A DNA stretch of 64,000 nucleotides from an uncultured delta proteobacterium (lineage in GTDB: Bacteria > Desulfobacterota > Syntrophorhabdia > Syntrophorhabdales > WCHB1-27), in assembly GCA_963810935.1 (NCBI GenBank), contig CAWEPK010000009.1, positions 64,001-128,000 on the forward strand, read 5' to 3'. The notes below the pieces were generated by a model that saw only the letters and a program-made list of their open reading frames with translations, had not been told where the DNA came from and made no database searches. Position numbers and translations under genes: made by a program. How positions within the stretch are numbered: the first letter of the stretch is position 1; each line of letters begins with the position of its first letter. This document shows, in pieces, positions 1 to 64,000 of this stretch.

Positions 1-55
1 TCCCGCCGTCGGCTACCCCCATAGAACTCGTTTCGCTTTCGTTATGCTCCTGACG

Positions 56-111
56 GGAAACCGAGCAGGGAGAACGCCTCCCGTGGGTTCGAATCCTACT
101 CCCTTCCGCCA
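56..111 (+). tRNA. 3' half of a class II (long variable arm) tRNA, probably Ser; 5' half not recognisable in window
   Basis: GGA-AA-CCGAG, variable stem GGGAG/CTCCC, T arm GTGGG-TTCGAAT-CCTAC, then TCCCTTCC-G-CCA. Bases 1-55 supply no acceptor 5' strand or D arm. Confidence 0.6.
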
Positions 112-173
112 TTAATCTTCGCATCCGTGAACCGGCTTCCGCGAAACAAAGTCTCCCATTACAGGTGGCAACC

Positions 174-193
174 GCGCCGCAAGGCGCCTTTTT
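174..193 (+). terminator. intrinsic terminator after tRNA fragment
   Basis: GCGCC-GCAA-GGCGC hairpin followed by CTTTTT. Confidence 0.6.
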
Positions 194-594
194 GTATCCT
201 CTGAGCCCTTTGACAAAGTGTATGCAGTATTCCCAACGGGCATGGACATAATTAGTTGAAATTACATATAAAACTGTTTGCATAGAAAATAGTTGTTGAC
301 TTAAGTAGGTGAAATTGAGTACATCTTATGTGCGTCTGGATGACCTTCTTTACTGTATGCAATGACGCCGTGATCGGGGTCCAAAGGGCGTGAACGGATC
401 GGGGGAGAGGAGTACGGCAGAAAGTTAGGCAATGGGTAGTAATGTAATCTTCGGCTCTCCACCCGCATGTCTCAATGGTCCAGGCTTTTACGGCATGTCG
501 CACCACTTCGGATTTCACAACTCGTTATCGAAACCATCGCGGCCCTTGCGTCAGCATTGGGCGTGTGAAGGAACAAAAGCAAGGGGGTATTGCA

Positions 595-1626
595 ATGAAG
601 GTTTGTAACAGCAGGTTTTTTATTTTCGTCTGCATGGTCGCGCTCGCCGCTTTCGTCCTGCCTGCGCGTGCTTTCTCTGCTGAATCAGTCGTAAGGATGA
701 AGTATGTGAGCTTCATGCCGCCTACCCACCCCATCTCAGTGCTCTCCGATCAATGGTGCAAGGAGTTGGAGAAGAGGACGAACGGGCGGGTCAAGGTGAC
801 CTTCTTCCCGGCCGGCACCCTCGTCTCTGCAATTCAGATTTACGACAGCGTCGTAAAGGGCGTCGCCGACATCGGCTTCGGCATCATGTCTTATACGCCC
901 GGCCGGATGCCCCTTTCTGAATTCATCGTCCTTCCGAACGGGTACAAGAGCGGGGCGCAGGCTTCCCGCATGTCGAACGCCTTCTATAAGAAATTTAAGC
1001 CAAAGGAATTCGATGACGTGAAGGTCTTCTACCTGAGCGCCCATGGTCCCGCGTTCTTCCACACAAAGAAACTGGTGCAAAAGATCGAAGACCTGAAGGG
1101 CCTCCGGATAAAGGGCGACGGCAATACCTCGAAGGTGATCGCCGCGTCAGGCGCCACGCCTACCACGATGCCCATGCTTGAGACGTACGACGGCATTAAG
1201 AGGGGTCTTGCCGACGGCGTCCTCAACCCCATGGAGACCCTGAAGGGTTGGAAGTTCAGCGAGGTCTGCAAGTATACGTACGTGAACCACGGGTCCTCGT
1301 ACGCCAACGGCTTTTTCGTAGTCATGAACAAGGAGTTGTGGAACTCCTTACCGAAAGACATCCAACAGACTATAGACAAGCTCAACGAGGAGTGGTTCGA
1401 GAAGCAGGCGAAACTTTGGAGCTGGGTGGACGACGACGCAGTCGCGTTCGTCAAAAAGGCGGGGCACAATTTCTATAATGCCAGTCCGGCCGACGAGGCA
1501 AAGATGCAGGTCATGATGAAGCCCCTCTACGACAACTACATAAAGAGCATGAAGGAAAAGGGCCTGCCCGGGGAAGAAGTCCTCAAGTGGTCTCGGGCCT
1601 GGCTTAAGGGCGCATCGGTGGACTAA
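595..1626 (+). CDS. dctP: TRAP transporter substrate-binding protein (DctP family), copy 1
   Basis: Signal peptide; TNGRVKV, DLKGLRIK, VMNKELWNSLP motifs; start moved to ATG 595 after AAGGGGG RBS. Confidence 0.92.
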   Translation: MKVCNSRFFIFVCMVALAAFVLPARAFSAESVVRMKYVSFMPPTHPISVLSDQWCKELEKRTNGRVKVTFFPAGTLVSAIQIYDSVVKGVADIGFGIMSYTPGRMPLSEFIVLPNGYKSGAQASRMSNAFYKKFKPKEFDDVKVFYLSAHGPAFFHTKKLVQKIEDLKGLRIKGDGNTSKVIAASGATPTTMPMLETYDGIKRGLADGVLNPMETLKGWKFSEVCKYTYVNHGSSYANGFFVVMNKELWNSLPKDIQQTIDKLNEEWFEKQAKLWSWVDDDAVAFVKKAGHNFYNASPADEAKMQVMMKPLYDNYIKSMKEKGLPGEEVLKWSRAWLKGASVD

Positions 1627-1642
1627 AGCCGGTCCGGCTTGC

Positions 1643-1679
1643 GGGGCGGTCCTCTGAAAGCTAAGCCGCCCTTTTTTTT
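1643..1679 (+). terminator. hairpin plus T-tract between dctP and dctQ (partial terminator or mRNA stabiliser)
   Basis: GGGCGG...CCGCCC followed by T8. Confidence 0.5.
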
Positions 1680-1699
1680 AGCCGGTGGGAGGAATAACC

Positions 1700-2179
1700 A
1701 TGTGGTCCGTTTTTGAGAAGAAGATGTCGGGTTGGCTGCTCGTCGTCGCCGAAGTCACCCTTGCCTTCATGTTCGTCTTCACCCTTGCCGACGTGCTCCT
1801 ACGGACCTTCACGGGAAGGCCCCTGGTCGGCGACTACGAAATCATCTCCTTCCTCGGGGCGGTGGTAATCGGTTTCTCCCTTCCCTACACGACGTCCCTG
1901 AAGGGACACGTCTACGTGGACTTCCTGATAGAGAAGCTTACCCCGAGGGCCAAGGGGATAGTGGAGATCGCCACCCGGCTCGCCTCAATTATTCTCTTTT
2001 TATGGATAGCGTGGAACTTCGTCGTCATGAGCCTCGACCTCATGAAGTCACGGGAGGTCACCCCAGTCTTCCGCCTGCCCTTTTACCCGATCTCTTTGGG
2101 GCTCGCCCTCTGCTGCATAGTGGAGTGCGTCGTCTTCGCAGGACAGATCGCACGGATCGTCGGAGAGAAGCATGAATGA
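1700..2179 (+). CDS. dctQ: TRAP small permease (DctQ), copy 1
   Basis: 4 TM segments, GHVYVD motif, GGAGG RBS before ATG 1700. Confidence 0.9.
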   Translation: MWSVFEKKMSGWLLVVAEVTLAFMFVFTLADVLLRTFTGRPLVGDYEIISFLGAVVIGFSLPYTTSLKGHVYVDFLIEKLTPRAKGIVEIATRLASIILFLWIAWNFVVMSLDLMKSREVTPVFRLPFYPISLGLALCCIVECVVFAGQIARIVGEKHE

Positions 2180-3470
2180 GATAACTACCGGTATAGTCGG
2201 AATCTGTATACTCCTCGCGATGTTCCTGACGGGCATAGAGCTGGCTTTCGGCATGACCATCGTAGGCTTCATCGGCATCGCCTACCTGGGCAAGTTCGCG
2301 GCAGCATCGAACCACCTCGTCAAGGACTTCTTCGATACCTTCACGTCTTATGGTTTCACCGTCATCCCCATCTTCGTGCTCATGGGGCAGATCGCCTCGA
2401 ATTCCGATATAGCAAAGAAACTCTACAATGCCGCGGAGAAGTTCGTGGGCCACATCCCCGGCGGCGTGGCCATGACCACCGTAGTGGGGGCGACCCTCTT
2501 CAAGGCCATGTGCGGTTCCACCATGGCTACCTGCGCAACATTTGCCGGCATAGCGATACCCGAAATGACGCGCCTCGGGTACAATAAAAAGCTCTCTCTG
2601 GGCGTAGTCGCCTCAGTCGGCACCCTCGGTATGCTCATCCCTCCTTCCGTTTCACTCATTATATACGGGATAGTGACGGAGCAGTCGATAGGCAAGCTCT
2701 TTTTGGCGGGCATCATCCCCGGCCTCCTTATATCCCTCTTTTTCATATTCGTCATCTACGGATGGGTCAAGATCGACCCCTCCATCGCGCAGCGGGCCCC
2801 GAGGTCGAGCTGGGCGGAGAGAATGAAGTCTTCCCCCGATTTCATCTGGGTCGCCGTCATCTTCTTCGTCGTCATCGGAGGCCTCATGTTAGGGTGGTTC
2901 TCGCCTACCGAGGCCGGGAGCATAGGGACCGGGGCCGTCCTGGTGCTGGCCCTGACGAAGCGGAGCTTATCTTTCAAGATGCTCAGAAAATCCTTCGATG
3001 AGTCCTTGAGGACCGCATGCATGGTCCTCCTTCTGATAGCCGGCTCCCAGGTCTTCGGCCACTTCCTGGCCGTCACCACGATCCCCTTCGTCGCCGCAGA
3101 CTGGATAGGCGGCCTTCCCCTGAACAGGCACATCGTCATGATCTTCATTATCTTTATCTACCTGCTCGGGGGCTCATTTATCGACGACCTCGCTTTCATG
3201 ATCCTGGCGACGCCCATCTTCTTCCCGGCAGTCGTCAAGCTGGGCTTCGACCCCATATGGTTCGGGATCATGGTAGGCATCACGATAATGATAGGGGTGG
3301 TCATACCCCCTGTCGCCATCGCCGTCTTCATCGTCAAGAACATCACCGGGGAGCCTTTCAACGTGATTTACGCGGGCGTCTATCCTTTTCTTCTCGCCCT
3401 CGTGGGTTGTGCTGCGCTCCTCTTCCTCTTCCCCCAGATAGCCACGTGGCTTCCCAGTGTTCTGGGGTGA
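2172..3470 (+). CDS. dctM: TRAP large permease (DctM), copy 1
   Basis: IPIFVLMG, GTLGMLIPPS, SPTEAG, DPIWFG motifs; polytopic membrane protein. Confidence 0.93.
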   Translation: MNEITTGIVGICILLAMFLTGIELAFGMTIVGFIGIAYLGKFAAASNHLVKDFFDTFTSYGFTVIPIFVLMGQIASNSDIAKKLYNAAEKFVGHIPGGVAMTTVVGATLFKAMCGSTMATCATFAGIAIPEMTRLGYNKKLSLGVVASVGTLGMLIPPSVSLIIYGIVTEQSIGKLFLAGIIPGLLISLFFIFVIYGWVKIDPSIAQRAPRSSWAERMKSSPDFIWVAVIFFVVIGGLMLGWFSPTEAGSIGTGAVLVLALTKRSLSFKMLRKSFDESLRTACMVLLLIAGSQVFGHFLAVTTIPFVAADWIGGLPLNRHIVMIFIIFIYLLGGSFIDDLAFMILATPIFFPAVVKLGFDPIWFGIMVGITIMIGVVIPPVAIAVFIVKNITGEPFNVIYAGVYPFLLALVGCAALLFLFPQIATWLPSVLG

Positions 3471-3492
3471 TTAAAGGCTGCAAAAAAATCTG

Positions 3493-3565
3493 TTGACAGA
3501 AGCGATGGGAATATCGTAAAAGTAATTGTTCGGCAAGGCCGACCAGTGTTCGATAATCTCGAACA
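3493..3565 (+). promoter_or_regulatory. putative sigma70 promoter with two tandem 19-bp palindromic operators upstream of iclR
   Basis: TTGACA at 3493; TGTTCGG-N5-CCGACCA (3527-3545) and TGTTCGA-N5-TCGAACA (3547-3565). Confidence 0.6.
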
Positions 3566-3633
3566 TATGGCATTGGTAAGGATCAACCGGCTTGACGCGC
3601 ACCGTCTAACCGTACCTTTCACGCGAGGCTGTC

Positions 3634-4452
3634 ATGGAGAGAGAGGATGGGATTCAGTCTGTTAACCGGGCATTGAACCTTCTCTGCCTCTTCACCCACA
3701 ATACGCCCAGCCTGGGCATTACCGAGATAGCGAGTGCCATCGGCCTGCCCAAGCCCACGGTCCACGGCCTCGTGCGCACCCTCGTCAGCAAGGGGTTCCT
3801 GCAACAGGATCCGCAGACCCGCAAGTACAACCTGGGGATGCGCATCTACGAGCTGGGCATCGTACTGGCCGGCACGCTGGCCGTCAACCGGAACGGCGCG
3901 GGCCCTGCATACCAGCTTTCCCGGCAGACGGGTCTCGTTTCCCGCATAGCGATCTGGGACCTTGACGCGGCCCTGTTGACAGTAAGCATAGAGCCCCGCT
4001 CCCACATCTTCTTCGTGCACCAGATCGGGCCGCGTATTCCCGCGTACTGCACGGGGGTCGGTAAAGCGCTGCTCTCCCGCCTCGAACGGAACGAGGTCGA
4101 GGCCTACCTCGACCGGGCACACCTGGAAGCCTATACGGAGAATACGCTCATTCAGAAAGAGCAGTGCCTGGAGGACATAGAGGCCACCCGCCGCCGGGGT
4201 TATTCGATCGACCGGGAGGAGAACGTGCTCGGTCTCGCCTGCATAGGCACGCCGATCCTCGGGCATGGAGGCCGTCTGGAGGCGGCACTGAGCGTGTCGG
4301 GAGACGCAAAGCGCATTTACGCAGAAATTGACGTGCTGGTCCATGATCTGCTCGAGACCGCGCAAGAAATATCCCGCGCTCTGGGCTATTTCCCGGAATA
4401 CCCCGGCAGGCCCGTTCCTGCTCCGACCACGGATACTAAAGATTCCACGTAG
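3634..4452 (+). CDS. IclR family transcriptional regulator
   Basis: IQSVNRAL N-terminus, HTH LPKPTVHGL, PAYCTGVGKALL, GYSIDREE. Confidence 0.95.
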   Translation: MEREDGIQSVNRALNLLCLFTHNTPSLGITEIASAIGLPKPTVHGLVRTLVSKGFLQQDPQTRKYNLGMRIYELGIVLAGTLAVNRNGAGPAYQLSRQTGLVSRIAIWDLDAALLTVSIEPRSHIFFVHQIGPRIPAYCTGVGKALLSRLERNEVEAYLDRAHLEAYTENTLIQKEQCLEDIEATRRRGYSIDREENVLGLACIGTPILGHGGRLEAALSVSGDAKRIYAEIDVLVHDLLETAQEISRALGYFPEYPGRPVPAPTTDTKDST

Positions 4453-4463
4453 GGAGGTAAGAT

Positions 4464-5484
4464 ATGGCATTTTCGTTTAGGTCTTTCTCGATAATAGCGG
4501 GCATGCTCTTGTTTCTGCTCTGCCAGACAACGACGGGCTCGGCAGCCGAATCGGTGATAAAGTTGAAGTACGCCAGCTTCATGCCGCCTACCCACCCCAT
4601 AAGCGTGTTATCCGACCAGTGGTGCAAGGAGCTCGAAAAGAGGACGAACGGGCGGGTCAAGGTCTCCTACTTCCCGGGCGGCACGCTGGTGACGGCCAAC
4701 CAGATGTACGACGGGGTCGTCAAGGGGATCGTGGACGTCGGCTTCAGCATCAACGCCTATACGCCGGCCAGGATGCCTCTCACCGAGGCCTTCCTTCTGC
4801 CCCTCGGCTTCAAGAGCGGCGAGCAGGCTACGCAGGCGGTCAGCGCCTTCTATAAGAAATTCAGGCCGAAGGAGTACGACGACGTGAAGGTGCTCTACCT
4901 CCATTCCCACGGACCAACACCCATCCATACTAAGACGCCCGTCAAGAAGATCGCGGACCTGAAAGGGATGCGCATCAAATGCAACGGCGACAACGCGCGG
5001 ATCGTCGCGGCCCTCGGGGGCACTCCGACCACGATGCCGATGCTCGAGCTCTACGATTCCCTCAAAAGAGGCGTGGCCGACGGGACCATTCTTCCCATGG
5101 AGACGCTGAAAGGGTGGAAGCTGGGCGAGATCTGCCACTACACATATGATATTACGTCGATCAGGATATGCGAACCCCTTCTTCGTGGCCATGAACAAGG
5201 CGAAGTGGAACTCGCTCCCCAAAGACATCCAGGACACGATCGATAAGATGAGCGAGGAATGGGTCGTAAAGCAGGCAAAGCTGTGGAACAACCTCGACGC
5301 CGAAGCTCTGGAGATGTTCAAGGCCACCCAGCACATTACGCGGGCGACGCCTGAGGATGAGGCCCTGGCGAAGCAAAAAGTGGCTCCCCTCCTCGATGCC
5401 TACGTGAAGCGCGCGAAAGATAAAGGCGTGCGCGGCGACGAGGCGTTGGCCTGGATCCAGAATTATCTCAAGAACGCAAAATAG
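4464..5484 (+). CDS. dctP: TRAP substrate-binding protein (DctP), copy 2; +1 frameshift near 5163 (probable sequencing error)
   Basis: ORFs 4464-5246 and 5146-5484 together align end to end with copy 1. Confidence 0.85.
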
Positions 5485-5506
5485 GGAGCGGGACGCGGAG
5501 AAAGCA

Positions 5507-5986
5507 ATGAAAGGACTGCTCGCACTCGAAAAAAGGTTTTGTCTCACCCTGCTCGTCATAGCAGGGGTGACCCTTGCCTTTATGCTTGTTTTTACCGTTT
5601 TTAATGTCGTCATGAGGGCCTTCGGCAAGCCGATCGTGGGCGACTTCGAGATCATCTCATTCCTGGGAGCGATCGTCGTCGGCTTCTCGCTGCCCCACAC
5701 GTCCATGCTCAAATCGCACGTCGCAGTGGACCTCGTGCTTGAGAGACTCCCCAGACGTGCCTCGGCCGCGCTGCAGGTCTTCACGCGCATCGCCTCCGTT
5801 GCTCTCTTCGCATGGATGGGCTGGAACTTTATAGTAATGAGCATGGACCTTATCAAATCGGGAGAGGTAACGCCTGTCTTCAGGCTCCCGTTCTATCCGA
5901 TCTCACTTGGCCTTGCCTTCAGTTGCCTGGTCCAGTGCTTCGTTCTCCTAGTCGACGCGGGAAAGGCCGCCGGAGGTTCCCAATGA
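5507..5986 (+). CDS. dctQ: TRAP small permease (DctQ), copy 2
   Basis: Close paralog of 1700-2179 (EIISFLGA, EVTPVFRLPFYPISLGLA). Confidence 0.9.
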   Translation: MKGLLALEKRFCLTLLVIAGVTLAFMLVFTVFNVVMRAFGKPIVGDFEIISFLGAIVVGFSLPHTSMLKSHVAVDLVLERLPRRASAALQVFTRIASVALFAWMGWNFIVMSMDLIKSGEVTPVFRLPFYPISLGLAFSCLVQCFVLLVDAGKAAGGSQ

Positions 5987-7282
5987 GTGAGGTCACTGTA
6001 GGCATCATCGGCATACTGTTGCTCATAGGGTCGTTCTTCACAGGGATCGAGGCTCGGTTACGGCATGAGCATAATCGGCTTTCTGGGCCTCGTTTACCTC
6101 GGGACCTGGCAAGCGGCCTCGAACCAGGTGGTCAAGGATTTCTTCGACACGTTCACTTCCTACGGCTTCACTGTTATACCCCTGTTCGTTCTCATGGGCC
6201 AGGTGGCGTCGAACTCCGACATCGCCAAGAAGCTATACGGCGGGGCGTCAAAGTTCGTGGGCCATATTCCGGGCGGGCTGGCGATGACGACGGTCGTGGG
6301 CGCCACGCTTTTCAAGGCCATGTGCGGCTCCACGCTCGCCACCTGCGCCACCTTCGCGGGCATCGCCATCCCTGAGATGTCGCGCCTCGGTTACAGCAAG
6401 AAGCTCTCCACGGGCGTCGTGGCGTCGGTGGGGACGCTGGGCATGCTCATTCCGCCGAGCGTGCCGCTCATGATCTACGGCCTCATAACCGAACAGTCGA
6501 TCGGAAAGCTCTTTCTCGCCGGGATCATTCCCGGTATCCTGATCTCCTTTCTTTTTCTCGTCGTCATTTACGGATGGGTCAGGATAAACCCGGCTATAGC
6601 ACAGCTCGCGCCGAAGTCCTCGTGGCACGACAGGATGAAGGCGGCACCCGAATTCCTATGGGTCGGCGTGATCTTCCTCGTAGTCATCGGCGGCCTCATG
6701 CTGGGGTGGTTCTCGCCGACGGAGGCCGGAAGCATAGGCACGGCGGCCGTGTTGATACTCGCCGTCGCGAAAAGCCGTTTCACCATGCGCCAGCTCTTCA
6801 AATCCTTCGAGGAGTCGCTCCGGACGGCATGCATGGTCCTTGTCCTGATCGGGGGCTCGGTCGTATTCGGCCACTTCCTGGCCGTGACGAATATCCCATT
6901 CATCACTGCGGATTGGGTCGGCGGCCTGCACATAAACAGGAACCTCGTCATGGTCCTGATCATCTTCATCTACCTCCTCGGCGGCTCGATAATGGACGAC
7001 CTGGCATTCATGATACTTGCGACGCCGATCTTCTACCCGGCGGTCATCAAGCTCGGGTTCGATCCGATATGGTTCGGGATCATGATAGGCGTCACCCTTA
7101 TGATCGGCGTGATAGTCCCCCCGGTGGCAATATCGGTCTTCGTGGTCAAAAACATCACGGGCGAGCCGTTCAACATTATTTACGCAGGTGTTTATCCGTT
7201 TCTGCTGAGCCTTGCGGCCTGCGCCGCGCTCCTGTTCTTCTTCCCCCAGATAGCCATGTGGCTTCCGGTAATTTTGGGATGA
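5983..7282 (+). CDS. dctM: TRAP large permease (DctM), copy 2; +1 frameshift at 6051-6052
   Basis: MSEVTVGIIG...TGIE in one frame continues as LGYGMSIIG in the next, matching copy 1. Confidence 0.88.
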
Positions 7283-7307
7283 TAAAGCAACGAGATAAGG
7301 AGGGACA

Positions 7308-8336
7308 ATGGCATTGAAGGTAGTCAATATATTCGGCGTACCGGGCATCGATTTCGGCTACGAGCTAATTGACGGCTCCGGCGTCGCGCTGGAAAAGGGC
7401 ATGTATAAGACCGAGGAGGACATAATCAGAGTGGCCGCAGACGCGGACGCCGTTATCGGTGTAGTCTCCGTCCATCCTTTCAACCGCCGGCTGCTTTCGG
7501 CCCTTCCGAAATGCCGCATTATAGCGGGCATAGGCATAGGCTACGACACGGTCGACCTGGAGGCCGCATCCGAGCTGGGCATAGCGGTCACGAACGTCCC
7601 CGACTACTGCCTGGACGAGGTGTCGGGGCTCGCCATGGCCTTTGTGCTGGCGCTTGGCCACAAGCTTTTCCCCATAGACAAGGCCGTAAGGACGCACCGC
7701 ACCGTTTTCACCCAGGACAGAAAAGGATTGAACGAGTTCGCCGCCCCGATGTTCAGGATGCGCGACCAGACGGTCGGCATCGTAGGCATCGGAAAGATAG
7801 GCACGGTCGTCGCCCTGAAGGCCAGGGGCCTCGGCATGCGCGTGATCGGCTATGACCCTTACGTGCTGAAGCCGGTCCTGGAAAGCAGGGGGGTGTTGCC
7901 TGTAGACATGGCAACCCTGCTTCGCGAGGCCGACTTCGTGACTACGCACACCCCGCTCAACGCGGAGACGAACGGCCTGTTCGGCTACGACGAGTTCAAG
8001 CAGATGAAGCGGACTGCTTACTTCATCAATACGTCGCGCGGAGGGGTCGTGGAGCAGGCAGGACTGATACGCGCCTTGCAGGAGGGGCTCATCGCCGGGG
8101 CGGGGATAGACGTGACCGTCGAAGAGCCTATCGCGCCCGACAACCCGCTGCTCGGAATGTCGAACGTCATACTAACCGGCCACAGCGCCTGGTATTCGGT
8201 TGTCTCCGATTATGACCTGCACAGAAGGCCCATGACGCAGGTACTCCAGGCGCTCAAGGGCGAGTGGCCGACCTACGCAGTCAACCCGGAAGGAAAGGCC
8301 AGGTGGACGGCCAGGTGGACAGACCGGGGGATCTAA
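7308..8336 (+). CDS. D-isomer-specific 2-hydroxyacid dehydrogenase (CtBP/SerA-like)
   Basis: GIGYDTVD, TNVPDY, GIVGIGKIG Rossmann motif, INTSRG, DVTVEEP, GHSAWYS. Confidence 0.9.
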   Translation: MALKVVNIFGVPGIDFGYELIDGSGVALEKGMYKTEEDIIRVAADADAVIGVVSVHPFNRRLLSALPKCRIIAGIGIGYDTVDLEAASELGIAVTNVPDYCLDEVSGLAMAFVLALGHKLFPIDKAVRTHRTVFTQDRKGLNEFAAPMFRMRDQTVGIVGIGKIGTVVALKARGLGMRVIGYDPYVLKPVLESRGVLPVDMATLLREADFVTTHTPLNAETNGLFGYDEFKQMKRTAYFINTSRGGVVEQAGLIRALQEGLIAGAGIDVTVEEPIAPDNPLLGMSNVILTGHSAWYSVVSDYDLHRRPMTQVLQALKGEWPTYAVNPEGKARWTARWTDRGI

Positions 8337-8367
8337 AGACCCGCGAAAGCGACGACGAGGGGACAAT

Positions 8368-9588
8368 ATGAATAACCCGATACGTTTGAATCATCGCCTG
8401 TGGGAAGGCGGGGGAACGATAGAGCTGGAGCTTCCGGAGCGCTGGAACGTGCAGGTCCTCGGCATGAACGGGGACAGCAAGCGGGTGCTCGGCGAAGCCG
8501 ATTACGACGCCTGCCTCTCGCGCCTCGCGCCGCTCGTCTCGGGGCACAAGGAAATCTGCGTTGCCTTCGACGATATCTCCAGGCCCACCAAGGCGTTCCG
8601 CCTCATCCCTTCCCTGCTCCGCCTCTTCGCGAAATGCGGGATCGCGGACGGGCAGGTCCGCTTTCTCTGCGCCCTCGGGGCGCACGGGGCCCTCGACAAC
8701 GCGTCTTTCCGGAAGAAGCTCGGACCGGAGGTGATGGAGCGATTCCCGGTGTATAACCACAACTGCCATGGACCGGCGCACGACTTCGGCAAAACGGCCC
8801 TCGGCACGCCCGTTCTGGTCAATAAAGAGTACAGCGGCTGCGACCTCACCATCGGCATAGGCTCCTTCGTCCCCCACGCCTTCTGCGGCTACGGCGGTGG
8901 TTACAAGATCGTCATGCCCGGCGTCGCCCATATCGATGCCATCACCCACCATCATGGGATGCTTTCATGGGAGGGCATGAAGTTCGAGCTCGGGAACGTG
9001 ACGGGAAATGCGTTTCACGACGACATGAGGGAATTCGGGAAGATAGCGGGCCTCGATATAAAGATCGACCTCCTTGTCAACTCGAACGCGGAAGGGACGG
9101 ATATTTTCGCCGGGGAGCCGGACCGCCTCTACGACTATATGCTCAAGCTGGCGCCCGCCCATTACGCTTCAGCGGTCCCGGGCAAGGCGGACATCGTTTT
9201 TGCGAACGTCTACGCCAAGGGCAACGAGGCGGCAATCGCTGTGGCCCAGTCCGAGAAACTCCTTAAGGACGAAGGCGGCGACATCGTCTGCCTCTGCGAC
9301 AGCGAGATGGGACAGGTGGTGCACTATGTTTTCGGGCGGTTCGGCAAGGAGACGTGGGGCAGGCTGGCTGGAGGGCCGAGGCGGAAGGGCCCGAACGTGC
9401 GCAGGATATTCCTGTACTCCCGCTATAAGGACATTGCAGGCGGCTACTGCTTCGGCAAGGACGACGAGATATTCTGGTATAGCGACATAAAGGAGATCGT
9501 GAAGGTGTTGGACGAGGATTATAGAGGCAAGGCGGTGGACGCCTATGTCTTGCCGGACGCGACCATACAGACTTTCCCGGGCGCTTGA
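8368..9588 (+). CDS. LarA-family nickel-pincer 2-hydroxyacid racemase/epimerase
   Basis: DDISRPT, ALGAH, NHN, PHAFCGYGGGYK-PGVA, ITHHH motifs. Confidence 0.85.
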   Translation: MNNPIRLNHRLWEGGGTIELELPERWNVQVLGMNGDSKRVLGEADYDACLSRLAPLVSGHKEICVAFDDISRPTKAFRLIPSLLRLFAKCGIADGQVRFLCALGAHGALDNASFRKKLGPEVMERFPVYNHNCHGPAHDFGKTALGTPVLVNKEYSGCDLTIGIGSFVPHAFCGYGGGYKIVMPGVAHIDAITHHHGMLSWEGMKFELGNVTGNAFHDDMREFGKIAGLDIKIDLLVNSNAEGTDIFAGEPDRLYDYMLKLAPAHYASAVPGKADIVFANVYAKGNEAAIAVAQSEKLLKDEGGDIVCLCDSEMGQVVHYVFGRFGKETWGRLAGGPRRKGPNVRRIFLYSRYKDIAGGYCFGKDDEIFWYSDIKEIVKVLDEDYRGKAVDAYVLPDATIQTFPGA

Positions 9589-9652
9589 TCTTAGCCGCTT
9601 GCGGGCGCATGGCAGGACCCTAGGGAAAGTCAAATCGAACTGTGAGGTATTC

Positions 9653-10792
9653 ATGAGAATTTTCGGCGCAGGTGAGTTAGCAAGCGACGTTCAGGACCGG
9701 GGCCTTTGCATCGGCTGCGGGGCCTGCGTTGACTTGTGTCCATATTTCCGCAACCACCGGGGCAGGACCGTCCGGCTGTTTGCCTGTGGCCTTCCTCAGG
9801 GGCGCTGCTACGCGGCGTGCCCGAAGGCCGAGGTGGACCTTGACGAGCTGGCCGGCACATACTGGCACGCATCCTACAGGGGCGATCCCATTGGCCCCTT
9901 TGAGGCGGCGTACGCCGCAAAGGCGGGCAAGGCGATGGTGCAAGGGACCTTCCAGGGGGGCGGCGCAGTCTCGGCTCTCCTCATCGCCGCTATGAAACAA
10001 GGACTGATCGAGGCGGCAGTCCTGACGGCAAGCGACGAGAAAGGCCCCGTACCCGTCCTCGCGACGACGCCCGGCGAAATCGTCGCCTGCGCTTCTTCCA
10101 AGTTCCAGGCGGCGCCTACGCTGGCGGCCCTGAACCGCGCGGCAGCTTCGGGCATGCGGCGCCTGGCATTCGTGGGCACGCCCTGCCAGGTCACGGGACT
10201 CGCCAAAATGAGGACCAACCCACTCCACCGGGAAGACTTCGCGGACCCCGTCTCCCTCGTGATCGGGCTTTTCTGCAACTGGTCCCTGGACCAAAGGGCC
10301 ATTTCCGCGTACCTCGCCGGCAGGCTCGACCTTTCGCGGGTCAAGGGCATGGACATCCCTCCGCCTCCGGCCGGCATGCTCCGGGTAGACCTTGGCGACG
10401 AGGTAATGGAAATACCCCTCGACGAGATAAGGCCTTTTATCCCCGACACGTGCAGCCTCTGCCCGGACATGACGTCGGAATGGGCCGACATATCAGTGGG
10501 GATGCATGAAGGGGCTCCGGGCTGGAATACGCTCCTGGTGCGCACCGCCGTAGGCCGTACCCTAGTGGAAGGCGCTGTAGCAGCCGGCCTGCTGGTCGCG
10601 GAGCCGATACCGTCCGCGACTATCGAGCACCTTATGGAAGCATCCGGCGCGAAGAAACGGCGGGCCTTCAAGGCTCTCAAGGACCGGGGGCTCGTGAATT
10701 GCGCGGGGGAGACGGAGAGGGCCCTTCTGCGGGTGCCGGCGGACGTCCTCGACGCTGTTATTTCGGGAACCGATGGAGGAAGCCATGCCTAG
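9653..10792 (+). CDS. FrhB/FdhB family Fe-S flavoprotein (F420 hydrogenase beta-like)
   Basis: CIGCGACVDLCP ferredoxin motif, QGGGAVSALL, VGTPCQ, IGLFC, CSLCPD, ADISVG. Confidence 0.88.
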   Translation: MRIFGAGELASDVQDRGLCIGCGACVDLCPYFRNHRGRTVRLFACGLPQGRCYAACPKAEVDLDELAGTYWHASYRGDPIGPFEAAYAAKAGKAMVQGTFQGGGAVSALLIAAMKQGLIEAAVLTASDEKGPVPVLATTPGEIVACASSKFQAAPTLAALNRAAASGMRRLAFVGTPCQVTGLAKMRTNPLHREDFADPVSLVIGLFCNWSLDQRAISAYLAGRLDLSRVKGMDIPPPPAGMLRVDLGDEVMEIPLDEIRPFIPDTCSLCPDMTSEWADISVGMHEGAPGWNTLLVRTAVGRTLVEGAVAAGLLVAEPIPSATIEHLMEASGAKKRRAFKALKDRGLVNCAGETERALLRVPADVLDAVISGTDGGSHA

Positions 10793-12746
10793 CATCCTAG
10801 AAGGTAAAGCAGGAGAGATTCGCCTTCTCCAGGGTAACGACGCCATCGCAAGAGGCGCCCTGGAGGCCGGCGTGAACGTCGTAAGCTCTTATCCGGGGAC
10901 GCCGTCATCCGAAATACCGGAGCGCCTCGCGGACGTGGCTGCCGAGCGCGGGCTCTACGTGGAATGGTCGACCAATGAAAAAGTAGCCCTCGAGGTGGCC
11001 GCGGCGGCGAGCTTCAGCGGCCTGCGCTCGATGTGCGTCATGAAACAGGTGGGGGTCAACGTAGCCTCCGACTTCCTCCTCCCTCTTGCCCAATACGGCA
11101 CCCGCGGCGCCATGGTCCTTGTCTCATGCGAAGACCCCGGTGCGCTCTCCAGCACGAATGAAGTCGATTCCCGACAGTACGCGCGCATGATGGAGCTGCC
11201 CATGGTCGAGCCGGGCGATATTGAAGAGGCCCGGACGATAACGAAGTGGGCCTTCGACCTGTCCGAAGAGTTGAAGACCGTCGTGATGGTCAGGAGCGTC
11301 ACCCGCATGTCGCACGCAAGCGGCGTCGTCGCGCTCGGGGAGCTGCCGCCCGTTTCTCACGAGTCTGCCCTTTTTAACTTCCACGGTCCTTTTCTCGGCC
11401 AGATGGAAGGACCCGTGGCGAATGAGCCGCCCACGGCAATCCCATTGCGCCGCAGGAACCAGGGAAAGCTGAAGAAGGCGGCGGAGCTGTTCGAGACGTC
11501 GCCTTTCAACACATACACGGGGCCTGCCAACCCTGAGCTTCTCATAATAACCAGTTCGGCGTGTAATCTATACTGCCGGGAGGCCGTCAACCTCCTGGGG
11601 CTCACCGGAAGAGTCGGCATTCTGAAGCTTGGCACAACATGGCCTTTACCCGCAGGTCTTCTGACCAGGCACCTCAAGATGTGCCGCCGGATATTCGTAG
11701 TGGAAGACCTGCTCCCCTTCATCGAGGAGAACGTCAAGGTCCTGGCGGCCGAGCTTGCTGCCGAGCTGGGGGTCCTTGAATTCCACGGAAAGCGCGACGG
11801 CACCCTGCCGTCCGTCGGCGAAATAGACACCGACCTGGTTATGGAAGCCCTGAACCGCCTCCTGGGCATAGAGGTTCACTCACCCGACGCCGAATTCCAG
11901 CGGGAGCTGGGAGAGGTTGTGGCCAAATACGTCCCAAGGCGAATGATGACGTTCTGCCCCGGCTGTCCCCACCGCGCCTCTTACTGGTCCATGCATACGG
12001 TCCTCACTCTCGACGACCGCGACGGCTTTGTCTGCGGAGACATCGGCTGCTATGCCCTGGGTACCATGCAGGCGGGCCTCAATGTAGTCAAGACCGTGCA
12101 CGCCATGGGCTCCGGGAGCGGTCTTGCCTCCGGCTTCGGAAAGCTGGGTACTTTCGGCATGGAGCAGCCTGTCCTCGCCGTGTGCGGCGACTCCACCTTC
12201 TTTCATTCGGCTCTGCCCGCTTTCGTTAATGCCGTCCACAACCGGTCAAACGCGGTCTTCATCGTCATGGATAACAGGGGCACGGCCATGACAGGCTTCC
12301 AGCCCCACCCGGGCAGTCCCCTGAATGCAATCGGCCAGACGGTCCACGCCGTGGATATAGAGGAAGCCTGCCGCGGCCTCGGCGCCCCCGTAGTGACCGC
12401 CGATCCCTTCGACATCAAGGACACCCAGGCGAAGCTCCTATCCATAATGGAGGCGCCGCCGGGCGTGAAGGTGCTTGTGCTGCGCCAGGCCTGTGCGCTG
12501 AGCCCGGAGAAAAAGGGCAAGAAACAATTCGAGGTGGAGGTGGATGAAACACTCTGCCTCGGGGAATCATGCGGCTGCAACAGGCTTTGCAGCAAGGCCT
12601 TCCGCTGCCCGGCACTCATCTGGGACAAAGAGGTCGGAAAGGCACGGGTGGACAGCGTGCTGTGCGCCGGATGCGGTGTATGCGCCTCGGTCTGCCCGAA
12701 AGGGGCAATTCAGAAAAGGGAGATGAACCAGAATGGAAGAGCATAA
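10785..12746 (+). CDS. iorA: indolepyruvate (aryl-pyruvate):ferredoxin oxidoreductase alpha subunit
   Basis: LQGNDAIARGA, YPGTPSSEI, NEKVALE, FCPGCPHR, GDIGCY, GDSTFFH, TAMTGFQPHP, C-terminal ferredoxin. Confidence 0.93.
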   Translation: MPSILEGKAGEIRLLQGNDAIARGALEAGVNVVSSYPGTPSSEIPERLADVAAERGLYVEWSTNEKVALEVAAAASFSGLRSMCVMKQVGVNVASDFLLPLAQYGTRGAMVLVSCEDPGALSSTNEVDSRQYARMMELPMVEPGDIEEARTITKWAFDLSEELKTVVMVRSVTRMSHASGVVALGELPPVSHESALFNFHGPFLGQMEGPVANEPPTAIPLRRRNQGKLKKAAELFETSPFNTYTGPANPELLIITSSACNLYCREAVNLLGLTGRVGILKLGTTWPLPAGLLTRHLKMCRRIFVVEDLLPFIEENVKVLAAELAAELGVLEFHGKRDGTLPSVGEIDTDLVMEALNRLLGIEVHSPDAEFQRELGEVVAKYVPRRMMTFCPGCPHRASYWSMHTVLTLDDRDGFVCGDIGCYALGTMQAGLNVVKTVHAMGSGSGLASGFGKLGTFGMEQPVLAVCGDSTFFHSALPAFVNAVHNRSNAVFIVMDNRGTAMTGFQPHPGSPLNAIGQTVHAVDIEEACRGLGAPVVTADPFDIKDTQAKLLSIMEAPPGVKVLVLRQACALSPEKKGKKQFEVEVDETLCLGESCGCNRLCSKAFRCPALIWDKEVGKARVDSVLCAGCGVCASVCPKGAIQKREMNQNGRA

Positions 12747-13347
12747 ATTGACCCACGACCCTTACAACGTTGTCATCGCCGGCGTCGGAGGGCAGGGGAA
12801 TGTCCTGGCTTCCAAAATCCTCGCGAACGTGCTCGTGCATGAGGGCCTCGATGTGACCATCGGCGAGACCTTCGGTGCGACCCAGCGCGGCGGGTCCGTG
12901 ATGAGCCATCTCCGCATATCCCGCACGGGCTCCTGGTCGCCACTGATGCCGAGGGGCAGGGCCGATGTGATAGTCAGCCTCGAACCTATCGAGGCCATGC
13001 GGGTGCTCGCGCAGTACGGGAACCCGGACGTGATGGTGATCTCCAACAACAGGCCGGTCCATCCGGTAGGTGTAATCTGCGGCGAGGACGAATACCCTTC
13101 CCCCGAGCAGATAGAAGCCTGGCTCGGCAAGTTCAGCCGCCGCCACTGGCTCCTGCCTGCGACGGATGAGGCGACGAAGCTCGGCTCCGCCATACTTGCA
13201 AACATAATCCTGATCGGCGCCCTGGCCGCGACAGGCGTCCTGCCCCTCCCAAGGGAGGCATTCGCCGGCGTCATCGCTTCTACAATGCCCGGCAAAGAGG
13301 AGATGAACCTTAAGGCCTTCGACGTCGGCCGCCTGATGATCGGCTAA
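12733..13347 (+). CDS. iorB: indolepyruvate:ferredoxin oxidoreductase beta subunit
   Basis: AGVGGQG, ETFGATQRGGSVMSHLR. Confidence 0.93.
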   Translation: MEEHKLTHDPYNVVIAGVGGQGNVLASKILANVLVHEGLDVTIGETFGATQRGGSVMSHLRISRTGSWSPLMPRGRADVIVSLEPIEAMRVLAQYGNPDVMVISNNRPVHPVGVICGEDEYPSPEQIEAWLGKFSRRHWLLPATDEATKLGSAILANIILIGALAATGVLPLPREAFAGVIASTMPGKEEMNLKAFDVGRLMIG

Positions 13348-13540
13348 AGCCTGATTGATTCCGAAATGCTTGTGCAACCGCGGCAGGTGCCGGCCCTGGA
13401 CCTGTCGCCGCGTCCGATATCACGGTTGCGAAATAACGCCCTATCTTTTCCCTACACTTCTTGCAACTAAAGCCATATAGTTTAGAATAATAGTAAGCGC
13501 TTTCATGAGACGGGCCGCTCAATACAAAGGGAGGGTCGAT

Positions 13541-14413
13541 ATGGAGAAGAAGCCGGTAAGGAAGGCGATGGACTTGTTCGATAAGTACAGCAGCGGGTTG
13601 CTGGACCGCCGGGAATTCTTAAGGCGGCTGGCCGTCCTCGCCGGAGGGGCGGTGGCGGCAGGCGCGCTTCTGACCTCGTTGGAAAGGAGGCAAGCCATGG
13701 CAGACATTGTTCCGAAGGACGACCCCCGCCTCATTACGGAAGACGTCAAGTTCAAGGGCGCAACAGGCGAGATCAGCGCAAAGCTGGCAAGGCTGAAGGG
13801 GGACGCTAAATTGCCGGGTGTCCTTGTAATCAGCGAGAACCGGGGCCTCAACGCGCACATCGCCGACGTGGGCAGGCGGATTGCCCTGGAGGGTTTTCTG
13901 ACGCTTGCGCCCGACGCCCTCTCGCCTTTCGGCGGCACCCCGCCCGACGAGAACAAGGCCATCTCCATGATCGGCCGGCTCGACCAGGCATCGACGGTAA
14001 AAAATTTCATCGCAGCCGTCAAATACCTGAAGACAAACCCCATGTCCACGGGCAAGGTCGGCGTTGTCGGTTTTTGCTGGGGAGGGGGCATGGCAAACCA
14101 GCTTGCCGTCAATTCGCCCGACGTGACTGCCGTGGTCCCCTACTACGGAAGGCAGCCCGCTTCCGAGGACGTGCCGAAGATCAAGGCGTCCCTGCTCCTG
14201 CAATACGCAGGCAACGACGAAGGGATAGACAAGGGCATCCCGGCCTACGTGGAGGCGCTCAATAAGGCGCACGTCGATTACAAGCTCTATATGTACGAAG
14301 GGGCGCAGCACGCCTTCAACAACGATACGAACCGGGACCGGTACGACAAGGTGGCCGCCGACCTTGCCTGGAAGCGCACGATAGCTTTCCTGAAGGAGAA
14401 ATTAAAGACGTAG
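13541..14413 (+). CDS. dienelactone hydrolase family protein (YghX-like) with twin-arginine-like leader
   Basis: DRREFL, ENRGLNAHI, GFCWGG nucleophile motif, HAFNND. Confidence 0.9.
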   Translation: MEKKPVRKAMDLFDKYSSGLLDRREFLRRLAVLAGGAVAAGALLTSLERRQAMADIVPKDDPRLITEDVKFKGATGEISAKLARLKGDAKLPGVLVISENRGLNAHIADVGRRIALEGFLTLAPDALSPFGGTPPDENKAISMIGRLDQASTVKNFIAAVKYLKTNPMSTGKVGVVGFCWGGGMANQLAVNSPDVTAVVPYYGRQPASEDVPKIKASLLLQYAGNDEGIDKGIPAYVEALNKAHVDYKLYMYEGAQHAFNNDTNRDRYDKVAADLAWKRTIAFLKEKLKT

Positions 14414-14440
14414 GGATAAGGCGGCCCCTTACCGGGGGCG

Positions 14441-15700
14441 TCACTTTCCTATGCAGCATTTCTTATATTTCCTGCCGCTGCCGCAGGGACAGGGGTCGTT
14501 GCGGCCCGGTTTTGCTGCTCCTCGCACGGGCGGCCTTGCCGCCGGCGGCATCCCTTCTCCATCGGCATGCCCCGTTTCCGATAACGCCGCGACCTGCGCG
14601 ATGAAAGGGCCGCAATGCGTGAAAAAATGCTTGTAGCCGGCGCAAAGGTAATTGAGCCCGTATTCGCCGTCCGGCGCAGTCAGGATGCGGTCCTTCGGGC
14701 ACCCGCCGTTGCACATCGCAAGCACCTCGCAGGATTTGCAGTAGCGGGGCAGGCTATGGAGCTTCGCCTGCCCGAAAGACCTCTGGCCTGGGCTTTCCAG
14801 CAGGTCGGCCAGCGGGGTTTTCATTATATTTCCCACGCGATGCGAAACGTCCGCGAAGTGGTCACAACAAAAGAAGTCGCCGTTTGCCTCGACCACGGGG
14901 ATATCGCCGCACGTCTTCCGGAAGACGCATAAGGCGTGCTCCCTGCCGAGGCCGGCCGCAATCGCCTCCTCGAAAATCTGCACCCTCAACCGCCCCACGT
15001 CATTATCCAGCCATTCGTCGAAGACGGCGCACAGGAAATCGCCGAAGGCATCAGGCGATGGGGCAAGCTCGCCCAGGCCGTCGCCGCCGGTTGCAGACTC
15101 GACGATCGGCAGAAACCCGATGTACCCGGCCCCTATCTCCTTGAAGAACCTGTAGACCTCGACCGGACGCCCGACGTTTCCCGCGTGGACCACGCAGAGG
15201 ATATCGCAGGGGACCGCATGCTGCCGCAAAAGGCGGTAGCCCCGCATCGCCCGCACGTGGCTGGGGCCGCCGCTTCCCGTGAGGCGATACCGGTCGTGCA
15301 ATTCCGCCGGGCCGTCCAGGCTGACGCCTGCGGTAAAACCTTCCGCTGCAAAGAAACGGCACCAATCCTCGTCGAGGAGCGTGGCGTTAGTCTGAATGCC
15401 GTTCATGATTTTCTTGCCGCTTTGTCTGTGCTTAGCTTGCAGGGCCACGATTTTCCGGAAGTAATCCAACCCTAGGAGGGTCGGCTCCCCTCCGTGCCAG
15501 GAGAACCTGACTTCCGGGCCGGCAGAGGCGTCGATATGCTGCCGTATATACTCCTCGAGGATATCATCCGCCATGCCGGGCGGGCCGCCTTTTAGCTGGA
15601 GGGTTTCCCTGCCGGTGTAATAGCAATAGCTGCACGCCAGGTTGCAGGCGGAGCCGGCCGGTTTGGCGAAAATTTGAAATTCCCTTTGTGTCCCTGCCAT
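14441..15700 (-). CDS. anaerobic sulfatase maturase-type radical SAM/SPASM protein with C-terminal SEC-C motif
   Basis: CNLACSYC, WHGGEP, QTNATL, CDHF, CNGGCPK, GRNDPCPCGSGRKYKKCC. Confidence 0.92.
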   Translation of the reverse strand: MAGTQREFQIFAKPAGSACNLACSYCYYTGRETLQLKGGPPGMADDILEEYIRQHIDASAGPEVRFSWHGGEPTLLGLDYFRKIVALQAKHRQSGKKIMNGIQTNATLLDEDWCRFFAAEGFTAGVSLDGPAELHDRYRLTGSGGPSHVRAMRGYRLLRQHAVPCDILCVVHAGNVGRPVEVYRFFKEIGAGYIGFLPIVESATGGDGLGELAPSPDAFGDFLCAVFDEWLDNDVGRLRVQIFEEAIAAGLGREHALCVFRKTCGDIPVVEANGDFFCCDHFADVSHRVGNIMKTPLADLLESPGQRSFGQAKLHSLPRYCKSCEVLAMCNGGCPKDRILTAPDGEYGLNYLCAGYKHFFTHCGPFIAQVAALSETGHADGEGMPPAARPPVRGAAKPGRNDPCPCGSGRKYKKCCIGK

Positions 15701-15969
15701 TCGTCAACCCTCTTGCGACAACGTTTTAATCGATGATCTCACGATAAAAATCGCCTGTCCATGACAACAACGAGTATAGGGGGATTAACGTTTCCGGTCA
15801 AGAAGCATCTTTTTGTTTGCTTACGCCTCGCGCGTATACTGTTTGCGATTTTCTTGACATAGCAGGCCAAAAAGAATAAACAGTTAAAGTGACCGTGTGC
15901 CGCGATACGGGGGGACATGGGAGCGCGTCTTTGGAAGCCGCGCATCGAAGGGGTAGGGGGGAACGAACA

Positions 15970-16803
15970 ATGGCATTCGAAGCGATTCTGTACACTGTAG
16001 CCGACCGCATCGCCACGATAACGCTCAACAGGCCCGACAGGCTCAACGCATGGACGCCCCGCATGTCCGGGGAGGTGCGCGACGCAATGTTTCGGGCGGC
16101 GCGGGACGAGGCGGTGCGCGTGATAATCCTGACGGGGGCGGGACGCGCGTTTTGTGCGGGAGCGGACATGTCCGAGCTGAAGACCGCGACGGAACAGGGC
16201 GCATCCGCGCTGGACAACATGGATGAAGAAAGCCGGATGAACATCCACGAACTCGGAGACGTGCGGGCCGATTTTTCGAAGCGCTATTCTTATTTTCCCG
16301 CCATCCCCAAGCCGGTTATCGGGGCCCTCAACGGGACCGCGGTAGGGATCGGGTTCGCCATCGCGCTATATTGCGACATGCGCATCGCGTCGCAAAGCGC
16401 CCGGTTTTCAACGCTTTTTGCGCAGCGCGGGTTAATAGCCGAGCACGGCATGAGCTGGATGCTGCCCAGGATCGTCGGCATGGCGAACGCCCTCGACATG
16501 CTTTTCTCGGCGCGCATGGTCGGCGCGGAAGAGGCGCTCCGCATAGGGCTCGTCTCCGCGGTCGTCCCGGACGAGCAGCTCCTCGAAGAGGCGCTCTCGG
16601 TCGGCGCGAGGCTATCCACGGCTGTATCGCCCCGCTCGCTGAAAATAATGAAGCGGCAAATTTACGACGCGCAATTTCAAACCCTCGCGGAGGCAATCGA
16701 CCTGGCCGACGAGGAGATGCGTCTTAGCCTTGAGTCGGACGATTTCAAGGAAGGCGTCGCCCATTTCATCGAAAAGCGGGCGCCTGCTTTTACAGGTAAG
16801 TAA
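15970..16803 (+). CDS. enoyl-CoA hydratase/isomerase (crotonase) family protein
   Basis: LNRPDRLNA, GAGRAFCAGAD, PKPVIGALNG, DFKEGVAHFIEKR. Confidence 0.92.
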   Translation: MAFEAILYTVADRIATITLNRPDRLNAWTPRMSGEVRDAMFRAARDEAVRVIILTGAGRAFCAGADMSELKTATEQGASALDNMDEESRMNIHELGDVRADFSKRYSYFPAIPKPVIGALNGTAVGIGFAIALYCDMRIASQSARFSTLFAQRGLIAEHGMSWMLPRIVGMANALDMLFSARMVGAEEALRIGLVSAVVPDEQLLEEALSVGARLSTAVSPRSLKIMKRQIYDAQFQTLAEAIDLADEEMRLSLESDDFKEGVAHFIEKRAPAFTGK

Positions 16804-16860
16804 GGCGCAAACGGGGCTTCCATGAAGGGCAGACGGGCTTTCACCGAACCCGCATGGTGC

Positions 16861-18393
16861 TCACATCCCCGATTGGGTGACGGCGAACGTCTGTCCGGCG
16901 ATAGTGAGAGCGGCGGTCCTCGAGCTGCGGCCGGTATTCATCGATACCGAATACCTTACGGTCCCGCTGCCTGCGCCCGTGTTCCCCGACGTGACCTTGA
17001 TCCACGACGGCGCCCCCGATACCCCCCACGAACAACTGCTGCCGCTTGCGGTCACGGATACCGTCCCGCTTCCGCCGGCGGCAGGAAACGATTTATTCGT
17101 GGGTGATATCGTATAGGTGCAGGCTGCTTTCGGCGTCCACAGTACCTCATTCGAATAACCGCTCTCGTTCTTCGACACGTCGTAGTCGGTGACCGCAAAA
17201 TAGAGAGGGCCGGACAGTCCCGTAAGTGTATACTGCGTCACGTTGCCGGCGTCCGTGCTCTGCGTGTAGCTCCCGCTCGATGCGCCGCAATATATCTTGT
17301 ACCCGGCAGGCGTGAAGCCCGCCGGCTGGGTCCAGCCGAGGGTGACCTGGCTGGTAGTGCTCGACACTATCGACAGGCCCGTAGGCGCAGGTATCTGGAC
17401 CGCAGCCTGGCTCAAGGTGAAATAGAACTGAAGGTCGTACGCGATGTTGCCCGTATAACGGCCGTCCGGGAACGCCGTATACATCCCGTAATTGTTGCCC
17501 TTCTGCACGGCCCTGTAGACCGACCCGCTTATGACCAGGTTGTACGCCTGCCCGTTCTTCAGGGTTATCGGCGCCGGGAATAAATACGTCTGCCATCCGG
17601 GGTATGTGCTTGCGCTGCCCGTGCCTGTTGCAACGGTGGTCCCGCCTGAAGTCTGAAGGGTAAACATGAGGCCGCTGCCCGCCGCCGAGACGCTTGTCGC
17701 TATCTTGTCCCCGCCGGAGACGGTAAATGTCTCCGTGGCGGGACTACTCACTGTCGTCGAGTCGATATAGCCCGTCCCCTGAGTATATCCGTCCGCATAG
17801 TGGACGTTGAAGCTGGGCGTTATATGCAGGTTCGTCTGCCAGCTCGGACCGTTCCAGAGGGTCATAAGGTTTGTATCCGTGTAACACGGCTGGACCGGGG
17901 AGCTGTTCTTTGCGGTATATATTCCGTCATAAGATACGTAGTTGGTTTCCGGGAAAGGATCGACGTTGGTATAAACAACATGGTAAAGCGTGCCCGCAAC
18001 GACCGATACGGATGGACTCACGTTAAACCATTGGATAACGGTCCCACTCGCGGCTTTTGTCGGGTTCGTGTCGATCGTGGTCCACAACACGCTGCTCGAC
18101 GGCAGGTGGCTCGCCGTCCCGTCATCCGTTCGGAGCTCCCATTTGATACGGCCGCCCGTACCGCCCATATAGCCGGGGCTCGTGTTCTCGTACTGCTGGA
18201 CGATCCTGTCTATGGCGCCGGTATGCTCGCACAGAAACCGCGCGGATATCTGGCCGTTCGGGCCTATGGTAAGGTTCGCCAGGCCGTCCATGGCGACGCA
18301 CGGGCCGTAATAGCCGGGTGGGGCCGCATAGGCGGCTGCCGCAAGATAGGACAAAAGCATTAAAGCGAGAAGCAAAACTTTTTTATGCCCCAC
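16861..18393 (-). CDS. secreted Ser/Thr-rich protein with fibronectin-III and BACON-like C-terminal domains
   Basis: Signal peptide; APTGL..VTLGW..GYKIY..YFAVTDYD..NESGYSNE (FN3); CTYTISP..CSW..WI..GSGTVRYSV..R..LTIAGQTFAVTQ (BACON). Confidence 0.75.
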   Translation of the reverse strand: MGHKKVLLLALMLLSYLAAAAYAAPPGYYGPCVAMDGLANLTIGPNGQISARFLCEHTGAIDRIVQQYENTSPGYMGGTGGRIKWELRTDDGTASHLPSSSVLWTTIDTNPTKAASGTVIQWFNVSPSVSVVAGTLYHVVYTNVDPFPETNYVSYDGIYTAKNSSPVQPCYTDTNLMTLWNGPSWQTNLHITPSFNVHYADGYTQGTGYIDSTTVSSPATETFTVSGGDKIATSVSAAGSGLMFTLQTSGGTTVATGTGSASTYPGWQTYLFPAPITLKNGQAYNLVISGSVYRAVQKGNNYGMYTAFPDGRYTGNIAYDLQFYFTLSQAAVQIPAPTGLSIVSSTTSQVTLGWTQPAGFTPAGYKIYCGASSGSYTQSTDAGNVTQYTLTGLSGPLYFAVTDYDVSKNESGYSNEVLWTPKAACTYTISPTNKSFPAAGGSGTVSVTASGSSCSWGVSGAPSWIKVTSGNTGAGSGTVRYSVSMNTGRSSRTAALTIAGQTFAVTQSGM

Positions 18394-18675
18394 AAAGCAC
18401 CTCCCCCACCACTTTATGGTCTCAATCTTTAAAGACGACAGCGAACGTGACGGGTCCGGCGCAGCCGGTTGAGCGAGGCACGCTTCCCGGCGTGCTTTCC
18501 CGAGGCAGATTGTCCGATTTGGACCCCTACAAATTTATAATAATCATCGCGCGCCGGGGATGCGAGAGGGTCCGTCGCCTATAAATATCGATAGGCGGTG
18601 AATCGCCTGAAGAAGAGATAAGGGGAATGCCGGATGGCGGACGGTCGACCCCCGCTTATCGTGGGCAGTCAATAG

Positions 18676-18713
18676 AAAAAGGCCCTTTCCCCCACCGGGG
18701 AAAGGGCCTTTTT
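18676..18713. terminator. bidirectional intrinsic terminator downstream of hppA
   Basis: AAAAA-GGCCCTTTCCCC-CACC-GGGGAAAGGGCC-TTTTT. Confidence 0.9.
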
Positions 18714-18731
18714 GTTCGCTTGAAAGGCTCT

Positions 18732-21218
18732 TTAGGACGTCGCCAGCTTCTTTTCCGTCTTTGCCGGCTCGCTTATCGCATCGTTGCCTATCCTCATTCC
18801 GTAGAAGGAACGGTAAATGAAGACTAGCGCCACGACGAAGAAGATACAGGCTATCGTAGTCTTGAGCACCTGCGAATGCATCGTAACTGCGATCTCCGTC
18901 GCCAGCAAGCCGAAGAGCGTCGTGAACTTGATTACGGGGTTCATGGAGACCGAAGAGGTGTCCTTGAAGGGGTCGCCCACCGTGTCGCCCACGACCGTCG
19001 CCTCGTGGAGCGGCGTATTCTTTTCTTTAAGGTCTACCTCGACGATCTTCTTGGCGTTGTCCCATGCCCCGCCGGCGTTCGCCATGAAGATGGCCTGGAA
19101 CAGGCCGAAGAAGGCGATGCCGATGAGATAGCCGATGAAGAAGTACGGGTTGAAGAACGCAAGGGACAGGGCCATGAAGAAGATAACGATGAAGATGTTT
19201 ATCATGCCCTTCTGGGCGTACTGCGTGCAGATTTTGACGACTTCCTTGCTGTCTTTGATCGATGCCGTCTTGCTGTCGAGCTTTATGTTCTCTTTGATGT
19301 AGACTACGGCCCTGTAGGCGCCCGTCACAACGGCCTGCGTCGCTGCGCCCGTAAACCAGTAGATAACCGCGCCGCCCATGAGCAGGCCGAGGACGATCTC
19401 AGGCTGCACCAGCGAGAGCTTGGCCACGGCCCCGCCGAAGATCCTCTCCAGCAGGATAATGATGCCGAAGACCATTGTCGTCGCGCCGACGACCGCCGTG
19501 CCGATCAGCACCGGCTTCGCCGTCGCCTTGAAGGTGTTGCCCGCACCGTCTGCCTCTTCCAGGTAGTCCTTGCCGTTCTCGAAATCCGGCTCGAAGCCGA
19601 ACTGTGCCTTTATCTCTGCTTTGATGTTGGGGACGCTCTCAATCTGTGAGAGCTCATAGACGGACTGGGCGTTGTCGGATACCGGCCCGAAGCTGTCTAC
19701 CGCGATAGTGACAGGACCCATCCCGAGGAAGCCGAAGGCCACGAGGCCGAAGGCGAAGACGGGGGCCGCAAAGGCGAATTCTTTCGGCATAAGCGCCTGT
19801 ATCGACGGGTTCATCGAGACGAGATAGCCGATGAGCATGAGCACGATGATGGTCAGGCCTTCCCAGAAGGCGGACATGTTGCCCGCGACAAAACCTGACA
19901 GGATGTCGAGCGATGCGCCGCCCTGGCGTGCACTTGCCACGACTTCCTGGACGTGGCGCGAGCTAGTGCTCGTGAAGGCCTTCGTAAATTCCGGGATCAG
20001 GGCGCCGGCAACGGTACCGCAACTGATGATGATGGCAAGGGCCCACCAGAGAGACGCGTATTTAGGATCGGGCAGGCTGCCGAGCAAAACGTAGCTCGCC
20101 ACGAAAGTCACTATTATCGAGATGGCCGAGGTTATCCAGACCAGGTTGGTGAGCGGCTGCTCGAAGCTGAACTTTTTCTTGTCACCGTACACCGCATTTG
20201 TGATGACTACATTGATGAAGTACGAGACGAGGGAGGTGAGGATCATCAGGATACGCATGGCGAATATCCAGATGATGAGCGTCCCGGCCATAATCGGGTT
20301 GAGCGCCAGGGCCAGGGCGAGGAAGGCAATAAGGGCGACGCCCGTAACGCCGTAAGTCTCGAAGCCATCGGCGGTCGGCCCGACGCTGTCGCCCGCGTTG
20401 TCGCCCGTGCAGTCGGCGATGACGCCCGGGTTCTTCGGGTCGTCCTCAGGCAGGTGGAAGACTATTTTCATTAGGTCGGAGCCGATGTCTGCGATTTTCG
20501 TGAAGATGCCGCCGCAGATACGCAGTGCGCTTGCACCGAGGGACTCACCTATCGCGAACCCTATGAAAGACGGGCCGACAAGGTCCTTCGGGAGAAAAAT
20601 AAGAATGCAAATCATAAAGAAAAGCTCAACGCTCACTAGGAGCAAGCCTACGCTCATGCCGGAGCGCAGCGGGATCGCGACGACGTTGATGGGCTTACCG
20701 TAAAGCGAAGCGAAGGCCGTACGGGAATTTGCGCGCGTGTTGATCCTCATGCCGAACCAGGCCACGCCGTACGAGCCGAGGATGCCCAGGACCGAGCAAA
20801 AGAGGATGATGACGATGTTCCCGAAGGACGCGCCCTGGAGCCCACCGAAATAGTAGGTCATGCAGATGGCTATTAGCAACCACAGGATAACGAGGAACTT
20901 GCCCTGTTGGGCGAGGTAGGATTTGCACGTCTCCCATATGATGTCCGATACGTTGAGCATCGAGCTGTGGGCGGGCAGGTTCTTCGTCTGGTTCGACTGG
21001 ACGAGAGCGAAGATAAGGCCCAGGACACAGACGATCAGACCGAAGTACATGATATGTATGCCGTTCAACGCGGCGCCAGCCACATTGAAGCTGACGTTGG
21101 ACAGGTTGGGCAATACGATGTCTGCCTCGCCGGCAAGTGCGGGTGCCGCACAGAGAAGAACCGGAAAACAGAAGGCAAGCAATGCGGGTAGTGCTCTAAA
21201 TGCTTTTCCGAACCCCAT
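18732..21218 (-). CDS. hppA: membrane-bound ion-translocating pyrophosphatase, K+-independent signature
   Basis: GGIFTKIADIGSDL, EDDPKNPGVIADCTGDNAGD, DSFGPVSDNA, GNTFKA, GGAWDNAKK, GDTVGDPFKDT. Confidence 0.93.
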   Translation of the reverse strand: MGFGKAFRALPALLAFCFPVLLCAAPALAGEADIVLPNLSNVSFNVAGAALNGIHIMYFGLIVCVLGLIFALVQSNQTKNLPAHSSMLNVSDIIWETCKSYLAQQGKFLVILWLLIAICMTYYFGGLQGASFGNIVIILFCSVLGILGSYGVAWFGMRINTRANSRTAFASLYGKPINVVAIPLRSGMSVGLLLVSVELFFMICILIFLPKDLVGPSFIGFAIGESLGASALRICGGIFTKIADIGSDLMKIVFHLPEDDPKNPGVIADCTGDNAGDSVGPTADGFETYGVTGVALIAFLALALALNPIMAGTLIIWIFAMRILMILTSLVSYFINVVITNAVYGDKKKFSFEQPLTNLVWITSAISIIVTFVASYVLLGSLPDPKYASLWWALAIIISCGTVAGALIPEFTKAFTSTSSRHVQEVVASARQGGASLDILSGFVAGNMSAFWEGLTIIVLMLIGYLVSMNPSIQALMPKEFAFAAPVFAFGLVAFGFLGMGPVTIAVDSFGPVSDNAQSVYELSQIESVPNIKAEIKAQFGFEPDFENGKDYLEEADGAGNTFKATAKPVLIGTAVVGATTMVFGIIILLERIFGGAVAKLSLVQPEIVLGLLMGGAVIYWFTGAATQAVVTGAYRAVVYIKENIKLDSKTASIKDSKEVVKICTQYAQKGMINIFIVIFFMALSLAFFNPYFFIGYLIGIAFFGLFQAIFMANAGGAWDNAKKIVEVDLKEKNTPLHEATVVGDTVGDPFKDTSSVSMNPVIKFTTLFGLLATEIAVTMHSQVLKTTIACIFFVVALVFIYRSFYGMRIGNDAISEPAKTEKKLATS

Positions 21219-21484
21219 CTCACTCCTCCTCACAAAAATTTTAGATGCAGGAAAGCCCATGATAAGGGCGATCCATAATATAACTACCGGAAAGCGGCCT
21301 TACGTAAATCCTTGTTGATCTCTTCGGGCGCTCGGGCATTTACGGTCCCGACCGTCGCTGCCCGGGTCAGGTGCGAACCACGCGGGCCTGACGCCGCGAA
21401 TGCGTCACGCCGCGCCCTGATGCGGGGGTGATCCTTCGGCTTCTGGTAGCCGAAACGCCGAAAAGCGGTCGTCTATCTAATACG

Positions 21485-21895
21485 TCACGCCTGTGTTTTC
21501 GACGCCGTGGTTATCCTTGCCATGGCGCGCCGCAGATCTTTCTGGAGGGTCTCATACTCCTCCTGCTCGAAGGTGAGTCCCTTCAAAGCGGTCTCTGCCC
21601 TTTCTCTCGCCCTGTGCGCCCGCGCCAGGTCTATCTCTTCCCCGAACTCAGCGGTATCCAGGAGTAGAAGCACCTTGTCGTCCCTGACTTCCGCAAAACC
21701 GCCGCTCGTAGCAACAAAACGGGTCCTGCCCCCGATCGAGAAGCGCACTTCGCCGTGGTCGAGCGTCGAAAGAAAGGGGACGTGGCCGGGAAGCACACCG
21801 AACTCGCCCGCCGCACCCGGCGCCTCTACGATATCCGCATCCTCACGCACCAGCAGTTTCTCAGGTGTGATGATCTCCAGATGGAGCTTCTCCAT
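21485..21895 (-). CDS. atpC: ATP synthase F1 epsilon
   Basis: LEIITPE, GEFGVLPGH, SGGFAEV; operon position. Confidence 0.95.
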   Translation of the reverse strand: MEKLHLEIITPEKLLVREDADIVEAPGAAGEFGVLPGHVPFLSTLDHGEVRFSIGGRTRFVATSGGFAEVRDDKVLLLLDTAEFGEEIDLARAHRARERAETALKGLTFEQEEYETLQKDLRRAMARITTASKTQA

Positions 21896-21898
21896 TGA

Positions 21899-23312
<1,414 letters not shown>

Positions 23313-23322
23313 GTTGCCTCCT

Positions 23323-24186
23323 TTAGCTGCTCTGCAGCGCCTCGGCGCCGCCTACGATATCCATCATCTCACTGGTGATGCTCTGCTGCCGCGTCTTGTT
23401 GTAGACGAGCGTCAGATGGTCGATCATGTCACGGCTGTTGTTCGTCGCGTTCTCCATAGCCGCCATTCGGGACGCGTGCTCCGACGTCTGCGACTCGATG
23501 AGGGCGTAAAAGATTTTAGTGAGTACGTAATGCGGGATGAAGCGGACGAGTATCGACTCCATGTCCGGCTCGTAGAGGTATTCCATCTCGTCGCCGGTTG
23601 TTTCCGCCGGTTTCAGGGGCAGGAATTCCTCGAACCTCACTTCCTGCTTTATGGCGGATTGGAAGTGCGTATAGATGAGGTAGACCTTGTCGTACTCCCC
23701 TCTCAAATAGAGGTCCGTGAGGTCGTCAGCCATCATGCCCGCTATCTCGGACCCGGCGGTCTTCACTTCGAGCCATTCTTTCTCCGTCTCGATCTTCCGC
23801 CGCCTGAGATAGTCCCTGATCTTCCTCCCAACGAGATAGACGCCTATCTTCTCGTAGTGCGACTTTTCCGAAACGACAAAGCGCTCGACGGCCGACGCCA
23901 CATTAATGTTGAAGGCGCCGGACAGGCCGCGGTCGGAAGCTATGGGGAAGAGAAGGACTCTCTTGACCTCGTCACGCTCGCCGATCAGGGGATGCGCCCC
24001 TTCCGGGATGCGGCCCGCGAGCCTCGAAAGAAGCCCTTCGGCCGCGACGGCATACGCGGTCACTTTCTCAAGCTCTTCCTGGGCGCGCCGGAGCTTTGAG
24101 GCGGAGATCATCCGCATCGTCCGCGTGATCGTCTGCGTGCTCGTTATACTATTGATCTTCCTCTTTACGTCGCGAAGGGTCGCCAT
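23323..24186 (-). CDS. atpG: ATP synthase F1 gamma
   Basis: ITRTMRMISASK, SDRGLSG, SEHASRMAAMENAT, RQQSITSE. Confidence 0.96.
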   Translation of the reverse strand: MATLRDVKRKINSITSTQTITRTMRMISASKLRRAQEELEKVTAYAVAAEGLLSRLAGRIPEGAHPLIGERDEVKRVLLFPIASDRGLSGAFNINVASAVERFVVSEKSHYEKIGVYLVGRKIRDYLRRRKIETEKEWLEVKTAGSEIAGMMADDLTDLYLRGEYDKVYLIYTHFQSAIKQEVRFEEFLPLKPAETTGDEMEYLYEPDMESILVRFIPHYVLTKIFYALIESQTSEHASRMAAMENATNNSRDMIDHLTLVYNKTRQQSITSEMMDIVGGAEALQSS

Positions 24187-24187
24187 G

Positions 24188-25697
24188 TTACGCCTTAAAA
24201 CGCTCCTTGAATGCGTCGAGGGCCTTGTTCAGGGCGCCCTCTATGCTTTCGTCGATCGCTTTCTTCTCACGCACGGCGGTGAATATCTCCGCGTGCTCCT
24301 TTTCCATATAGGCAAGCATCTCTTGTTCGTAGCGCGGTATGGCCGCCTCCGTGTAGATGTCCGTGAAGCCGTTCGTACCCGCATACAGGAGCACTACCTG
24401 CTTCTCCACGGGGTACGGCGAATAGAGGCCCTGCTTCAGCAACACCTGCAGGCGCGCGCCCCTTGAGAGAAGAGCCTGCGTGGATTTGTCCAGGTCGCTG
24501 CCGAATTTCGCAAAGGCCGCCATCTCCCTGTACTGGGCCAGGTCGATCCGGAGGCGTCCCGCCACCTGCTTCATTGCTTTTGTCTGCGCGTTGCCGCCGA
24601 CGCGGGAAACGGAAAGGCCCACGTTGATGGCCGGCCTGTTGCCTGAGTAGAAAAGCTCGGGCTCGAGGTAAATCTGGCCGTCGGTGATGGAGATAACGTT
24701 GGTGGGGATATAGGCGGAGACGTCGCCCGCCTGGGTCTCGATGATCGGCAGGGCGGTCAGAGAGCCGCCGCCGTGCGCGTCGTCCCACTTAGCCGCCCGC
24801 TCCAGGAGCCTTGAATGCAGGTAGAAAATGTCGCCGGGATACGCCTCCCTGGCCGGCGGCCTCCTGAGAAGCAATGAGAGCCTGCCTGTAAGCGACAGCA
24901 TGCTTTGACAGGTCGTCGTAAGCGATCATGGCGTGGCGCCCGGTGTCCCTGAAATACTCGCCCATCGACGTCCCTGCGAAGGGGGCCAGGTACTGAAGGG
25001 GTGCGGTGTCGCTTGCGGTCGCCGCGACGACGGTCGTATATTCCATTGCGCCGTTAGCCGTGAGCACGTCCACGATCCTTGCAACAGACGACCTCTTCTG
25101 GCCGATAGCAACGTAGATGCAAAAGACGTCCTTCCCTTTCTGGTTGAGAATCGTATCGATGACGATGGCCGTTTTGCCCGTGCCCCTGTCGCCGATTATC
25201 AGCTCGCGCTGTCCCCTGCCGATAGGGATCATTGCATCGATGGCTTTGATGCCCGTCTGGAGCGGCTCCTTCACCGGCTGCCTTACCACGACGCCCGGCG
25301 CCCTCTGCTCGACGTTTCTGTACTCCGTGGCCTCGATGGGGCCTTTGCCGTCAAGGGGGACCCCAAGGGCATCGACTACGCGCCCGACGAGACCCTCGCC
25401 GACCGGGACCTGGGCTATTCTGTTCGTCCGCTTGACGAGGTCGCCTTCCTTGATCTCCGTGTAGTCGCCGAAGATGACGGCGCCTATGTTGTCTTCCTCA
25501 AGGTTGAGAACCATGCCGGTGACGTTGTGAGGGAATTCGACCAACTCGCCGGAAACGGCGTTTTCCAGGCCATATATCCTTGCGATGCCGTCGCCGACTG
25601 AGATAACGGCGCCCGTCTCCTGGAGATCGATCTCGCGCTCGAAGCCCGATATCTTCTGCTCTATAATCCTGCTTATCTCATCTGCCTTGACTGCCAT
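24188..25697 (-). CDS. atpA: ATP synthase F1 alpha; +1 frameshift at 24881-24882 (probable sequencing error)
   Basis: [24 protein letters not shown] then [16 protein letters not shown] in shifted frame. Confidence 0.95.
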
Positions 25698-25700
25698 CGT

Positions 25701-26243
25701 TTACTCCTCCATCATCCGTTCGCTCAGAAGCTCGAGCTGTCTTTTGACGCTGCCGTCGATCCTCAGCCCGCCCACGACCACCTTGACGCCTCCGATGAGG
25801 CCCGGGTCCTCCTCGATCTTCGACTCCACCGTTTTACCCAGCCGGTCCGCAAGGGCCGATTCGATCTTTTGCTTCACACCGTCAGGGACCGGATAGGCCG
25901 AATAGCATGTTCCCTTTGCCTTCCCTTCCTTCTCGTCGACCATGTCATCGAAGGCATTGCATATGAGAGGCAGATAATTCATCCGGTGCCTTTCGAGAAG
26001 GAGGGCCAGGAGCGCTGCAACCGGGGACGCGACCCCGACTGCGGCGACAAGCGAGGTGAGAAGCTCCTTTCGCTTGGCCATCTCTATCAATGGGAGCATC
26101 AGCGCCTTCTCAATCCTGGGGTCGGAAGAGACGACCTTCAAAACCTGCCCCATCTGCTCCATGTATTCCCTGTATTTCCCGTCCTTTTCACCAACGGCAA
26201 AAAGGGCCTTGGCGTAGCGCCTGGCTATCGACTGGCGTATCAA
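25701..26243 (-). CDS. atpH: ATP synthase F1 delta
   Basis: IARRYAKALF, LIGG..IDGSVKRQL. Confidence 0.93.
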   Translation of the reverse strand: MIRQSIARRYAKALFAVGEKDGKYREYMEQMGQVLKVVSSDPRIEKALMLPLIEMAKRKELLTSLVAAVGVASPVAALLALLLERHRMNYLPLICNAFDDMVDEKEGKAKGTCYSAYPVPDGVKQKIESALADRLGKTVESKIEEDPGLIGGVKVVVGGLRIDGSVKRQLELLSERMMEE

Positions 26244-26740
26244 TTCGAGCTCCTGACCTTATCGATGAATTCTTCGACCATCCGGTCGTGGTCGGCCTTT
26301 CCGAACGACGCGCGCACCTTATCTTCGGCCGCTTTCACGGTCCTTTGAGCGATTTCCGCCCGGACGCGCGTCATTGTCTCTCTTATCTCCTGCTCGTAGG
26401 CAAGGCGCGCCTGGTCCCTTATGCGGGCGGCCAGAGCGGATGCCTCATCGAGCACCTTCTTCTTCTCTCTTTCCATCTCTTCCAAAACGGACTTGTGAAA
26501 GGAATCGATCTCAGCGCCGAGGCCCGCGAGGCGCCCTTCGTAGAGCTTTTTGGCTTCCTCTGCCTCGCTTATGAGCTTTTCCGCCTCATCGATCTTCTCC
26601 CTGACCGCCAGGCTCCGCTTTTGCAGGAAGTCGGCCAGCGGTTTCTTCAGGAAGTAGACCAGCGCGAAGACAAGGGCCCCGAAGTTTATAAACTGAATAA
26701 CAAGCGTCAGCCACAGAGGAAGGTCTTTGCCGAGTCCCAT
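26240..26740 (-). CDS. atpF: ATP synthase F0 subunit b
   Basis: QFINF TM segment then coiled coil. Confidence 0.88.
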   Translation of the reverse strand: MGLGKDLPLWLTLVIQFINFGALVFALVYFLKKPLADFLQKRSLAVREKIDEAEKLISEAEEAKKLYEGRLAGLGAEIDSFHKSVLEEMEREKKKVLDEASALAARIRDQARLAYEQEIRETMTRVRAEIAQRTVKAAEDKVRASFGKADHDRMVEEFIDKVRSSN

Positions 26741-27165
26741 CAGGCGCTCCTTCCGGTGATCTTTGTTGCGATCTCCAGCGCAAGGCGGTCGGATTCGCCG
26801 ATGAGGGCGTCAAGCGTCTTCCTGCCTTCCGTCTTCACCGATTCCCTGACCTTGGCCAGCTCCTCGGCAAGCTCTTTCCTGGCCTCTTCTATAATTTTCA
26901 TCGAAGCTGCGTGCGCCCCCTTTAGCTCTGCCTCTTTCTCCGCCAGTATGGGGAGCCTTTTCTCTTCGAGCTTCCCTGTATATGCGCCGGAGAGGCTTTC
27001 TGCCTCGCTTTTCTTCCCTTCGGCCTTATCGGCAAGCTCCGTTATCGCGGAGCGCCTTTTGGCAAGATGGTTGAGGATGGGTTTAAAAAGGAATACCTTG
27101 AGGAGAATCAAAAGTACAAGTAGTTGAAAAAATTGAACAAAAAGCGTGTAGTCCGGACTTATCAT
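26740..27165 (-). CDS. atpF: ATP synthase F0 subunit b'
   Basis: TLFVQ..LFKPI TM segment then coiled coil; first gene of operon. Confidence 0.85.
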   Translation of the reverse strand: MISPDYTLFVQFFQLLVLLILLKVFLFKPILNHLAKRRSAITELADKAEGKKSEAESLSGAYTGKLEEKRLPILAEKEAELKGAHAASMKIIEEARKELAEELAKVRESVKTEGRKTLDALIGESDRLALEIATKITGRSA

Positions 27166-27262
27166 CTTAGGCTATCCCCCTGTACTCCGTCCCCCGATGG
27201 TCTGGTTGTGAAATTCTTAACACGGATCGCGGAGCATTTTCAACTTATTTTCGAATTATTTA

Positions 27263-28078
27263 TTATTGCGTCTCGACAGCCAGACACTCCAGCAGCCGAT
27301 CGAGGTCTTCCCTCGAAAAAAATTCTATTATAATCCGACCCTTATTTCTCTTGAAGGTAACCTGCACCTTCGTCTTGAGCGCCTCCCGCAGAATTTCCTC
27401 CGCATGGAGGAAGGGCGACGGCTTGGCGGTCGGGGCCGCTTTTCTCACCTGTTCCAGCTCCCGCACCGAGAGACGTTCGTCGAGCGCCTTCGCCACGTAT
27501 CTCTTCTGTTCCTGCTCGCTGGAGAGGGTTATCAGCGTCCTGCCGTGCCCCTGGGTCAGCTTGCCGGCCGCAAGCAGGTCCTGTATCCATTGCGGCAGCT
27601 TGAGGAGCCTGATGTAGTTTGTAACCGAGCTCCTCTCGATCCCAACCTTCTTCGCAAGCTCTTCGTGGGTGTAGCCGAACTCCTCGACGAACCTGTGGTA
27701 AACGTTCGCTATCTCCACAGCGTTCAGGTCCTCCCTCTGCACGTTCTCGATCATTGCAAGCTCCAGGGCCTCCCGGTCGTCCACTTCCCTGACGATTGCA
27801 GGGACCTCTTTCAGCCCCGCCATTTTCGCCGCGCGGAAGCGGCGCTCGCCTGCGATGATCTCATATGCGCCCTCTTTCCTCCTGACGAGGATAGGCTGCA
27901 AGAGGCCTTTTTCCTGGATGGAGGCTGCCAGCTCCTGGAGCGATTCCTGCTTCATCTCCACCCTGGGCTGGTTCGGGTTCACCAATATCTGCTGTACGGA
28001 GATAGCGTGAGCGTTGCCTTCATCCACGTCTCTCAGTATCGCAGAGAGCCCCCTGCCCAGCGGGTCTTTCTTATGCAT
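27263..28078 (-). CDS. parB: chromosome partitioning protein ParB
   Basis: LGRGLSAIL, NPNQPR, AGERRFRA, ENVQREDL. Confidence 0.96.
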   Translation of the reverse strand: MHKKDPLGRGLSAILRDVDEGNAHAISVQQILVNPNQPRVEMKQESLQELAASIQEKGLLQPILVRRKEGAYEIIAGERRFRAAKMAGLKEVPAIVREVDDREALELAMIENVQREDLNAVEIANVYHRFVEEFGYTHEELAKKVGIERSSVTNYIRLLKLPQWIQDLLAAGKLTQGHGRTLITLSSEQEQKRYVAKALDERLSVRELEQVRKAAPTAKPSPFLHAEEILREALKTKVQVTFKRNKGRIIIEFFSREDLDRLLECLAVETQ

Positions 28079-28843
28079 TTATCCTCCGTCGCCCGATATT
28101 TCAGCAGCCAGCTCCAGATAGCTTTCGGCGCCTTTCGATGCCGCGTCGTACAGGACCACGGGCTTGCCGTAGCTCGGCGCCTCGCTCAGGCGCACGTTCC
28201 TCGGTATCACGGTCTGAAAGACCTTGCTCCCCAGGTGCCTGCGCGCCTCTTCCATGACCCGGAAGGATAGATTGTTCCGCTTGTCGAACATGGTAAGGAG
28301 CACCCCGAGGATCTCCAAGTCCGGGTTAAGCCTCTTCTTAATGACCGAGATCGTTTTCAACAGAAGGACGAGCCCTTCCAGGGCATAATATTCGCACTGA
28401 AGAGGTACCAGGACGAAGTCGGAGGCGGCAAGCGCGTTCACCGTAAGGAGGCCGAGCGACGGGGGACAGTCTATGAACGTATAATCGTAATTTTCACGGA
28501 TGCCGGCCGCGGCCTTCTTGAGCACCATCTCCCGCTCGTCCATTTCGAGCAGTTCTATCTCCGCCCCGATCATGTCGGGATGGCCGGGCGCAAGGTCGAG
28601 CATGGGGAGGGCCGTTTTCACTATGACCCGGTCCATGGGGCATTCGCCTATCATGGCGCGATAAAGGTTCTCCTTCAGCTTCCCGTAAGAGATGCCTACC
28701 CCGCTCGTCGCATTGCACTGCGGGTCCATGTCCACAAGGAGCGTCCGGTGCTCGGCGACGGCCACCGAGGCCGCGAGGTTTATCGCGGTGGTCGTCTTCC
28801 CAACGCCGCCTTTTTGGTTGGCGATCGCTACAATTTTACCCAT
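28079..28843 (-). CDS. parA: chromosome partitioning ATPase ParA/Soj
   Basis: NQKGGVGKTT, DCPPSLG, QCEYYALEG, IPRNVRLSEAPS. Confidence 0.96.
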   Translation of the reverse strand: MGKIVAIANQKGGVGKTTTAINLAASVAVAEHRTLLVDMDPQCNATSGVGISYGKLKENLYRAMIGECPMDRVIVKTALPMLDLAPGHPDMIGAEIELLEMDEREMVLKKAAAGIRENYDYTFIDCPPSLGLLTVNALAASDFVLVPLQCEYYALEGLVLLLKTISVIKKRLNPDLEILGVLLTMFDKRNNLSFRVMEEARRHLGSKVFQTVIPRNVRLSEAPSYGKPVVLYDAASKGAESYLELAAEISGDGG

Positions 28844-28873
28844 AGACGAGATAGATTAGCACAAACGATCTTG

Positions 28874-29509
28874 CTATGGAACTTTTTTGTAAACGAAAAG
28901 CCGGTACGCCGGGCTATGGCCCGGTAAGCTGTATATCTCGTCCTTCTCCAACGTAAAACCCGCGTGATCGGTAGGTTTTTCGTCCTTGCCCCGGACGAGG
29001 AAGGCCCTGCCGCCCCCGGCAAGGTGCCTCCCCCCTTTATCGAGCACCTCGGCTGCAGGGCCGAACGCCTTGGCGACGAGGAGATCGGTGGAGAGTGGGC
29101 TTATATCTTCTGCCCTGCCGTGGACGACCTGAAGGCCTTTGAGGCCGAGAAGGCGTTTAATATGGCGCTGGAAGAGGACCTTCTTGAATGTTTTATCGAC
29201 TGAATAAATGTCTCTCCCGGGGTCCAGTACGGCCAGGGGGATGGCGACTACGCCGGAGCCCGAGCCCAGGTCGAGGAGGGAGCCGGCCCCCGGCAGGCGG
29301 GACCGGATAAAAAAAGCGTCGTAGAGGAGGCCCTCTACGATCCGGCCGCCCCCTTTAAGACCGACCAGGTTCATCGTCCGGCCCCACCGCTCCAGCTCGT
29401 CGATATAGTACGCGAGGAGCGACACGGTCTCTTCGCTGCCTTCGATGCCGAAGGCGGCAAGGCCTTTTGCGATCAAATCACGCGGTCTTTGGGCGGCCTG
29501 TCCGGTCAA
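28874..29509 (-). CDS. rsmG: 16S rRNA m7G527 methyltransferase RsmG (GidB)
   Basis: MNLVG, LDLGSGSG, GRAED, AKAF; adjacent to parA; TTG start after GGAGG. Confidence 0.85.
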   Translation of the reverse strand: MTGQAAQRPRDLIAKGLAAFGIEGSEETVSLLAYYIDELERWGRTMNLVGLKGGGRIVEGLLYDAFFIRSRLPGAGSLLDLGSGSGVVAIPLAVLDPGRDIYSVDKTFKKVLFQRHIKRLLGLKGLQVVHGRAEDISPLSTDLLVAKAFGPAAEVLDKGGRHLAGGGRAFLVRGKDEKPTDHAGFTLEKDEIYSLPGHSPAYRLFVYKKVP

Positions 29510-29608
29510 GATACCTCCCGTAATGATTAACCTTAAGGAGGGGTGGACCTTGCCCCCTCGCGATATTAAAGTTAGCATAAATCTATTGTTTCTGTTATAG
29601 TAAACCCG

Positions 29609-31081
29609 ATGCGTATCAGGCTTGCGATTTTGGTAATCCTTTGCTTCGCCCTCGTCGCGTGCGGCAGCAGGAAGCAGGAAATAAAGAAGGTGGACAGCCC
29701 GGGGGCGCTCTACGTCCAGGGCATTGCCCACATGAAGAAAAAAGAGTGGGACAAGGCCATACAGGCATTCGGCAAGGTCCGGGAAAATTATCCCTTCGAT
29801 CCGATAGCTCTCGTAGCGCAGATAAAGCAGGCGGACTCCAATTTCGAAAAAAAGGCATACCCCTCGGCAGCCATAGCGTATGAGGATTTCGTCAACAGCT
29901 ACCCGGAAGACGAGAACGCAGCGTACGCCCTCAGACGCCTTGCGGAGTGCTACGAAAAGACGTCTCCGATTGCAGAGCGGGACCAGTCAAATACGTTCAA
30001 GGCAATCGAGCGATTCACCTTCCTGAAGAACCGTTATCCCGCCAGCCCTTACGCCAAAGACGCGGACGCGCACGTCAATAAGCTTACGGAGAAGCTGGCC
30101 GCAAGGGAAGTCTTCGTAGGCGAGTTCTACCACAGGTGGAAGAGATACAACGCCTCCATCATCCGCTTCGAATACTTTCTGCAAAAGTATCCGGACGCCA
30201 AAGACAGGGACAAAGCGCTCTATTACATCGCCCTCGATTACCAGGAGCTTCAGGATTCCGACAAGTCCCAGGCTTACCTCGACAGGCTGAAAAAGGAATA
30301 TCCGAAGAGCCGCTATCTCGGCGGGTCCATAAAGCGGGAGCGAAGGAGCCTCCAGGTAGCGAGCGTGAAGCCCGCTGCTGCTGTTGCAGCACCTGCTGTT
30401 GTGGGCGCGCAGCCGGCAGGCGCAGCTCCGGGGGCGCAGACTGCCATTGCCCAGCCTGCAGCGCCCATTGTGGCGTCTTACGAGGAGAAGAAGCCGAGGC
30501 AGATCGATTTGGAGCCTGTCGATCCACCAAAGAGTGGTGAAGCACAGCCCGCGCTAAAAGAAGGCGCGCAGGGCGCCCCCGACAAGGCCGCTAAAGACGC
30601 CGCCGCAACGGTTAAGAAAACGGACGACGGGAAAAGACTAGAGGCGAAGAAAACGGACGACGGGAAAACCTCTCTGGGCTTCTTCTCCGAGAAGAAACCC
30701 GTCGACGTCGTGGCGGATTCGATGGAGGGGCTCGAAAAGGGCAAGATCATACTTTTCAAGGGCAATGTAATCGCCAAACAGGTTGACCTTTATCTATTCT
30801 CGGACATGCTTACCGCCTATGTGAATGAAGAGACAAACGAGATCGACAGGGCCAAGGCCGAAGGCAACGTTAAGATAGTCAAGCTCGACAGGACAGCGAC
30901 CTGCAAAGAGGCGTTCTTTTATAACGACAAGGGAGAGATCATCCTGAAAGGGGACGTAATAGTCTTCTCGGGCAAAGACAAGGTCTCCGGCGACGTCGTA
31001 ACGTATTATATCAACGAGGACCGCGTTCACGTCATGGGCCAAAAGGACAAACGGGCCAAGGCGCTGATCAGCCCCAAATGA
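29609..31081 (+). CDS. bamD: lipoprotein fusion: BamD (TPR) + low-complexity linker + LptA/OstA beta-jellyroll domain
   Basis: Lipobox LVAC; YPFDP, ERDQS, YPASPYA, KLAAREVFVGEFY (BamD); PVDVVADSM..FKGNVIAKQ..AEGNVKI..GDVVTYYINEDRV (LptA). Confidence 0.85.
   Translation: MRIRLAILVILCFALVACGSRKQEIKKVDSPGALYVQGIAHMKKKEWDKAIQAFGKVRENYPFDPIALVAQIKQADSNFEKKAYPSAAIAYEDFVNSYPEDENAAYALRRLAECYEKTSPIAERDQSNTFKAIERFTFLKNRYPASPYAKDADAHVNKLTEKLAAREVFVGEFYHRWKRYNASIIRFEYFLQKYPDAKDRDKALYYIALDYQELQDSDKSQAYLDRLKKEYPKSRYLGGSIKRERRSLQVASVKPAAAVAAPAVVGAQPAGAAPGAQTAIAQPAAPIVASYEEKKPRQIDLEPVDPPKSGEAQPALKEGAQGAPDKAAKDAAATVKKTDDGKRLEAKKTDDGKTSLGFFSEKKPVDVVADSMEGLEKGKIILFKGNVIAKQVDLYLFSDMLTAYVNEETNEIDRAKAEGNVKIVKLDRTATCKEAFFYNDKGEIILKGDVIVFSGKDKVSGDVVTYYINEDRVHVMGQKDKRAKALISPK
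30614..30668 (+). repeat. 22-bp direct repeat (33-bp period, KKTDDGK x2) in the fusion linker
   Basis: AAGAAAACGGACGACGGGAAAA at 30614 and 30647. Confidence 0.9.
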
Positions 31082-31163
31082 GAAACAGGGCGCTTGTCGC
31101 GCCCTGCCTCGATCGTTTATCTTATTTTTCTGTCTGTCTGTTGTCCGGTGTCTAACCGGCTGC

Positions 31164-31490
31164 CTATCCGAGCACCTTCTTGATGAGATTATCGACTGTA
31201 CCCTTCGGGACGGCCCCGGTAACCCGTTCGACCGCCTCGCCTTTATTGAACAATATCAGCGTAGGTATCCCCCGGACGCCGAACTTCGACGTCGTTACGG
31301 GGTTCGAGTCAACGTTGAGTTTCATGACCTTCACGCGGCCGTCGTATTCGTCCGCCACGGTATCGAGAATCGGCCCCATCATCTGGCACGGTCCGCACCA
31401 GGTCGCCCAGAAATCGACCAGGACCGGAACGTTCGAATCTTCAACTTCATTTTTGAAATCGCCGTCGCTCAAGGGCGCTGCCTTGCTCAT
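31164..31490 (-). CDS. trxA: thioredoxin
   Basis: VDFWATWCGPC, GIPTL. Confidence 0.97.
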   Translation of the reverse strand: MSKAAPLSDGDFKNEVEDSNVPVLVDFWATWCGPCQMMGPILDTVADEYDGRVKVMKLNVDSNPVTTSKFGVRGIPTLILFNKGEAVERVTGAVPKGTVDNLIKKVLG

Positions 31491-31549
31491 ACGTCCTCCT
31501 TATCGACTTTTTGAATAAGGGAATGGCGCCGCCATTCCTTCTTTCATTT

Positions 31550-31714
31550 TCAGGTGAAGCGGCCGCGGGGCTCGCAGCATGTCGGCGCATCCACTTTCTT
31601 CGCAGCAGGCTTGACGTCCTTGCTCCCGCAGTGGACGCATTCGGGTGCCTTATCGTCCGCATTCATCTCAAAAGATTTGCCGCATTTTTTACAATCGTAC
31701 TTCTTGCCTTCCAT
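31550..31714 (-). CDS. small FmdB-like zinc-ribbon protein
   Basis: YDCKKCG..FE..CVHCGS; AAGGAGG RBS before ATG 31714. Confidence 0.7.
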   Translation of the reverse strand: MEGKKYDCKKCGKSFEMNADDKAPECVHCGSKDVKPAAKKVDAPTCCEPRGRFT

Positions 31715-31893
31715 AGGCTGGTTATCCTCCTTTGCGTGCACGTGAATCGTGTTTTGTCTAAATAGTATAATGTGCCGGAACGCCAATTACAACCCGGTGC
31801 AAGGCCGGGTGCTTGCGCCGCTGAAACGCAGACGACCACAGGAGTGATCTAAAGAACGGGGGAGACGCCCAAAAAGGCGCCCGTGCATCCTAT

Positions 31894-32082
31894 CTATAGA
31901 AGAAAGCTGGCCTTTTCCTTGCCCTTGAGAATGCCTACGTAGACGTCCTCATCCGACAGCTCATTGCTGCCCATTTCCTTTCTTACCTGACTGCTTCCGC
32001 AACTCGGGCAGAAAATGTTATTTTTGCTGAGGGGAAGAAATAAATACCCACACAGATCACAAGCGTATTCCTCAGGTATCAT
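31894..32082 (-). CDS. small zinc-ribbon protein
   Basis: YACDLCG..CPSCGS; AAGGAGG RBS upstream. Confidence 0.65.
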   Translation of the reverse strand: MIPEEYACDLCGYLFLPLSKNNIFCPSCGSSQVRKEMGSNELSDEDVYVGILKGKEKASFLL

Positions 32083-32307
32083 CAGGTACTGTCCTCCTTA
32101 TGTCGCGATACGGGACAGCAGACCACTAAGCGCCGCAAGCGCTCTTCATGAACGATAATCGCCCGGATACGGGCAAGAACCATAGTCTGTCCAGACGTGC
32201 CGCTATGTTTAACGCGTGGAACTATTGCTTTCACTTCGGGCCTGTTGAACCCCTACATAGTATGCCGCCGGGCCGCTATTGTCAAGAGCCGAAAAACCCT
32301 GTCCGGA

Positions 32308-32961
32308 TTAGAAGAATTCGGAGAGGATCATGTCGAAGTTCTTCTGTACGGCCTCACGCCCTTTCAGCATGTCGCCGTGACCGGGGATCAGGTACTCGAT
32401 GTCCAGTTTGGCGAGCTTCTTGAGGCTGGCGATAAGGAGCTCCGTGTCTCCGCCCGGCAGGTCCGTTCTGCCGACGCCTGAGGAGAAGATCGTATCGCCC
32501 GCGATAAGGGCCTTCTCCTTTTTCATATAGAGGCAAATGGAGCCCGGCGAGTGGCCGGGAGTCTCGATCACGAGGAACTCCTTCTCTCCCAGAAAGAGCG
32601 CCCCTTCTTTCAGGAGCAGCCTGAACGGCTTAGCGGGCGGGCGGGCGCCCATAGCGAGGAACAGCTCCTGCCCCTCTTTCTTCATGTAGGCGTATTCCCT
32701 GTCGCCTATCGCCCGGAGCACGCTGTCCTCGAAGAGATCGGTCGCCTCCAGGTGGTCGGGGTGGGCATGGGTGAAAAGGACAAGTTTGATGCGACCTGAG
32801 TCTATGCCGTCGCGGGCCATGGCAGAGGCAAGGTTGCCGAACAGGTGGGCGTGGCCCGGATCGATGAGAGTGGGCAGCTTACCGCCTATATATATCGAGT
32901 TTGCGTTGTTCTCCTGGTAAGACTGCCAGGGATAGAAATTGACGTCATCGAAAACCCGCAT
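32308..32961 (-). CDS. metallo-beta-lactamase fold hydrolase (glyoxalase II-like)
   Basis: THAHPDH, TPGHSPG, GDT, GRTDLPGG, PGHG. Confidence 0.92.
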   Translation of the reverse strand: MRVFDDVNFYPWQSYQENNANSIYIGGKLPTLIDPGHAHLFGNLASAMARDGIDSGRIKLVLFTHAHPDHLEATDLFEDSVLRAIGDREYAYMKKEGQELFLAMGARPPAKPFRLLLKEGALFLGEKEFLVIETPGHSPGSICLYMKKEKALIAGDTIFSSGVGRTDLPGGDTELLIASLKKLAKLDIEYLIPGHGDMLKGREAVQKNFDMILSEFF

Positions 32962-32994
32962 GTCAGCGCGCCCTCCGCATTGTTCGCCGTCTCT

Positions 32995-33687
32995 TTATGG
33001 GACCTGTATATTGAACTTTATCTCGGCTTCCGATCTTCGTCCATAGATCGGCTTCGTCTCCGGCCGGTCGCCTGCATCGAACCGGGCCAGGCCCACTGCA
33101 ATGAGCGCCTCTCCCGAGACCCTGCCGGAAGGACCATCGTCAATAATCTTGAGCCCCTCAATCCCGGTAAAGGCGCCCCTGCACGGCCTGATGCCCGTCC
33201 CGAAGCAGAGGCACGGGGTGGGGATCGACTCTTTTATCGTTTCAGGCTTTTGAGCGTGAAAACCGTCGATGCGGACCACTGCGCCCTTCTCGACGCGGTA
33301 AAGGGCGAAGAAGACCTCGCCTTTTTTGGCGTCGATGAGGGGACAAAGGTAATAGCCTTCCATAAACGCGAAGGGATGGACCAGGACGTCGGGGGTCGGC
33401 ACGCCGAAAAGCGGAACTCTGAGCCCTTGCGACAGCCCCTTGGCGAAAGCGAGGGCCCCCCTCACACCCGTGAACGAGCCGGGCCCCAGCGTAACGAGCA
33501 GCATCGAGAGGTCGGCTGCGGCAAACCCGTGGTCCGCCAGGAGTGAAAAGATCCTGCCGGGCAGCGTTTCCGAAGAATGGCGCTCCATCCTCGAATGGCG
33601 CTCCTCAACGAGCCTGCCTTCGATGCCGAGAACGACATTGATGAAATCCATCGAGTTGTCCAGGCCCAGGATAAGCCTATCGGACAT
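32995..33687 (-). CDS. tsaB: t6A biosynthesis protein TsaB
   Basis: HSETL, GPGSFTGVR, IDAKKGEVF, PIYGRRSEAE. Confidence 0.93.
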   Translation of the reverse strand: MSDRLILGLDNSMDFINVVLGIEGRLVEERHSRMERHSSETLPGRIFSLLADHGFAAADLSMLLVTLGPGSFTGVRGALAFAKGLSQGLRVPLFGVPTPDVLVHPFAFMEGYYLCPLIDAKKGEVFFALYRVEKGAVVRIDGFHAQKPETIKESIPTPCLCFGTGIRPCRGAFTGIEGLKIIDDGPSGRVSGEALIAVGLARFDAGDRPETKPIYGRRSEAEIKFNIQVP

Positions 33688-34750
33688 GAAAAAGCCTCAT
33701 GAAATCGTTGAAGAAGGCAAGCGCCATGATGCACAGGATGATGCCGAGCCCCACCTTCTGCGCGATCTCTACGACCTTGGTCGGGATCTTCCGCCTCACT
33801 ACGATCTCTATTATGGAAAAGGCTATGTGGCCGCCGTCGAGGATCGGCACAGGCAGCAAATTGAGCACACCCAGGTTGATGCTTATCAGGGCGAGGAAGG
33901 ATAAAAAGCTGCTCTTTCCAGCCTTGGCCTGTTGCCCGACCTGCTGGAAGATCAATATGGGGCCGCCGACGTTTTTCGTGGAGATGCTGCCCTTTATGAG
34001 CTTTACGATGCCTATCACCGTAAGCTCCGTCAGGCCCGCCGTATCGGTGAATGCCTTCGACACTGCCGCGACCGGCGACTCTCTCCTGGTCTCCAGCGTG
34101 GGGGCGATCCCTATCAGCTTGGTCTTTCCCACAACCTCCTGGAAGACGTTCTTTTCGTCCCGCACCCTGGGAGTGATCCATACATTCACGGTACGGCCGC
34201 CCCTGTCGATCTGGAAGTCCAGCGGGCGCGCCTGCGTGCCGCTAGTGATCGTCTTCTGGAGGTCTATCCAGTCATGGACCTCTTTCCCGTCGATCCGCTT
34301 TATGATATCGCCCTGCTTCAGCCCCGCGGTATAGGCCGGCTCGCCCGGCATAACCTGACCTACCTGCGTGCTCGTCGATGGGACCGGGTAGCCCGTCGTG
34401 AAAATGACGAAGAAGATCAATACGGCGAAAAGCACGTTGAAGAATGGGCCTGCAAAAGCGATCAGGGTCCTGACGTGCGGCGGCTTGTTGGCGAAAGACC
34501 GGGACGCCTCTCCTTCCGGCACCACGTCGTCCGTAGATTCGCCCAGCATCTTGACGTACCCGCCCAGCGGCAGGGCGGAGATAGCATACTCAGTTTCGCC
34601 TTTCTTGAAGGTAAGGAGCTTCTTGCCGAAGCCCAGGGAGAAGGTGAGCACCTTCACGCCCGCTATGCGTGCGACCAGAAAATGGCCGAACTCATGTACG
34701 AATATGAGAATGCTCAGGACTATGATGAAGTAGACCAGGTTAAGAAGCAT
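33677..34750 (-). CDS. rseP: RIP metalloprotease RseP
   Basis: HEFGH, FSLGFG, PDZ domain, NLLPVPILDGGH. Confidence 0.95.
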   Translation of the reverse strand: MLLNLVYFIIVLSILIFVHEFGHFLVARIAGVKVLTFSLGFGKKLLTFKKGETEYAISALPLGGYVKMLGESTDDVVPEGEASRSFANKPPHVRTLIAFAGPFFNVLFAVLIFFVIFTTGYPVPSTSTQVGQVMPGEPAYTAGLKQGDIIKRIDGKEVHDWIDLQKTITSGTQARPLDFQIDRGGRTVNVWITPRVRDEKNVFQEVVGKTKLIGIAPTLETRRESPVAAVSKAFTDTAGLTELTVIGIVKLIKGSISTKNVGGPILIFQQVGQQAKAGKSSFLSFLALISINLGVLNLLPVPILDGGHIAFSIIEIVVRRKIPTKVVEIAQKVGLGIILCIMALAFFNDFMRLFHVR

Positions 34751-35895
34751 CAATCCTCCTTGAGGAGCGTTTCCATATATCCCTGCGTCCACCCCTCTAT
34801 CTCCCAGATGGTATCCAGGTCGTCTATCTCCCGTACAAAGGGGTGTCGGGCGAGCGCCTCCTCAACAAGGCGCGGAATATCGGTAAAGCCTATCTTTCCG
34901 TCGAGAAAGGCGGAAGCTGCCATCTCGTTGGCTACGTTGAGCGTGATGAGTGCGCTGTCGCCGGCGGCCAGCGCCTCGTAGGCTAGCTTGAGGGCCGGGA
35001 ACCGCGCGGTGTCCGGCTCGTAAAAAGTGAGCTTGCCGCGGCTCGCCAGGTCTATCCTGCCGAACGGTATCTCTTTGCGCTGTCCGCCGTTCAGCGCATA
35101 GGCGATGGGTATCTTCATGTCGGGGTAAGCGAGATAGGCCGAAAGCGCCCCGTCGATGAAATGGACCATGCCGTGTACGACGCTCTCGGGATGGACGAGC
35201 ACGCCGATCTTCTCCGCCTCCATGCCGAAAAGCCACCGGGCCTCTATGACTTCCAGCCCTTTGTTCATCAGCGTCGCGGAGTCGATCGTCACCTTTCTGC
35301 CCATCTGCCAGGTGGGATGGCGAAGGGCGTGCTCTGCTGTAACGCCTTTCAGCTCCTCCGCCGAATGGTCCCTGAAGGGACCGCCGGAGGCGGTTATGAT
35401 CAGCCGCTCTATCTCGTTCCGATCGACGCCCTGCAACAATTGATATAGCGCCGAATGCTCGCTGTCAATGGGAAGGAGGACCGCGCCGTCGCGCTGCCTC
35501 AGGCGCTCGATCAGCCTGCCCGCCATGACCAGGCTCTCCTTGTTGGCAAGGCCGAGGGCGTGTCCGCTTTTAAGCGCCTCGATCGTCGGCTCGAGCCCTA
35601 TGCTGCCGGGCAATGCGTTGACGACCATCCACGCGTCTTCGGAAATAACGGCCTTCATGCCCTCCCGGCCGGTCAGCCTGCGGGCCGCCCCGAAATCTAC
35701 GGTGTCCGCCAGGTCTTCACGCCAGATGCATGCGACGCGCGGCCTGAAGCGCCTTATCTGCTCGCTGAACAACCGTGCGTTTTCGCGGCAGGCAAGCGCG
35801 ACAACCTCGAACTCGTCCGGCTGGTTCGCTATCACCTCGAGCGTCGACCGGCCGATGGAGCCTGTGGAGCCAAGTATGATTATCCCCTTTTTCAT
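34750..35895 (-). CDS. dxr: 1-deoxy-D-xylulose-5-phosphate reductoisomerase
   Basis: LGSTGSIG, LANKESLV, PIDSEHSA, HPTWQMG, NKGLEVIEA. Confidence 0.97.
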   Translation of the reverse strand: MKKGIIILGSTGSIGRSTLEVIANQPDEFEVVALACRENARLFSEQIRRFRPRVACIWREDLADTVDFGAARRLTGREGMKAVISEDAWMVVNALPGSIGLEPTIEALKSGHALGLANKESLVMAGRLIERLRQRDGAVLLPIDSEHSALYQLLQGVDRNEIERLIITASGGPFRDHSAEELKGVTAEHALRHPTWQMGRKVTIDSATLMNKGLEVIEARWLFGMEAEKIGVLVHPESVVHGMVHFIDGALSAYLAYPDMKIPIAYALNGGQRKEIPFGRIDLASRGKLTFYEPDTARFPALKLAYEALAAGDSALITLNVANEMAASAFLDGKIGFTDIPRLVEEALARHPFVREIDDLDTIWEIEGWTQGYMETLLKED

Positions 35896-36686
35896 CCCCC
35901 AAACCCCGCGAGATAGTAATAAAGGAAAGGCGCCGTCAGGATGAAGCTGTCGATCCTGTCGAGGAGGCCCCCGTGACCCGGAATAAGACCCGACGAATCC
36001 TTAACCTCGTACACCCTTTTCGCAACCGATTCGAGTACGTCGCCCAGTTGCCCGAGAAGACCGATGAGGCACCCCACGCCGACCGAAGCCGGCGGAGCCA
36101 TGCCCTCCATTTTCCTGAACAGGAGCGTAACGACAGCCGCTCCCGCAAGCGCGCCGAGCAGTCCCTCGTATGTTTTCTTGGGACTGATAAGCGGGGCCAG
36201 CTTATGCCTGCCCATGCTTTTGCCGACAAGATAGGCCGCGGTATCGCTCGCCCATATCGCCAGCACCAGTGCAAGCGGGGCAAGGGGGGCGATCTCTTTC
36301 AGCCTGCACAGAAAGAAAAGCGGCAGCGCAAGGAAGACCTCGGCAGCCACAAGGACCGCGACCGCCCTCCCGATCTCTCTGTTCAGTGAAGCGTCCCCAC
36401 GTCCGGGACACGCCATCCTGAAGGCGAGATAGGCAGCAGGCGACAGAAGAAGCCACAAAGGGTAGAACGCCGGACCGATATACAGGGGCGCCAGGGTCAG
36501 GACAGCCAGGACCGTGAGCGTTTTTCGATTGGCCGCCTGCGCCATCGACATGAACTCGTATACGGCCGCCGCAAGCACGCACCCCATGAATATGAACAAC
36601 AGTTTTGCCGGCAAAAAAATGAGAATGAGGACGATTATGGGGCCTATGATCAGCGCGGAAAGAAGTCTCTTGCCGAAATCACCCAC
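35892..36686 (-). CDS. cdsA: phosphatidate cytidylyltransferase
   Basis: SDTAAY, ISPKKTYEG, GDVLES, KDSSGLIPGHGGLLDRIDS. Confidence 0.95.
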   Translation of the reverse strand: MGDFGKRLLSALIIGPIIVLILIFLPAKLLFIFMGCVLAAAVYEFMSMAQAANRKTLTVLAVLTLAPLYIGPAFYPLWLLLSPAAYLAFRMACPGRGDASLNREIGRAVAVLVAAEVFLALPLFFLCRLKEIAPLAPLALVLAIWASDTAAYLVGKSMGRHKLAPLISPKKTYEGLLGALAGAAVVTLLFRKMEGMAPPASVGVGCLIGLLGQLGDVLESVAKRVYEVKDSSGLIPGHGGLLDRIDSFILTAPFLYYYLAGFGG

Positions 36687-37405
36687 TTAAACCGCCTTCA
36701 GGGTGCCGAATCTTCTCTTTCTTCCCATGAAGTTCTTCAGCGCCTCCAGATAGGCCGCCTTCCTGAAGTCGGGCCAAAGCGTCTCCGTCACGTATATCTC
36801 GGTATAGGCCATCTGCCACAGCAGAAAGTTGGAGAGCCTCATCTCCCCGCTCGTCCTTATCAAAAGGTCGGGGTCCGGCATACCTGCCGTGTAGAGGTGC
36901 TTGCTGAAAAGCTCCTCGTCGATGCTCGTCTTTCCGTCCTTCGCCGCGGCATCGCATGTCAGCCGGGCGGCCCGGAGTATCTCCTCCCTGCCGCTGTACG
37001 ATAATGCGATGCTGAGCAGAAGGGAGCGGTTGCTCTTCGTCTTCTCCATGACACTGCTCAGTTGTTCCTGCAGCTCGGCGGGAAGGTCGCTTGTCGCCCC
37101 TATCGTGTTGAACCTCACGTCTTTATCGAGCATGAGGGACAGGCTCTCTTTCGAGGTAGAGGGCGAGCAACTGAAGGAGCGCCGTCACCTCGTTCCTGGG
37201 ACGCGACCAGTTTTCCTTGGAAAAGGCGTAGAGCGTCAGGTAAGGGATATCGAGCCTCTCGCGTAGTCGTCACTACCTCCCTTACCGATTCTATGCCTGC
37301 GATATGACCTTCAACCCTGGGAAGCGCCCGGCTCCTGGCCCATCTTCCGTTGCCGTCCATGATAATGGCGACGTGTCGCGGGAGCTTCCTCTTGTTTACC
37401 TCCAT
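36687..37405 (-). CDS. uppS: undecaprenyl diphosphate synthase; two +1 frameshifts (about 37255 and 37142)
   Basis: [13 protein letters not shown]; middle frame [31 protein letters not shown]. Confidence 0.92.
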
Positions 37406-37409
37406 AACG

Positions 37410-37967
37410 TCAGATCTCCAGGATCTCTTTTTCCTTATCGGAATAAATGGCGTCGGCCGAGCTTATGTACTTGTCGGTCGTCTTCTGGACGTCCTCCTGG
37501 AGCTTGAACACTTCGTCCTTCGAAAGCGCCTTGTCTTTCTCCATTTTTTTCAGCTTCTCGTTCGTCTCTCTTCTGACGTTCCGCATGGCCACTTTCGCAG
37601 TCTCCAGCATTTTGCCGCCGAGCTTCACGAGGTCTTTCCTGCGCTCCTCGGTAAGCCTGGGGAAGACGAGGCGAATGACCTTGCCGTCGGACATCGGGTT
37701 TACGCCGAGGTCCGACTTCATGATGGCTTTCTCCAGCTCCGCTATCGCGGAGGTGTCCCACGGCTGGATGGTGATGGTCCTCGAATCGGGCGCGGCGATG
37801 GCCGCCATCTGGTTGAGCGGCGTGGGCTGGCCGTAATAGGCCACCCTTATGTCTTCAAGGAGCGAGATCGAAGCAACGCCCGTTCTGAGCTTCGACAGGT
37901 CCTTTTTCAGAGTGCTTATCGTTTTCTTGAGCTTATCCTCAAATTCGGCCGGCAGCTCGCTTGCCAT
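37410..37967 (-). CDS. frr: ribosome recycling factor
   Basis: [36 protein letters not shown]. Confidence 0.97.
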
Positions 37968-37969
37968 AT

Positions 37970-38680
37970 TCACCCCCTGACGATAGTGCCCGTCCGTTCT
38001 CCCCGGACAACGCGCTTCAGGTTCCCCTTCTGCCTGAGATTAAAAACGATGATGGGCAGGTTGTTCTCCATACAAAGCGATATGGCCGTCGCGTCCATAA
38101 CCGCAAGTTTCCGCCTGAGCGCCTCGGTATACGTGACCTCCGGCAAAAAAACGGCGTCGCTGTTCTTCTCCGGGTCTTTGTCGTAGACGCCGTCCACCTT
38201 CGTCGCCTTCAGCATGATCTCTGCGTCCACCTCGACGGCCCTCAGGGCCGCGGCCGTGTCGGTCGTGAAAAACGGGTTCCCCGTCCCGCCTGCGAATATC
38301 ACCACCCTGCCTTCTTCGAGGTATCGTATAGCCTTGTTTCTGTCGAAGGGTTCTGCGACGTTTCCGACGGGAAGGGCCGTCTGCAGGCTCACCGGCAGGC
38401 CGAGTTGCCCCAGCCGGGATTTTAAGGCCAGGCAATTCAGCACTGTGGCGAGCATACCCATGTAGTCGCCCGTCACCCTGTCGATCCCCTGTTTTTCCGC
38501 GCGCATGCCCCTGAAAATGTTCCCGCCGCCGATGACGACCGCCAACTCGACGCCCGCCTCCCTGACGTCCTTGATCTCGGAAGCGATCTCGCCGATGGTT
38601 TGCGGGTCTATGCCGTAACCCGCCGTCCCCATCAACGCCTCGCCGCTCAGCTTCAGGAGGATGCGCTTATAAGGGGCCAT
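37970..38680 (-). CDS. pyrH: UMP kinase
   Basis: LLKLSGEAL, GGGNIFRG, DYMGML, FFTTDTAAALR. Confidence 0.97.
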   Translation of the reverse strand: MAPYKRILLKLSGEALMGTAGYGIDPQTIGEIASEIKDVREAGVELAVVIGGGNIFRGMRAEKQGIDRVTGDYMGMLATVLNCLALKSRLGQLGLPVSLQTALPVGNVAEPFDRNKAIRYLEEGRVVIFAGGTGNPFFTTDTAAALRAVEVDAEIMLKATKVDGVYDKDPEKNSDAVFLPEVTYTEALRRKLAVMDATAISLCMENNLPIIVFNLRQKGNLKRVVRGERTGTIVRG

Positions 38681-38685
38681 TTCCG

Positions 38686-39288
38686 CTATTCGACCGTCTC
38701 ACCCAACTGGTACCTTATAAACCGCCGCACGAGTATATGTTCGCCCATCTTCGCGATGAGGTCGTCGAGCAGCTTCTTGATCGTGACGTCCGGGTCCTTT
38801 ATGAACTGCTGGTCCATGAGGCAGGATTCCTGATAGTACTTCTCCAGTTTGCCTTCCGCGATCTTGTCGAGGATCTTGTCGGGCTTGCCGGCCTCTTTCG
38901 CCTGCTTCCTGTAAATCTCCATTTCCTTGGCGCGGACGTCTTCGGGGACGTCTTCCCTTCTGACGTAGGTGGGGTTAGCGGCCGTCACCTGCATGGCCAC
39001 GTCCTTCGCGAACGCCTGGAACTGGTCCGTCTTGGCGACGAAATCGGTCTCGCAGTTTACCTCCACCATCGTGGCGATCTTGCCGCCCATGTGGATGTAG
39101 ACCGCTATAGTCCCTTCGGTAGCGGCCCTGGTTGCCCTTTTCTGGGCCTTCGCAAGGCCTTTCTCGCGGAGATAATCGACCGCCTTGTTCATGTCCCCGC
39201 CGGAGACTTTGAGCGCCTCCTTGCAATCCATCAGACCGACGCCGGTCTTTTCTCTCAGTGTCTTTACCTGTTCCGCAGTTATATCCAT
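38686..39288 (-). CDS. tsf: elongation factor Ts (short form)
   Basis: LREKTGVGLMDCK, EVNCETDFVA. Confidence 0.97.
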   Translation of the reverse strand: MDITAEQVKTLREKTGVGLMDCKEALKVSGGDMNKAVDYLREKGLAKAQKRATRAATEGTIAVYIHMGGKIATMVEVNCETDFVAKTDQFQAFAKDVAMQVTAANPTYVRREDVPEDVRAKEMEIYRKQAKEAGKPDKILDKIAEGKLEKYYQESCLMDQQFIKDPDVTIKKLLDDLIAKMGEHILVRRFIRYQLGETVE

Positions 39289-39300
39289 CGGTAGCCTCCC

Positions 39301-40092
39301 TTACTCGCCTTCCACGACGCCGGCGTCGTATTTTTCTTCAAGCACGCTCTCGTCGATGAAAGGCTTGGGCCCTTCTTTTTCGTCTTCCTTACCCTGGAAT
39401 TCCTCTACATAAAGCGCCCTGCCTTCGAGCACCGCGTCGGCGATCTTCGACGTGATCAGCTTGATAGCCCGTATCGCGTCGTCGTTCCCCGGGATGATGT
39501 AATCGATGTCGTCCGGGTCGCAGTTCGTGTCTACGATGCCTACCGTCGGTATGCCGAGCTTCTTTGCCTCGTTGACCGCGATATATTCTTTCTTCGGGTC
39601 CACTATGTAGATAGCGCCGGGCAGCCTGTCCATGTTTTTTATGCCGCCGAGGTGCCTTTCGAGCTTCACTATCTCGCGGTCTATGCTCAGGGCCTCCTTC
39701 TTCGGAAGGACCTTGAAGATATCGCTGTTCTTCAGCTCCTCGTACTTCCGCAGCCTGTCGATGCTCTTGTCGATGGTCTGGTAGTTAGTCAGCGTGCCGC
39801 CGAGCCACCTGACGTTCACGTGGAAGGCCGAACAACGCCGGGCCTCCTCGACGATGGCCTCCTGCGCCTGCTTTTTTGTCCCGACAAAAAGAACGTATTC
39901 GTTCCGGGAAGCGACCTCTTTGACGAAGTTGTAAGCCTCCTTGAACATCTTGAGCGTCTTTTGCAGGTCGATGATGTAGATGCCGTTCCTTGCCCCGAAG
40001 ATGTAAGGCTTCATCTTGGGGTTCCAGCGTTTTGTCTGGTGTCCGAAATGGACACCGGCTTCGAGCAATTGTTTAATGGTTAAATTCGACAT
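39301..40092 (-). CDS. rpsB: 30S ribosomal protein S2
   Basis: [41 protein letters not shown] before ATG 40092. Confidence 0.98.
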
Positions 40093-40126
40093 CGGACCTC
40101 CTGGTTTTATCTTCCGCCTTTCGCGC

Positions 40127-40168
40127 TTCGGCCCAAGACACGAAAAGATTGTGCACCCTTGGGCCGAT
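40127..40168 (-). promoter_or_regulatory. structured rpsB 5' leader (possible S2 autoregulatory element)
   Basis: TCGGCCCAAG / CTTGGGCCGA complementary arms just upstream of rpsB; function inferred from position only. Confidence 0.4.
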
Positions 40169-40424
40169 TGAAAGACGTGCAGAATAAATACAACGTTCAG
40201 TATACGACAAAAAAGGGCCTTTCTCAAGAAGAATTAGGCCGGGCCGGCCGTTACCGGTATGCAAAATAAAACAGTCGCCCGCATTCCCAGGCGCGGACAA
40301 ACTGCCCCAAGGGAGGCGAATAATGAAAAGTTTTGACATTCAGGACACTTGTGCCTTGAACCTTAACCGGAACAAAACTATATTTAACGAATGGGAGTTT
40401 TCCAACTAACCTGGGGGTGTAAAC

Positions 40425-40691
40425 GTGGCTTGGCTCAAAGGTAACATCATGACGGCATTAGCAATCGGAATAGGCTCCGCAGTACTCGCGCCGTTGGTAA
40501 CGCCTGTCCTGTCGAAGGCCGCAAAGCCTCTCGCGAAAGCAGCCATAAAAGGAGGCATCTCCCTCCTCGAGGCGGGTAAAGAAAAGTTCGCCGAGATGCA
40601 TGAGGTCATGGACGACCTCATGGCCGAGGCGAAGGCGGAGATAGTTGCCGAGCAGGCCGCGGCGATAGAAGACCAGGGTAAGGACGCGTAG
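40425..40691 (+). CDS. small membrane-anchored protein, DUF5132-like (FezA/PacL-like architecture)
   Basis: N-terminal hydrophobic ALAIGIGSAVLAP, KPLAKAAIKGG, acidic helix DDLMAEAKAE. Confidence 0.75.
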   Translation: MAWLKGNIMTALAIGIGSAVLAPLVTPVLSKAAKPLAKAAIKGGISLLEAGKEKFAEMHEVMDDLMAEAKAEIVAEQAAAIEDQGKDA

Positions 40692-40698
40692 GCCGACC

Positions 40699-41199
40699 AT
40701 GATACCGGATGCTTTTATTACACACCGAACGGCAGGCAGGCTGCGGCTGCGGGTCCCATCCAGGAGAGGAAACCTTGTATATTTCGCTTCCGTGCGCGAC
40801 GCGCTCTCAAGCGTAAAAGGCGTGGACAGCATCGAAGTGTCGCCCATGACGGGCAGTATCCTCGTGCGCATGAGCGCGCCGTTCGAAGCCATCGACGCTG
40901 CGCGCCCGGCTGACCTTTTCAACGTCGTCGAGGCGCCTCAAGCGGAGGAGGGAGCGACCGGCCTCCAGACTTCCGTCTCGGCCCTCTTCGGCTCCATTGA
41001 CGACCGCATAAAATCCGCTACGGGAAAAGGCGTAGACCTCGCCGGTATAGCCTTTCTGGGCCTAGTGGCAGCGGGAATCTATCAGATAGCGCGAGGCAAT
41101 TTTACGGCCCCGGCCTGGTACACCGCTTTCTGGTACGCCTTCGGGGTATTCGGCAAGTCGGGCAAGAAAAACGGGGAAGGCGAAAAGAGCCCGACATAG
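40699..41199 (+). CDS. HMA_2-type (Arg-rich, Cys-less HMA) domain protein with C-terminal membrane segments, FezC-like
   Basis: HRTAGRLRLR..GVDSIEVSPMTGSILV; TM GIAFLGLVAAGIYQ and PAWYTAFWYAF. Confidence 0.8.
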   Translation: MIPDAFITHRTAGRLRLRVPSRRGNLVYFASVRDALSSVKGVDSIEVSPMTGSILVRMSAPFEAIDAARPADLFNVVEAPQAEEGATGLQTSVSALFGSIDDRIKSATGKGVDLAGIAFLGLVAAGIYQIARGNFTAPAWYTAFWYAFGVFGKSGKKNGEGEKSPT

Positions 41200-41231
41200 T
41201 AAAGAAGAACAAGCCGCCATGCTGCAAATAA

Positions 41232-41951
41232 ATGAATGAAGTGAAGGAGGAACCTAAAATGGAACCGAAGACAGAGGCAGGCGAAGCCAAAGACAAGATC
41301 GAAAACGATTTGGGCCGGGCAGGCACGGCAGTGAAGGAAGGCGTGGTCCGCAGCCTTAAGGGCCTTAACGAGATAGAGGCGGATATCGTAAGCCTGGTAA
41401 GGAATACCGTAGCAGACAGCCTTAAGCTCACCTCCGATACGGCGGGCATGAGCCTCAACCTTACGACGGAGGTCGTCAAAGGTGCGATAAGGGCGACCGA
41501 AGAGGTAGGCACGGGCCTAATCCTCAGCACCAAGAGCGTCACCAAGGGCATCATCATGGGCTTTGGCGACGTCGGCGGGGACGTGGTGGGCATTGCCAGC
41601 CAGACCGTTAAAGGCGCGGTCAAAGGGGCCGCAGAGGTCGGCGCCGACGTATCCATGGTCGCAAGGCGCGCCGTAGACGGGGCGATAGAGGCAGGAAAAG
41701 AGGTCGGGGTCAACGCGGAGGAGATGGCCAGGGTGGCTATATCAGGCGCAGTCGAGGCAGCCGGGACCATCGGCGTGACGGCAGTCAAGGCGGTCAGAGA
41801 GATGCTGATGGGCGTGGCCGAAGGCGTGCGGGACTTCGTAGGGACGCTGCTCGCCGCCAAACCGGCTGCGGCCGGCGCAGCCAAAGAAGAGAGCGGGACA
41901 CCAGAGGAAAGACCTTCCCCGCCCGAGCAGCGACGGAGGTCGAAAGAGTAG
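41232..41951 (+). CDS. Gly/Ala/Val-rich protein made of tandem 22-aa helical repeats
   Basis: About 7.5 repeats, consensus near KGAVxAAxEVGxDxxxxAxxxV; function unknown. Confidence 0.8.
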   Translation: MNEVKEEPKMEPKTEAGEAKDKIENDLGRAGTAVKEGVVRSLKGLNEIEADIVSLVRNTVADSLKLTSDTAGMSLNLTTEVVKGAIRATEEVGTGLILSTKSVTKGIIMGFGDVGGDVVGIASQTVKGAVKGAAEVGADVSMVARRAVDGAIEAGKEVGVNAEEMARVAISGAVEAAGTIGVTAVKAVREMLMGVAEGVRDFVGTLLAAKPAAAGAAKEESGTPEERPSPPEQRRRSKE

Positions 41952-41954
41952 TCC

Positions 41955-44900
41955 TTGGTCCGGATAGTTCACGCCGCTGTCAGCGGAAGGGTGCGCCTCA
42001 AGGTAGACGGCCTTCACGGGTCTCACGAGCTTAAGAAGTATCTGGAAGAAGGGCTCTCGAAGCGCGACGACGTAACCCACGTCTTTGCAAGCCCCCTTAC
42101 CGGAAACGTCCTAGTTCTTTATTCCGATCCCCGGACGCCGTCCGATATCAAAAACGAGCTTCACGCGCTCCTGCCCCTGAAAGACGGAGCGGAAAGGGCC
42201 GATGACGCCCGGCCGAAGAAGGCCGTCATACGCGAAGACCGGGTCCGTCCAGGCAACTTGAGGAAGCGCCTGGTCAGGGCAAAAGATACGCCCCCCCAGG
42301 TGCTCTGGCACATGCGGCAGCCGGCGGAGGCCGCCGTCGCCTTCGGCGCGGACTGCGAGACAGGGCTCGCCCTGGAGGCATACGGAGCGAGCCTGAAGCG
42401 CTTCGGTCCCAACCTGCTGCCGGAAGCGGTCCCGCGCTCCGGCTGGTCCATCTTCCTCGAACAGTTCAAAAGCCTTCCCGTGCTGCTTCTCGGGGTCGCA
42501 GCCGCAGTCTCGGTCTTCACCGGGGGCCTCGCGGACGCTGTAGTCATCATCAGCGTGGTAGGAATCAACGCAGCCATCGGTTACGTGACCGAAAGCAAAT
42601 CGGAAAAGATCATCCGCTCCCTGAAGAGCCTTGTGCGCCCGACAGCCCTCGTAAGGCGCGCTGGCGAGCTCGTCCAGGCGAACGTCGAAGACGTGGCGCC
42701 CGGCGACCTCCTGGTGCTCAGGCCCGGCGCCTACGTCGCGGCGGACGCGAGGCTCCTCCTCGCGCAGCACCTTAGCGTTGACGAGTCAGCCCTTACCGGC
42801 GAGAGCATGCCGGTCCACAAGACGACGGACCTCCTCGACGAGGCGGGTCTTTCGCTGGCCGACAGGACGAACATGGTGTACATGGGGACCCTGGTAACGG
42901 GCGGCCAGGGCCTCGCGGTCGTTGTTGCAACCGGCCCTTACACCGAGATCGGCCGCATCCAGATAATGGTGGGCGAGGCAAGCACCCCCGCCACACCTTT
43001 AGAGCAACAGCTCGACCGTATGGGATCGAAGCTCGCAATATTGAGCGCGGCCGTGTGCGCAGGTGTTTTCGTTGTGGGCCTTTTGCGCGGCTACGGGTTC
43101 GTCCGTATGCTCAAGTCGTGCATCTCCCTTGCAGTCGCGGCGGTGCCTGAGGGCCTCCCGGCCGTTGCCACCACCACCCTCGCCATCGGCATGAAGAGGA
43201 TGCGCGGGCATCATGTTCTCATCAGGCGCCTCGGGGCCATCGAAGCCCTCGGCTCCGTCCAGACCATATGCCTCGACAAGACAGGCACACTGACCCTCAA
43301 CAGGATGACGGTGACGGCCGTCTACACGGGCGAACGCCTGATGGATGTAGCGGAAGGCAGGTTCGTCTCCGAGGCAGGGGCGGCCGACCCGTATGCCTGC
43401 CCCGAGCTGTTGATGCTCCTCCACGTCGGCGCCCTCTGCAATGAAAGCGAGATATTCGGCTCAAACGGGACTTTTACCGTAACAGGCTCGCCTACCGAAA
43501 ACGCCCTCATCAACGTCGCGCTGGCAGCAGGCATCGATATACGGGGCTTAAGGGCAAGCTTTCCGCTCATGAATATCATCCACAGGTCGGAAACGAGGAA
43601 CCTGATGGCGACCGTCCACTCGACGAGCGACAACGGCAAATGTCTCCTCGCGATGAAGGGGAGCCCGCCGGAAGTGCTGGCCGGCTGCACCTGGTACATG
43701 AAGGACGGAAAGCGCCTCCCCCTGTCTGATGAGGTGAGGGACGAGATACAGACGGCCAACGAGGAGATGGCCGGCCAGGGCCTGCGCGCCCTCGGCATGG
43801 CGCACGCGGTCTCCGACAGCAAGCTGGTCCTGATGGAGAACGGCGACATCACGGTGAAGGACCTGACGTGGCTCGGCATAACGGGCATGACCGATCCCGT
43901 CAGGCACGGCGTAAAAGACCTCATCGCGGGCTTCCACAGGGCAGGCATAGACACGGTCATGATCACGGGAGACCAGAGCGCCACCGCCTATGCGGTGGGA
44001 AAGGAGCTCGACCTCGCAGGCGGCGAAGATATCCGGATCCTCGATTCGCGCCACCTCGCGGAGATCCAGCCGGAGGTGCTGAAAGGCCTTGCCAGGGGAC
44101 TCCACGTATTCGCGCGGGTCAGCCCGGCCCATAAGCTCCAGATCGTGCAGACGCTCCAGGATGGGGGCAAGGTCGTGGGCATGACGGGGGACGGCATCAA
44201 TGACGGCCCTGCCCTGAAGGCTGCGGCGATAGGCATTGCTATGGGGCATACGGGTACGGACGTCGCGCGCGAGGTCGCCGACGTAGTGCTCGAAGACGAC
44301 AACCTGGAGACCATGCTGATCGCCGTGAGCGAGGGGCGCACCATATACAACAATATCCGGAAATCCCTACATTACCTGCTCTCCACGAACATGAGCGAGA
44401 TCATAGTAACGTCCGTCTCGATGACGGCGGGGCTCGGAGAGCCGCTAACGCCCATGCAGTTCCTCTGGATCAACCTCGTATCCGATATCTTCCCGGGCCT
44501 GGCCCTCGCCCTCGAGCCGCCCGAGCCCGACGTCCTCCTCCGGCCCCCAAGGGACCCTGCGGAGGAGATACTGCAACCTGTCCGGCTCAAAAAGATGTTG
44601 AGGGAGGCAGCCGTCCTTTCCGCAGGCTCGCTCGGGGCATACGGGTACGGCCTGTCCCGCTACGGACAGGGGCCGGCCGCGGGCACCATGGCGTTCCTCA
44701 GCCTCACTATAAGCCAGCTCCTGCACGCGCTCACGTGCCGCTCGGAAAACAGGACGGTTTTCTCAGGCGAAAGGCAGGCGCCGAACCGCTACCTGACCGG
44801 GGCCGTCGCCGGCACGTTCCTGCTTCAGGGGGCCGCGATAGCCGTGCCGGGCCTGCGCCGCCTGCTCGGCATCAGCCGCTTGGGGCTCGTGGACGGCCTG

Positions 44901-44975
44901 GTCGCCGGCGGGGGCGCCGTTCTGCCCTTCTTCGTCAATGAAGCGCTTAAAAAGTCCAGGGGAGGCGCAGCTTGA
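41955..44975 (+). CDS. P2A-type (Ca2+-ATPase-like) P-type ATPase with N-terminal HMA_2 domain
   Basis: HAAVSGRVRLK..SPLTGNVLV; LTGES, PEGLP, DKTGTLT, KGSPE, MITGD, GDGINDGP, STNMSE, NLVSD. Confidence 0.92.
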   Translation: MVRIVHAAVSGRVRLKVDGLHGSHELKKYLEEGLSKRDDVTHVFASPLTGNVLVLYSDPRTPSDIKNELHALLPLKDGAERADDARPKKAVIREDRVRPGNLRKRLVRAKDTPPQVLWHMRQPAEAAVAFGADCETGLALEAYGASLKRFGPNLLPEAVPRSGWSIFLEQFKSLPVLLLGVAAAVSVFTGGLADAVVIISVVGINAAIGYVTESKSEKIIRSLKSLVRPTALVRRAGELVQANVEDVAPGDLLVLRPGAYVAADARLLLAQHLSVDESALTGESMPVHKTTDLLDEAGLSLADRTNMVYMGTLVTGGQGLAVVVATGPYTEIGRIQIMVGEASTPATPLEQQLDRMGSKLAILSAAVCAGVFVVGLLRGYGFVRMLKSCISLAVAAVPEGLPAVATTTLAIGMKRMRGHHVLIRRLGAIEALGSVQTICLDKTGTLTLNRMTVTAVYTGERLMDVAEGRFVSEAGAADPYACPELLMLLHVGALCNESEIFGSNGTFTVTGSPTENALINVALAAGIDIRGLRASFPLMNIIHRSETRNLMATVHSTSDNGKCLLAMKGSPPEVLAGCTWYMKDGKRLPLSDEVRDEIQTANEEMAGQGLRALGMAHAVSDSKLVLMENGDITVKDLTWLGITGMTDPVRHGVKDLIAGFHRAGIDTVMITGDQSATAYAVGKELDLAGGEDIRILDSRHLAEIQPEVLKGLARGLHVFARVSPAHKLQIVQTLQDGGKVVGMTGDGINDGPALKAAAIGIAMGHTGTDVAREVADVVLEDDNLETMLIAVSEGRTIYNNIRKSLHYLLSTNMSEIIVTSVSMTAGLGEPLTPMQFLWINLVSDIFPGLALALEPPEPDVLLRPPRDPAEEILQPVRLKKMLREAAVLSAGSLGAYGYGLSRYGQGPAAGTMAFLSLTISQLLHALTCRSENRTVFSGERQAPNRYLTGAVAGTFLLQGAAIAVPGLRRLLGISRLGLVDGLVAGGGAVLPFFVNEALKKSRGGAA

Positions 44976-46162
44976 ACAAGCACTTCGTATTTTCTTCCGA
45001 ATCGGTGACCGAAGGACACCCCGACAAGCTGTGCGACCAGATCAGCGACGCTTTCGTGGACCACATACTCCGGCGCGACCCGTACGCGCGCGTCGTCGCA
45101 GAGTGCGCGATATCGAACGCCATCGTTTTTATAGCGGTCCGCTTCGACAGCGCCGCCTCCGTCGATTTCCCCTACATTGCAAGGGAAGTGATCGACCAGA
45201 TTGGATATACGCACGCGGAGTTCAACTCGAAGACGTGCAGCGTAGTTACGAGCCTCCGCGAGATGCCTGCCGACGCTTACAGCCGCTTCGACGAGAGAAA
45301 CCTCACGGACGCAGAGATCGATCGCATTGTGGCCCGCAACCAGGTGACCGTCTTCGGTTTTGCATGCACCCAGACTCCAGCGTTCATGCCTTTGCCCATC
45401 TGGCTCGCCCACAAGCTGTCACGCAGGCTCACGTCGGTCCGCCTGCAGAACAGGCTCACGGACCTCGGGCCGGACGGTTGGACGCAGGTGGGCGTAGAGT
45501 ACGAGGACCGCAAGCCGAGCCGCATCCATAGCATGACGGTCATCGCGAGCACTACGCGGCAGGAGGTGACGCTTAAGACCCTGCACGAGATGATCATGGA
45601 GGAAGTGATCAAGCCCGTTTTCACCGACGAGACCTTCAGGCCGGATGAAAAGACGCGCATTTTCATAAACCCGGACGGCCTCTTTTACGGCGGCGGCCCG
45701 TCCGTCCACAGCGGTCTCACGGGTAGGAAGAACGCAATCGATACGTACGGCGAGTACTCGCGCCACAGCGGCGCCGCATTAAGCGGCAAGGACCCGCTGC
45801 GGATCGACCGCTCCGGGGCATACGCCGCGCGGTACGCCGCAAAGAACGTAGTGGCCGCCGGGTTGGCAGAGGAGTGTGAGGTTACTTTGAGCTACACCAT
45901 AGGGCTCGCGCAGCCCGTGAGCATACAGGTGGAGACCTTCGGCACGGGCAAGCTGTCGGACGATGATATCGTCGCCCTTGTCGGCCGCCATATCGATTTC
46001 CGTCCCGCCGCGGTCCTGCGGCAGTTCAACCTCCGCTATCTCCCGTCAACGGTCAAGGGCGGCTTCTACCGCCGCCTGGCCGCTTACGGACACGTAGGGC
46101 GCATGGATATAGGCCTTCCCTGGGAGGTAACGGACAGGGCGCGCCTCCTCCGGTCGGGCTGA
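44972..46162 (+). CDS. divergent methionine adenosyltransferase (MetK)-fold protein
   Basis: SESVTEGHPDK, GLTGRK, DTYG, SGKD present; GAGDQG and QSPDI motifs absent; TTG start overlaps ATPase stop. Confidence 0.85.
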   Translation: MNKHFVFSSESVTEGHPDKLCDQISDAFVDHILRRDPYARVVAECAISNAIVFIAVRFDSAASVDFPYIAREVIDQIGYTHAEFNSKTCSVVTSLREMPADAYSRFDERNLTDAEIDRIVARNQVTVFGFACTQTPAFMPLPIWLAHKLSRRLTSVRLQNRLTDLGPDGWTQVGVEYEDRKPSRIHSMTVIASTTRQEVTLKTLHEMIMEEVIKPVFTDETFRPDEKTRIFINPDGLFYGGGPSVHSGLTGRKNAIDTYGEYSRHSGAALSGKDPLRIDRSGAYAARYAAKNVVAAGLAEECEVTLSYTIGLAQPVSIQVETFGTGKLSDDDIVALVGRHIDFRPAAVLRQFNLRYLPSTVKGGFYRRLAAYGHVGRMDIGLPWEVTDRARLLRSG

Positions 46163-46194
46163 CGACATTTCCACAGCACGCGAGGTTTTAAGGT

Positions 46195-47256
46195 TTGAGC
46201 CAAGAGGAGCAGATCCCTAAAATTACGAGATCGGCCGAGTTCGGCTACGAGCAGGAGCGCTCCCTGAAGAGGATGAAGCTCTTCGCTACGGCCCTTCTCG
46301 TCCTTATGGCCGTTATTTATTGCATAAGCCGCATCCTTTTGCCGCGATATCCTTTTCTCGGCTTCGTCGCGGCTTTCAGCGAGGCAGGAACCGTAGGCGC
46401 CCTTGCCGATTGGTTCGCCGTCGTGGCGCTCTTCCGCCATCCACTGAACCTGCCCATCCCCCGGACCGGGGTTATCCCGCGCAACAGGGACAGGATAGGC
46501 GAGAGCCTGGCCCGTTTCTTCAACGTGAACTTCCTGACGAAAGACCTCCTGGAGAAGAAAATGGCCTCCGTGGACCTGGCGGGCCTTCTGGCCGCCTGGC
46601 TCGCAGACGAGCGGAACGCCCAGCTCATTGCGCGGACCGCGGCCGAATACGCCCCTTCCCTGCTTCAGAACAAATGTGAAGAAAAACATGACGCCGAGCC
46701 CGCTGCCGGCCGGCCCGAAAAAGGACTTGCCCACTTCTTAGGCAGCGCGACAGAGGCAGACAGCAAGCAGACGTCCATGCGAAGCGCCGCCTTTCGCTTC
46801 CTCTCCGGTCTCGACCGCATGGGGCTTTCTCTCTACGACCGTTTGCTCGCCCCGGTCGGCCGCGCTGTATCCGGGTTCTACGACGGCGGGCTGCGCCGCA
46901 AGATCGGTGAGAAACTCCTCGAAGAGCTGAGCAACCCGGACTCCGAGCTTGTGCGCCAGGCAGCAGACTTTATCAAGAACGCAGGGCAGGAGGCGATAAG
47001 GGACAACGATCTCAGGGAAAGGATCAACAAAGGTCTGCGCGCATGGATATCGGAGGCAGTCGAAGAGAATAAAGAGCTTTTTACTGTCTTCATATCGGAT
47101 ACGGTCAGGAAATGGGACCCCGTAGCTACCAGCAGGCGGATCGAGCTGCACGTGGGCAAGGACCTGCAATGGATAAGGATAAACGGCACCATCGTAGGCG
47201 GGCTCGCCGGGCTCCTTATTTACCTCTTCACTTTTTTATTGCGGGGCATTCAATAA
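46195..47256 (+). CDS. DUF445 family membrane protein
   Basis: EAGTVGALADWFAVVALFRHP, IELHVGKDLQWIRINGTIVGG. Confidence 0.9.
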   Translation: MSQEEQIPKITRSAEFGYEQERSLKRMKLFATALLVLMAVIYCISRILLPRYPFLGFVAAFSEAGTVGALADWFAVVALFRHPLNLPIPRTGVIPRNRDRIGESLARFFNVNFLTKDLLEKKMASVDLAGLLAAWLADERNAQLIARTAAEYAPSLLQNKCEEKHDAEPAAGRPEKGLAHFLGSATEADSKQTSMRSAAFRFLSGLDRMGLSLYDRLLAPVGRAVSGFYDGGLRRKIGEKLLEELSNPDSELVRQAADFIKNAGQEAIRDNDLRERINKGLRAWISEAVEENKELFTVFISDTVRKWDPVATSRRIELHVGKDLQWIRINGTIVGGLAGLLIYLFTFLLRGIQ

Positions 47257-47275
47257 CGCGGGGAAATGCAGGTTC

Positions 47276-47584
47276 CTATATGAAGGCGGCGATCAGGGAG
47301 AGGACTTTCCCGGCCGCCTCGTGGATATACTGGTCGTTGGTAATCGCCTTGGACGGATCGAAGTATCCCACGCGCACGAGGACCGAGAGGATCTCGTCCC
47401 TCTTCGCCTTTTTCGGGTCGTAGTTGACCAGGCAGCTTCCCGTCCTGGTATTCACTGCGACGCTTGCCACGCCGCTTATCGTCTGGAGAAGACCCTCGAC
47501 CGCGCAGGCCGCCTCGCTATTGTTCTTCATGAAAGGCGTCATTATTCTCAGTCGTCCGGGCAGATCATGCACGTAATGGCTCAT
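47276..47584 (-). CDS. stand-alone HMA_2-type domain protein
   Basis: YVHDLPGRLRI..GVASVAVNTRTGSCLVNYDP. Confidence 0.82.
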   Translation of the reverse strand: MSHYVHDLPGRLRIMTPFMKNNSEAACAVEGLLQTISGVASVAVNTRTGSCLVNYDPKKAKRDEILSVLVRVGYFDPSKAITNDQYIHEAAGKVLSLIAAFI

Positions 47585-47587
47585 GCT

Positions 47588-47920
47588 CTACTCTCCTTCT
47601 TCAGGCGTTGTCCTCTCTTCTATTTTTGCTTTCACGTACGTGCGGCAATCGGGATAACGGCTGCACCTGAATACCGCGTTGCCGTCTTTTTTTCTCTTGA
47701 ACAGGTGGGTGATTCCCCCGCAGGCGGGGCAGTCGGGCCTTATCCCCGGGCTGCGCCTCTCGCTGCCCGGTATGAACTGCCGGTTGCACATCATGCAGAT
47801 GTAGCGCTGCCGGCTCCTGGCCCATCCGTATTTATATATTGCCCGCGATCCGCACGAAGGACAGCTTACCGCGTTCTGCCCTTCCTCTCCGTTTTGGCCG
47901 TCATGTAGTTCCTGTTGCAT
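47588..47920 (-). CDS. double zinc-ribbon protein (InsA-like ribbon + topoisomerase C4-like ribbon)
   Basis: CPSCGS..YKYG..QRYICMMC..QF and CPACG..FRCSRYPDC. Confidence 0.7.
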   Translation of the reverse strand: MQQELHDGQNGEEGQNAVSCPSCGSRAIYKYGWARSRQRYICMMCNRQFIPGSERRSPGIRPDCPACGGITHLFKRKKDGNAVFRCSRYPDCRTYVKAKIEERTTPEEGE

Positions 47921-48084
47921 ACATATCAGTCTATATGCGGTTTGTTAATCCTTTATTTCCCGTATGTTAATTTTTAGTAAACTCGCACGTCCCGACACAT
48001 TTGCGGAGTGTGTGCACAATGAGACGGGCAGACTATTGTCCTCTGTTGGGAAAGGTTCTTGCGTCAGAAGGCTGCGTATGTTTC

Positions 48085-48405
48085 TTACACGACGACTTTA
48101 AGGACGCCCGTAGCGGACTCGCAGGCCATTTCAATGCATTCCTCAAGATAATCATCGGGCGTTCTTGCTTGTGAATGGTTGAAAAAGCCGCTTTCGTCCA
48201 GTACTCGCAGGAGCTTGTCGTGATCGAGCTTCGCGGGGTCGTAAAGGATCAGAGCGCTGCCGATCTCCGGCCTTAGCTTGACCGAAGAGACGCCCTCGAT
48301 GAGTGCGATGAAGTCATGGAAGTGATCTATATTCGGACTGCCCGTCTTCAAGGCAGGGCTCTCGATCCTGAGCCGTCCCGGCGTGTCGGCCATATAGTAG
48401 TTCAT
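48085..48405 (-). CDS. stand-alone HMA_2-type domain protein
   Basis: YYMADTPGRLRI..GVSSVKLRPEIGSALILYDP; paralog of 47276-47584. Confidence 0.78.
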   Translation of the reverse strand: MNYYMADTPGRLRIESPALKTGSPNIDHFHDFIALIEGVSSVKLRPEIGSALILYDPAKLDHDKLLRVLDESGFFNHSQARTPDDYLEECIEMACESATGVLKVVV

Positions 48406-48494
48406 TATATCCCTCCTTGCTGTCCGTCGTACGGCCCGTTCCTATTATAATACGGCGCGACGGCAGGTCCCCGGCCTTTTTCGCTGACGGCCCC

Positions 48495-49127
48495 TTAAAC
48501 TTTCTTTGCGTAGATGTTCTTGCAGATATTGACGCCGGCCACTGCGTCGGGAGCATAATAGTCGGCGCCCGTAAATGCCTGCACCTGCTCGTTGCACGGC
48601 GCCCCGCCGATGACGATCTTCACACGGTCTCGCAGGCCCGCCCTGCCCACTTCGTCGACCACGTTCTTCATCTCGGGATACGTCAGGTTGAGGAGCGCGC
48701 TCAGGCCGAGGACTGCCGCCCCGCTCTCCTTAAGGGCGGACACGAACTTATCGGCTGAAACGTTCACCCCCAGGTCGATCACCTCGAAGCCCGAACCGCG
48801 AAGCAGAGTGACGGCGATGTTCTTCCCGATATCATGGATGTCGCCTTTTACCGTCCCTATGACGACCTTGCCGGCCGACGGCTCCCCGGCAGCATTCTGG
48901 AGAAGGGGCTCGAGGCGCTTCATCACGTTCTTCAATATCTCGGCCGAGAAGATGAGCTGGCTGATGAAATACCGGCAGCTCGAAAAAAGCTCGCCCACCT
49001 CTACCATGCCGCGGTTGCACGCCTTCACGATCTCGATGGCCGGCACTCCCTGTGCGATCTTTTCCTCCACCAGACTGTAAACGCGCTTTTCTTCGAGGTC
49101 CCGCAGTGCCTTGACAAGGTCTTCCAT
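48495..49127 (-). CDS. corrinoid (B12-binding) protein, MtaC/MtbC family
   Basis: GTVKGDIHDIGKN, DLGVNV, SALL, IGGAP. Confidence 0.93.
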   Translation of the reverse strand: MEDLVKALRDLEEKRVYSLVEEKIAQGVPAIEIVKACNRGMVEVGELFSSCRYFISQLIFSAEILKNVMKRLEPLLQNAAGEPSAGKVVIGTVKGDIHDIGKNIAVTLLRGSGFEVIDLGVNVSADKFVSALKESGAAVLGLSALLNLTYPEMKNVVDEVGRAGLRDRVKIVIGGAPCNEQVQAFTGADYYAPDAVAGVNICKNIYAKKV

Positions 49128-49153
49128 GATGTCTCCCTCCTCTCTGTAACGCT

Positions 49154-50518
49154 CTACAGAACCCACTGCCACAGCCAGACGTATGCCATGGCCTCCAGAC
49201 TTTCCCAGGGTTTGCGGATAAGGCCCTCGTCGCCCATGACTCCGCCTGACTCCGCCTGCCTCACATGCCACGGCGTCACCATCCTCGGGAAGGAAAACCC
49301 CTCGATCCCGCCTTTCGGGGGCGTTTTCGGCCGTGCCTTTGTACCGGCGTCGTAAACGCCGTATTCGCAGACGGCGTCTATCATCGCCCGGAAGTTCTCA
49401 GGCTTCGCCGTATAAGGGAAGTTGCAGCCGCCGCTTACGATGTAGCCGCCGCCTTTACCTACTGTCTCGCAGAGCAACTTTACCTGTTTGCGCATCTCTT
49501 CCGGCGTGCCGAGGATGAACTGCGAATCCTTGATGCCGCCCGCCAGGCACTGGTGGTGGCCTATCTCCTCCTTGGCCTTGAAGATATCGCCCTCGTTGTC
49601 GATGTCGCAAAGCACCTTGCCTTTCGGCAGCTCGAGCATGTGGCGCCAGTGCATCCCCCAATCGCCTTCGAGGTACGCCCTGACCGTGTGCCCGGCGCCT
49701 ATTAGTATCTCCATCACTTTTTTGAAAGAGGGCCAGTAGAACTGCTCGAACTGGTCGGGAGACAAAAAGCAGGCCTTATGGGTCGGCACGAAGATGGGCC
49801 AACGCTTAAGCGGGTCCGCCAGGGCCAGGGCTATGTTGGCCATCTCGCCGACCAGGGAATCGCACGCAGCTATCACCTTTTCCGGCTGGCGGTAGCAATC
49901 TAGGAAAATCCCGGTCAGGCCGCGCATCGCGTCTGCGAGCACGTCGAAGGGCGCCAGGAAAAAGCCGGCCATCGGCTGCGGCATGCCTGCTTCGTTCTGC
50001 AGGACGGCTGTCCGGTTCCGCATCACCTGGCCCGCCATAGCCTGCGCCATCCCGCCTTTGAGGAACGCCATGTACGACCGGATGGACCCGCGCTCGCCGA
50101 ACTCGCCGAATATCCTCGGCAGCCATCTTTCGAAGAGGAATTCGACGGGCCTTTCGATCAGGATGTCATATTCGTCCGCCTTCATATATTCTTCTTCGAC
50201 AAACTGGAACTGGTCGCCGGGCGGCAGGTCGCGGCCGGGCAGCTTATACGTCTTCAGCCCCACGGCGTCGAATAGCGGCCCGTAAATACGGTTATTCCTC
50301 AGTACGTCGACTTCCGGGAAATCACGGCAGAAGGCAAGCTCGGCCTGTAGCCACTTTTCGGGGTCGTAGATCGTTTCCTGGTTGGTGTTGCCTGAGTAGA
50401 CCTCGGCGAAATAGTTGCTCCCCGGGGCAATCGGTATGCGGTCGGTCGGCTCCAGGGCGATGGCGGCCTGGTAGCGGCCAAGCCTCTGCTCGAAAAGCTC
50501 GTTCATCTGAGCCGTCAT
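49154..50518 (-). CDS. UroD/MtaA-family protein (probable corrinoid-dependent methyltransferase)
   Basis: DRIPI, EYMKADEYD, APFD..RG, FLSPDQFEQFYWP, GTPEE, GGYIVSGGC, KPENF; next to corrinoid protein. Confidence 0.85.
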   Translation of the reverse strand: MTAQMNELFEQRLGRYQAAIALEPTDRIPIAPGSNYFAEVYSGNTNQETIYDPEKWLQAELAFCRDFPEVDVLRNNRIYGPLFDAVGLKTYKLPGRDLPPGDQFQFVEEEYMKADEYDILIERPVEFLFERWLPRIFGEFGERGSIRSYMAFLKGGMAQAMAGQVMRNRTAVLQNEAGMPQPMAGFFLAPFDVLADAMRGLTGIFLDCYRQPEKVIAACDSLVGEMANIALALADPLKRWPIFVPTHKACFLSPDQFEQFYWPSFKKVMEILIGAGHTVRAYLEGDWGMHWRHMLELPKGKVLCDIDNEGDIFKAKEEIGHHQCLAGGIKDSQFILGTPEEMRKQVKLLCETVGKGGGYIVSGGCNFPYTAKPENFRAMIDAVCEYGVYDAGTKARPKTPPKGGIEGFSFPRMVTPWHVRQAESGGVMGDEGLIRKPWESLEAMAYVWLWQWVL

Positions 50519-50598
50519 GTCCCAAGACCTCCTTGTCGTATTAATCGCGCATGTCCGGACCGCGCGGACCTGTCAGGGCCGGGTGCGAATTTATGAAA

Positions 50599-51621
50599 TC
50601 ATCTCTGGACGCGGCCCGAGGCGTCCCCTGCCATGAGGCCCTTCACTTCGTCCACAGTCACCTGGTTGAAGTCTCCCTCGATGGAGTGCTTGAGGCAGGA
50701 GGCGGCCACGGCGAACTCCAGGGCTTCCCTGTCGCCGTAACCATTCAGGAAGGCATAGATCAGGCCGGCTGCAAAGGCGTCGCCCCCGCCCACCCGGTCA
50801 ACTATGTGGACGCCATAGGTGCGCGAGAAAAAGCTTGCGTCCCTGTAAAGCATGGCGGCCCATGTGTTGTCGGATGCGGAGATGCTTCCCCGAAGCGTGA
50901 TGGCTACGGCCTTGAACCCGAACCGCCCCTTTAACTCGCGCGCAACGCTCTCGTACCCCTGCTCGTTCAGCACGCCGCCCGTGATATCGCTACGCGCCGC
51001 CTTGATGCCGAAGACCTTCTCCGCGTCCTCTTCGTTGGCTATGCAGACGTCTACGTAAGGCATAAAGGCAGCCATCACCTTCCCCGCCTTCTCGCTCGAC
51101 CAGAGGTTCTTGCGGAAGTTCAGGTCGCAGCTAACCGTAAGGCCCGCCGCATGGGCGGCCTTGCAGGCATCGAGCACCGCTTCCGCGACGTTGTCCCCGA
51201 GGGCAGGCGTGATGCCGGTAAAATGGAACCAGTCAGCATCTGCGAAAATAGAGGGCCAGTCGAAATCGGCGCTCTGCACTTCGGAAACCGCCGAGTGTTT
51301 CCTGTCGTATATCACCCTCGATGGCCTTTGCGACGCGCCCTTCTCCAAAAAATAGATGCCCAGCCTGTCGCCGCCCCTCAGCATGAACCGCGTGTCCACC
51401 CCGCAGCGACGCATCTCGTTGACGGCCGCCTGGCCGATGGCGTTTGCCGGGACCTTCGTCACAAAAGATGCATCGAGCCCGTAATTGGCAAGGGAGACGG
51501 CCACGTTGGCCTCTCCGCCGCCGTATACCGCGTCGAAGGAACGGGCCTGCTCGAAGCGGAGATATCCGGGGGGCGAAAGCCGCAGCATGATCTCACCGAA
51601 GCAGACGACCTTTTTTCCCAT
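50599..51621 (-). CDS. kdgK: 2-keto-3-deoxygluconate kinase (PfkB family)
   Basis: FGEIMLRL, GGGEANVA, CDLNFRKNLW, DRVGGGDAF, HSIEGD, SGRVQR. Confidence 0.92.
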   Translation of the reverse strand: MGKKVVCFGEIMLRLSPPGYLRFEQARSFDAVYGGGEANVAVSLANYGLDASFVTKVPANAIGQAAVNEMRRCGVDTRFMLRGGDRLGIYFLEKGASQRPSRVIYDRKHSAVSEVQSADFDWPSIFADADWFHFTGITPALGDNVAEAVLDACKAAHAAGLTVSCDLNFRKNLWSSEKAGKVMAAFMPYVDVCIANEEDAEKVFGIKAARSDITGGVLNEQGYESVARELKGRFGFKAVAITLRGSISASDNTWAAMLYRDASFFSRTYGVHIVDRVGGGDAFAAGLIYAFLNGYGDREALEFAVAASCLKHSIEGDFNQVTVDEVKGLMAGDASGRVQR

Positions 51622-51632
51622 CGCTTTACTCC

Positions 51633-52298
51633 TTATACGGCGCGGATTTCACCGGCCTCTCGCGCCTCCCTGATCCTGGCTATGAACTCCTTAGCAAGCT
51701 CGGTGATCGACGCGTAATCGCCCTTCCTGGCCCCTGCCGTCAGGTTGCCCCCGGCGCCGAGGGCTACGCAGCCCGCCTTGATCCAGTCGGCCGCGTTTGC
51801 GATGCTCACCCCGCCCGTAGGCATGAGGGATGCCTGCGGCAGCGGCCCCAGGACCGCTTTTACGAAAGTCGGGCCGAGCGTCTCGCCAGGGAACACCTTC
51901 ACGATATCGGCCCCTGCCTCCATCGCCTCGACGACCTCTTTGGTTGTTCCTGCCCCAGGCATGCACGGGACCTGGTAGCGGTTGCACAGCTTCATCGTCT
52001 CCACATTGAGGTGCGGGCTGACTACGTACCTCGCGCCGGCCAGTATGGCTATGCGGGCGGTCTGTGGGTCGAGGACCGTGCCCGCCCCTATGACGATCTC
52101 TCCCGCGCGGTACTTCCCTGCAAGGGCTTTTATCACGTCTTCGGCCCCTGGCACCGTGAAGGTGACTTCTATTGCGGCCACCCCGCCCGCAATACAGGCA
52201 TCGGTTATCTTCACGGCCTGCTCGGCCGACTCCGCCCTTATGACTGCGACCAGGCCCGCTTCGACTATCCTGTGCAGCACGTCGTATTTAGGCAGCAA
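51633..52298 (-). CDS. eda: KDPG/KHG aldolase
   Basis: VAVIR, IEVTFT, GAGTVLD, VSP, KVFPG, MPTGGV. Confidence 0.92.
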   Translation of the reverse strand: MLPKYDVLHRIVEAGLVAVIRAESAEQAVKITDACIAGGVAAIEVTFTVPGAEDVIKALAGKYRAGEIVIGAGTVLDPQTARIAILAGARYVVSPHLNVETMKLCNRYQVPCMPGAGTTKEVVEAMEAGADIVKVFPGETLGPTFVKAVLGPLPQASLMPTGGVSIANAADWIKAGCVALGAGGNLTAGARKGDYASITELAKEFIARIREAREAGEIRAV

Positions 52299-52357
52299 TT
52301 TTCGTCACCCCCTTACCTTTGTCATCTCATTATTTTCCCACAAGCACCTATATGCTA

Positions 52358-52762
52358 TCAAGCCCGGTCCTGTATCAGCGGAGTTGCGCGCCATATGAGG
52401 TGGAGTACATTGCCCTCCGGGTCGCGGAAAAAAATCAGCTTGCTCGCATCCGACGTCCGGAAGTCGAAAAATGCCTCTATCCCGTGTTTGCGCAAACGGT
52501 TTACAGCCGCGTCGAAATCGGGGACCGTTATGGCAACGTGCCTGAAGCCCGGCGCGTACTGCTCGTATACCGTCCTGTCCTCATATGCGGCGGGCATGAT
52601 CTCAAGGACGGTCCCGTCCGGCGCGCTCAAAAGGCACGTCGGCGGGGTCTTGCTGTTGTCGTAGACGACCTTGAGATCGAACACCTTAACGTACCAATCG
52701 ACCAATTCCCTGCTGTCATGGGCTGCGATTGCAGCGTGCTCGAAGCCTGAGAATGTGCCCAT
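52358..52762 (-). CDS. VOC (glyoxalase-like) family protein
   Basis: EHAAI, LEI, HVAITV, FFRDPEGN. Confidence 0.85.
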   Translation of the reverse strand: MGTFSGFEHAAIAAHDSRELVDWYVKVFDLKVVYDNSKTPPTCLLSAPDGTVLEIMPAAYEDRTVYEQYAPGFRHVAITVPDFDAAVNRLRKHGIEAFFDFRTSDASKLIFFRDPEGNVLHLIWRATPLIQDRA

Positions 52763-52768
52763 TTTGGT

Positions 52769-54455
52769 CTATCCCTCCTCATACATGGCCAGCCGTGCGC
52801 CTTTCCAGGCAGGCTGGGCGTTTGTCGCATAAAGGGCCAGTACGCCCCTCGTCTCGCGCGGCGCGGGCTTGCGCCAGCTTTTCAGCCGCTTCTCAAGGTC
52901 GTCGATGAGAAGTGAAAGCTCCCGCTTAGGCATCGAGATATGGATCATGTCCCCGTCTCGTATCACTGCGAGCGGTCCGCCCACGGCCGCTTCGGGCGAT
53001 ATCTGGCAGACGCCCAGTCCGCGCGCGAAGCCCGAGAACCTTCCGTCCGTGACAACCGCCACCTTGCCCTCAAGCCCACGGCCCACGACTGACGCGAGCA
53101 CCGCATAGGTGTCCGGCATGCCCGGCGCGCCTTTCGGCCCCGCGTAGCGGACGACGATCACGTCTCCTTCCTTCACCTGCCCGCTGTTGATGCCCGCTAT
53201 CGCGTCTTCCTGGCAATCGAAGCACCGGGCGGGCCCGGTATGCTCCGGTATCGTGTTGTTGAGGCGGCGCGCAACCGACCCCAAAGGCGCGAGACTGCCC
53301 CTTAAGATCGCGATGCCGCCCGTATCCGCCACGGGGTTTGTCCTCGGGCGGATGACGTGCCGGTCATCGACAACGACCCGTTTTTTTGTCTCTGCGATCT
53401 GCTCCCCTATGGTTTTTCCCGTCACTGTAAGCGCATCGAGGTGCAGCTCTTTTTTGAGCGCCTCCAGCACCTTCGGCATCCCTCCGGCCGCGTGGAGGTC
53501 GGTCAGGTGGTAGAAGCCCGTAGGCGTCACGTCCACCAGGCACGGCGTCGTATCGCTGAAACGGTCTGATGAGGTCGAGATCGACCTTGCCCCGCAGTCC
53601 CAGCTCCTCCGCTATCGCGAGGATATGGAGCACCGCGTTCGTCGAGCCGCCTAATGTCATCTGCGCGCGCACCATGTTTTCGAGCGCCTTCCTCGTCATG
53701 ATCTTCCTGGCCGTTACGCTGTTACGGACGAGGTCCATCAGGGCGTTCCCCGCGAGCTTGGCAAGGCGTAGCTGCTCCCCGGACATCGCGTAGCACGTGC
53801 CTGAGCCGGGCATCGCCATGCCGATTGCCTCGACAAGGCACTGCATCGTGTTCGCGGTGCCGAGGATCGGGCAGGCACCCGGCCCCGGGCAGACTTCGTC
53901 TTCCAGGCAGAGTATCTCTTCGGCAGTCGCCTTCCCCATCTGGAGGGCGCCCCATACCTTCTCGTCGAGGTCGGCGAGCGATACAGGCTTGCCCTCGTGC
54001 CTGCCTACGGCCATGACGCCGCCGGGCACTACGATAGCCGGCATGTCCAGGCGGGCGGCAGCCATGAGCGCGCCGGGTATCGTTTTGTCGCATGTCACGA
54101 TCATGACTACGCCGTCGAAAATCTGCGTCTCGACGATGGTCTCTATGTCGAAGGCGAGCAGGTCCCTCGCCGGGAGGTCGTAGCGCATGGAGGCAAGCCC
54201 GAGTGACGGGGTCGCGCACTGCGAGATGGACGTGAACTCCATCGGCGTGCCGCCGGCCTGCCAGACGCCCGCCTTCACCGCATCGGCCACCGCCCTCAGG
54301 TGGAAATGGCCGGGGCAGACCTCGCTCGGCGTATTGACGACGGCGATGAGGGGCTTTTTCATGTCGCTGTCCGTGTATCCCATACCCTTGTACGCCGCGC
54401 GCCTGTGCGTCCCTTCGACGCCGTGGAAATAGCGGGCCGTTTTCAGCTTTTTCAT
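52769..54455 (-). CDS. IlvD/Edd-family Fe-S dehydratase (probable sugar-acid dehydratase); +1 frameshift near 53567
   Basis: CPGHFHL, TCDKTIPG, GTANTM, GGSTNAVLH; C-terminal GPKGAPGMP, TDGRFSG, SPEAAVGGP. Confidence 0.88.
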
Positions 54456-54468
54456 CGGAAATCCTCCA

Positions 54469-55488
54469 TTAAGGTCTAAGTACGACTTTGATCGCTGACT
54501 TCGACGGATCGAGGGCCGTCTTCATCGCAATGTCCACATCTGCAAGGTCGAACGTGTGCGAGACGAGGCCGCCCAGGTCTATTTCGCCTGCGAGCCGCAG
54601 TGCAGTCCCGAAGTCCCAGCAGTAACCCTGCGCCCCCTGCACGGTAATCTCCTGCGAGACGAAGAGCGTAACGGGGACCCTTATGACGGGCTGCTCGAAG
54701 ATGCCCACGACGGTTGCGACGCCCCCTTTGCACAGGCACCGCATCGCCTGCTCGAAGGTCTGCTCGCTGCCCGCGCACTCGAAGGACTTTGCAACGCCCC
54801 TGCCACCCGACGCCTTCAGGGTCGCCTCGACAATCGAGCCTTTGCGCGCATCGACAATCTGCGTCGCACCCATGATCGACGCGTGGCCAAGGCGCGCTTG
54901 TGTTACGTCGGCTGCTATGATGTCGGTCGCGCCCGATGCCCTGCACGCGGCGATGACGAGCAGCCCTATAGGTCCGGCACCGATAACTGCGACCGTGTCG
55001 CCCAGGCCGATCCCCGCCCTTTTCACGGCATGAACCGCTACTGCGAGCGGCTCGATCAATGCCCCCGCCTCGAAGGAAAGGCCTTCGGGCAGCTTGTAGA
55101 CCCAGCGCTCGTCCGCCATGAAATAATCGGCCATGGCCCCTCGGCCCTGCCTGTAATGAAAGCTAAGGTTGTCGCAATATCCGTATTCTCCCCGCAGGCA
55201 CGGGCTGCATTGCCCGCAGGCGATCACCGGCTCGACGGTCACCCGGTCGCCGACTGCCACAGAACCGACTTTCTTACCGACGGCTGCGACCTCCCCGGAC
55301 ATCTCATGCCCCAAGGCCATGGGCAGCGGCGCGGAAGGGTGCTTGCCTTTGTAAATGTGCAGGTCTCCGCCGCAGATGCTGGATGCCCTCACTGCGATGA
55401 GCACCTGGCTCTCTCCTGGCGGCGGCACGTCCCGCTCGACCAGCTCGGCCTTCCCTGCCTCCCGCACTATCGCCATCCTGGTTTTCAC
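54469..55488 (-). CDS. Zn-dependent MDR dehydrogenase (sorbitol/idonate/threonine DH-like)
   Basis: ICGGDLH, GHEMSG, CGQCSPC, EPLAV, GAGPIG. Confidence 0.9.
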   Translation of the reverse strand: MKTRMAIVREAGKAELVERDVPPPGESQVLIAVRASSICGGDLHIYKGKHPSAPLPMALGHEMSGEVAAVGKKVGSVAVGDRVTVEPVIACGQCSPCLRGEYGYCDNLSFHYRQGRGAMADYFMADERWVYKLPEGLSFEAGALIEPLAVAVHAVKRAGIGLGDTVAVIGAGPIGLLVIAACRASGATDIIAADVTQARLGHASIMGATQIVDARKGSIVEATLKASGGRGVAKSFECAGSEQTFEQAMRCLCKGGVATVVGIFEQPVIRVPVTLFVSQEITVQGAQGYCWDFGTALRLAGEIDLGGLVSHTFDLADVDIAMKTALDPSKSAIKVVLRP

Positions 55489-56690
55489 GTGTCACCGTCC
55501 TCTTCGAGCAGGTACTGCTCTTTCGGTCCGAACAGCCTGTACTGCCCGGCCAGCTCGCGCAGCTCATCGGCGATCACGAAGACCTGCGCGGGGCAGCCCG
55601 GCACGTAATGCTTCCTGCCTCTGTAGCGTTTCAGGCACCGGCCGATGATTATGTCGTTTGCCCTCGTGACCTCGCCTTTCTCGCCGACAACGATATTTAC
55701 TGCCGGCAGGTTATCGAGAAGCCCTGCCATCTTTATGCGGCCGAGGGCGATCCTTGCCCCGTCCAGGCAACCGGGGCACGCGCCGCCGTCGATCAGGGTA
55801 ACACCCGGGACATCCGGGAACGGGCCGGATGCAGGACGGAAGGGCCGCCGGACAGCATCTATGGGAATGCCGGTAAGGCTGATCTCTTCCTCGCGCCAGA
55901 CGCCCAGGTTTTGCTTTCTCGCATTATTGAAGCACTTGAACGTCCAGGGGTCGAGCCCCATCACGCGCGTTGCGACGATGTCCGTCGCCACGGTGTCGCT
56001 CCCGGCGAGTATGAGGCCGAGGCCGACAGGCTCTCCCTGCATCGGCCCGTCGCCTTCCATCGCGATGGTCGCATCGATGACGGAGAGATGGGGCCTGACG
56101 ACGGAGTTGAGGTCTGCGACGAATTTGTTGACGCCCAAAAAATGGGACCGCCTCTTCTCGTTCTCGGGCAGAACGCCTTTGAGGTTCTTCATGCAGAGGC
56201 TCACCCCCGTGGCAACGTGCGTCTTCATGGTGGGCACGTTGATGAGAAAATCGGCCTCAATCACCCTGCGGGCCACCTTTATCTCTCCGGTTGTCATTCC
56301 GCCGGTCACGGTTACGCCGATGAATTCTTCATCATAGAGATCGACGACGGACGCGCCCGTGCGGGCAGCCACTTCGTAGAATCCGTTTGCGCGGAACGCC
56401 TCCTTGTTGTCCAGGCCGCAGGCTGTCGCCTCGGCAATAACTATTTCGGCCGGGGCCGCTTTTTGCGCCCAGCGGACGATCCCTTCCACCGTGTACGGGC
56501 TGGTCACGATGCCCTTCTGCCAGAGCTCGGTATCCGCGGTGAGGTTCGGCTTGATCACTACTTTGGCGCCGCGTTTTATGGCGGCGCCCGCCGGAGCGAG
56601 CGCATCGAGGGCGGCAATGACGTCCGCCACCACCGCGTCCCGGTTCAGCGCATCCCTCACGCGTCCTATATGGACAGTCGCCTTCGCCAA
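55485..56690 (-). CDS. DUF362 Fe-S domain protein
   Basis: IKPN, NVPTMKTH, MKNLKG, EGDGP, ACPGC, GRC, VPGCP. Confidence 0.85.
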   Translation of the reverse strand: MAKATVHIGRVRDALNRDAVVADVIAALDALAPAGAAIKRGAKVVIKPNLTADTELWQKGIVTSPYTVEGIVRWAQKAAPAEIVIAEATACGLDNKEAFRANGFYEVAARTGASVVDLYDEEFIGVTVTGGMTTGEIKVARRVIEADFLINVPTMKTHVATGVSLCMKNLKGVLPENEKRRSHFLGVNKFVADLNSVVRPHLSVIDATIAMEGDGPMQGEPVGLGLILAGSDTVATDIVATRVMGLDPWTFKCFNNARKQNLGVWREEEISLTGIPIDAVRRPFRPASGPFPDVPGVTLIDGGACPGCLDGARIALGRIKMAGLLDNLPAVNIVVGEKGEVTRANDIIIGRCLKRYRGRKHYVPGCPAQVFVIADELRELAGQYRLFGPKEQYLLEEDGDT

Positions 56691-56700
56691 TATCCTTGCC

Positions 56701-58530
56701 CTATCGTTTTTCGAGCCTGTCGGGGTCGCGGACTTCGAGCCGCATCCCTATCGCTGCCTTCTTTACTATTATATACCTGCACCACCGTGAATCGTCCCGG
56801 GCAACCGGCACTGTGTCGTCCGGCCGGTCGAACCGAAGGTGAGGTCCCCTGCTCTCATCGCGCAATGCGGCGGCGGCGAGCACCATTTCAGCAACAATCA
56901 GCATACCCTTCGTCTCCAAAAGGTATGATACGCCCCGGCTGTCTGCGGCTACGTTCAAGTCCTTGAGCCGCCTGACCTGGGCCAGTCCGCTTATCAGGCC
57001 TGAGGCCGTGCGGATAACGCTCGCCTTTTCGTCCATGATTGCCCGGAGCCTGCTGCGCAGCTCGGAGGCTGTGACATCGCCCGACGCAAGACCGGAGAGC
57101 CGGGCGCCGAAGGACTTGACCTCCCCGGCAAGCGAAACAGGCCTCTTCCGTCCGGCCGAAGAGGCATAGCCTGCCGCAGCGAGCCCCGCGATCTTCCCGA
57201 AGACCTGACAGTCGAGGAGCGCGTTGCCTCCGGGCCTGTTGGCCCCGTGCTGCCCTCCGGCCGCCTCCCCGGCAGCGTAGAGTCCGGCAACCGCGGTAGC
57301 CGCCTGGGTGTCGATCTTCACGCCGCCCTGAAAATGCTGAGCGCATTCGTCCACTTCTATGGGCTGGCCTTTTGCGAGGTCGATCCCCCGCCCTTTGAAC
57401 CATTCGATGGAGTCGGGGTTGATCTCCGCCAGACGCATGAACGGAGAGCGGCGACGGGCATCTTCGCCCATGTCGTTCCGTACCTCTTTTACGTAGCGGG
57501 CGCGCAGCTCCGGGGCAAGGGCGTCGAATGAAAAACCTTCCGGGTTGCGGGCATAGTCGAGGTAGACCTTCCGCCCGGCCTGCCTCTCCCTGTATACCGC
57601 GATATCGATGATATGCGTATCGTGCTCGTAGCTCACCGGCCAGCTCGCGCCCTTTTTGAAGAGCACGTCGAAGCGCCCGCTTGCCTGCGCGCCTGCGCCT
57701 GTGTACCGTCCAAGGAATTCCTCGCCTGCTTCGTTGACGAGGCGGGGGATGGCGCGCATCATGCTTCCGGAGCAGTTGAACCGCGTCCGCGTCGAGGCGA
57801 TCCCTATCTGAATGAACTCCATGTTGACCAGCTCGGCCCCGGCCTCGAACGCCATCGCCTGGCCGTCCCCCGTCATGCCCGCGGGAAAGACATGGTGCTT
57901 GTAGATAAGCCCCGCGCCGCCCGTTGCAAGGATAACGGCGGGAGCGGTGAAGGCGACTACGGCCGCATCCGGCGTTTTTGCTCGTGTGTCGATCGCAAGG
58001 GCGCCTGCAATCCGTCCGCTTTTGACAACCAGCTCGTGCACCGCCGTATAGTCGAAGGCGTCGATAGCCAGAGTCATGAACCGGCGCAGAAGGGCGTCTT
58101 CGATGTCGCCTGCGGTCCTCGGCCCGGTATAGCAGGCCCTCGCGAATTCCGAGCCGTCCGTGACGAACTGGTCGGCTATCCCGTTTTTCTTCACGAAGGG
58201 GACGCCAAGGCCATCCAGATATTCGAAGGCCTCCTTGCCTCCTTTGGCTAGCACCTCCGCCAGAGAGACGTCGGAGACCATGCCGCCGATCCGGTAGATA
58301 TCGTCCGCGTGATATCTCCAGGCGTCGCCCTTGGGCTCTGTATAATCCAGGGCGGCGTGAAAGGCCATCCGGTCGGAATAGGCATTGGCCGTCACCCCGC
58401 TTGCCCCGAGCTTACCTTTGACGGCAAGCGCCACCTTCAGGCCGGGCGCGCTTTCCTTCGCGGCAATAGCCGCCCGCAGTGCCGCGCACCCTCCTCCGAC
58501 AATCAGGACATCGCAGGAAATGTTCCTCAC
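56701..58530 (-). CDS. SdhA/FrdA/NadB-superfamily flavoprotein, non-canonical active site
   Basis: GGGCAALRAA, LATGG, TGDG, NMEFIQ, HFQGG, GLYAAGE, HGANRPGGNAL, RDESRGPH. Confidence 0.85.
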   Translation of the reverse strand: MRNISCDVLIVGGGCAALRAAIAAKESAPGLKVALAVKGKLGASGVTANAYSDRMAFHAALDYTEPKGDAWRYHADDIYRIGGMVSDVSLAEVLAKGGKEAFEYLDGLGVPFVKKNGIADQFVTDGSEFARACYTGPRTAGDIEDALLRRFMTLAIDAFDYTAVHELVVKSGRIAGALAIDTRAKTPDAAVVAFTAPAVILATGGAGLIYKHHVFPAGMTGDGQAMAFEAGAELVNMEFIQIGIASTRTRFNCSGSMMRAIPRLVNEAGEEFLGRYTGAGAQASGRFDVLFKKGASWPVSYEHDTHIIDIAVYRERQAGRKVYLDYARNPEGFSFDALAPELRARYVKEVRNDMGEDARRRSPFMRLAEINPDSIEWFKGRGIDLAKGQPIEVDECAQHFQGGVKIDTQAATAVAGLYAAGEAAGGQHGANRPGGNALLDCQVFGKIAGLAAAGYASSAGRKRPVSLAGEVKSFGARLSGLASGDVTASELRSRLRAIMDEKASVIRTASGLISGLAQVRRLKDLNVAADSRGVSYLLETKGMLIVAEMVLAAAALRDESRGPHLRFDRPDDTVPVARDDSRWCRYIIVKKAAIGMRLEVRDPDRLEKR

Positions 58531-58579
58531 TTACGGCCCCTCCGGTTCATATGGCCTCATGGCATACAGTTCTTAATGC

Positions 58580-59271
58580 TTAAGACTCGCCTAGGTAGGA
58601 TTTCTTTATGGCCGGATCGCACAGCAGGTCTTTGCCTGAGCCACGCATCACTATCCTGCCGTTTTCCAGCACATATGCGTAATCGCAAAGGGCAAGCGCT
58701 TTCCTTGCGTTTTGCTCGACGAGCACTACCGTTATCCCCTGCTCCCTGATCTGTTTGATAAGGCTGAACACGCCGGTCACGATGATGGGACCCAGCCCCA
58801 GAGAAGGCTCGTCGAGGAGAATCAGCTTCGGCTCGGCCATCAGCCCTCGGCAGATAGCCAGCATCTGCTGCTCCCCGCCGGAGAGCGTGCCCGCCTGCTG
58901 GGCCTGACGCTCTCTCAGGATCGGGTAAAGGGAGAACATCTTTTCCATATTATTCTGAAGGCGCATACCGTCCGTGAGCACGTACCCGCCCGCCATCAGG
59001 TTCTCCCGCACAGTGAGGCTGCCGAAGATCTTGCGCCCTTCCGGGACCTGCACGATCCCCATCTTGACTATCTGGTGCGTCGAGCGGGGCAGCTCGCGCT
59101 CTTCGAACTTTATGACGCCGCTCTTCTGCCGCACCAGGCCGCTGATGGTGTTCAGCAGCGTGGTCTTACCCGCGCCGTTCGCGCCGATGATGCTGACGAT
59201 TGCGCCCTTTTGGATTTCCAGGTCCACGCCGCCGAGGGCTACCACGGGACCGTAAGCGACGTGCAGCTTCT

Positions 59272-59284
<13 letters not shown>
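58580..59284 (-). CDS. livF: Liv-type ABC transporter ATPase
   Basis: GANGAGKT, VPEGR, LSGGEQQM, LDEPSLGL, VEQN. Confidence 0.93.
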
Positions 59285-60050
<766 letters not shown>

Positions 60051-60051
<1 letters not shown>

Positions 60052-60905
60052 TACCTTCCGGCCCCCTTTCTCAGGCGCCCCAGGAAGCGCAGCGATATCT
60101 CGTGCTCGCCGAAGATGCCGCTCGGCCTGAAATTAAGGATCAGAAGCACGATGACGCAGTAGATCGCGATGCGCCACTCGGAGGCGAACCTTAAGAATTC
60201 CGGCAGTCCGGTCAAAAGGATGGTGGCGAAAATTGCGCCGCTGAGGCTGTTTACCCCGCCGACAAAGACGATGATCATCCATTCTGCCGACACGGTCCAG
60301 CCGAAGGCGCCCGGCTCGACGTAGGTGGTGTAAAAAACGTAGAGGACGCCTGCGTAACTGGTTATAACCGCGGCTATAAGAAAGGTGAGAAGCTTCAGCC
60401 TTTCCACGTTGATGCCCATCGACTTCGCGGCCAGCTCGTCGTTGCGCAGGGCGAGACATTGCCTTCCATACTTCGAATATTTGTAGCTTATGACGATCGC
60501 CACGCAGACGAGCACGCTGATCACTACGACGAGAAAACTTGTGCGCTGCGGAACGCCCGATAACCCCATCGCGCCGCCGGTGATGTTGGCTGTATTGTTC
60601 AGAACCGCGATAATCGCCTCGCCGAAGCCGAAGGTAACGAGCGAGATATAGTCCCGGCGCAGGCGCACGGTAGGGAGGCCGACCAGAAGGCCCGCGCCCA
60701 GGCCGACGGCCATGGCCGCAAGCGCGGCGACCGGCAGCGGCAGGCCCACGTTCTTATAAAGGACTGCGGAGACGTAGGCGCCAATAGCCAGGAACGCCGC
60801 CTGGCCGAAGGAGAACAGACCCGTCAGGCCTGTTACCATGTACGCCCCAAGGACGCCTATCAGGGCAATGCCGGTAAAGGTCAACGTAGATACTACGTAT
60901 TCCAC
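60051..60905 (-). CDS. livM: Liv-type ABC permease
   Basis: GLFSFGQAAF, TGGAMG, LRNDELAA, LPEFLR, RPSGIFG. Confidence 0.9.
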
Positions 60906-60916
60906 AGGTCCCTTTC

Positions 60917-61807
60917 TTAAGCCCTTTCCTGCACGATCAGGCCCGATATGCCGCGCGGCCTGAGCAACAGGAAGACCAGCATGACAATGAAGATAACGGC
61001 AGGGGCCCAGCCGGCCCCAACGAGCCCGATGAGAAATATCTCGACGATCCCGAGCAACACGGCCCCTATGAGCGCGCCCGATATGCTGCCCAGCCCGCCG
61101 ATGACGGAGGCGACGAACCCTTTGACGATAAGCTGCCCAAGCTGCGGATAGAGTGTGTAGTTGATCCCCAGGAAGATGCCCGCCACCCCGCCCAGCACGC
61201 CCGAGGCGAAGAACGCCGCGGCAACCACCCTGTTAGGGTCCATGCCCATCAGTTTCGCCGTGGCTGTGTCGAAGGATGTGGAACGGATTGCGAGCCCTAT
61301 CTTTGTATGGAAGAGCACCACGAGCAGTATCACCAGCGACCCGGCCGAAAAGAGCAGGGTTAGCACGTCGGGGACCGCTACGCTGTGCGTCCCGAACCTG
61401 ACGAGGGAAGCCGGGAAAAACGTAGGGTAGGAATAAAAGTTGGAGCTGGCGAAGATCGTGACGCAGTTCTCCATCAGGATGCCCATTGTTATGGAGGAGA
61501 TAAAATAGTAGATGACCGAGCTGTTGTTGTCGCGCAGGCGCCTGAAGGCGACACGCTCGACTACGAGCGCGAGGAACCCGCCGCCCAGCGCAGCCGCGAG
61601 CAGCACCAATATGAACAGCGTCAGGCCGCTGGTGTAGCGCACCAGGAAGATCGACGCAAGATAGCCGATATAGGCGGTCACCGACATTAGGCCGCCGTGC
61701 GAGAAATTTGAGAATTTAAGTATGTTGAAGATCAGCGCGAAACCGACTGCGATGAGCGCGTATATCGAGCCGAGTGAGACGCCGTTAATGAGCAGTTGTA
61801 GGATCAC
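60917..61807 (-). CDS. livH: Liv-type ABC permease
   Basis: NGVSLGSIYALIAVG, NFSHG, GGLGSISGA, RPRG. Confidence 0.92.
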   Translation of the reverse strand: MILQLLINGVSLGSIYALIAVGFALIFNILKFSNFSHGGLMSVTAYIGYLASIFLVRYTSGLTLFILVLLAAALGGGFLALVVERVAFRRLRDNNSSVIYYFISSITMGILMENCVTIFASSNFYSYPTFFPASLVRFGTHSVAVPDVLTLLFSAGSLVILLVVLFHTKIGLAIRSTSFDTATAKLMGMDPNRVVAAAFFASGVLGGVAGIFLGINYTLYPQLGQLIVKGFVASVIGGLGSISGALIGAVLLGIVEIFLIGLVGAGWAPAVIFIVMLVFLLLRPRGISGLIVQERA

Positions 61808-61823
61808 GCTCCAGCACCTTCAA

Positions 61824-61856
61824 CCTTCCGGTCCGCGCGACGCGCGGACCGGAAGG
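61824..61856. repeat. perfect inverted repeat (16-bp arms) between binding-protein gene and permease; likely mRNA-stabilising hairpin
   Basis: CCTTCCGGTCCGCGCG-A-CGCGCGGACCGGAAGG. Confidence 0.8.
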
Positions 61857-61879
61857 GATGATTCCGAAACAGCCTTCAA

Positions 61880-63064
61880 TTAGTGCTGCTGCCTGTGTTT
61901 TGCCGGTATATAACGGCCGAGGTCCTTGTACACGCCTTTGTCGATGCGGTACATTACCATCGAAAGGCCGACGGGCTGGTGCGTCTTCGGCGAGATGGTG
62001 AGCACGCCGGTCGTCCCCTGGAGGCCGCTCACCTTGTTAAGGCCCTCGATGATCTTATCGGGGGTGGCCCCTCCGCCCTTCCTGATCCCTTCGGCGACTA
62101 CCAGCATCTTGTCGTATCCGAGGTAGACCTTGTTAATGGGGTCTTCGTTGTATTTCGCCTTGTATGCCTTCCTGACCTCCGTAAGCTGCGGCTCGCTGTC
62201 GGAGTAGTTATTCGCGAAGTAGATGTTGTTGGCCGCCTCCGGGTCGTTGACGAGGGAGGCAAAAGGCGCGGCATAGTCGAGCGCGCCGATGAAAGGCATC
62301 TTGAGGCCGAGCTGCTTGGCCTGCTTGGCCGTTATAACGAGGCCCTGGATATAGTTAGGGGCGAATACGCAGTCTGCGCCCGACGCCTTGATCTTCGAGA
62401 GCTGCGTCCTGTAGTCCCTGTCCGTCTTGCCGTATACCTCTTCATCCACGATCTTCGCCCCTACCGATTCTGCATAGGCCTTGAAGGGGCCGACCAACGA
62501 GACTGCGTACGCGTTCGACTGGTCGTAAAGGATGGCTATCTTTTTGAGACCGAGCTTCTCGACTGCGTAGCTCGCCATGATCTCGCCGTACTGCACGGTG
62601 CTCGGCTGGACAAGGAACATGCTGGGGTGCACCCTGCCGTCCTCGCCCACGGTCGCCCTCGGGTCTGCGAAGCTGCCTACGAAGGCGACCTTCTTCGCGT
62701 CTGCGACGGGGGCAAGGCCGATGCCGATGTTGCTTATAGGCGGCCCCAGCACCGCAACGGCCTTCGTCTGGTCGACGAGCCGGTTGAACGCCTTTATTGC
62801 CTCCTGGACGTCGCCTTTTGTGTCGAGGGTGACTATCCTGATCTTAGCGCCGTTGATGCCGCCCTGGGCGTTGATCTTCTCGGCGGCAAGCTCTGCGCCC
62901 CTCGCCACTGCGTTGCCCCATACGGACGTGGGCCCGCTGAGGTCCTGCAGGTTGCCGATGATGATCTCTTTAGCCGGCGCGGCGTTGCCCTGACCCTGCC
63001 CGGCAAAAAGGAACACAGCAATCGCGAACAGCGCGATCATTACCGTGACCGGATATCTTTTCAT
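61880..63064 (-). CDS. Liv-type (Peripla_BP_6) ABC substrate-binding protein
   Basis: Signal peptide; DLSGP, INAQGGING, DYRTQLSKIK, GYD, GTTG. Confidence 0.92.
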   Translation of the reverse strand: MKRYPVTVMIALFAIAVFLFAGQGQGNAAPAKEIIIGNLQDLSGPTSVWGNAVARGAELAAEKINAQGGINGAKIRIVTLDTKGDVQEAIKAFNRLVDQTKAVAVLGPPISNIGIGLAPVADAKKVAFVGSFADPRATVGEDGRVHPSMFLVQPSTVQYGEIMASYAVEKLGLKKIAILYDQSNAYAVSLVGPFKAYAESVGAKIVDEEVYGKTDRDYRTQLSKIKASGADCVFAPNYIQGLVITAKQAKQLGLKMPFIGALDYAAPFASLVNDPEAANNIYFANNYSDSEPQLTEVRKAYKAKYNEDPINKVYLGYDKMLVVAEGIRKGGGATPDKIIEGLNKVSGLQGTTGVLTISPKTHQPVGLSMVMYRIDKGVYKDLGRYIPAKHRQQH

Positions 63065-63120
63065 CTCTATCTCCTCCCTGATCTTATGGTTCTTCTTTTC
63101 AGGATACTATTATATATAGC

Positions 63121-64000
63121 CTATTTCTCCATGGAAGTCGCGCCAAAGTTTGAACCGGCAGGCAGAAGCACGGCTTTGAGGGCCTCCTTGCCCGCCATCG
63201 CCGCCAGGGCCTCGTTCGCTTCATCCAGCCGGAACCGGTGCGTGATCATTTTGGCGAATAGTTCCCTATCCGCCTCGATCAAGGCGAGGGCAAGCTGCGT
63301 ATGGCGCGTCCCGCTCACCCATACGCCCTGGATCTTGACGTTCTTTCTGACTATTTCCCTGAAGAAATCGACTTCGCATTTGCCCGGCGGCTGGGAAAAC
63401 CCGATGGAGAGATAGGTCGCGCCCGTCCGCAGGAGCCGCAATCCCTCCGGGACGGCCGACGGATCGCCCGCGGCCTCTACCACAACGTCCGCGCCCCTTC
63501 CTTCCGTCAGGCTCAGGATAAATTCTTTCCGCTCTTCGACGCTCGTTGCGCGCCGGTCGAGGACGTCCGTAGCCCCGAAGTCCTCGCAGAGGCGGAGGCG
63601 GTTTTCGGAGCCCCCTATGACTACGACACGGCCTGCACCGAGGCGCCTCGCGAAGGCGGCGGCGTAAACGCCCAATGGCCCCGGTCCCTGGATCACGACG
63701 GTGCTCCGCAGCGGGAAATGGTGCTCGTCGAAGGCATGGGCGACCGTTGCGCCCGAACATGACGCGGAGACGAAAATAGCCGGGTCTGCTTGGCGGTCGA
63801 TCTTAAAAATATCCGTAGAGGCGGTCAGCACAAGGTGCTCCGCGTAGCACCCGTTGATGCCCGGCGCGTCGTAAAGGGGCCGGTTGATCCCGTATACCTT
63901 GCGCTCCGGGCAGAGCCACGGCTGATTCAGGACAGCGCAGTAATAACAGCCGCCGCAACTCACACCCCGGCTCCAGAGGATGCGGTCGCCGGCAGCGAGC
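63121..64000 (-). CDS. Zn-dependent MDR dehydrogenase (5' end outside window)
   Basis: Frame open to window edge (GDRILW..SCGGCYYC); GPGPLG, GADVVVEAAG, ITHRF. Confidence 0.88.
   Translation of the reverse strand, partial: LAAGDRILWSRGVSCGGCYYCAVLNQPWLCPERKVYGINRPLYDAPGINGCYAEHLVLTASTDIFKIDRQADPAIFVSASCSGATVAHAFDEHHFPLRSTVVIQGPGPLGVYAAAFARRLGAGRVVVIGGSENRLRLCEDFGATDVLDRRATSVEERKEFILSLTEGRGADVVVEAAGDPSAVPEGLRLLRTGATYLSIGFSQPPGKCEVDFFREIVRKNVKIQGVWVSGTRHTQLALALIEADRELFAKMITHRFRLDEANEALAAMAGKEALKAVLLPAGSNFGATSMEK

Follow-up and report, generated by a model that had tools for sequence, protein, structure and literature searches.

The reading frame at positions 29609..31081 (+) of the window, the 64,000-nucleotide stretch of DNA that was analyzed, encodes a single 490-residue protein in which a BamD-type outer membrane lipoprotein is joined through a long linker to an LptA-type β-jellyroll. 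Pfam and NCBIfam profiles, the structural model, and Foldseek searches agree on this architecture, and the one uninterrupted frame of a preliminary description of this DNA is borne out. Tentatively, and with a confidence a little below even, we take the tethered jellyroll to be the outer-membrane-proximal unit of the Lpt bridge, one that would dock on LptD and meet an LptC-LptA protein beside the β-barrel assembly machine (BAM). Such an arrangement would physically couple the insertion of outer membrane proteins (OMPs) with LPS delivery or with LptD maturation, as the preliminary description had also suggested. We found no published description of a natural BamD-LptA fusion in the literature outside subscription journals.

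The fusion gene lies between rsmG and trxA, away from lptC-lptB, and the lptB locus is on a different contig. Upstream, a promoter-like site at 29572..29601 (+) consists of TTAGCA and TATAGT separated by 18 nt, with a TG; it is a candidate by consensus match only. Its putative -10 box ends 8 nt 5' of the ATG of the fusion gene, and no Shine-Dalgarno sequence is visible before this start codon. No RNA run is listed among the six sequencing runs that contain the stretch. The frame closes with the stop codon at 31079..31081 (+).

The N-terminus of the protein, MRIRLAILVILCFALVAC, is made up of a signal peptide that ends in the lipobox L15-V16-A17-C18 (residues 1 to 18; 29609..29662, +). Cys18 is invariant in both homologue alignments, the diverse A1 and the closer A2, and is predicted to be the lipidated first residue of a mature outer membrane lipoprotein; a lipobox-like motif is found in 109 of 121 fusion proteins. 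The BamD (YfiO) TPR domain follows at residues 28 to 238 (29690..30322, +) and is recognized by the NCBIfam BamD model TIGR03302 (residues 4 to 236, 198.3 bits, cut-off 81.4) as well as by the Pfam YfiO/BamD family PF13525 (residues 31 to 219, 117.4 bits, cut-off 25). It is modeled with a pLDDT above 90 and superposes on BamD of the E. coli BAM complex (5d0o_D) with a TM score of 0.90 and an rmsd of 1.7 Å over 200 columns, while a structure search also returned BamD of Rhodothermus marinus (3qky, E 7.9e-15). Within this genome, which also carries BamA, the fusion reaches 120.6 bits as a BamD, no other TPR protein exceeds 28 bits, and on these scores it is the only convincing BamD present. The same was seen in five of five genomes from other families, where the fusion is the top BamD at 99 to 144 bits and the next protein scores no more than 53; in every genome tested, no other protein comes close to its profile score as a BamD.

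Residues 239 to 363 (30323..30697, +) form a 125-residue linker rich in Ala, Lys, Pro, Gly, and Glu. It is predicted to be disordered, with pLDDT below 50 over residues 240 to 362 of the predicted structure, and its length ranges from 43 to 199 residues among relatives, a variability also seen in alignment A1. What had been described as an in-frame duplication within the linker amounts to just a weak low-complexity tandem repeat at 30616..30669 (+), in which KKTDDGK occurs twice (period 15 nt, 3.4 copies, 63% matches, score 44). Nothing in the linker stands out as a conserved cleavage motif. Immediately before the jellyroll there is a conserved G-F-F/G-F-G stretch, which belongs to the jellyroll module since it is also found at the start of free LptA paralogues.

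The C-terminal domain, residues 364 to 490 (30698..31078, +), is a β-jellyroll by both model and Foldseek, as had been expected from the letters. Pfam assigns residues 367 to 471 to the LptD_N/LptA family PF03968 (58.8 bits, cut-off 20.4), and the model is all-β over residues 366 to 488. The fold is complete from the N-terminal edge motif KPVDVVAD through the C-terminal edge, with both edge strands present. Its closest structural matches are LptA (2r1a_E, TM 0.80, rmsd 2.5 Å) and LptH (4uu4, TM 0.77), and its sequence aligns with that of solved LptA from end to end. The LptA equivalog model TIGR03002 scores 64.0 bits, which is 7.7 below its cut-off of 71.7. The fused jellyrolls have 18 core positions in common with free LptA paralogues of the same phylum, with almost no group-specific losses, and positions peculiar to the fused group number only two. 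The jellyroll is closer to the window copy than the BamD domain is in 98 of 117 homologues (median identity 65% against 57%). By these comparisons it is strongly constrained and resembles a functional LptA. LptA-type domains in this phylum carry other N-terminal modules as well, namely a TolB_N-like one, and also an added NTF2-like Cds6_C.

It is exceedingly improbable that this protein is an artefact of assembly or gene calling that fuses two neighboring genes, in line with the view taken in the preliminary description. Probable indel errors do occur elsewhere in the assembly, where atpA is split into two overlapping ORFs, but hundreds of independently assembled genomes and the genome of an isolate have the same single frame, and short-read contigs bridge the linker. 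The frame is continuous ahead of the jellyroll, where there is no start codon and, again as described, no second signal peptide. Short-read contigs from four runs of one study, which may share a sampling campaign with the assembly, show no stop and no frame-breaking indel across the linker; they differ by substitutions and one in-frame 3-nt deletion at 30319, and a single contig spanning 30203-30889 covers the linker whole. PF13525 and PF03968 are both present in all of the at least 120 homologues listed, and the same layout was found in 121 of 121 proteins tested. Two relatives (G010 and G018) had seemed to encode the halves separately. This was rejected, as the frames of both overlap inside the repetitive linker with no second start or signal peptide. 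The frames also differ in G001, G007, G012, G019, and G020, several of which have stop codons or low completeness.

The fusion was initially considered peculiar to one lineage, which does not hold. Both halves are adjacent in all 41 Syntrophorhabdales genomes searched, as one open frame in most, and across the class 81 of 83 genomes have the jellyroll, in most cases within a frame of 417 to 598 residues. The cultured Syntrophorhabdus aromaticivorans UI has the fusion too. Beyond the class it occurs at 10 loci from six other families of the phylum, so that at least six further families are involved, several with free LptA too; free LptA is kept beside the fusion in at least five. When a divergent member served as query, the matches listed were all MAGs labeled Deltaproteobacteria or Pseudomonadota, and both domains were present in 59 of 60 homologues among them. 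In a domain tree built from 136 columns, LptD_N domains form a distant outgroup to the fused jellyrolls, and a very long branch leads to the LptC-fused ones. This tree is unresolved at depth, and it cannot decide between a single and a multiple origin of the fused jellyrolls; an AU test does not reject a single clade of 18 BamD-fused jellyrolls (p 0.19), a result that does not by itself establish one.

The remainder of the Lpt pathway provides the setting in which the fusion would have to function. It had been proposed to check whether the lptC-lptB locus lacks lptA. It does not, as the locus carries an LptA module fused to LptC. New here is this kdsA-kdsD-lptB locus with an LptC-LptA fusion rather than a missing LptA: the order kdsA-kdsD-[lptC-lptA]-lptB-rpoN holds one LptC-LptA protein, 305 residues long in this genome and full length in 40 of 41 Syntrophorhabdales genomes. 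Its model is made up of a transmembrane helix and continuous β structure over residues 43 to 300, and it matches structures of both LptC and LptA. Across the 41 genomes of the order, broken assemblies aside, PF03968 domains occur only in BamD-fused, LptC-fused, and LptD frames, and among these domains no free LptA was found. Judged by domain content, every periplasmic Lpt unit in Syntrophorhabdales is membrane-tethered. LptB, LptF, LptG, and LptE were found in this genome. LptD was not found here with PF04453, PF19838, or the LptD of a relative, and the FolC-like gene that lies next to LptD in the closest relative is missing here as well. Absence of LptD from the lineage was rejected, given that 36 of 40 relatives have LptD and that LptE is present here. 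The LptD of relatives is canonical, with 616 to 850 residues and an N-terminal jellyroll. We infer that the gene falls in a gap of this assembly, which is 93.5% complete, because LptE is present and the LptD neighbor gene is missing along with it.

Edge strands link LptA units head to tail, and LptA of E. coli is recovered in the fractions of both membranes. In the bridge that we tentatively propose, the fusion would be exported by Sec and lipidated, and would then sit in BAM through its BamD part. The linker would act as a leash on which the jellyroll could reach the N-terminal jellyroll of LptD and dock there with its own C-terminal edge, leaving its N-terminal edge to meet the free end of the LptC-LptA chain anchored in the inner membrane. 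The bridge would thereby be closed from two tethered halves. An LptA unit would be held at the outer membrane, and LPS would be delivered beside the site where OMPs, LptD included, are inserted. For Syntrophorhabdales this can be taken one step further to an LPS bridge with no soluble part, in which an LptC-LptA chain on the inner membrane faces an LptA unit on every BAM. Each BAM complex would then nucleate its own LPS conduit, so that OMP and LPS supply would be coupled in space and number. We regard this extension as possible but on the whole rather unlikely. Several observations weigh against a bridge role. The LptA end of the LptC-LptA protein could dock directly on LptD, whose N-terminal jellyroll opens with an edge motif of the same type as the tethered one, and the shortfall of the jellyroll against the LptA equivalog cut-off may speak against a standard LptA function. 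Furthermore, because free LptA coexists with the fusion in at least five families, the tethered unit is not needed there to complete the bridge, and an accessory or regulatory role would explain this coexistence no less well.

The main rival reading makes the fusion an LptD-maturation helper at BAM, in which the jellyroll would catch the LptD N-terminal jellyroll during folding of the LptD barrel by BamA-BamD, in order to hold, chaperone, or check it, with no steady-state carriage of LPS. The fusion would then be a built-in counterpart of LptM, LptY, and BepA, and this could coexist with the bridge. It would make good sense of the families in which free LptA is found beside the fusion. According to PMC12644819, folding of the LptD barrel around LptE takes place at BAM, and two lipoproteins, LptM and LptY, touch LptD at its β-taco; abstracts describe the TPR protein BepA as promoting LptD maturation at BAM. 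Passages of Anwari et al. 2012 (PMC3359395) further describe the δ-proteobacteria as lacking BamB, BamC, and BamE, which would leave room for other accessory modules. However, the fused jellyroll retains everything that is conserved in the core of free LptA, along with its two edges, more than a one-sided LptD clamp would need, and is more conserved than the BamD domain. Moreover, no free LptA was found in Syntrophorhabdales, which leaves an obvious transport job for the tethered unit there. On balance we consider the helper reading unlikely, though it keeps roughly a quarter of our confidence.

Alternatively, the protein may be a precursor whose linker is cut by a periplasmic protease, freeing soluble LptA near the outer membrane, such that BamD and LptA would both be of the ordinary kind once mature. 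Being long, disordered, and variable in length, the linker is expected to be accessible to proteases. The jellyroll is without a signal peptide of its own and so relies on BamD for export, and no other free LptA was found in the order. This reading is nevertheless improbable, given the lack of a conserved cleavage motif in the linker and the families that have a free LptA gene yet still keep the fusion, a pattern that a production route alone would leave unexplained. We give a similarly small chance to the idea that the jellyroll is not an LPS module at all, but a chaperone that uses its hydrophobic groove or edge strands to handle BAM clients such as unfolded OMPs or the acyl chains of lipoproteins. 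Attachment to BamD, a handler of incoming substrates, would suit such a chaperone, as would the missed LptA equivalog cut-off and the other modules that accompany LptA-type domains in the phylum. Against it, the best matches in both sequence and fold are LptA proteins, and the conserved core is common to free LptA with hardly any positions peculiar to the fused group.

How Gram-negative cells coordinate BAM, which handles proteins, with Lpt, which handles lipopolysaccharide, is an open question that to our knowledge has been studied almost only in E. coli. The links there are indirect: LptD is a client of BAM, and LptM, LptY, and BepA act on LptD. Among Desulfobacterota, one entire class and several further families have, as a fixed trait, a natural covalent link between the essential BamD and an LptA unit, which argues that in these bacteria BAM and Lpt operate no further apart than the leash reaches. 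The fusion also offers a ready-made design for asking whether an LptA tethered to the outer membrane is enough for LPS export, and whether a BAM tether shifts the site of LPS insertion. An order apparently without free LptA bears on the debate over whether LptA forms a stable bridge or behaves more dynamically.

In comparison with known systems, the fusion shares the lipobox and five-TPR fold of BamD (YfiO), the essential TPR lipoprotein of BAM, and adds a 125-residue disordered linker and a 127-residue LptA-type jellyroll at the C-terminus. BamD proteins described to date stop after the TPR domain or with a short tail; a 60-residue extension in α-proteobacterial BamD is mentioned in part of the text of PMC3359395. 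The jellyroll has the same fold as LptA (YhbN; E. coli 2r19 and 2r1a) and LptH of Pseudomonas (4uu4), with TM scores of 0.77 to 0.80. However, LptA is a soluble periplasmic unit of the Lpt bridge, whereas the fused jellyroll is tethered to an outer membrane lipoprotein, is without its own signal peptide, and has its gene away from lptC and lptB. The N-terminal jellyroll of LptD (PF03968 followed by PF04453) belongs to the same Pfam family, is likewise attached to the outer membrane at the distal end of the bridge, and opens with the same P-V-D-I-type edge motif. Unlike in LptD, no 26-strand barrel follows the fused jellyroll, as PF04453 has no match in the fusion ORF, and in relatives a canonical LptD, complete with N-terminal jellyroll, is encoded separately. 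The LptC-LptA chain follows the same principle of making a soluble bridge unit into a tethered one, although its tether is to the inner membrane through LptC and that of the fusion is to the outer membrane through a BAM subunit. Finally, LptM, LptY, and BepA of E. coli are associated with the outer membrane or BAM and touch the LptD jellyroll or its maturation, as PMC12644819 describes for LptM and LptY and abstracts describe for BepA, but they are unrelated to the jellyroll in sequence and fold and none is joined to a BAM subunit. By analogy with these proteins, coupling of the kind they provide may be hard-wired by the fusion of BamD to LptA.

The gene at 29609-31081 (+) of the window is one open reading frame of 490 residues, the N-terminus of which carries a signal peptide and lipobox (L-V-A-C18) in its sequence. 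The BamD domain is matched by TIGR03302 at 198.3 bits (cut-off 81.4) and by PF13525 at 117.4 bits, while the C-terminal domain is PF03968 (LptA/LptD_N) at 58.8 bits (cut-off 20.4); the ORF layout leaves a linker of 125 residues between the two. The AlphaFold2 model, for which 15 homologues served as input, is made up of TPR helices at residues 31-238 (pLDDT > 90), a linker without structure at residues 240-362 (pLDDT < 50), and an all-β domain at residues 366-488 (pLDDT about 70-89). Foldseek searches of the PDB match the BamD part to solved BAM complexes (5d0o_D, TM 0.90, rmsd 1.7 Å; 3qky, E 7.9e-15) and the C-terminal jellyroll to LptA (2r1a_E, TM 0.80, rmsd 2.5 Å) and LptH (4uu4, TM 0.77). 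The last 157 residues also align in sequence, end to end, with the solved LptA chains 8onu_A (E 4.9e-4) and 2r19_A (E 1.2e-3). ORF, profiles, and fold matches thus bear out the preliminary description of a single uninterrupted frame with lipobox, BamD, linker, and LptA domain; the in-frame duplication it placed in the linker reduces to a weak 15-nt repeat.

Just ahead of the gene, at 29572-29608, a promoter-like -10 box (TATAGT, a consensus match only) ends 8 nt upstream of the ATG in an interval with no visible Shine-Dalgarno sequence, so the leader of the fusion mRNA may be very short or absent. Two small ORFs, 31550-31786 (-) and 31894-32082 (-), of 78 and 62 residues, lie between trxA and a metallo-β-lactamase-fold gene. 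Each has two CxxC pairs and is zinc-ribbon-like, and the 78-residue ORF has no NCBIfam match.

Several lines of comparison bear on whether the merge is real. Both Pfam domains are present in all 120 of the homologues listed, out of 211 found. The halves are adjacent in all 41 genomes searched from the order Syntrophorhabdales, within one open frame in most, and across the class Syntrophorhabdia 81 of the 83 genomes of at least 85% completeness contain the jellyroll, mostly inside frames of 417-598 residues. The named records among the related loci put the lineage in Syntrophorhabdales, and one of them, the cultured isolate Syntrophorhabdus aromaticivorans UI, encodes a protein with both domains. 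Separately encoded halves were considered in two relatives (G010 and G018) and rejected: the frames overlap inside the repetitive linker with no second start or signal peptide, and the split is a frameshift and not a pair of genes. Contigs of four short-read runs from one study, possibly not independent of the assembly, cover the gene, and one of them bridges 30203-30889. They differ in length at one place only, 30319, where contigs of two of the four runs lack 3 nt without loss of frame; this is natural variation in linker length within the population. Of 6 sequencing runs listed as containing the stretch, none is from RNA.

Elsewhere in the window, atpA is split into overlapping ORFs at 24789-25697 (-) and 24188-24901 (-), which match profile positions 2-274 and 273-502, and the ORF at 22182-23312 (-) matches just the first 126 of 462 atpD positions. 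These irregularities (22182-25697) are probable assembly indel errors, or else pseudogenes. As the assembly is flawed there, the comparative evidence for the fusion matters. Homologues, frames throughout order and class, the isolate genome, and contigs across the linker uphold the earlier judgment that an artefactual merge is unlikely. The fusion is a real and conserved architecture, and apparently an undescribed one: database annotations call such proteins either "BamD" or "LptA," and full-text literature searches found no description of a natural BamD-LptA fusion.

The architecture extends beyond the class. Of 251 genomes sampled from the phylum Desulfobacterota, 225 match the jellyroll, and matches outside the class are free LptA-sized frames (about 170-220 residues), large frames, or both. 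We retrieved 16 of these loci, 15 with a large frame and the other with a free LptA, plus one further large frame; BamD-LptA fusions account for ten of the large frames and come from 6 families. Two of them, from a single family (L022 and L032, family f23; 885 and 937 residues), have an extra C-terminal NTF2-like Cds6_C domain (66-76 bits). In a further clade, found via a divergent member, 59 of 60 proteins contain both domains. The fusion appears to be the cell's BamD wherever it is present, because its BamD score far exceeds that of any other match, both in the window's genome (120.6 bits versus at most 28) and in all five genomes checked from other families (99-144 bits over the full profile versus partial TPR matches of at most 53). 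For delta-proteobacteria, a published survey of BAM subunits reports BamA and BamD and no BamB, BamC, or BamE (PMC3359395); neither LptA nor OstA is mentioned in the available part of that paper. Three other long proteins (L023, L031, and L033, from families f53, f34, and f19) end in an LptA-type jellyroll without a BamD start. They begin with an ordinary signal peptide, followed by a module that resembles TolB_N (22.6 bits, slightly above cut-off) or FlgT_M (below cut-off). Within the phylum, attachment of LptA to some other periplasmic module seems to recur.

The preliminary description had asked whether the lptC-lptB locus is without lptA; an LptA-type domain is in fact present there, fused to LptC. 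This 305-residue ORF lies outside the window on another contig of the same genome (contig C8 of G000, locus L008:6713-7630 (-)), in the order kdsA, kdsD, the ORF, lptB, rpoN, hpf, ptsN, hprK, rapZ. LptC (PF06835) occupies residues 16-177 and the LptA-type PF03968 residues 187-286. Its model (pLDDT 84, pTM 0.73) has an N-terminal membrane helix at 3-26 and continuous β structure at 43-300, and resembles both LptC (4b54_B, TM 0.78; 3my2, TM 0.75) and LptA/LptH (2r1a_C, TM 0.75; 4uu4, TM 0.70). LptC-LptA is full length and in one frame in 40 of the 41 genomes of the order and missing from one that is 66% complete. PF03968 frames in these genomes fall into three classes only, BamD-fused (417-697 residues), LptC-fused (303-352), and LptD (616-850), with none the size of free LptA, a few broken assemblies excepted. 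Each periplasmic Lpt jellyroll in the order is therefore membrane-attached, with LptC, BamD, and LptD carrying one apiece. This LptC-LptA fusion and the pathway make-up of the order are what the present analysis adds. Canonical LptD, an N-terminal jellyroll and barrel, is found in 36 of 40 relatives and is undetectable in the window's genome. We read this as a gap in a 93.5%-complete assembly, since LptE, LptF, LptG, and BamA are present and the FolC-like neighbor of the closest relative's LptD is also not found. The LptD gene of the closest relative to have one (L116, contig C29 of G002) itself reads as frameshifted after about residue 460, with the barrel resuming in another frame, probably through an assembly error.

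Of the jellyroll and the BamD domain, the jellyroll is the more conserved, with the higher identity to the window's copy in 98 of 117 homologues (medians 65% versus 57%; three of the 120 had too few aligned columns and were dropped). Comparison with nine free LptA paralogues of the phylum shows 18 core positions that fused and free domains both conserve, running from P364 and D370 at the N-terminal edge through to P489 at the C-terminal one; just two positions are peculiar to the fused domains. The linker varies from 43 to 199 residues (median 140) and is rich in Ala, Lys, Pro, Gly, and Glu in all 121 two-domain proteins. Deep branches of the domain tree are not resolved, and an AU p of 0.19 neither rejects nor demonstrates that the fused jellyrolls share one origin.

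Alongside the observed architecture, folds, conservation, uniqueness as BamD, and pathway make-up, a functional meaning for the fusion is plausible. The BamD part would place the protein in BAM, and the linker would act as a leash that lets the C-terminal edge of the jellyroll dock on the N-terminal jellyroll of LptD. Contact between its N-terminal edge and the end of the LptC-LptA chain would then close the LPS bridge beside BAM. We put this forward tentatively, as a reading that could well be right. The main rival, that the jellyroll acts in LptD maturation at BAM, is suggested by what is known of E. coli LptM and LptY (PMC12644819) and of BepA, and by the several families that have the fusion alongside a free LptA; it is rather unlikely, and is compatible with closure of the bridge. 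Linker cleavage that frees LptA seems improbable, as does, to the same degree, a non-LPS chaperone role for the jellyroll.

Set against known systems, the N-terminal part agrees with BamD in every membership test run, and the jellyroll shares with LptA its domain family, its fold, and its conserved core. LptA proper, however, is soluble, has its own signal peptide, and is encoded in lptCAB, none of which is true of the fused jellyroll, and the jellyroll narrowly misses the LptA equivalog cut-off (TIGR03002, 64.0 bits versus 71.7). Nor is the fusion an LptD, as no barrel follows the jellyroll. Its best classification is as a new architecture that joins domains of two known families.

Follow-up and report, generated by a model that had tools for sequence, protein, structure and literature searches.

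Within the 64,000 nucleotides analysed from an uncultured delta proteobacterium (this whole stretch is hereafter called the window), a gene for a P2A-type ATPase stands among genes for small membrane and metal-domain proteins, and is followed at once by a paralog of metK, the gene of SAM synthetase. Such an arrangement raises the question of whether the pump, the MetK-like protein and the small proteins belong to one machine, and what that machine might do. A literature search found no paper describing the operon g1-g9 (Table 1), and none on a P-type ATPase that has a soluble, SAM-synthetase-derived subunit; to our knowledge, no such ATPase is known.

Gene content and conservation of the locus

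The initial annotation had described six tightly packed plus-strand genes, and these are confirmed at 40425-47256 by open reading frames and Pfam matches, with intergenic gaps from g1 to g6 of 7, 32, 3, -4 and 32 nt. The two facing HMA_2 genes that it had added (g7 and g9) are both real, but the double zinc-ribbon gene g8 between them had been overlooked; a gene of this kind is present in 13 of 42 related loci, mostly beside g7. An Rfam search of 39500-49000 matched no family. Contigs of one metatranscriptome, which as contigs cannot show transcription, cover parts of g3, the g3-g4 junction, g4 and g5 at 99-100% identity and a depth of 3-11, and nothing in the same contigs lies over 46142-48600.

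Table 1. Features of the locus, with positions in the window
Feature	Position	Strand	Evidence
AGGYRRGTAATGAAA consensus, candidate conserved cis element 5' of promoter	40312..40328	+	upstream-region motif
Sigma-70-like promoter, TTGAAC-17 nt-TATATT, divergent from rpsB	40356..40384	+	consensus match 9/12
g1, DUF5132 small membrane protein	40425..40691	+	Pfam 49.3 bits (cut-off 25), hydropathy
g2, HMA_2 (CoBaHMA) domain with C-terminal membrane segment	40699..41199	+	Pfam 51.6 bits, motif, hydropathy
g3, Gly/Ala/Val-rich helical repeat protein, unnamed	41232..41951	+	22-residue period; AF2 model
g4, P2A-type ATPase with N-terminal HMA_2 domain	41955..44975	+	structure matches, residue tables
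g5, non-canonical MetK (MAT-fold) paralog	44972..46162	+	S-AdoMet_synt domains, residue table, tree
g6, DUF445 membrane protein, accessory	46195..47256	+	Pfam 229 bits
g7, stand-alone HMA_2 (CoBaHMA) protein, FezD-like layout	47276..47584	-	Pfam 52.0 bits
g8, small double zinc-ribbon protein	47588..47920	-	Pfam Zn_ribbon_Top1 37.3 bits
g9, second stand-alone HMA_2 protein	48085..48405	-	Pfam 34.3 bits; 40% identical to g7

The small proteins are of several types. Judged from sequence and hydropathy, g1 is built of a single N-terminal TM helix with small-xxx-small motifs and an Ala/Glu-rich tail; GxxxG is found in 26 of its 33 homologues and GxxxA in the window's own copy, and we infer a FezA/PacL-like role for it. 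The HMA_2 family (PF19991), which is here equated with CoBaHMA, is matched above its Pfam cut-off of 30 bits by g2, g7 and g9, and the N-terminus of g4 reaches 27.7 bits, just below it. As had been claimed, these four proteins share a Cys-less GRxRx motif and a G[SN]-hydrophobic strand, with no CxxC; of the four, only g9 lacks the His of the motif. The 22-residue repeat reported for g3 is equally evident, its mean BLOSUM self-score being 1.05 at offset 22 and 0.76 at offset 44, compared with -1.2 to 0.3 elsewhere. The predicted structure of g3 has seven helices and no TM segment (AF2 pLDDT 75.5), and no family was found for it in Pfam or NCBIfam. Two candidate names were rejected: 'Phasin family' is the automatic name of one Atlas cluster (query homologue P0133), with no Pfam support and with the other clusters unnamed, and the best structural matches are only designed helical repeat proteins (Z at most 15), which name no family. 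DUF445 (g6) is accessory, being found in 3 of 42 GTDB loci and in 12 of 12 close relatives.

The cluster is conserved over several bacterial phyla, with culturable hosts such as Chlorogloeopsis fritschii PCC 6912 and Nitrosospira sp. Nsp14. The pump gene lies directly upstream of a g5-type gene in 41 of 42 loci, compared with 0 of 38 ordinary metK loci, with estimated gaps of -9 to 145 nt, and the order g1-g6 is kept in all 12 close relatives, so the conserved synteny expected of a system was indeed found; since these loci are related to one another and some are duplicates, the counts overstate independence. Among 22 well-flanked loci, g1 was found in every one, g2 in 19 (cross-matches among HMA_2 proteins counted), a g7/g9-type match in 18 and g3 in 13. 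The neighbourhoods of 20 generic P2A pumps contained no counterpart of g1-g3 or g5-g9. Of 42 regions, 23 carry the upstream element 5' of g1, compared with at most 3 in 500 shuffles; the pattern was drawn up by eye from these very regions, and its matches in a genome scan mostly resembled ribosome-binding sites. A reading of the element as a conserved leader ORF was rejected, the ATG being missing in loci L023 and L111.

The pump and its MetK-like neighbour

Two features that the initial annotation had overlooked are the strongest points about this locus: the pump has a rebuilt nucleotide pocket, and the MetK paralog is predicted to dock directly on the pump.

The closest solved structures to g4 are LMCA1 and SPCA1 (E ~1e-143), and among models and structures alike it matches P2A pumps best, not P1B ones. 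It has the TGES, DKTGT, TGD and GDGxND motifs together with the TM4-TM6 Ca2+ ligands, and the Ca2+-site residues are kept in 140-144 of the top 150 representatives of the pump family; the TM8 Glu of the second SERCA site is Gln in g4 and in 128 of the 150. It remains under both equivalog cut-offs (TIGR01522, 617 vs 798 bits; TIGR01116, 518 vs 703 bits). Pfam, motif and residue evidence thus bear out the claim that small proteins of the fez/CoBaHMA type here surround a P2A and not a P1B pump.

All three S-AdoMet_synt domains are matched by Pfam in g5, which is also over the metK equivalog cut-off TIGR01034 (377 vs 309 bits). It is 41% identical to the canonical metK of its own genome, on contig C8, and a canonical metK is present in all five other genomes checked as well. 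The methionine ligands E55, Q98, I102, D238 and K269 (residue roles from PMC3853416) are R, M, A, H and R, respectively, in the window's g5, and the changes are clade-wide: E55 is replaced by R in 36 of 41 rows, D238 by H in 43 of 43 and K269 by R in 42 of 42, and Q98 and I102 are lost, at positions that are near-invariant in 39 canonical MetK rows. H14, D16, K17, E42, R244, K245, K265 and D271 are conserved in every g5-clade row that covers them. In the window's copy the phosphate site is partly eroded because K165 is W and D118 is N; the triphosphate and metal roles of residues other than H14 are here assumed. A conserved insertion of 7 residues lies near the C-terminus, and g5-type proteins form their own clade in a quick tree. 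The alignment thus suggests that g5 has lost the methionine site and keeps most of the triphosphate/metal residues, and genes of this type, metK by database annotation, are probably misannotated. The earlier view of a repurposed rather than ordinary MetK is sustained by the recoded ligands, the separate clade and the canonical metK elsewhere in the genome. A plasmid search, for which a Fischerella megaplasmid was the lead (PMC8890360), found canonical metK only.

The predicted g4-g5 complex scored 0.68 and the best control 0.00, with canonical MetK and generic P2A pump outside the control set. The mark for this score, which the g4-g5 pair passes, was reached by 116 of 157 solved pairs and 2 of 215 mismatched pairs, and is a rough guide here, as our own alignments were used. 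The model runs share at least 95% of contacts, with a partner pLDDT of at least 82. In these models, made with one MAT chain and hence with the oligomer surface free, g5 is predicted to dock on the P and N domains of g4, and the MetK side of the interface maps to the small inter-dimer surface of MAT (PMC9202080). Of the 15 docking residues, 11-15 are kept in 17 partnered pumps, compared with 4 in the pump of genome G118, where the only MetK found is canonical; this is a single case, and that pump is divergent overall (0.67 of consensus outside the interface, vs 0.63-0.66 in generic pumps). In the pump family at large these residues vary, 7-8 of the 15 being the commonest number kept, and such a partner may therefore be missing from many members. 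From the modelling, g4 and g5 probably form a complex.

Possible function of the predicted complex

Our preferred reading, which is held tentatively, is that the genes of the operon together specify a single membrane machine, a P2A pump gated by a MetK paralog, with a membrane-bounded Ca-phosphate store as its likeliest product. The pump would remove Ca2+ (or possibly Mn2+ or Mg2+) from the cytosol; a g5 dimer, a SAM synthetase no more, would dock on its P and N domains through the surface by which ordinary MATs form tetramers, would bind a ligand rich in phosphate (PPPi, PPi or ATP) at the retained metal/phosphate site, and may gate the pump according to phosphate status. Together with the pump's own N-domain, g1, g2, g7 and g9 would gather g4 in a membrane patch coated by the amphipathic repeat protein g3. 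If the ferrosome pattern holds, in which shortage induces and resupply fills, a membrane-bounded Ca-phosphate store could arise, this compartment being proposed by analogy only. The bolder version, a third kind of bacterial mineral organelle in the form of a phosphate-regulated, membrane-bounded Ca-phosphate store, filled by a new P2A subfamily that may be driven by PPi or PPPi instead of ATP and that has a SAM-synthetase-derived subunit to sense or supply phosphate, we consider unlikely.

The link to phosphate comes from the related loci. Phosphate genes lie near 10 of 42 g5-type loci, compared with 0 of 38 and 0 of 20 controls, when queries from each own genome are used; this supersedes a count of 13/42 for which the queries came from the test loci. 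In addition, a seeded search found Pho-box-like repeats near 11 of the 42 (an unsupervised search settled in an AT-rich optimum and was discarded). At the window locus there is no Pho-box-like repeat (p 0.68) and no phosphate gene inside the searched flank, and the queries used found no Ppk1 or Ppk2 in the genome. The phosphate handling proposed earlier is thus reflected at part of the related loci, but by neither sign in the window.

The same pump-subunit complex could instead be an effluxosome-like platform in the cytoplasmic membrane which exports Ca2+ and forms no inclusion, the ion being released when phosphate stores are used or serving periplasmic Ca-dependent phosphatases; this is a real, if doubtful, possibility. 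PacL proteins, which like g1 have a single TM helix and a Glu/Ala-rich tail, scaffold plasma-membrane efflux pumps, and the P2A relative CtpF is an exporter (PMC13460109). The R-rich motif also occurs in CtpC. PhoX adjoins one locus, and genes for CorA, MgtE, a Na/Ca exchanger or a CDF protein lie near 7 of 42. LMCA1, a P2A relative of g4, is an exporter as well. However, inclusions are the setting in two of the three described cases of these small-protein families (the ferrosome and the ccyA region), g1 belongs to DUF5132 and not DUF1490, and simple efflux leaves g3 unexplained.

A reading of g5 as a working enzyme that uses a new acceptor is unlikely; such an enzyme would transfer adenosyl from ATP to an anionic amino-less compound, or hydrolyse ATP or PPPi, and the pump would use or supply the product. 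The catalytic His14 is kept in 41 of 41 rows and D163 in 40 of 41, the metK equivalog cut-off is passed, and the new basic residues H238 and R269 are near-invariant, which resembles selection for a ligand rather than decay. Yet F230 (29/43) and K165 (32/41) are relaxed, the gating-loop motif is lost, and no recurring substrate-supplying or product-using enzyme was seen among 128 scanned neighbours.

A further alternative concerns the nucleotide pocket of the pump. The adenine-stacking Phe of the N domain, whose position we take to be that of SERCA F487, is present in LMCA1, SPCA1 and 16 of 16 controls, compared with Arg in 49 of 49 locus pumps (Arg544 in g4). Family-wide, the top 150 representatives have Arg in 145 cases and Phe in none, and a nearby Asp is Ser/Thr in 143, while the phosphate-side K and R are kept in 147 and 148. 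A residue regarded as standard in ATP binding is missing from all 150 members sampled from a large pump subfamily, which poses a direct question for biochemistry. The pump might be driven by a non-ATP phosphoryl donor (PPi, PPPi, polyphosphate or GTP), with a possible supplier in g5, whose predicted interface reaches N-domain residues 547 and 572 beside the adenine pocket. We regard this as improbable: the Phe-to-Arg change also occurs in G118, without g5, and Arg is itself able to stack on adenine. SERCA, moreover, is not driven by polyphosphate according to the available part of one report (PMC13594633), though SERCA has the Phe.

Mere co-location, in which a Ca2+ exporter and a surplus SAM synthetase do not interact, would suit the standard names that both proteins would be given, and archaeal MATs bind methionine via other residues (PMC3853416), so that a different solution is possible, but it is highly improbable in view of the charge reversal at both amino-group ligands of g5, the canonical metK copies, the strict pump-g5 adjacency, the complex prediction and the G118 pattern.

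Relation to known systems

With the P2A pumps LMCA1, SPCA1 and SERCA, g4 shares the catalytic motifs and TM4-TM6 ion-binding residues, but it differs in its N-terminal CoBaHMA domain, in the Arg for the adenine Phe and the Ser/Thr for the nearby acid, and in its predicted soluble MAT-fold subunit. Similarly, g5 resembles canonical bacterial MetK (TIGR01034; E. coli MAT) in fold, catalytic His and most triphosphate/metal residues, whereas its methionine ligands and gating loop are replaced, it bears the C-terminal-side insertion, and its inter-dimer surface is predicted to bind the pump.

The locus had been likened to the fez and PacL systems, and membership of either is not supported, P1B-6 motifs and DUF1490 both being absent. 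As far as the available part of the ferrosome source goes (fezABC; Grant and Komeili, bioRxiv 10.1101/2020.01.10.902569), the likeness to fez lies in a small GxxxG-type membrane protein, R-rich membrane and soluble proteins (GRxR on g2, g4, g7 and g9; g2, with its HMA_2 domain and C-terminal membrane segment, has a FezC-like layout), a P-type ATPase with an R-rich N-terminus, and mostly anaerobic hosts. By the same portion of that source, FezB is a P1B-6 pump with D[Y/F]SCA and HNxxT, whereas g4 has PEGL and P2A Ca2+-type residues, and the MetK paralog and the 22-mer repeat protein are without a fez counterpart; DxSCA occurs in no P-type ATPase of the window's genome. Phosphate and not iron genes lie near the related loci, with no Feo, Fur or ferritin family, and one hemerythrin domain, among the 128 neighbours scanned (a selection from 353 called genes). 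Locus L178 is a true fez cluster (FezB with DYSCA and HNATT) that also holds HMA_2-like proteins; a FezB neighbour there is similar to g1 (profile E 3e-6; pairwise E 0.023, weak), and another protein of the cluster shows faint homology to g7. Together with the HMA_2 Pfam matches, this g1-like neighbour agrees with the expected similarity of the small proteins to fez/HMA_2 proteins.

The mycobacterial PacL-Ctp effluxosomes (PMC13460109) likewise have a single-TM Glu/Ala-rich small protein encoded 5' of a P-type ATPase whose N-domain has no CxxC. They differ in that g1 is a DUF5132 protein with no DUF1490 match at E up to 0.1 and no His-rich tail, and in that the pump is P1B there and P2A here, with several extra genes here.

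In Microcystis aeruginosa PCC 7806, genes for DUF5132 and CoBaHMA proteins flank ccyA (calcyanin) and a Ca/H exchanger (bioRxiv 10.1101/2024.07.07.602159; PMC8890360), so that both settings place proteins of these two families beside a Ca2+ transporter. The transporter is an exchanger there and a P2A pump here, no calcyanin was recognised here, that paper mentions no MetK paralog, and the three GlyZip repeats of calcyanin, of ~50 residues, differ from the period of 22 in g3. CoBaHMA and DUF5132 proteins, hitherto discussed beside iron and calcium-carbonate inclusions, thereby gain a third, testable setting.

Conservation and composition of the operon

The system is real and conserved, and no published description of the operon, of its MetK paralog or of the arginine pocket of its pump was found in a literature search reaching few subscription papers; Gaschignard 2024 may list CoBaHMA-P2A fusions already. 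The positions and domains (Pfam) of the six plus-strand genes and the two minus-strand HMA_2 genes agree with the initial annotation, as do the GRxRx motif plus a G[SN]-hydrophobic strand on g2, g4, g7 and g9 (CxxC occurs in none of the four) and the 22-residue period of g3, while a double zinc ribbon gene, g8, had been overlooked. The operon is divergent from a cluster (35892-40227) whose genes we take from their translations to be rpsB-tsf-pyrH-frr, and lies upstream of apparently unrelated genes for a corrinoid protein and a URO-D-like methyltransferase (48495-50518).

Features of the locus and related genes elsewhere in the same genome (G000)
Feature	Position	Strand	Remark
g1, DUF5132	40425-40691	+	
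g2, HMA_2 and TM	40699-41199	+	
g3, 22-residue repeat	41232-41951	+	
g4, P2A-type ATPase (pump)	41955-44975	+	
g5, MetK paralog	44972-46162	+	
g6, DUF445	46195-47256	+	
g7, stand-alone HMA_2	47276-47584	-	
g8, double zinc ribbon	47588-47920	-	travels with stand-alone HMA_2 gene in 13/42 loci (best 80 listed)
g9, stand-alone HMA_2	48085-48405	-	
Conserved element AGGYRRGTAATGAAA	40312-40328		ahead of promoter; common to 23/42 g1-upstream regions
Paralog of g1, solitary	G000 C10:183060-183359		no adjacent pump; genome search
Paralog of g7, solitary	G000 C7:14255-14587		no adjacent pump; genome search
Paralog of g2, solitary	G000 C17:231528-232274		no adjacent pump; genome search

GTDB genomes were scanned with a g5 alignment, and the best 80 loci listed, on which the counts are based (kin loci are not independent, and L001/L116 and L028/L165 are apparently the same DNA), split into 42 of the g5 clade and 38 of canonical metK. 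The two lie on opposite sides of one branch with an SH-aLRT of 100 in a quick tree of 78 rows, those of 300 residues or fewer being left out, and among the loci listed the clade is spread over Thermodesulfobacteriota, Nitrospirota, Cyanobacteriota, Pseudomonadota, Acidobacteriota and others. The gene-neighbourhood search proposed initially did reveal synteny: among the best 80, the pump lies directly upstream of g5 in 41 of the 42 clade loci, at an estimated distance of -9 to 145 nt (the remaining locus has no upstream DNA), and the g1-g6 order is kept in all 12 relatives retrieved by a pump-based search, several of which carry frameshifts. Such a pump adjoins canonical metK in none of the 38 loci listed, two of which have an unrelated P-type ATPase (27% identical), and none of the operon partners lies near generic P2A pumps in 20 loci of the same taxonomic order. 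Of the 22 listed loci whose flanks are long, all have g1 and g4, 19 have g2, 18 g7/g9 (the HMA_2 counts cross-match), 13 g3, nine g8 and three g6. A DUF5132-based search matched 15 of 151 genomes, with 12 clade pumps near the matches and g5 adjacent in 11 of the 12.

In two cyanobacterial loci (L009:6424-7008 and L016:6165-6737), DUF5132 continues into a stretch with weak similarity to the C-terminal portion of HMA_2; the gene looks as if g1 were fused with part of g2. In homologues P0124-P0126, P0130, P0137, P0145, P0154 and P0155, the g3 repeat domain shares a polypeptide with a MucR-type domain or with the receiver domain of a response regulator. In addition, phosphatidylserine-decarboxylase-like genes, together with partner genes, adjoin the operon in L031, L032, L034 and L038, and a small DUF3562 gene lies near it in seven loci (L004:6971-7258 and six more), usually 3' of the MetK paralog.

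The pump pocket and the MetK paralog

The core of the system that has the best support is a P2A pump whose nucleotide pocket has been rebuilt, together with a MAT-fold subunit predicted to dock on it. The closest solved structures to g4 are LMCA1 and SPCA1, and it retains the full set of catalytic motifs and of TM4-TM6 ligands, with Gln in TM8. Position 544, presumably the equivalent of SERCA F487, is Arg in 49/49 clade pumps and Phe in 16/16 generic pumps as well as in LMCA1 and SPCA1, and at position 512 all 49 clade pumps have Ser/Thr and all 16 generic pumps have Asp. F487 is part of the SERCA ATP cleft in the available text of PMC7313052 and PMC5259720, and polyphosphate is unable to drive SERCA in that of PMC13594633. 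Among the top 150 representatives of the wider family at 50% identity, 127 of which bear an HMA_2 domain, position 544 is Arg in 145, a gap in two, S/Q/W in three and Phe in none; the pump family therefore exceeds the g5-linked set, and its defining trait is the rebuilt pocket.

The proposal that the MetK-fold protein is repurposed is borne out by a residue table of 43 clade versus 39 canonical rows, in which the methionine ligands are recoded: E55 to R (36/41 rows), D238 to H (43/43) and K269 to R (42/42), with Q98 mostly hydrophobic and I102 lost. Furthermore, D118 is mostly N, the GAGDQG loop motif is missing, and F230 (29/43) and K165 (32/41) are relaxed, the latter being W in the window. 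H14, D16, K17, E42, R244, K245, K265 and D271 are retained in every covering row, and we take them to be triphosphate/metal residues. In the second step of its reaction, MAT splits triphosphate into PPi and Pi. That E55, Q98, I102, D238 and K269 bind methionine in E. coli MAT follows the available text of PMC3853416 and PMC1282579, and the role of H14 that of the former. This pattern suggests that g5 is no SAM synthetase and has a selected, more basic ligand site; a separate canonical metK, 41% identical to g5, lies on contig C8 of the genome.

For g5 (one MAT chain) and pump residues 418-802, with a 35-row alignment each, the predicted complex scored 0.68 on the model's own confidence versus 0.00 for the best of the controls, which were without cousins; the score mark is reached by 116/157 solved and 2/215 mismatched pairs, a rough benchmark for this case. 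The runs share at least 95% of contacts (partner pLDDT at least 82), and g5 62-68 and 87-97 are placed against pump 674-720 and N-domain 547-607. The predicted docking surface of g5 corresponds to the small interface between MAT dimers (D64, E67 and K98 in the accessible part of PMC9202080), and continues into what was once the gating loop. Of the 31 predicted pump interface residues, six are among the 25 clade-specific positions (p 0.01), an enrichment that is not independent because this alignment was also the model's input. In a single natural loss, the operon L170 (G118:C2) has g1, g2, the pump, g7 and g8 without the MetK paralog and g3; the paralog was not found in that genome (96% complete), where the one MetK found is canonical. 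Its pump keeps Arg544 and 4/15 docking residues (generic pumps, 4-5), and 17 partnered pumps, including that of L040, about as divergent as this one, have 11-15.

Phosphate genes and upstream elements

Part of the family has a real link to phosphate, which is unproven in the case of the window's copy. Phosphate genes lie near 10 of the 42 clade loci listed (pst/phoU near six; queries from the window's genome), and repeats spaced 11 bp precede g1 in 11 of the 42 regions listed (p <0.05, with a Pho-box-like matrix seeded by eye from seven pstS upstream regions); neither was found in the window, where the searched flank has no phosphate gene and the seeded matrix gave no such repeat upstream of g1 (p 0.68), so the link holds for part only. 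Phosphate genes are near none of the 38 canonical metK loci, which are not taxon-matched, nor the 20 generic pump loci, and 3/12 close relatives of the window operon have one, PhoH only. Among 353 non-core genes called around the 42 loci, 149 were selected and 128 proteins scanned (126 of those selected and two other P-type ATPases); recurrent neighbours are PstSCAB, PhoU, Ppk1, Ppx, Ppk2, PhoX, PhoH, PsiE, PhnH and divalent-cation transporters. Ppk1 and Ppk2 were not found in the window's genome with the queries used. The conserved element AGGYRRGTAATGAAA occurs mostly in regions without the Pho-box-like repeat.

Comparison with ferrosome, PacL and ccyA systems

A PacL effluxosome, drawn on initially for comparison, requires DUF1490 and a P1B pump (available text of PMC13460109), both absent from the window operon. 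The ferrosome likeness stood for the partner proteins, GxxxG-type and R-rich, and fell for the defining FezB-type P1B-6 pump, ferrosomes requiring both in the available text of bioRxiv 2020.01.10.902569; the FezB motif is also absent from eight other P-type ATPase loci of the genome. A complete-looking fez cluster (L178, G150:C5), with FezB, a second P1B pump and FeoA, includes one g1-like (weak DUF5132) and one g7-like gene, both below Pfam cut-offs. A P1B ATPase with HMA_2 and an ACPC motif adjoins the operon at L024:3386-5578 and L174:8021-10279, and a similar pump is in this fez cluster.

Microcystis ccyA, the calcyanin gene, is flanked by DUF5132 and CoBaHMA genes (available text of bioRxiv 2024.07.07.602159), and both families occur in the window operon. 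C. fritschii PCC 6912 carries a g5-type locus (L016); in the available text of PMC8890360 it has ccyA and lacks carbonate inclusions, and inclusions of Ca-rich polyphosphate are numerous in its relative PCC 9212, a juxtaposition that is suggestive only. Ferrosomes contain ferrous phosphate in the accessible part of bioRxiv 2026.06.16.732667, and that of bioRxiv 2025.12.07.689555 added nothing on the pumps. A Ca-phosphate store may tentatively be proposed, and plain efflux instead of a store is an alternative of nearly equal likelihood, the store being slightly favoured by analogy alone. The operon would work like a scaffolded pump platform and is a member of neither the ferrosome nor the PacL system.
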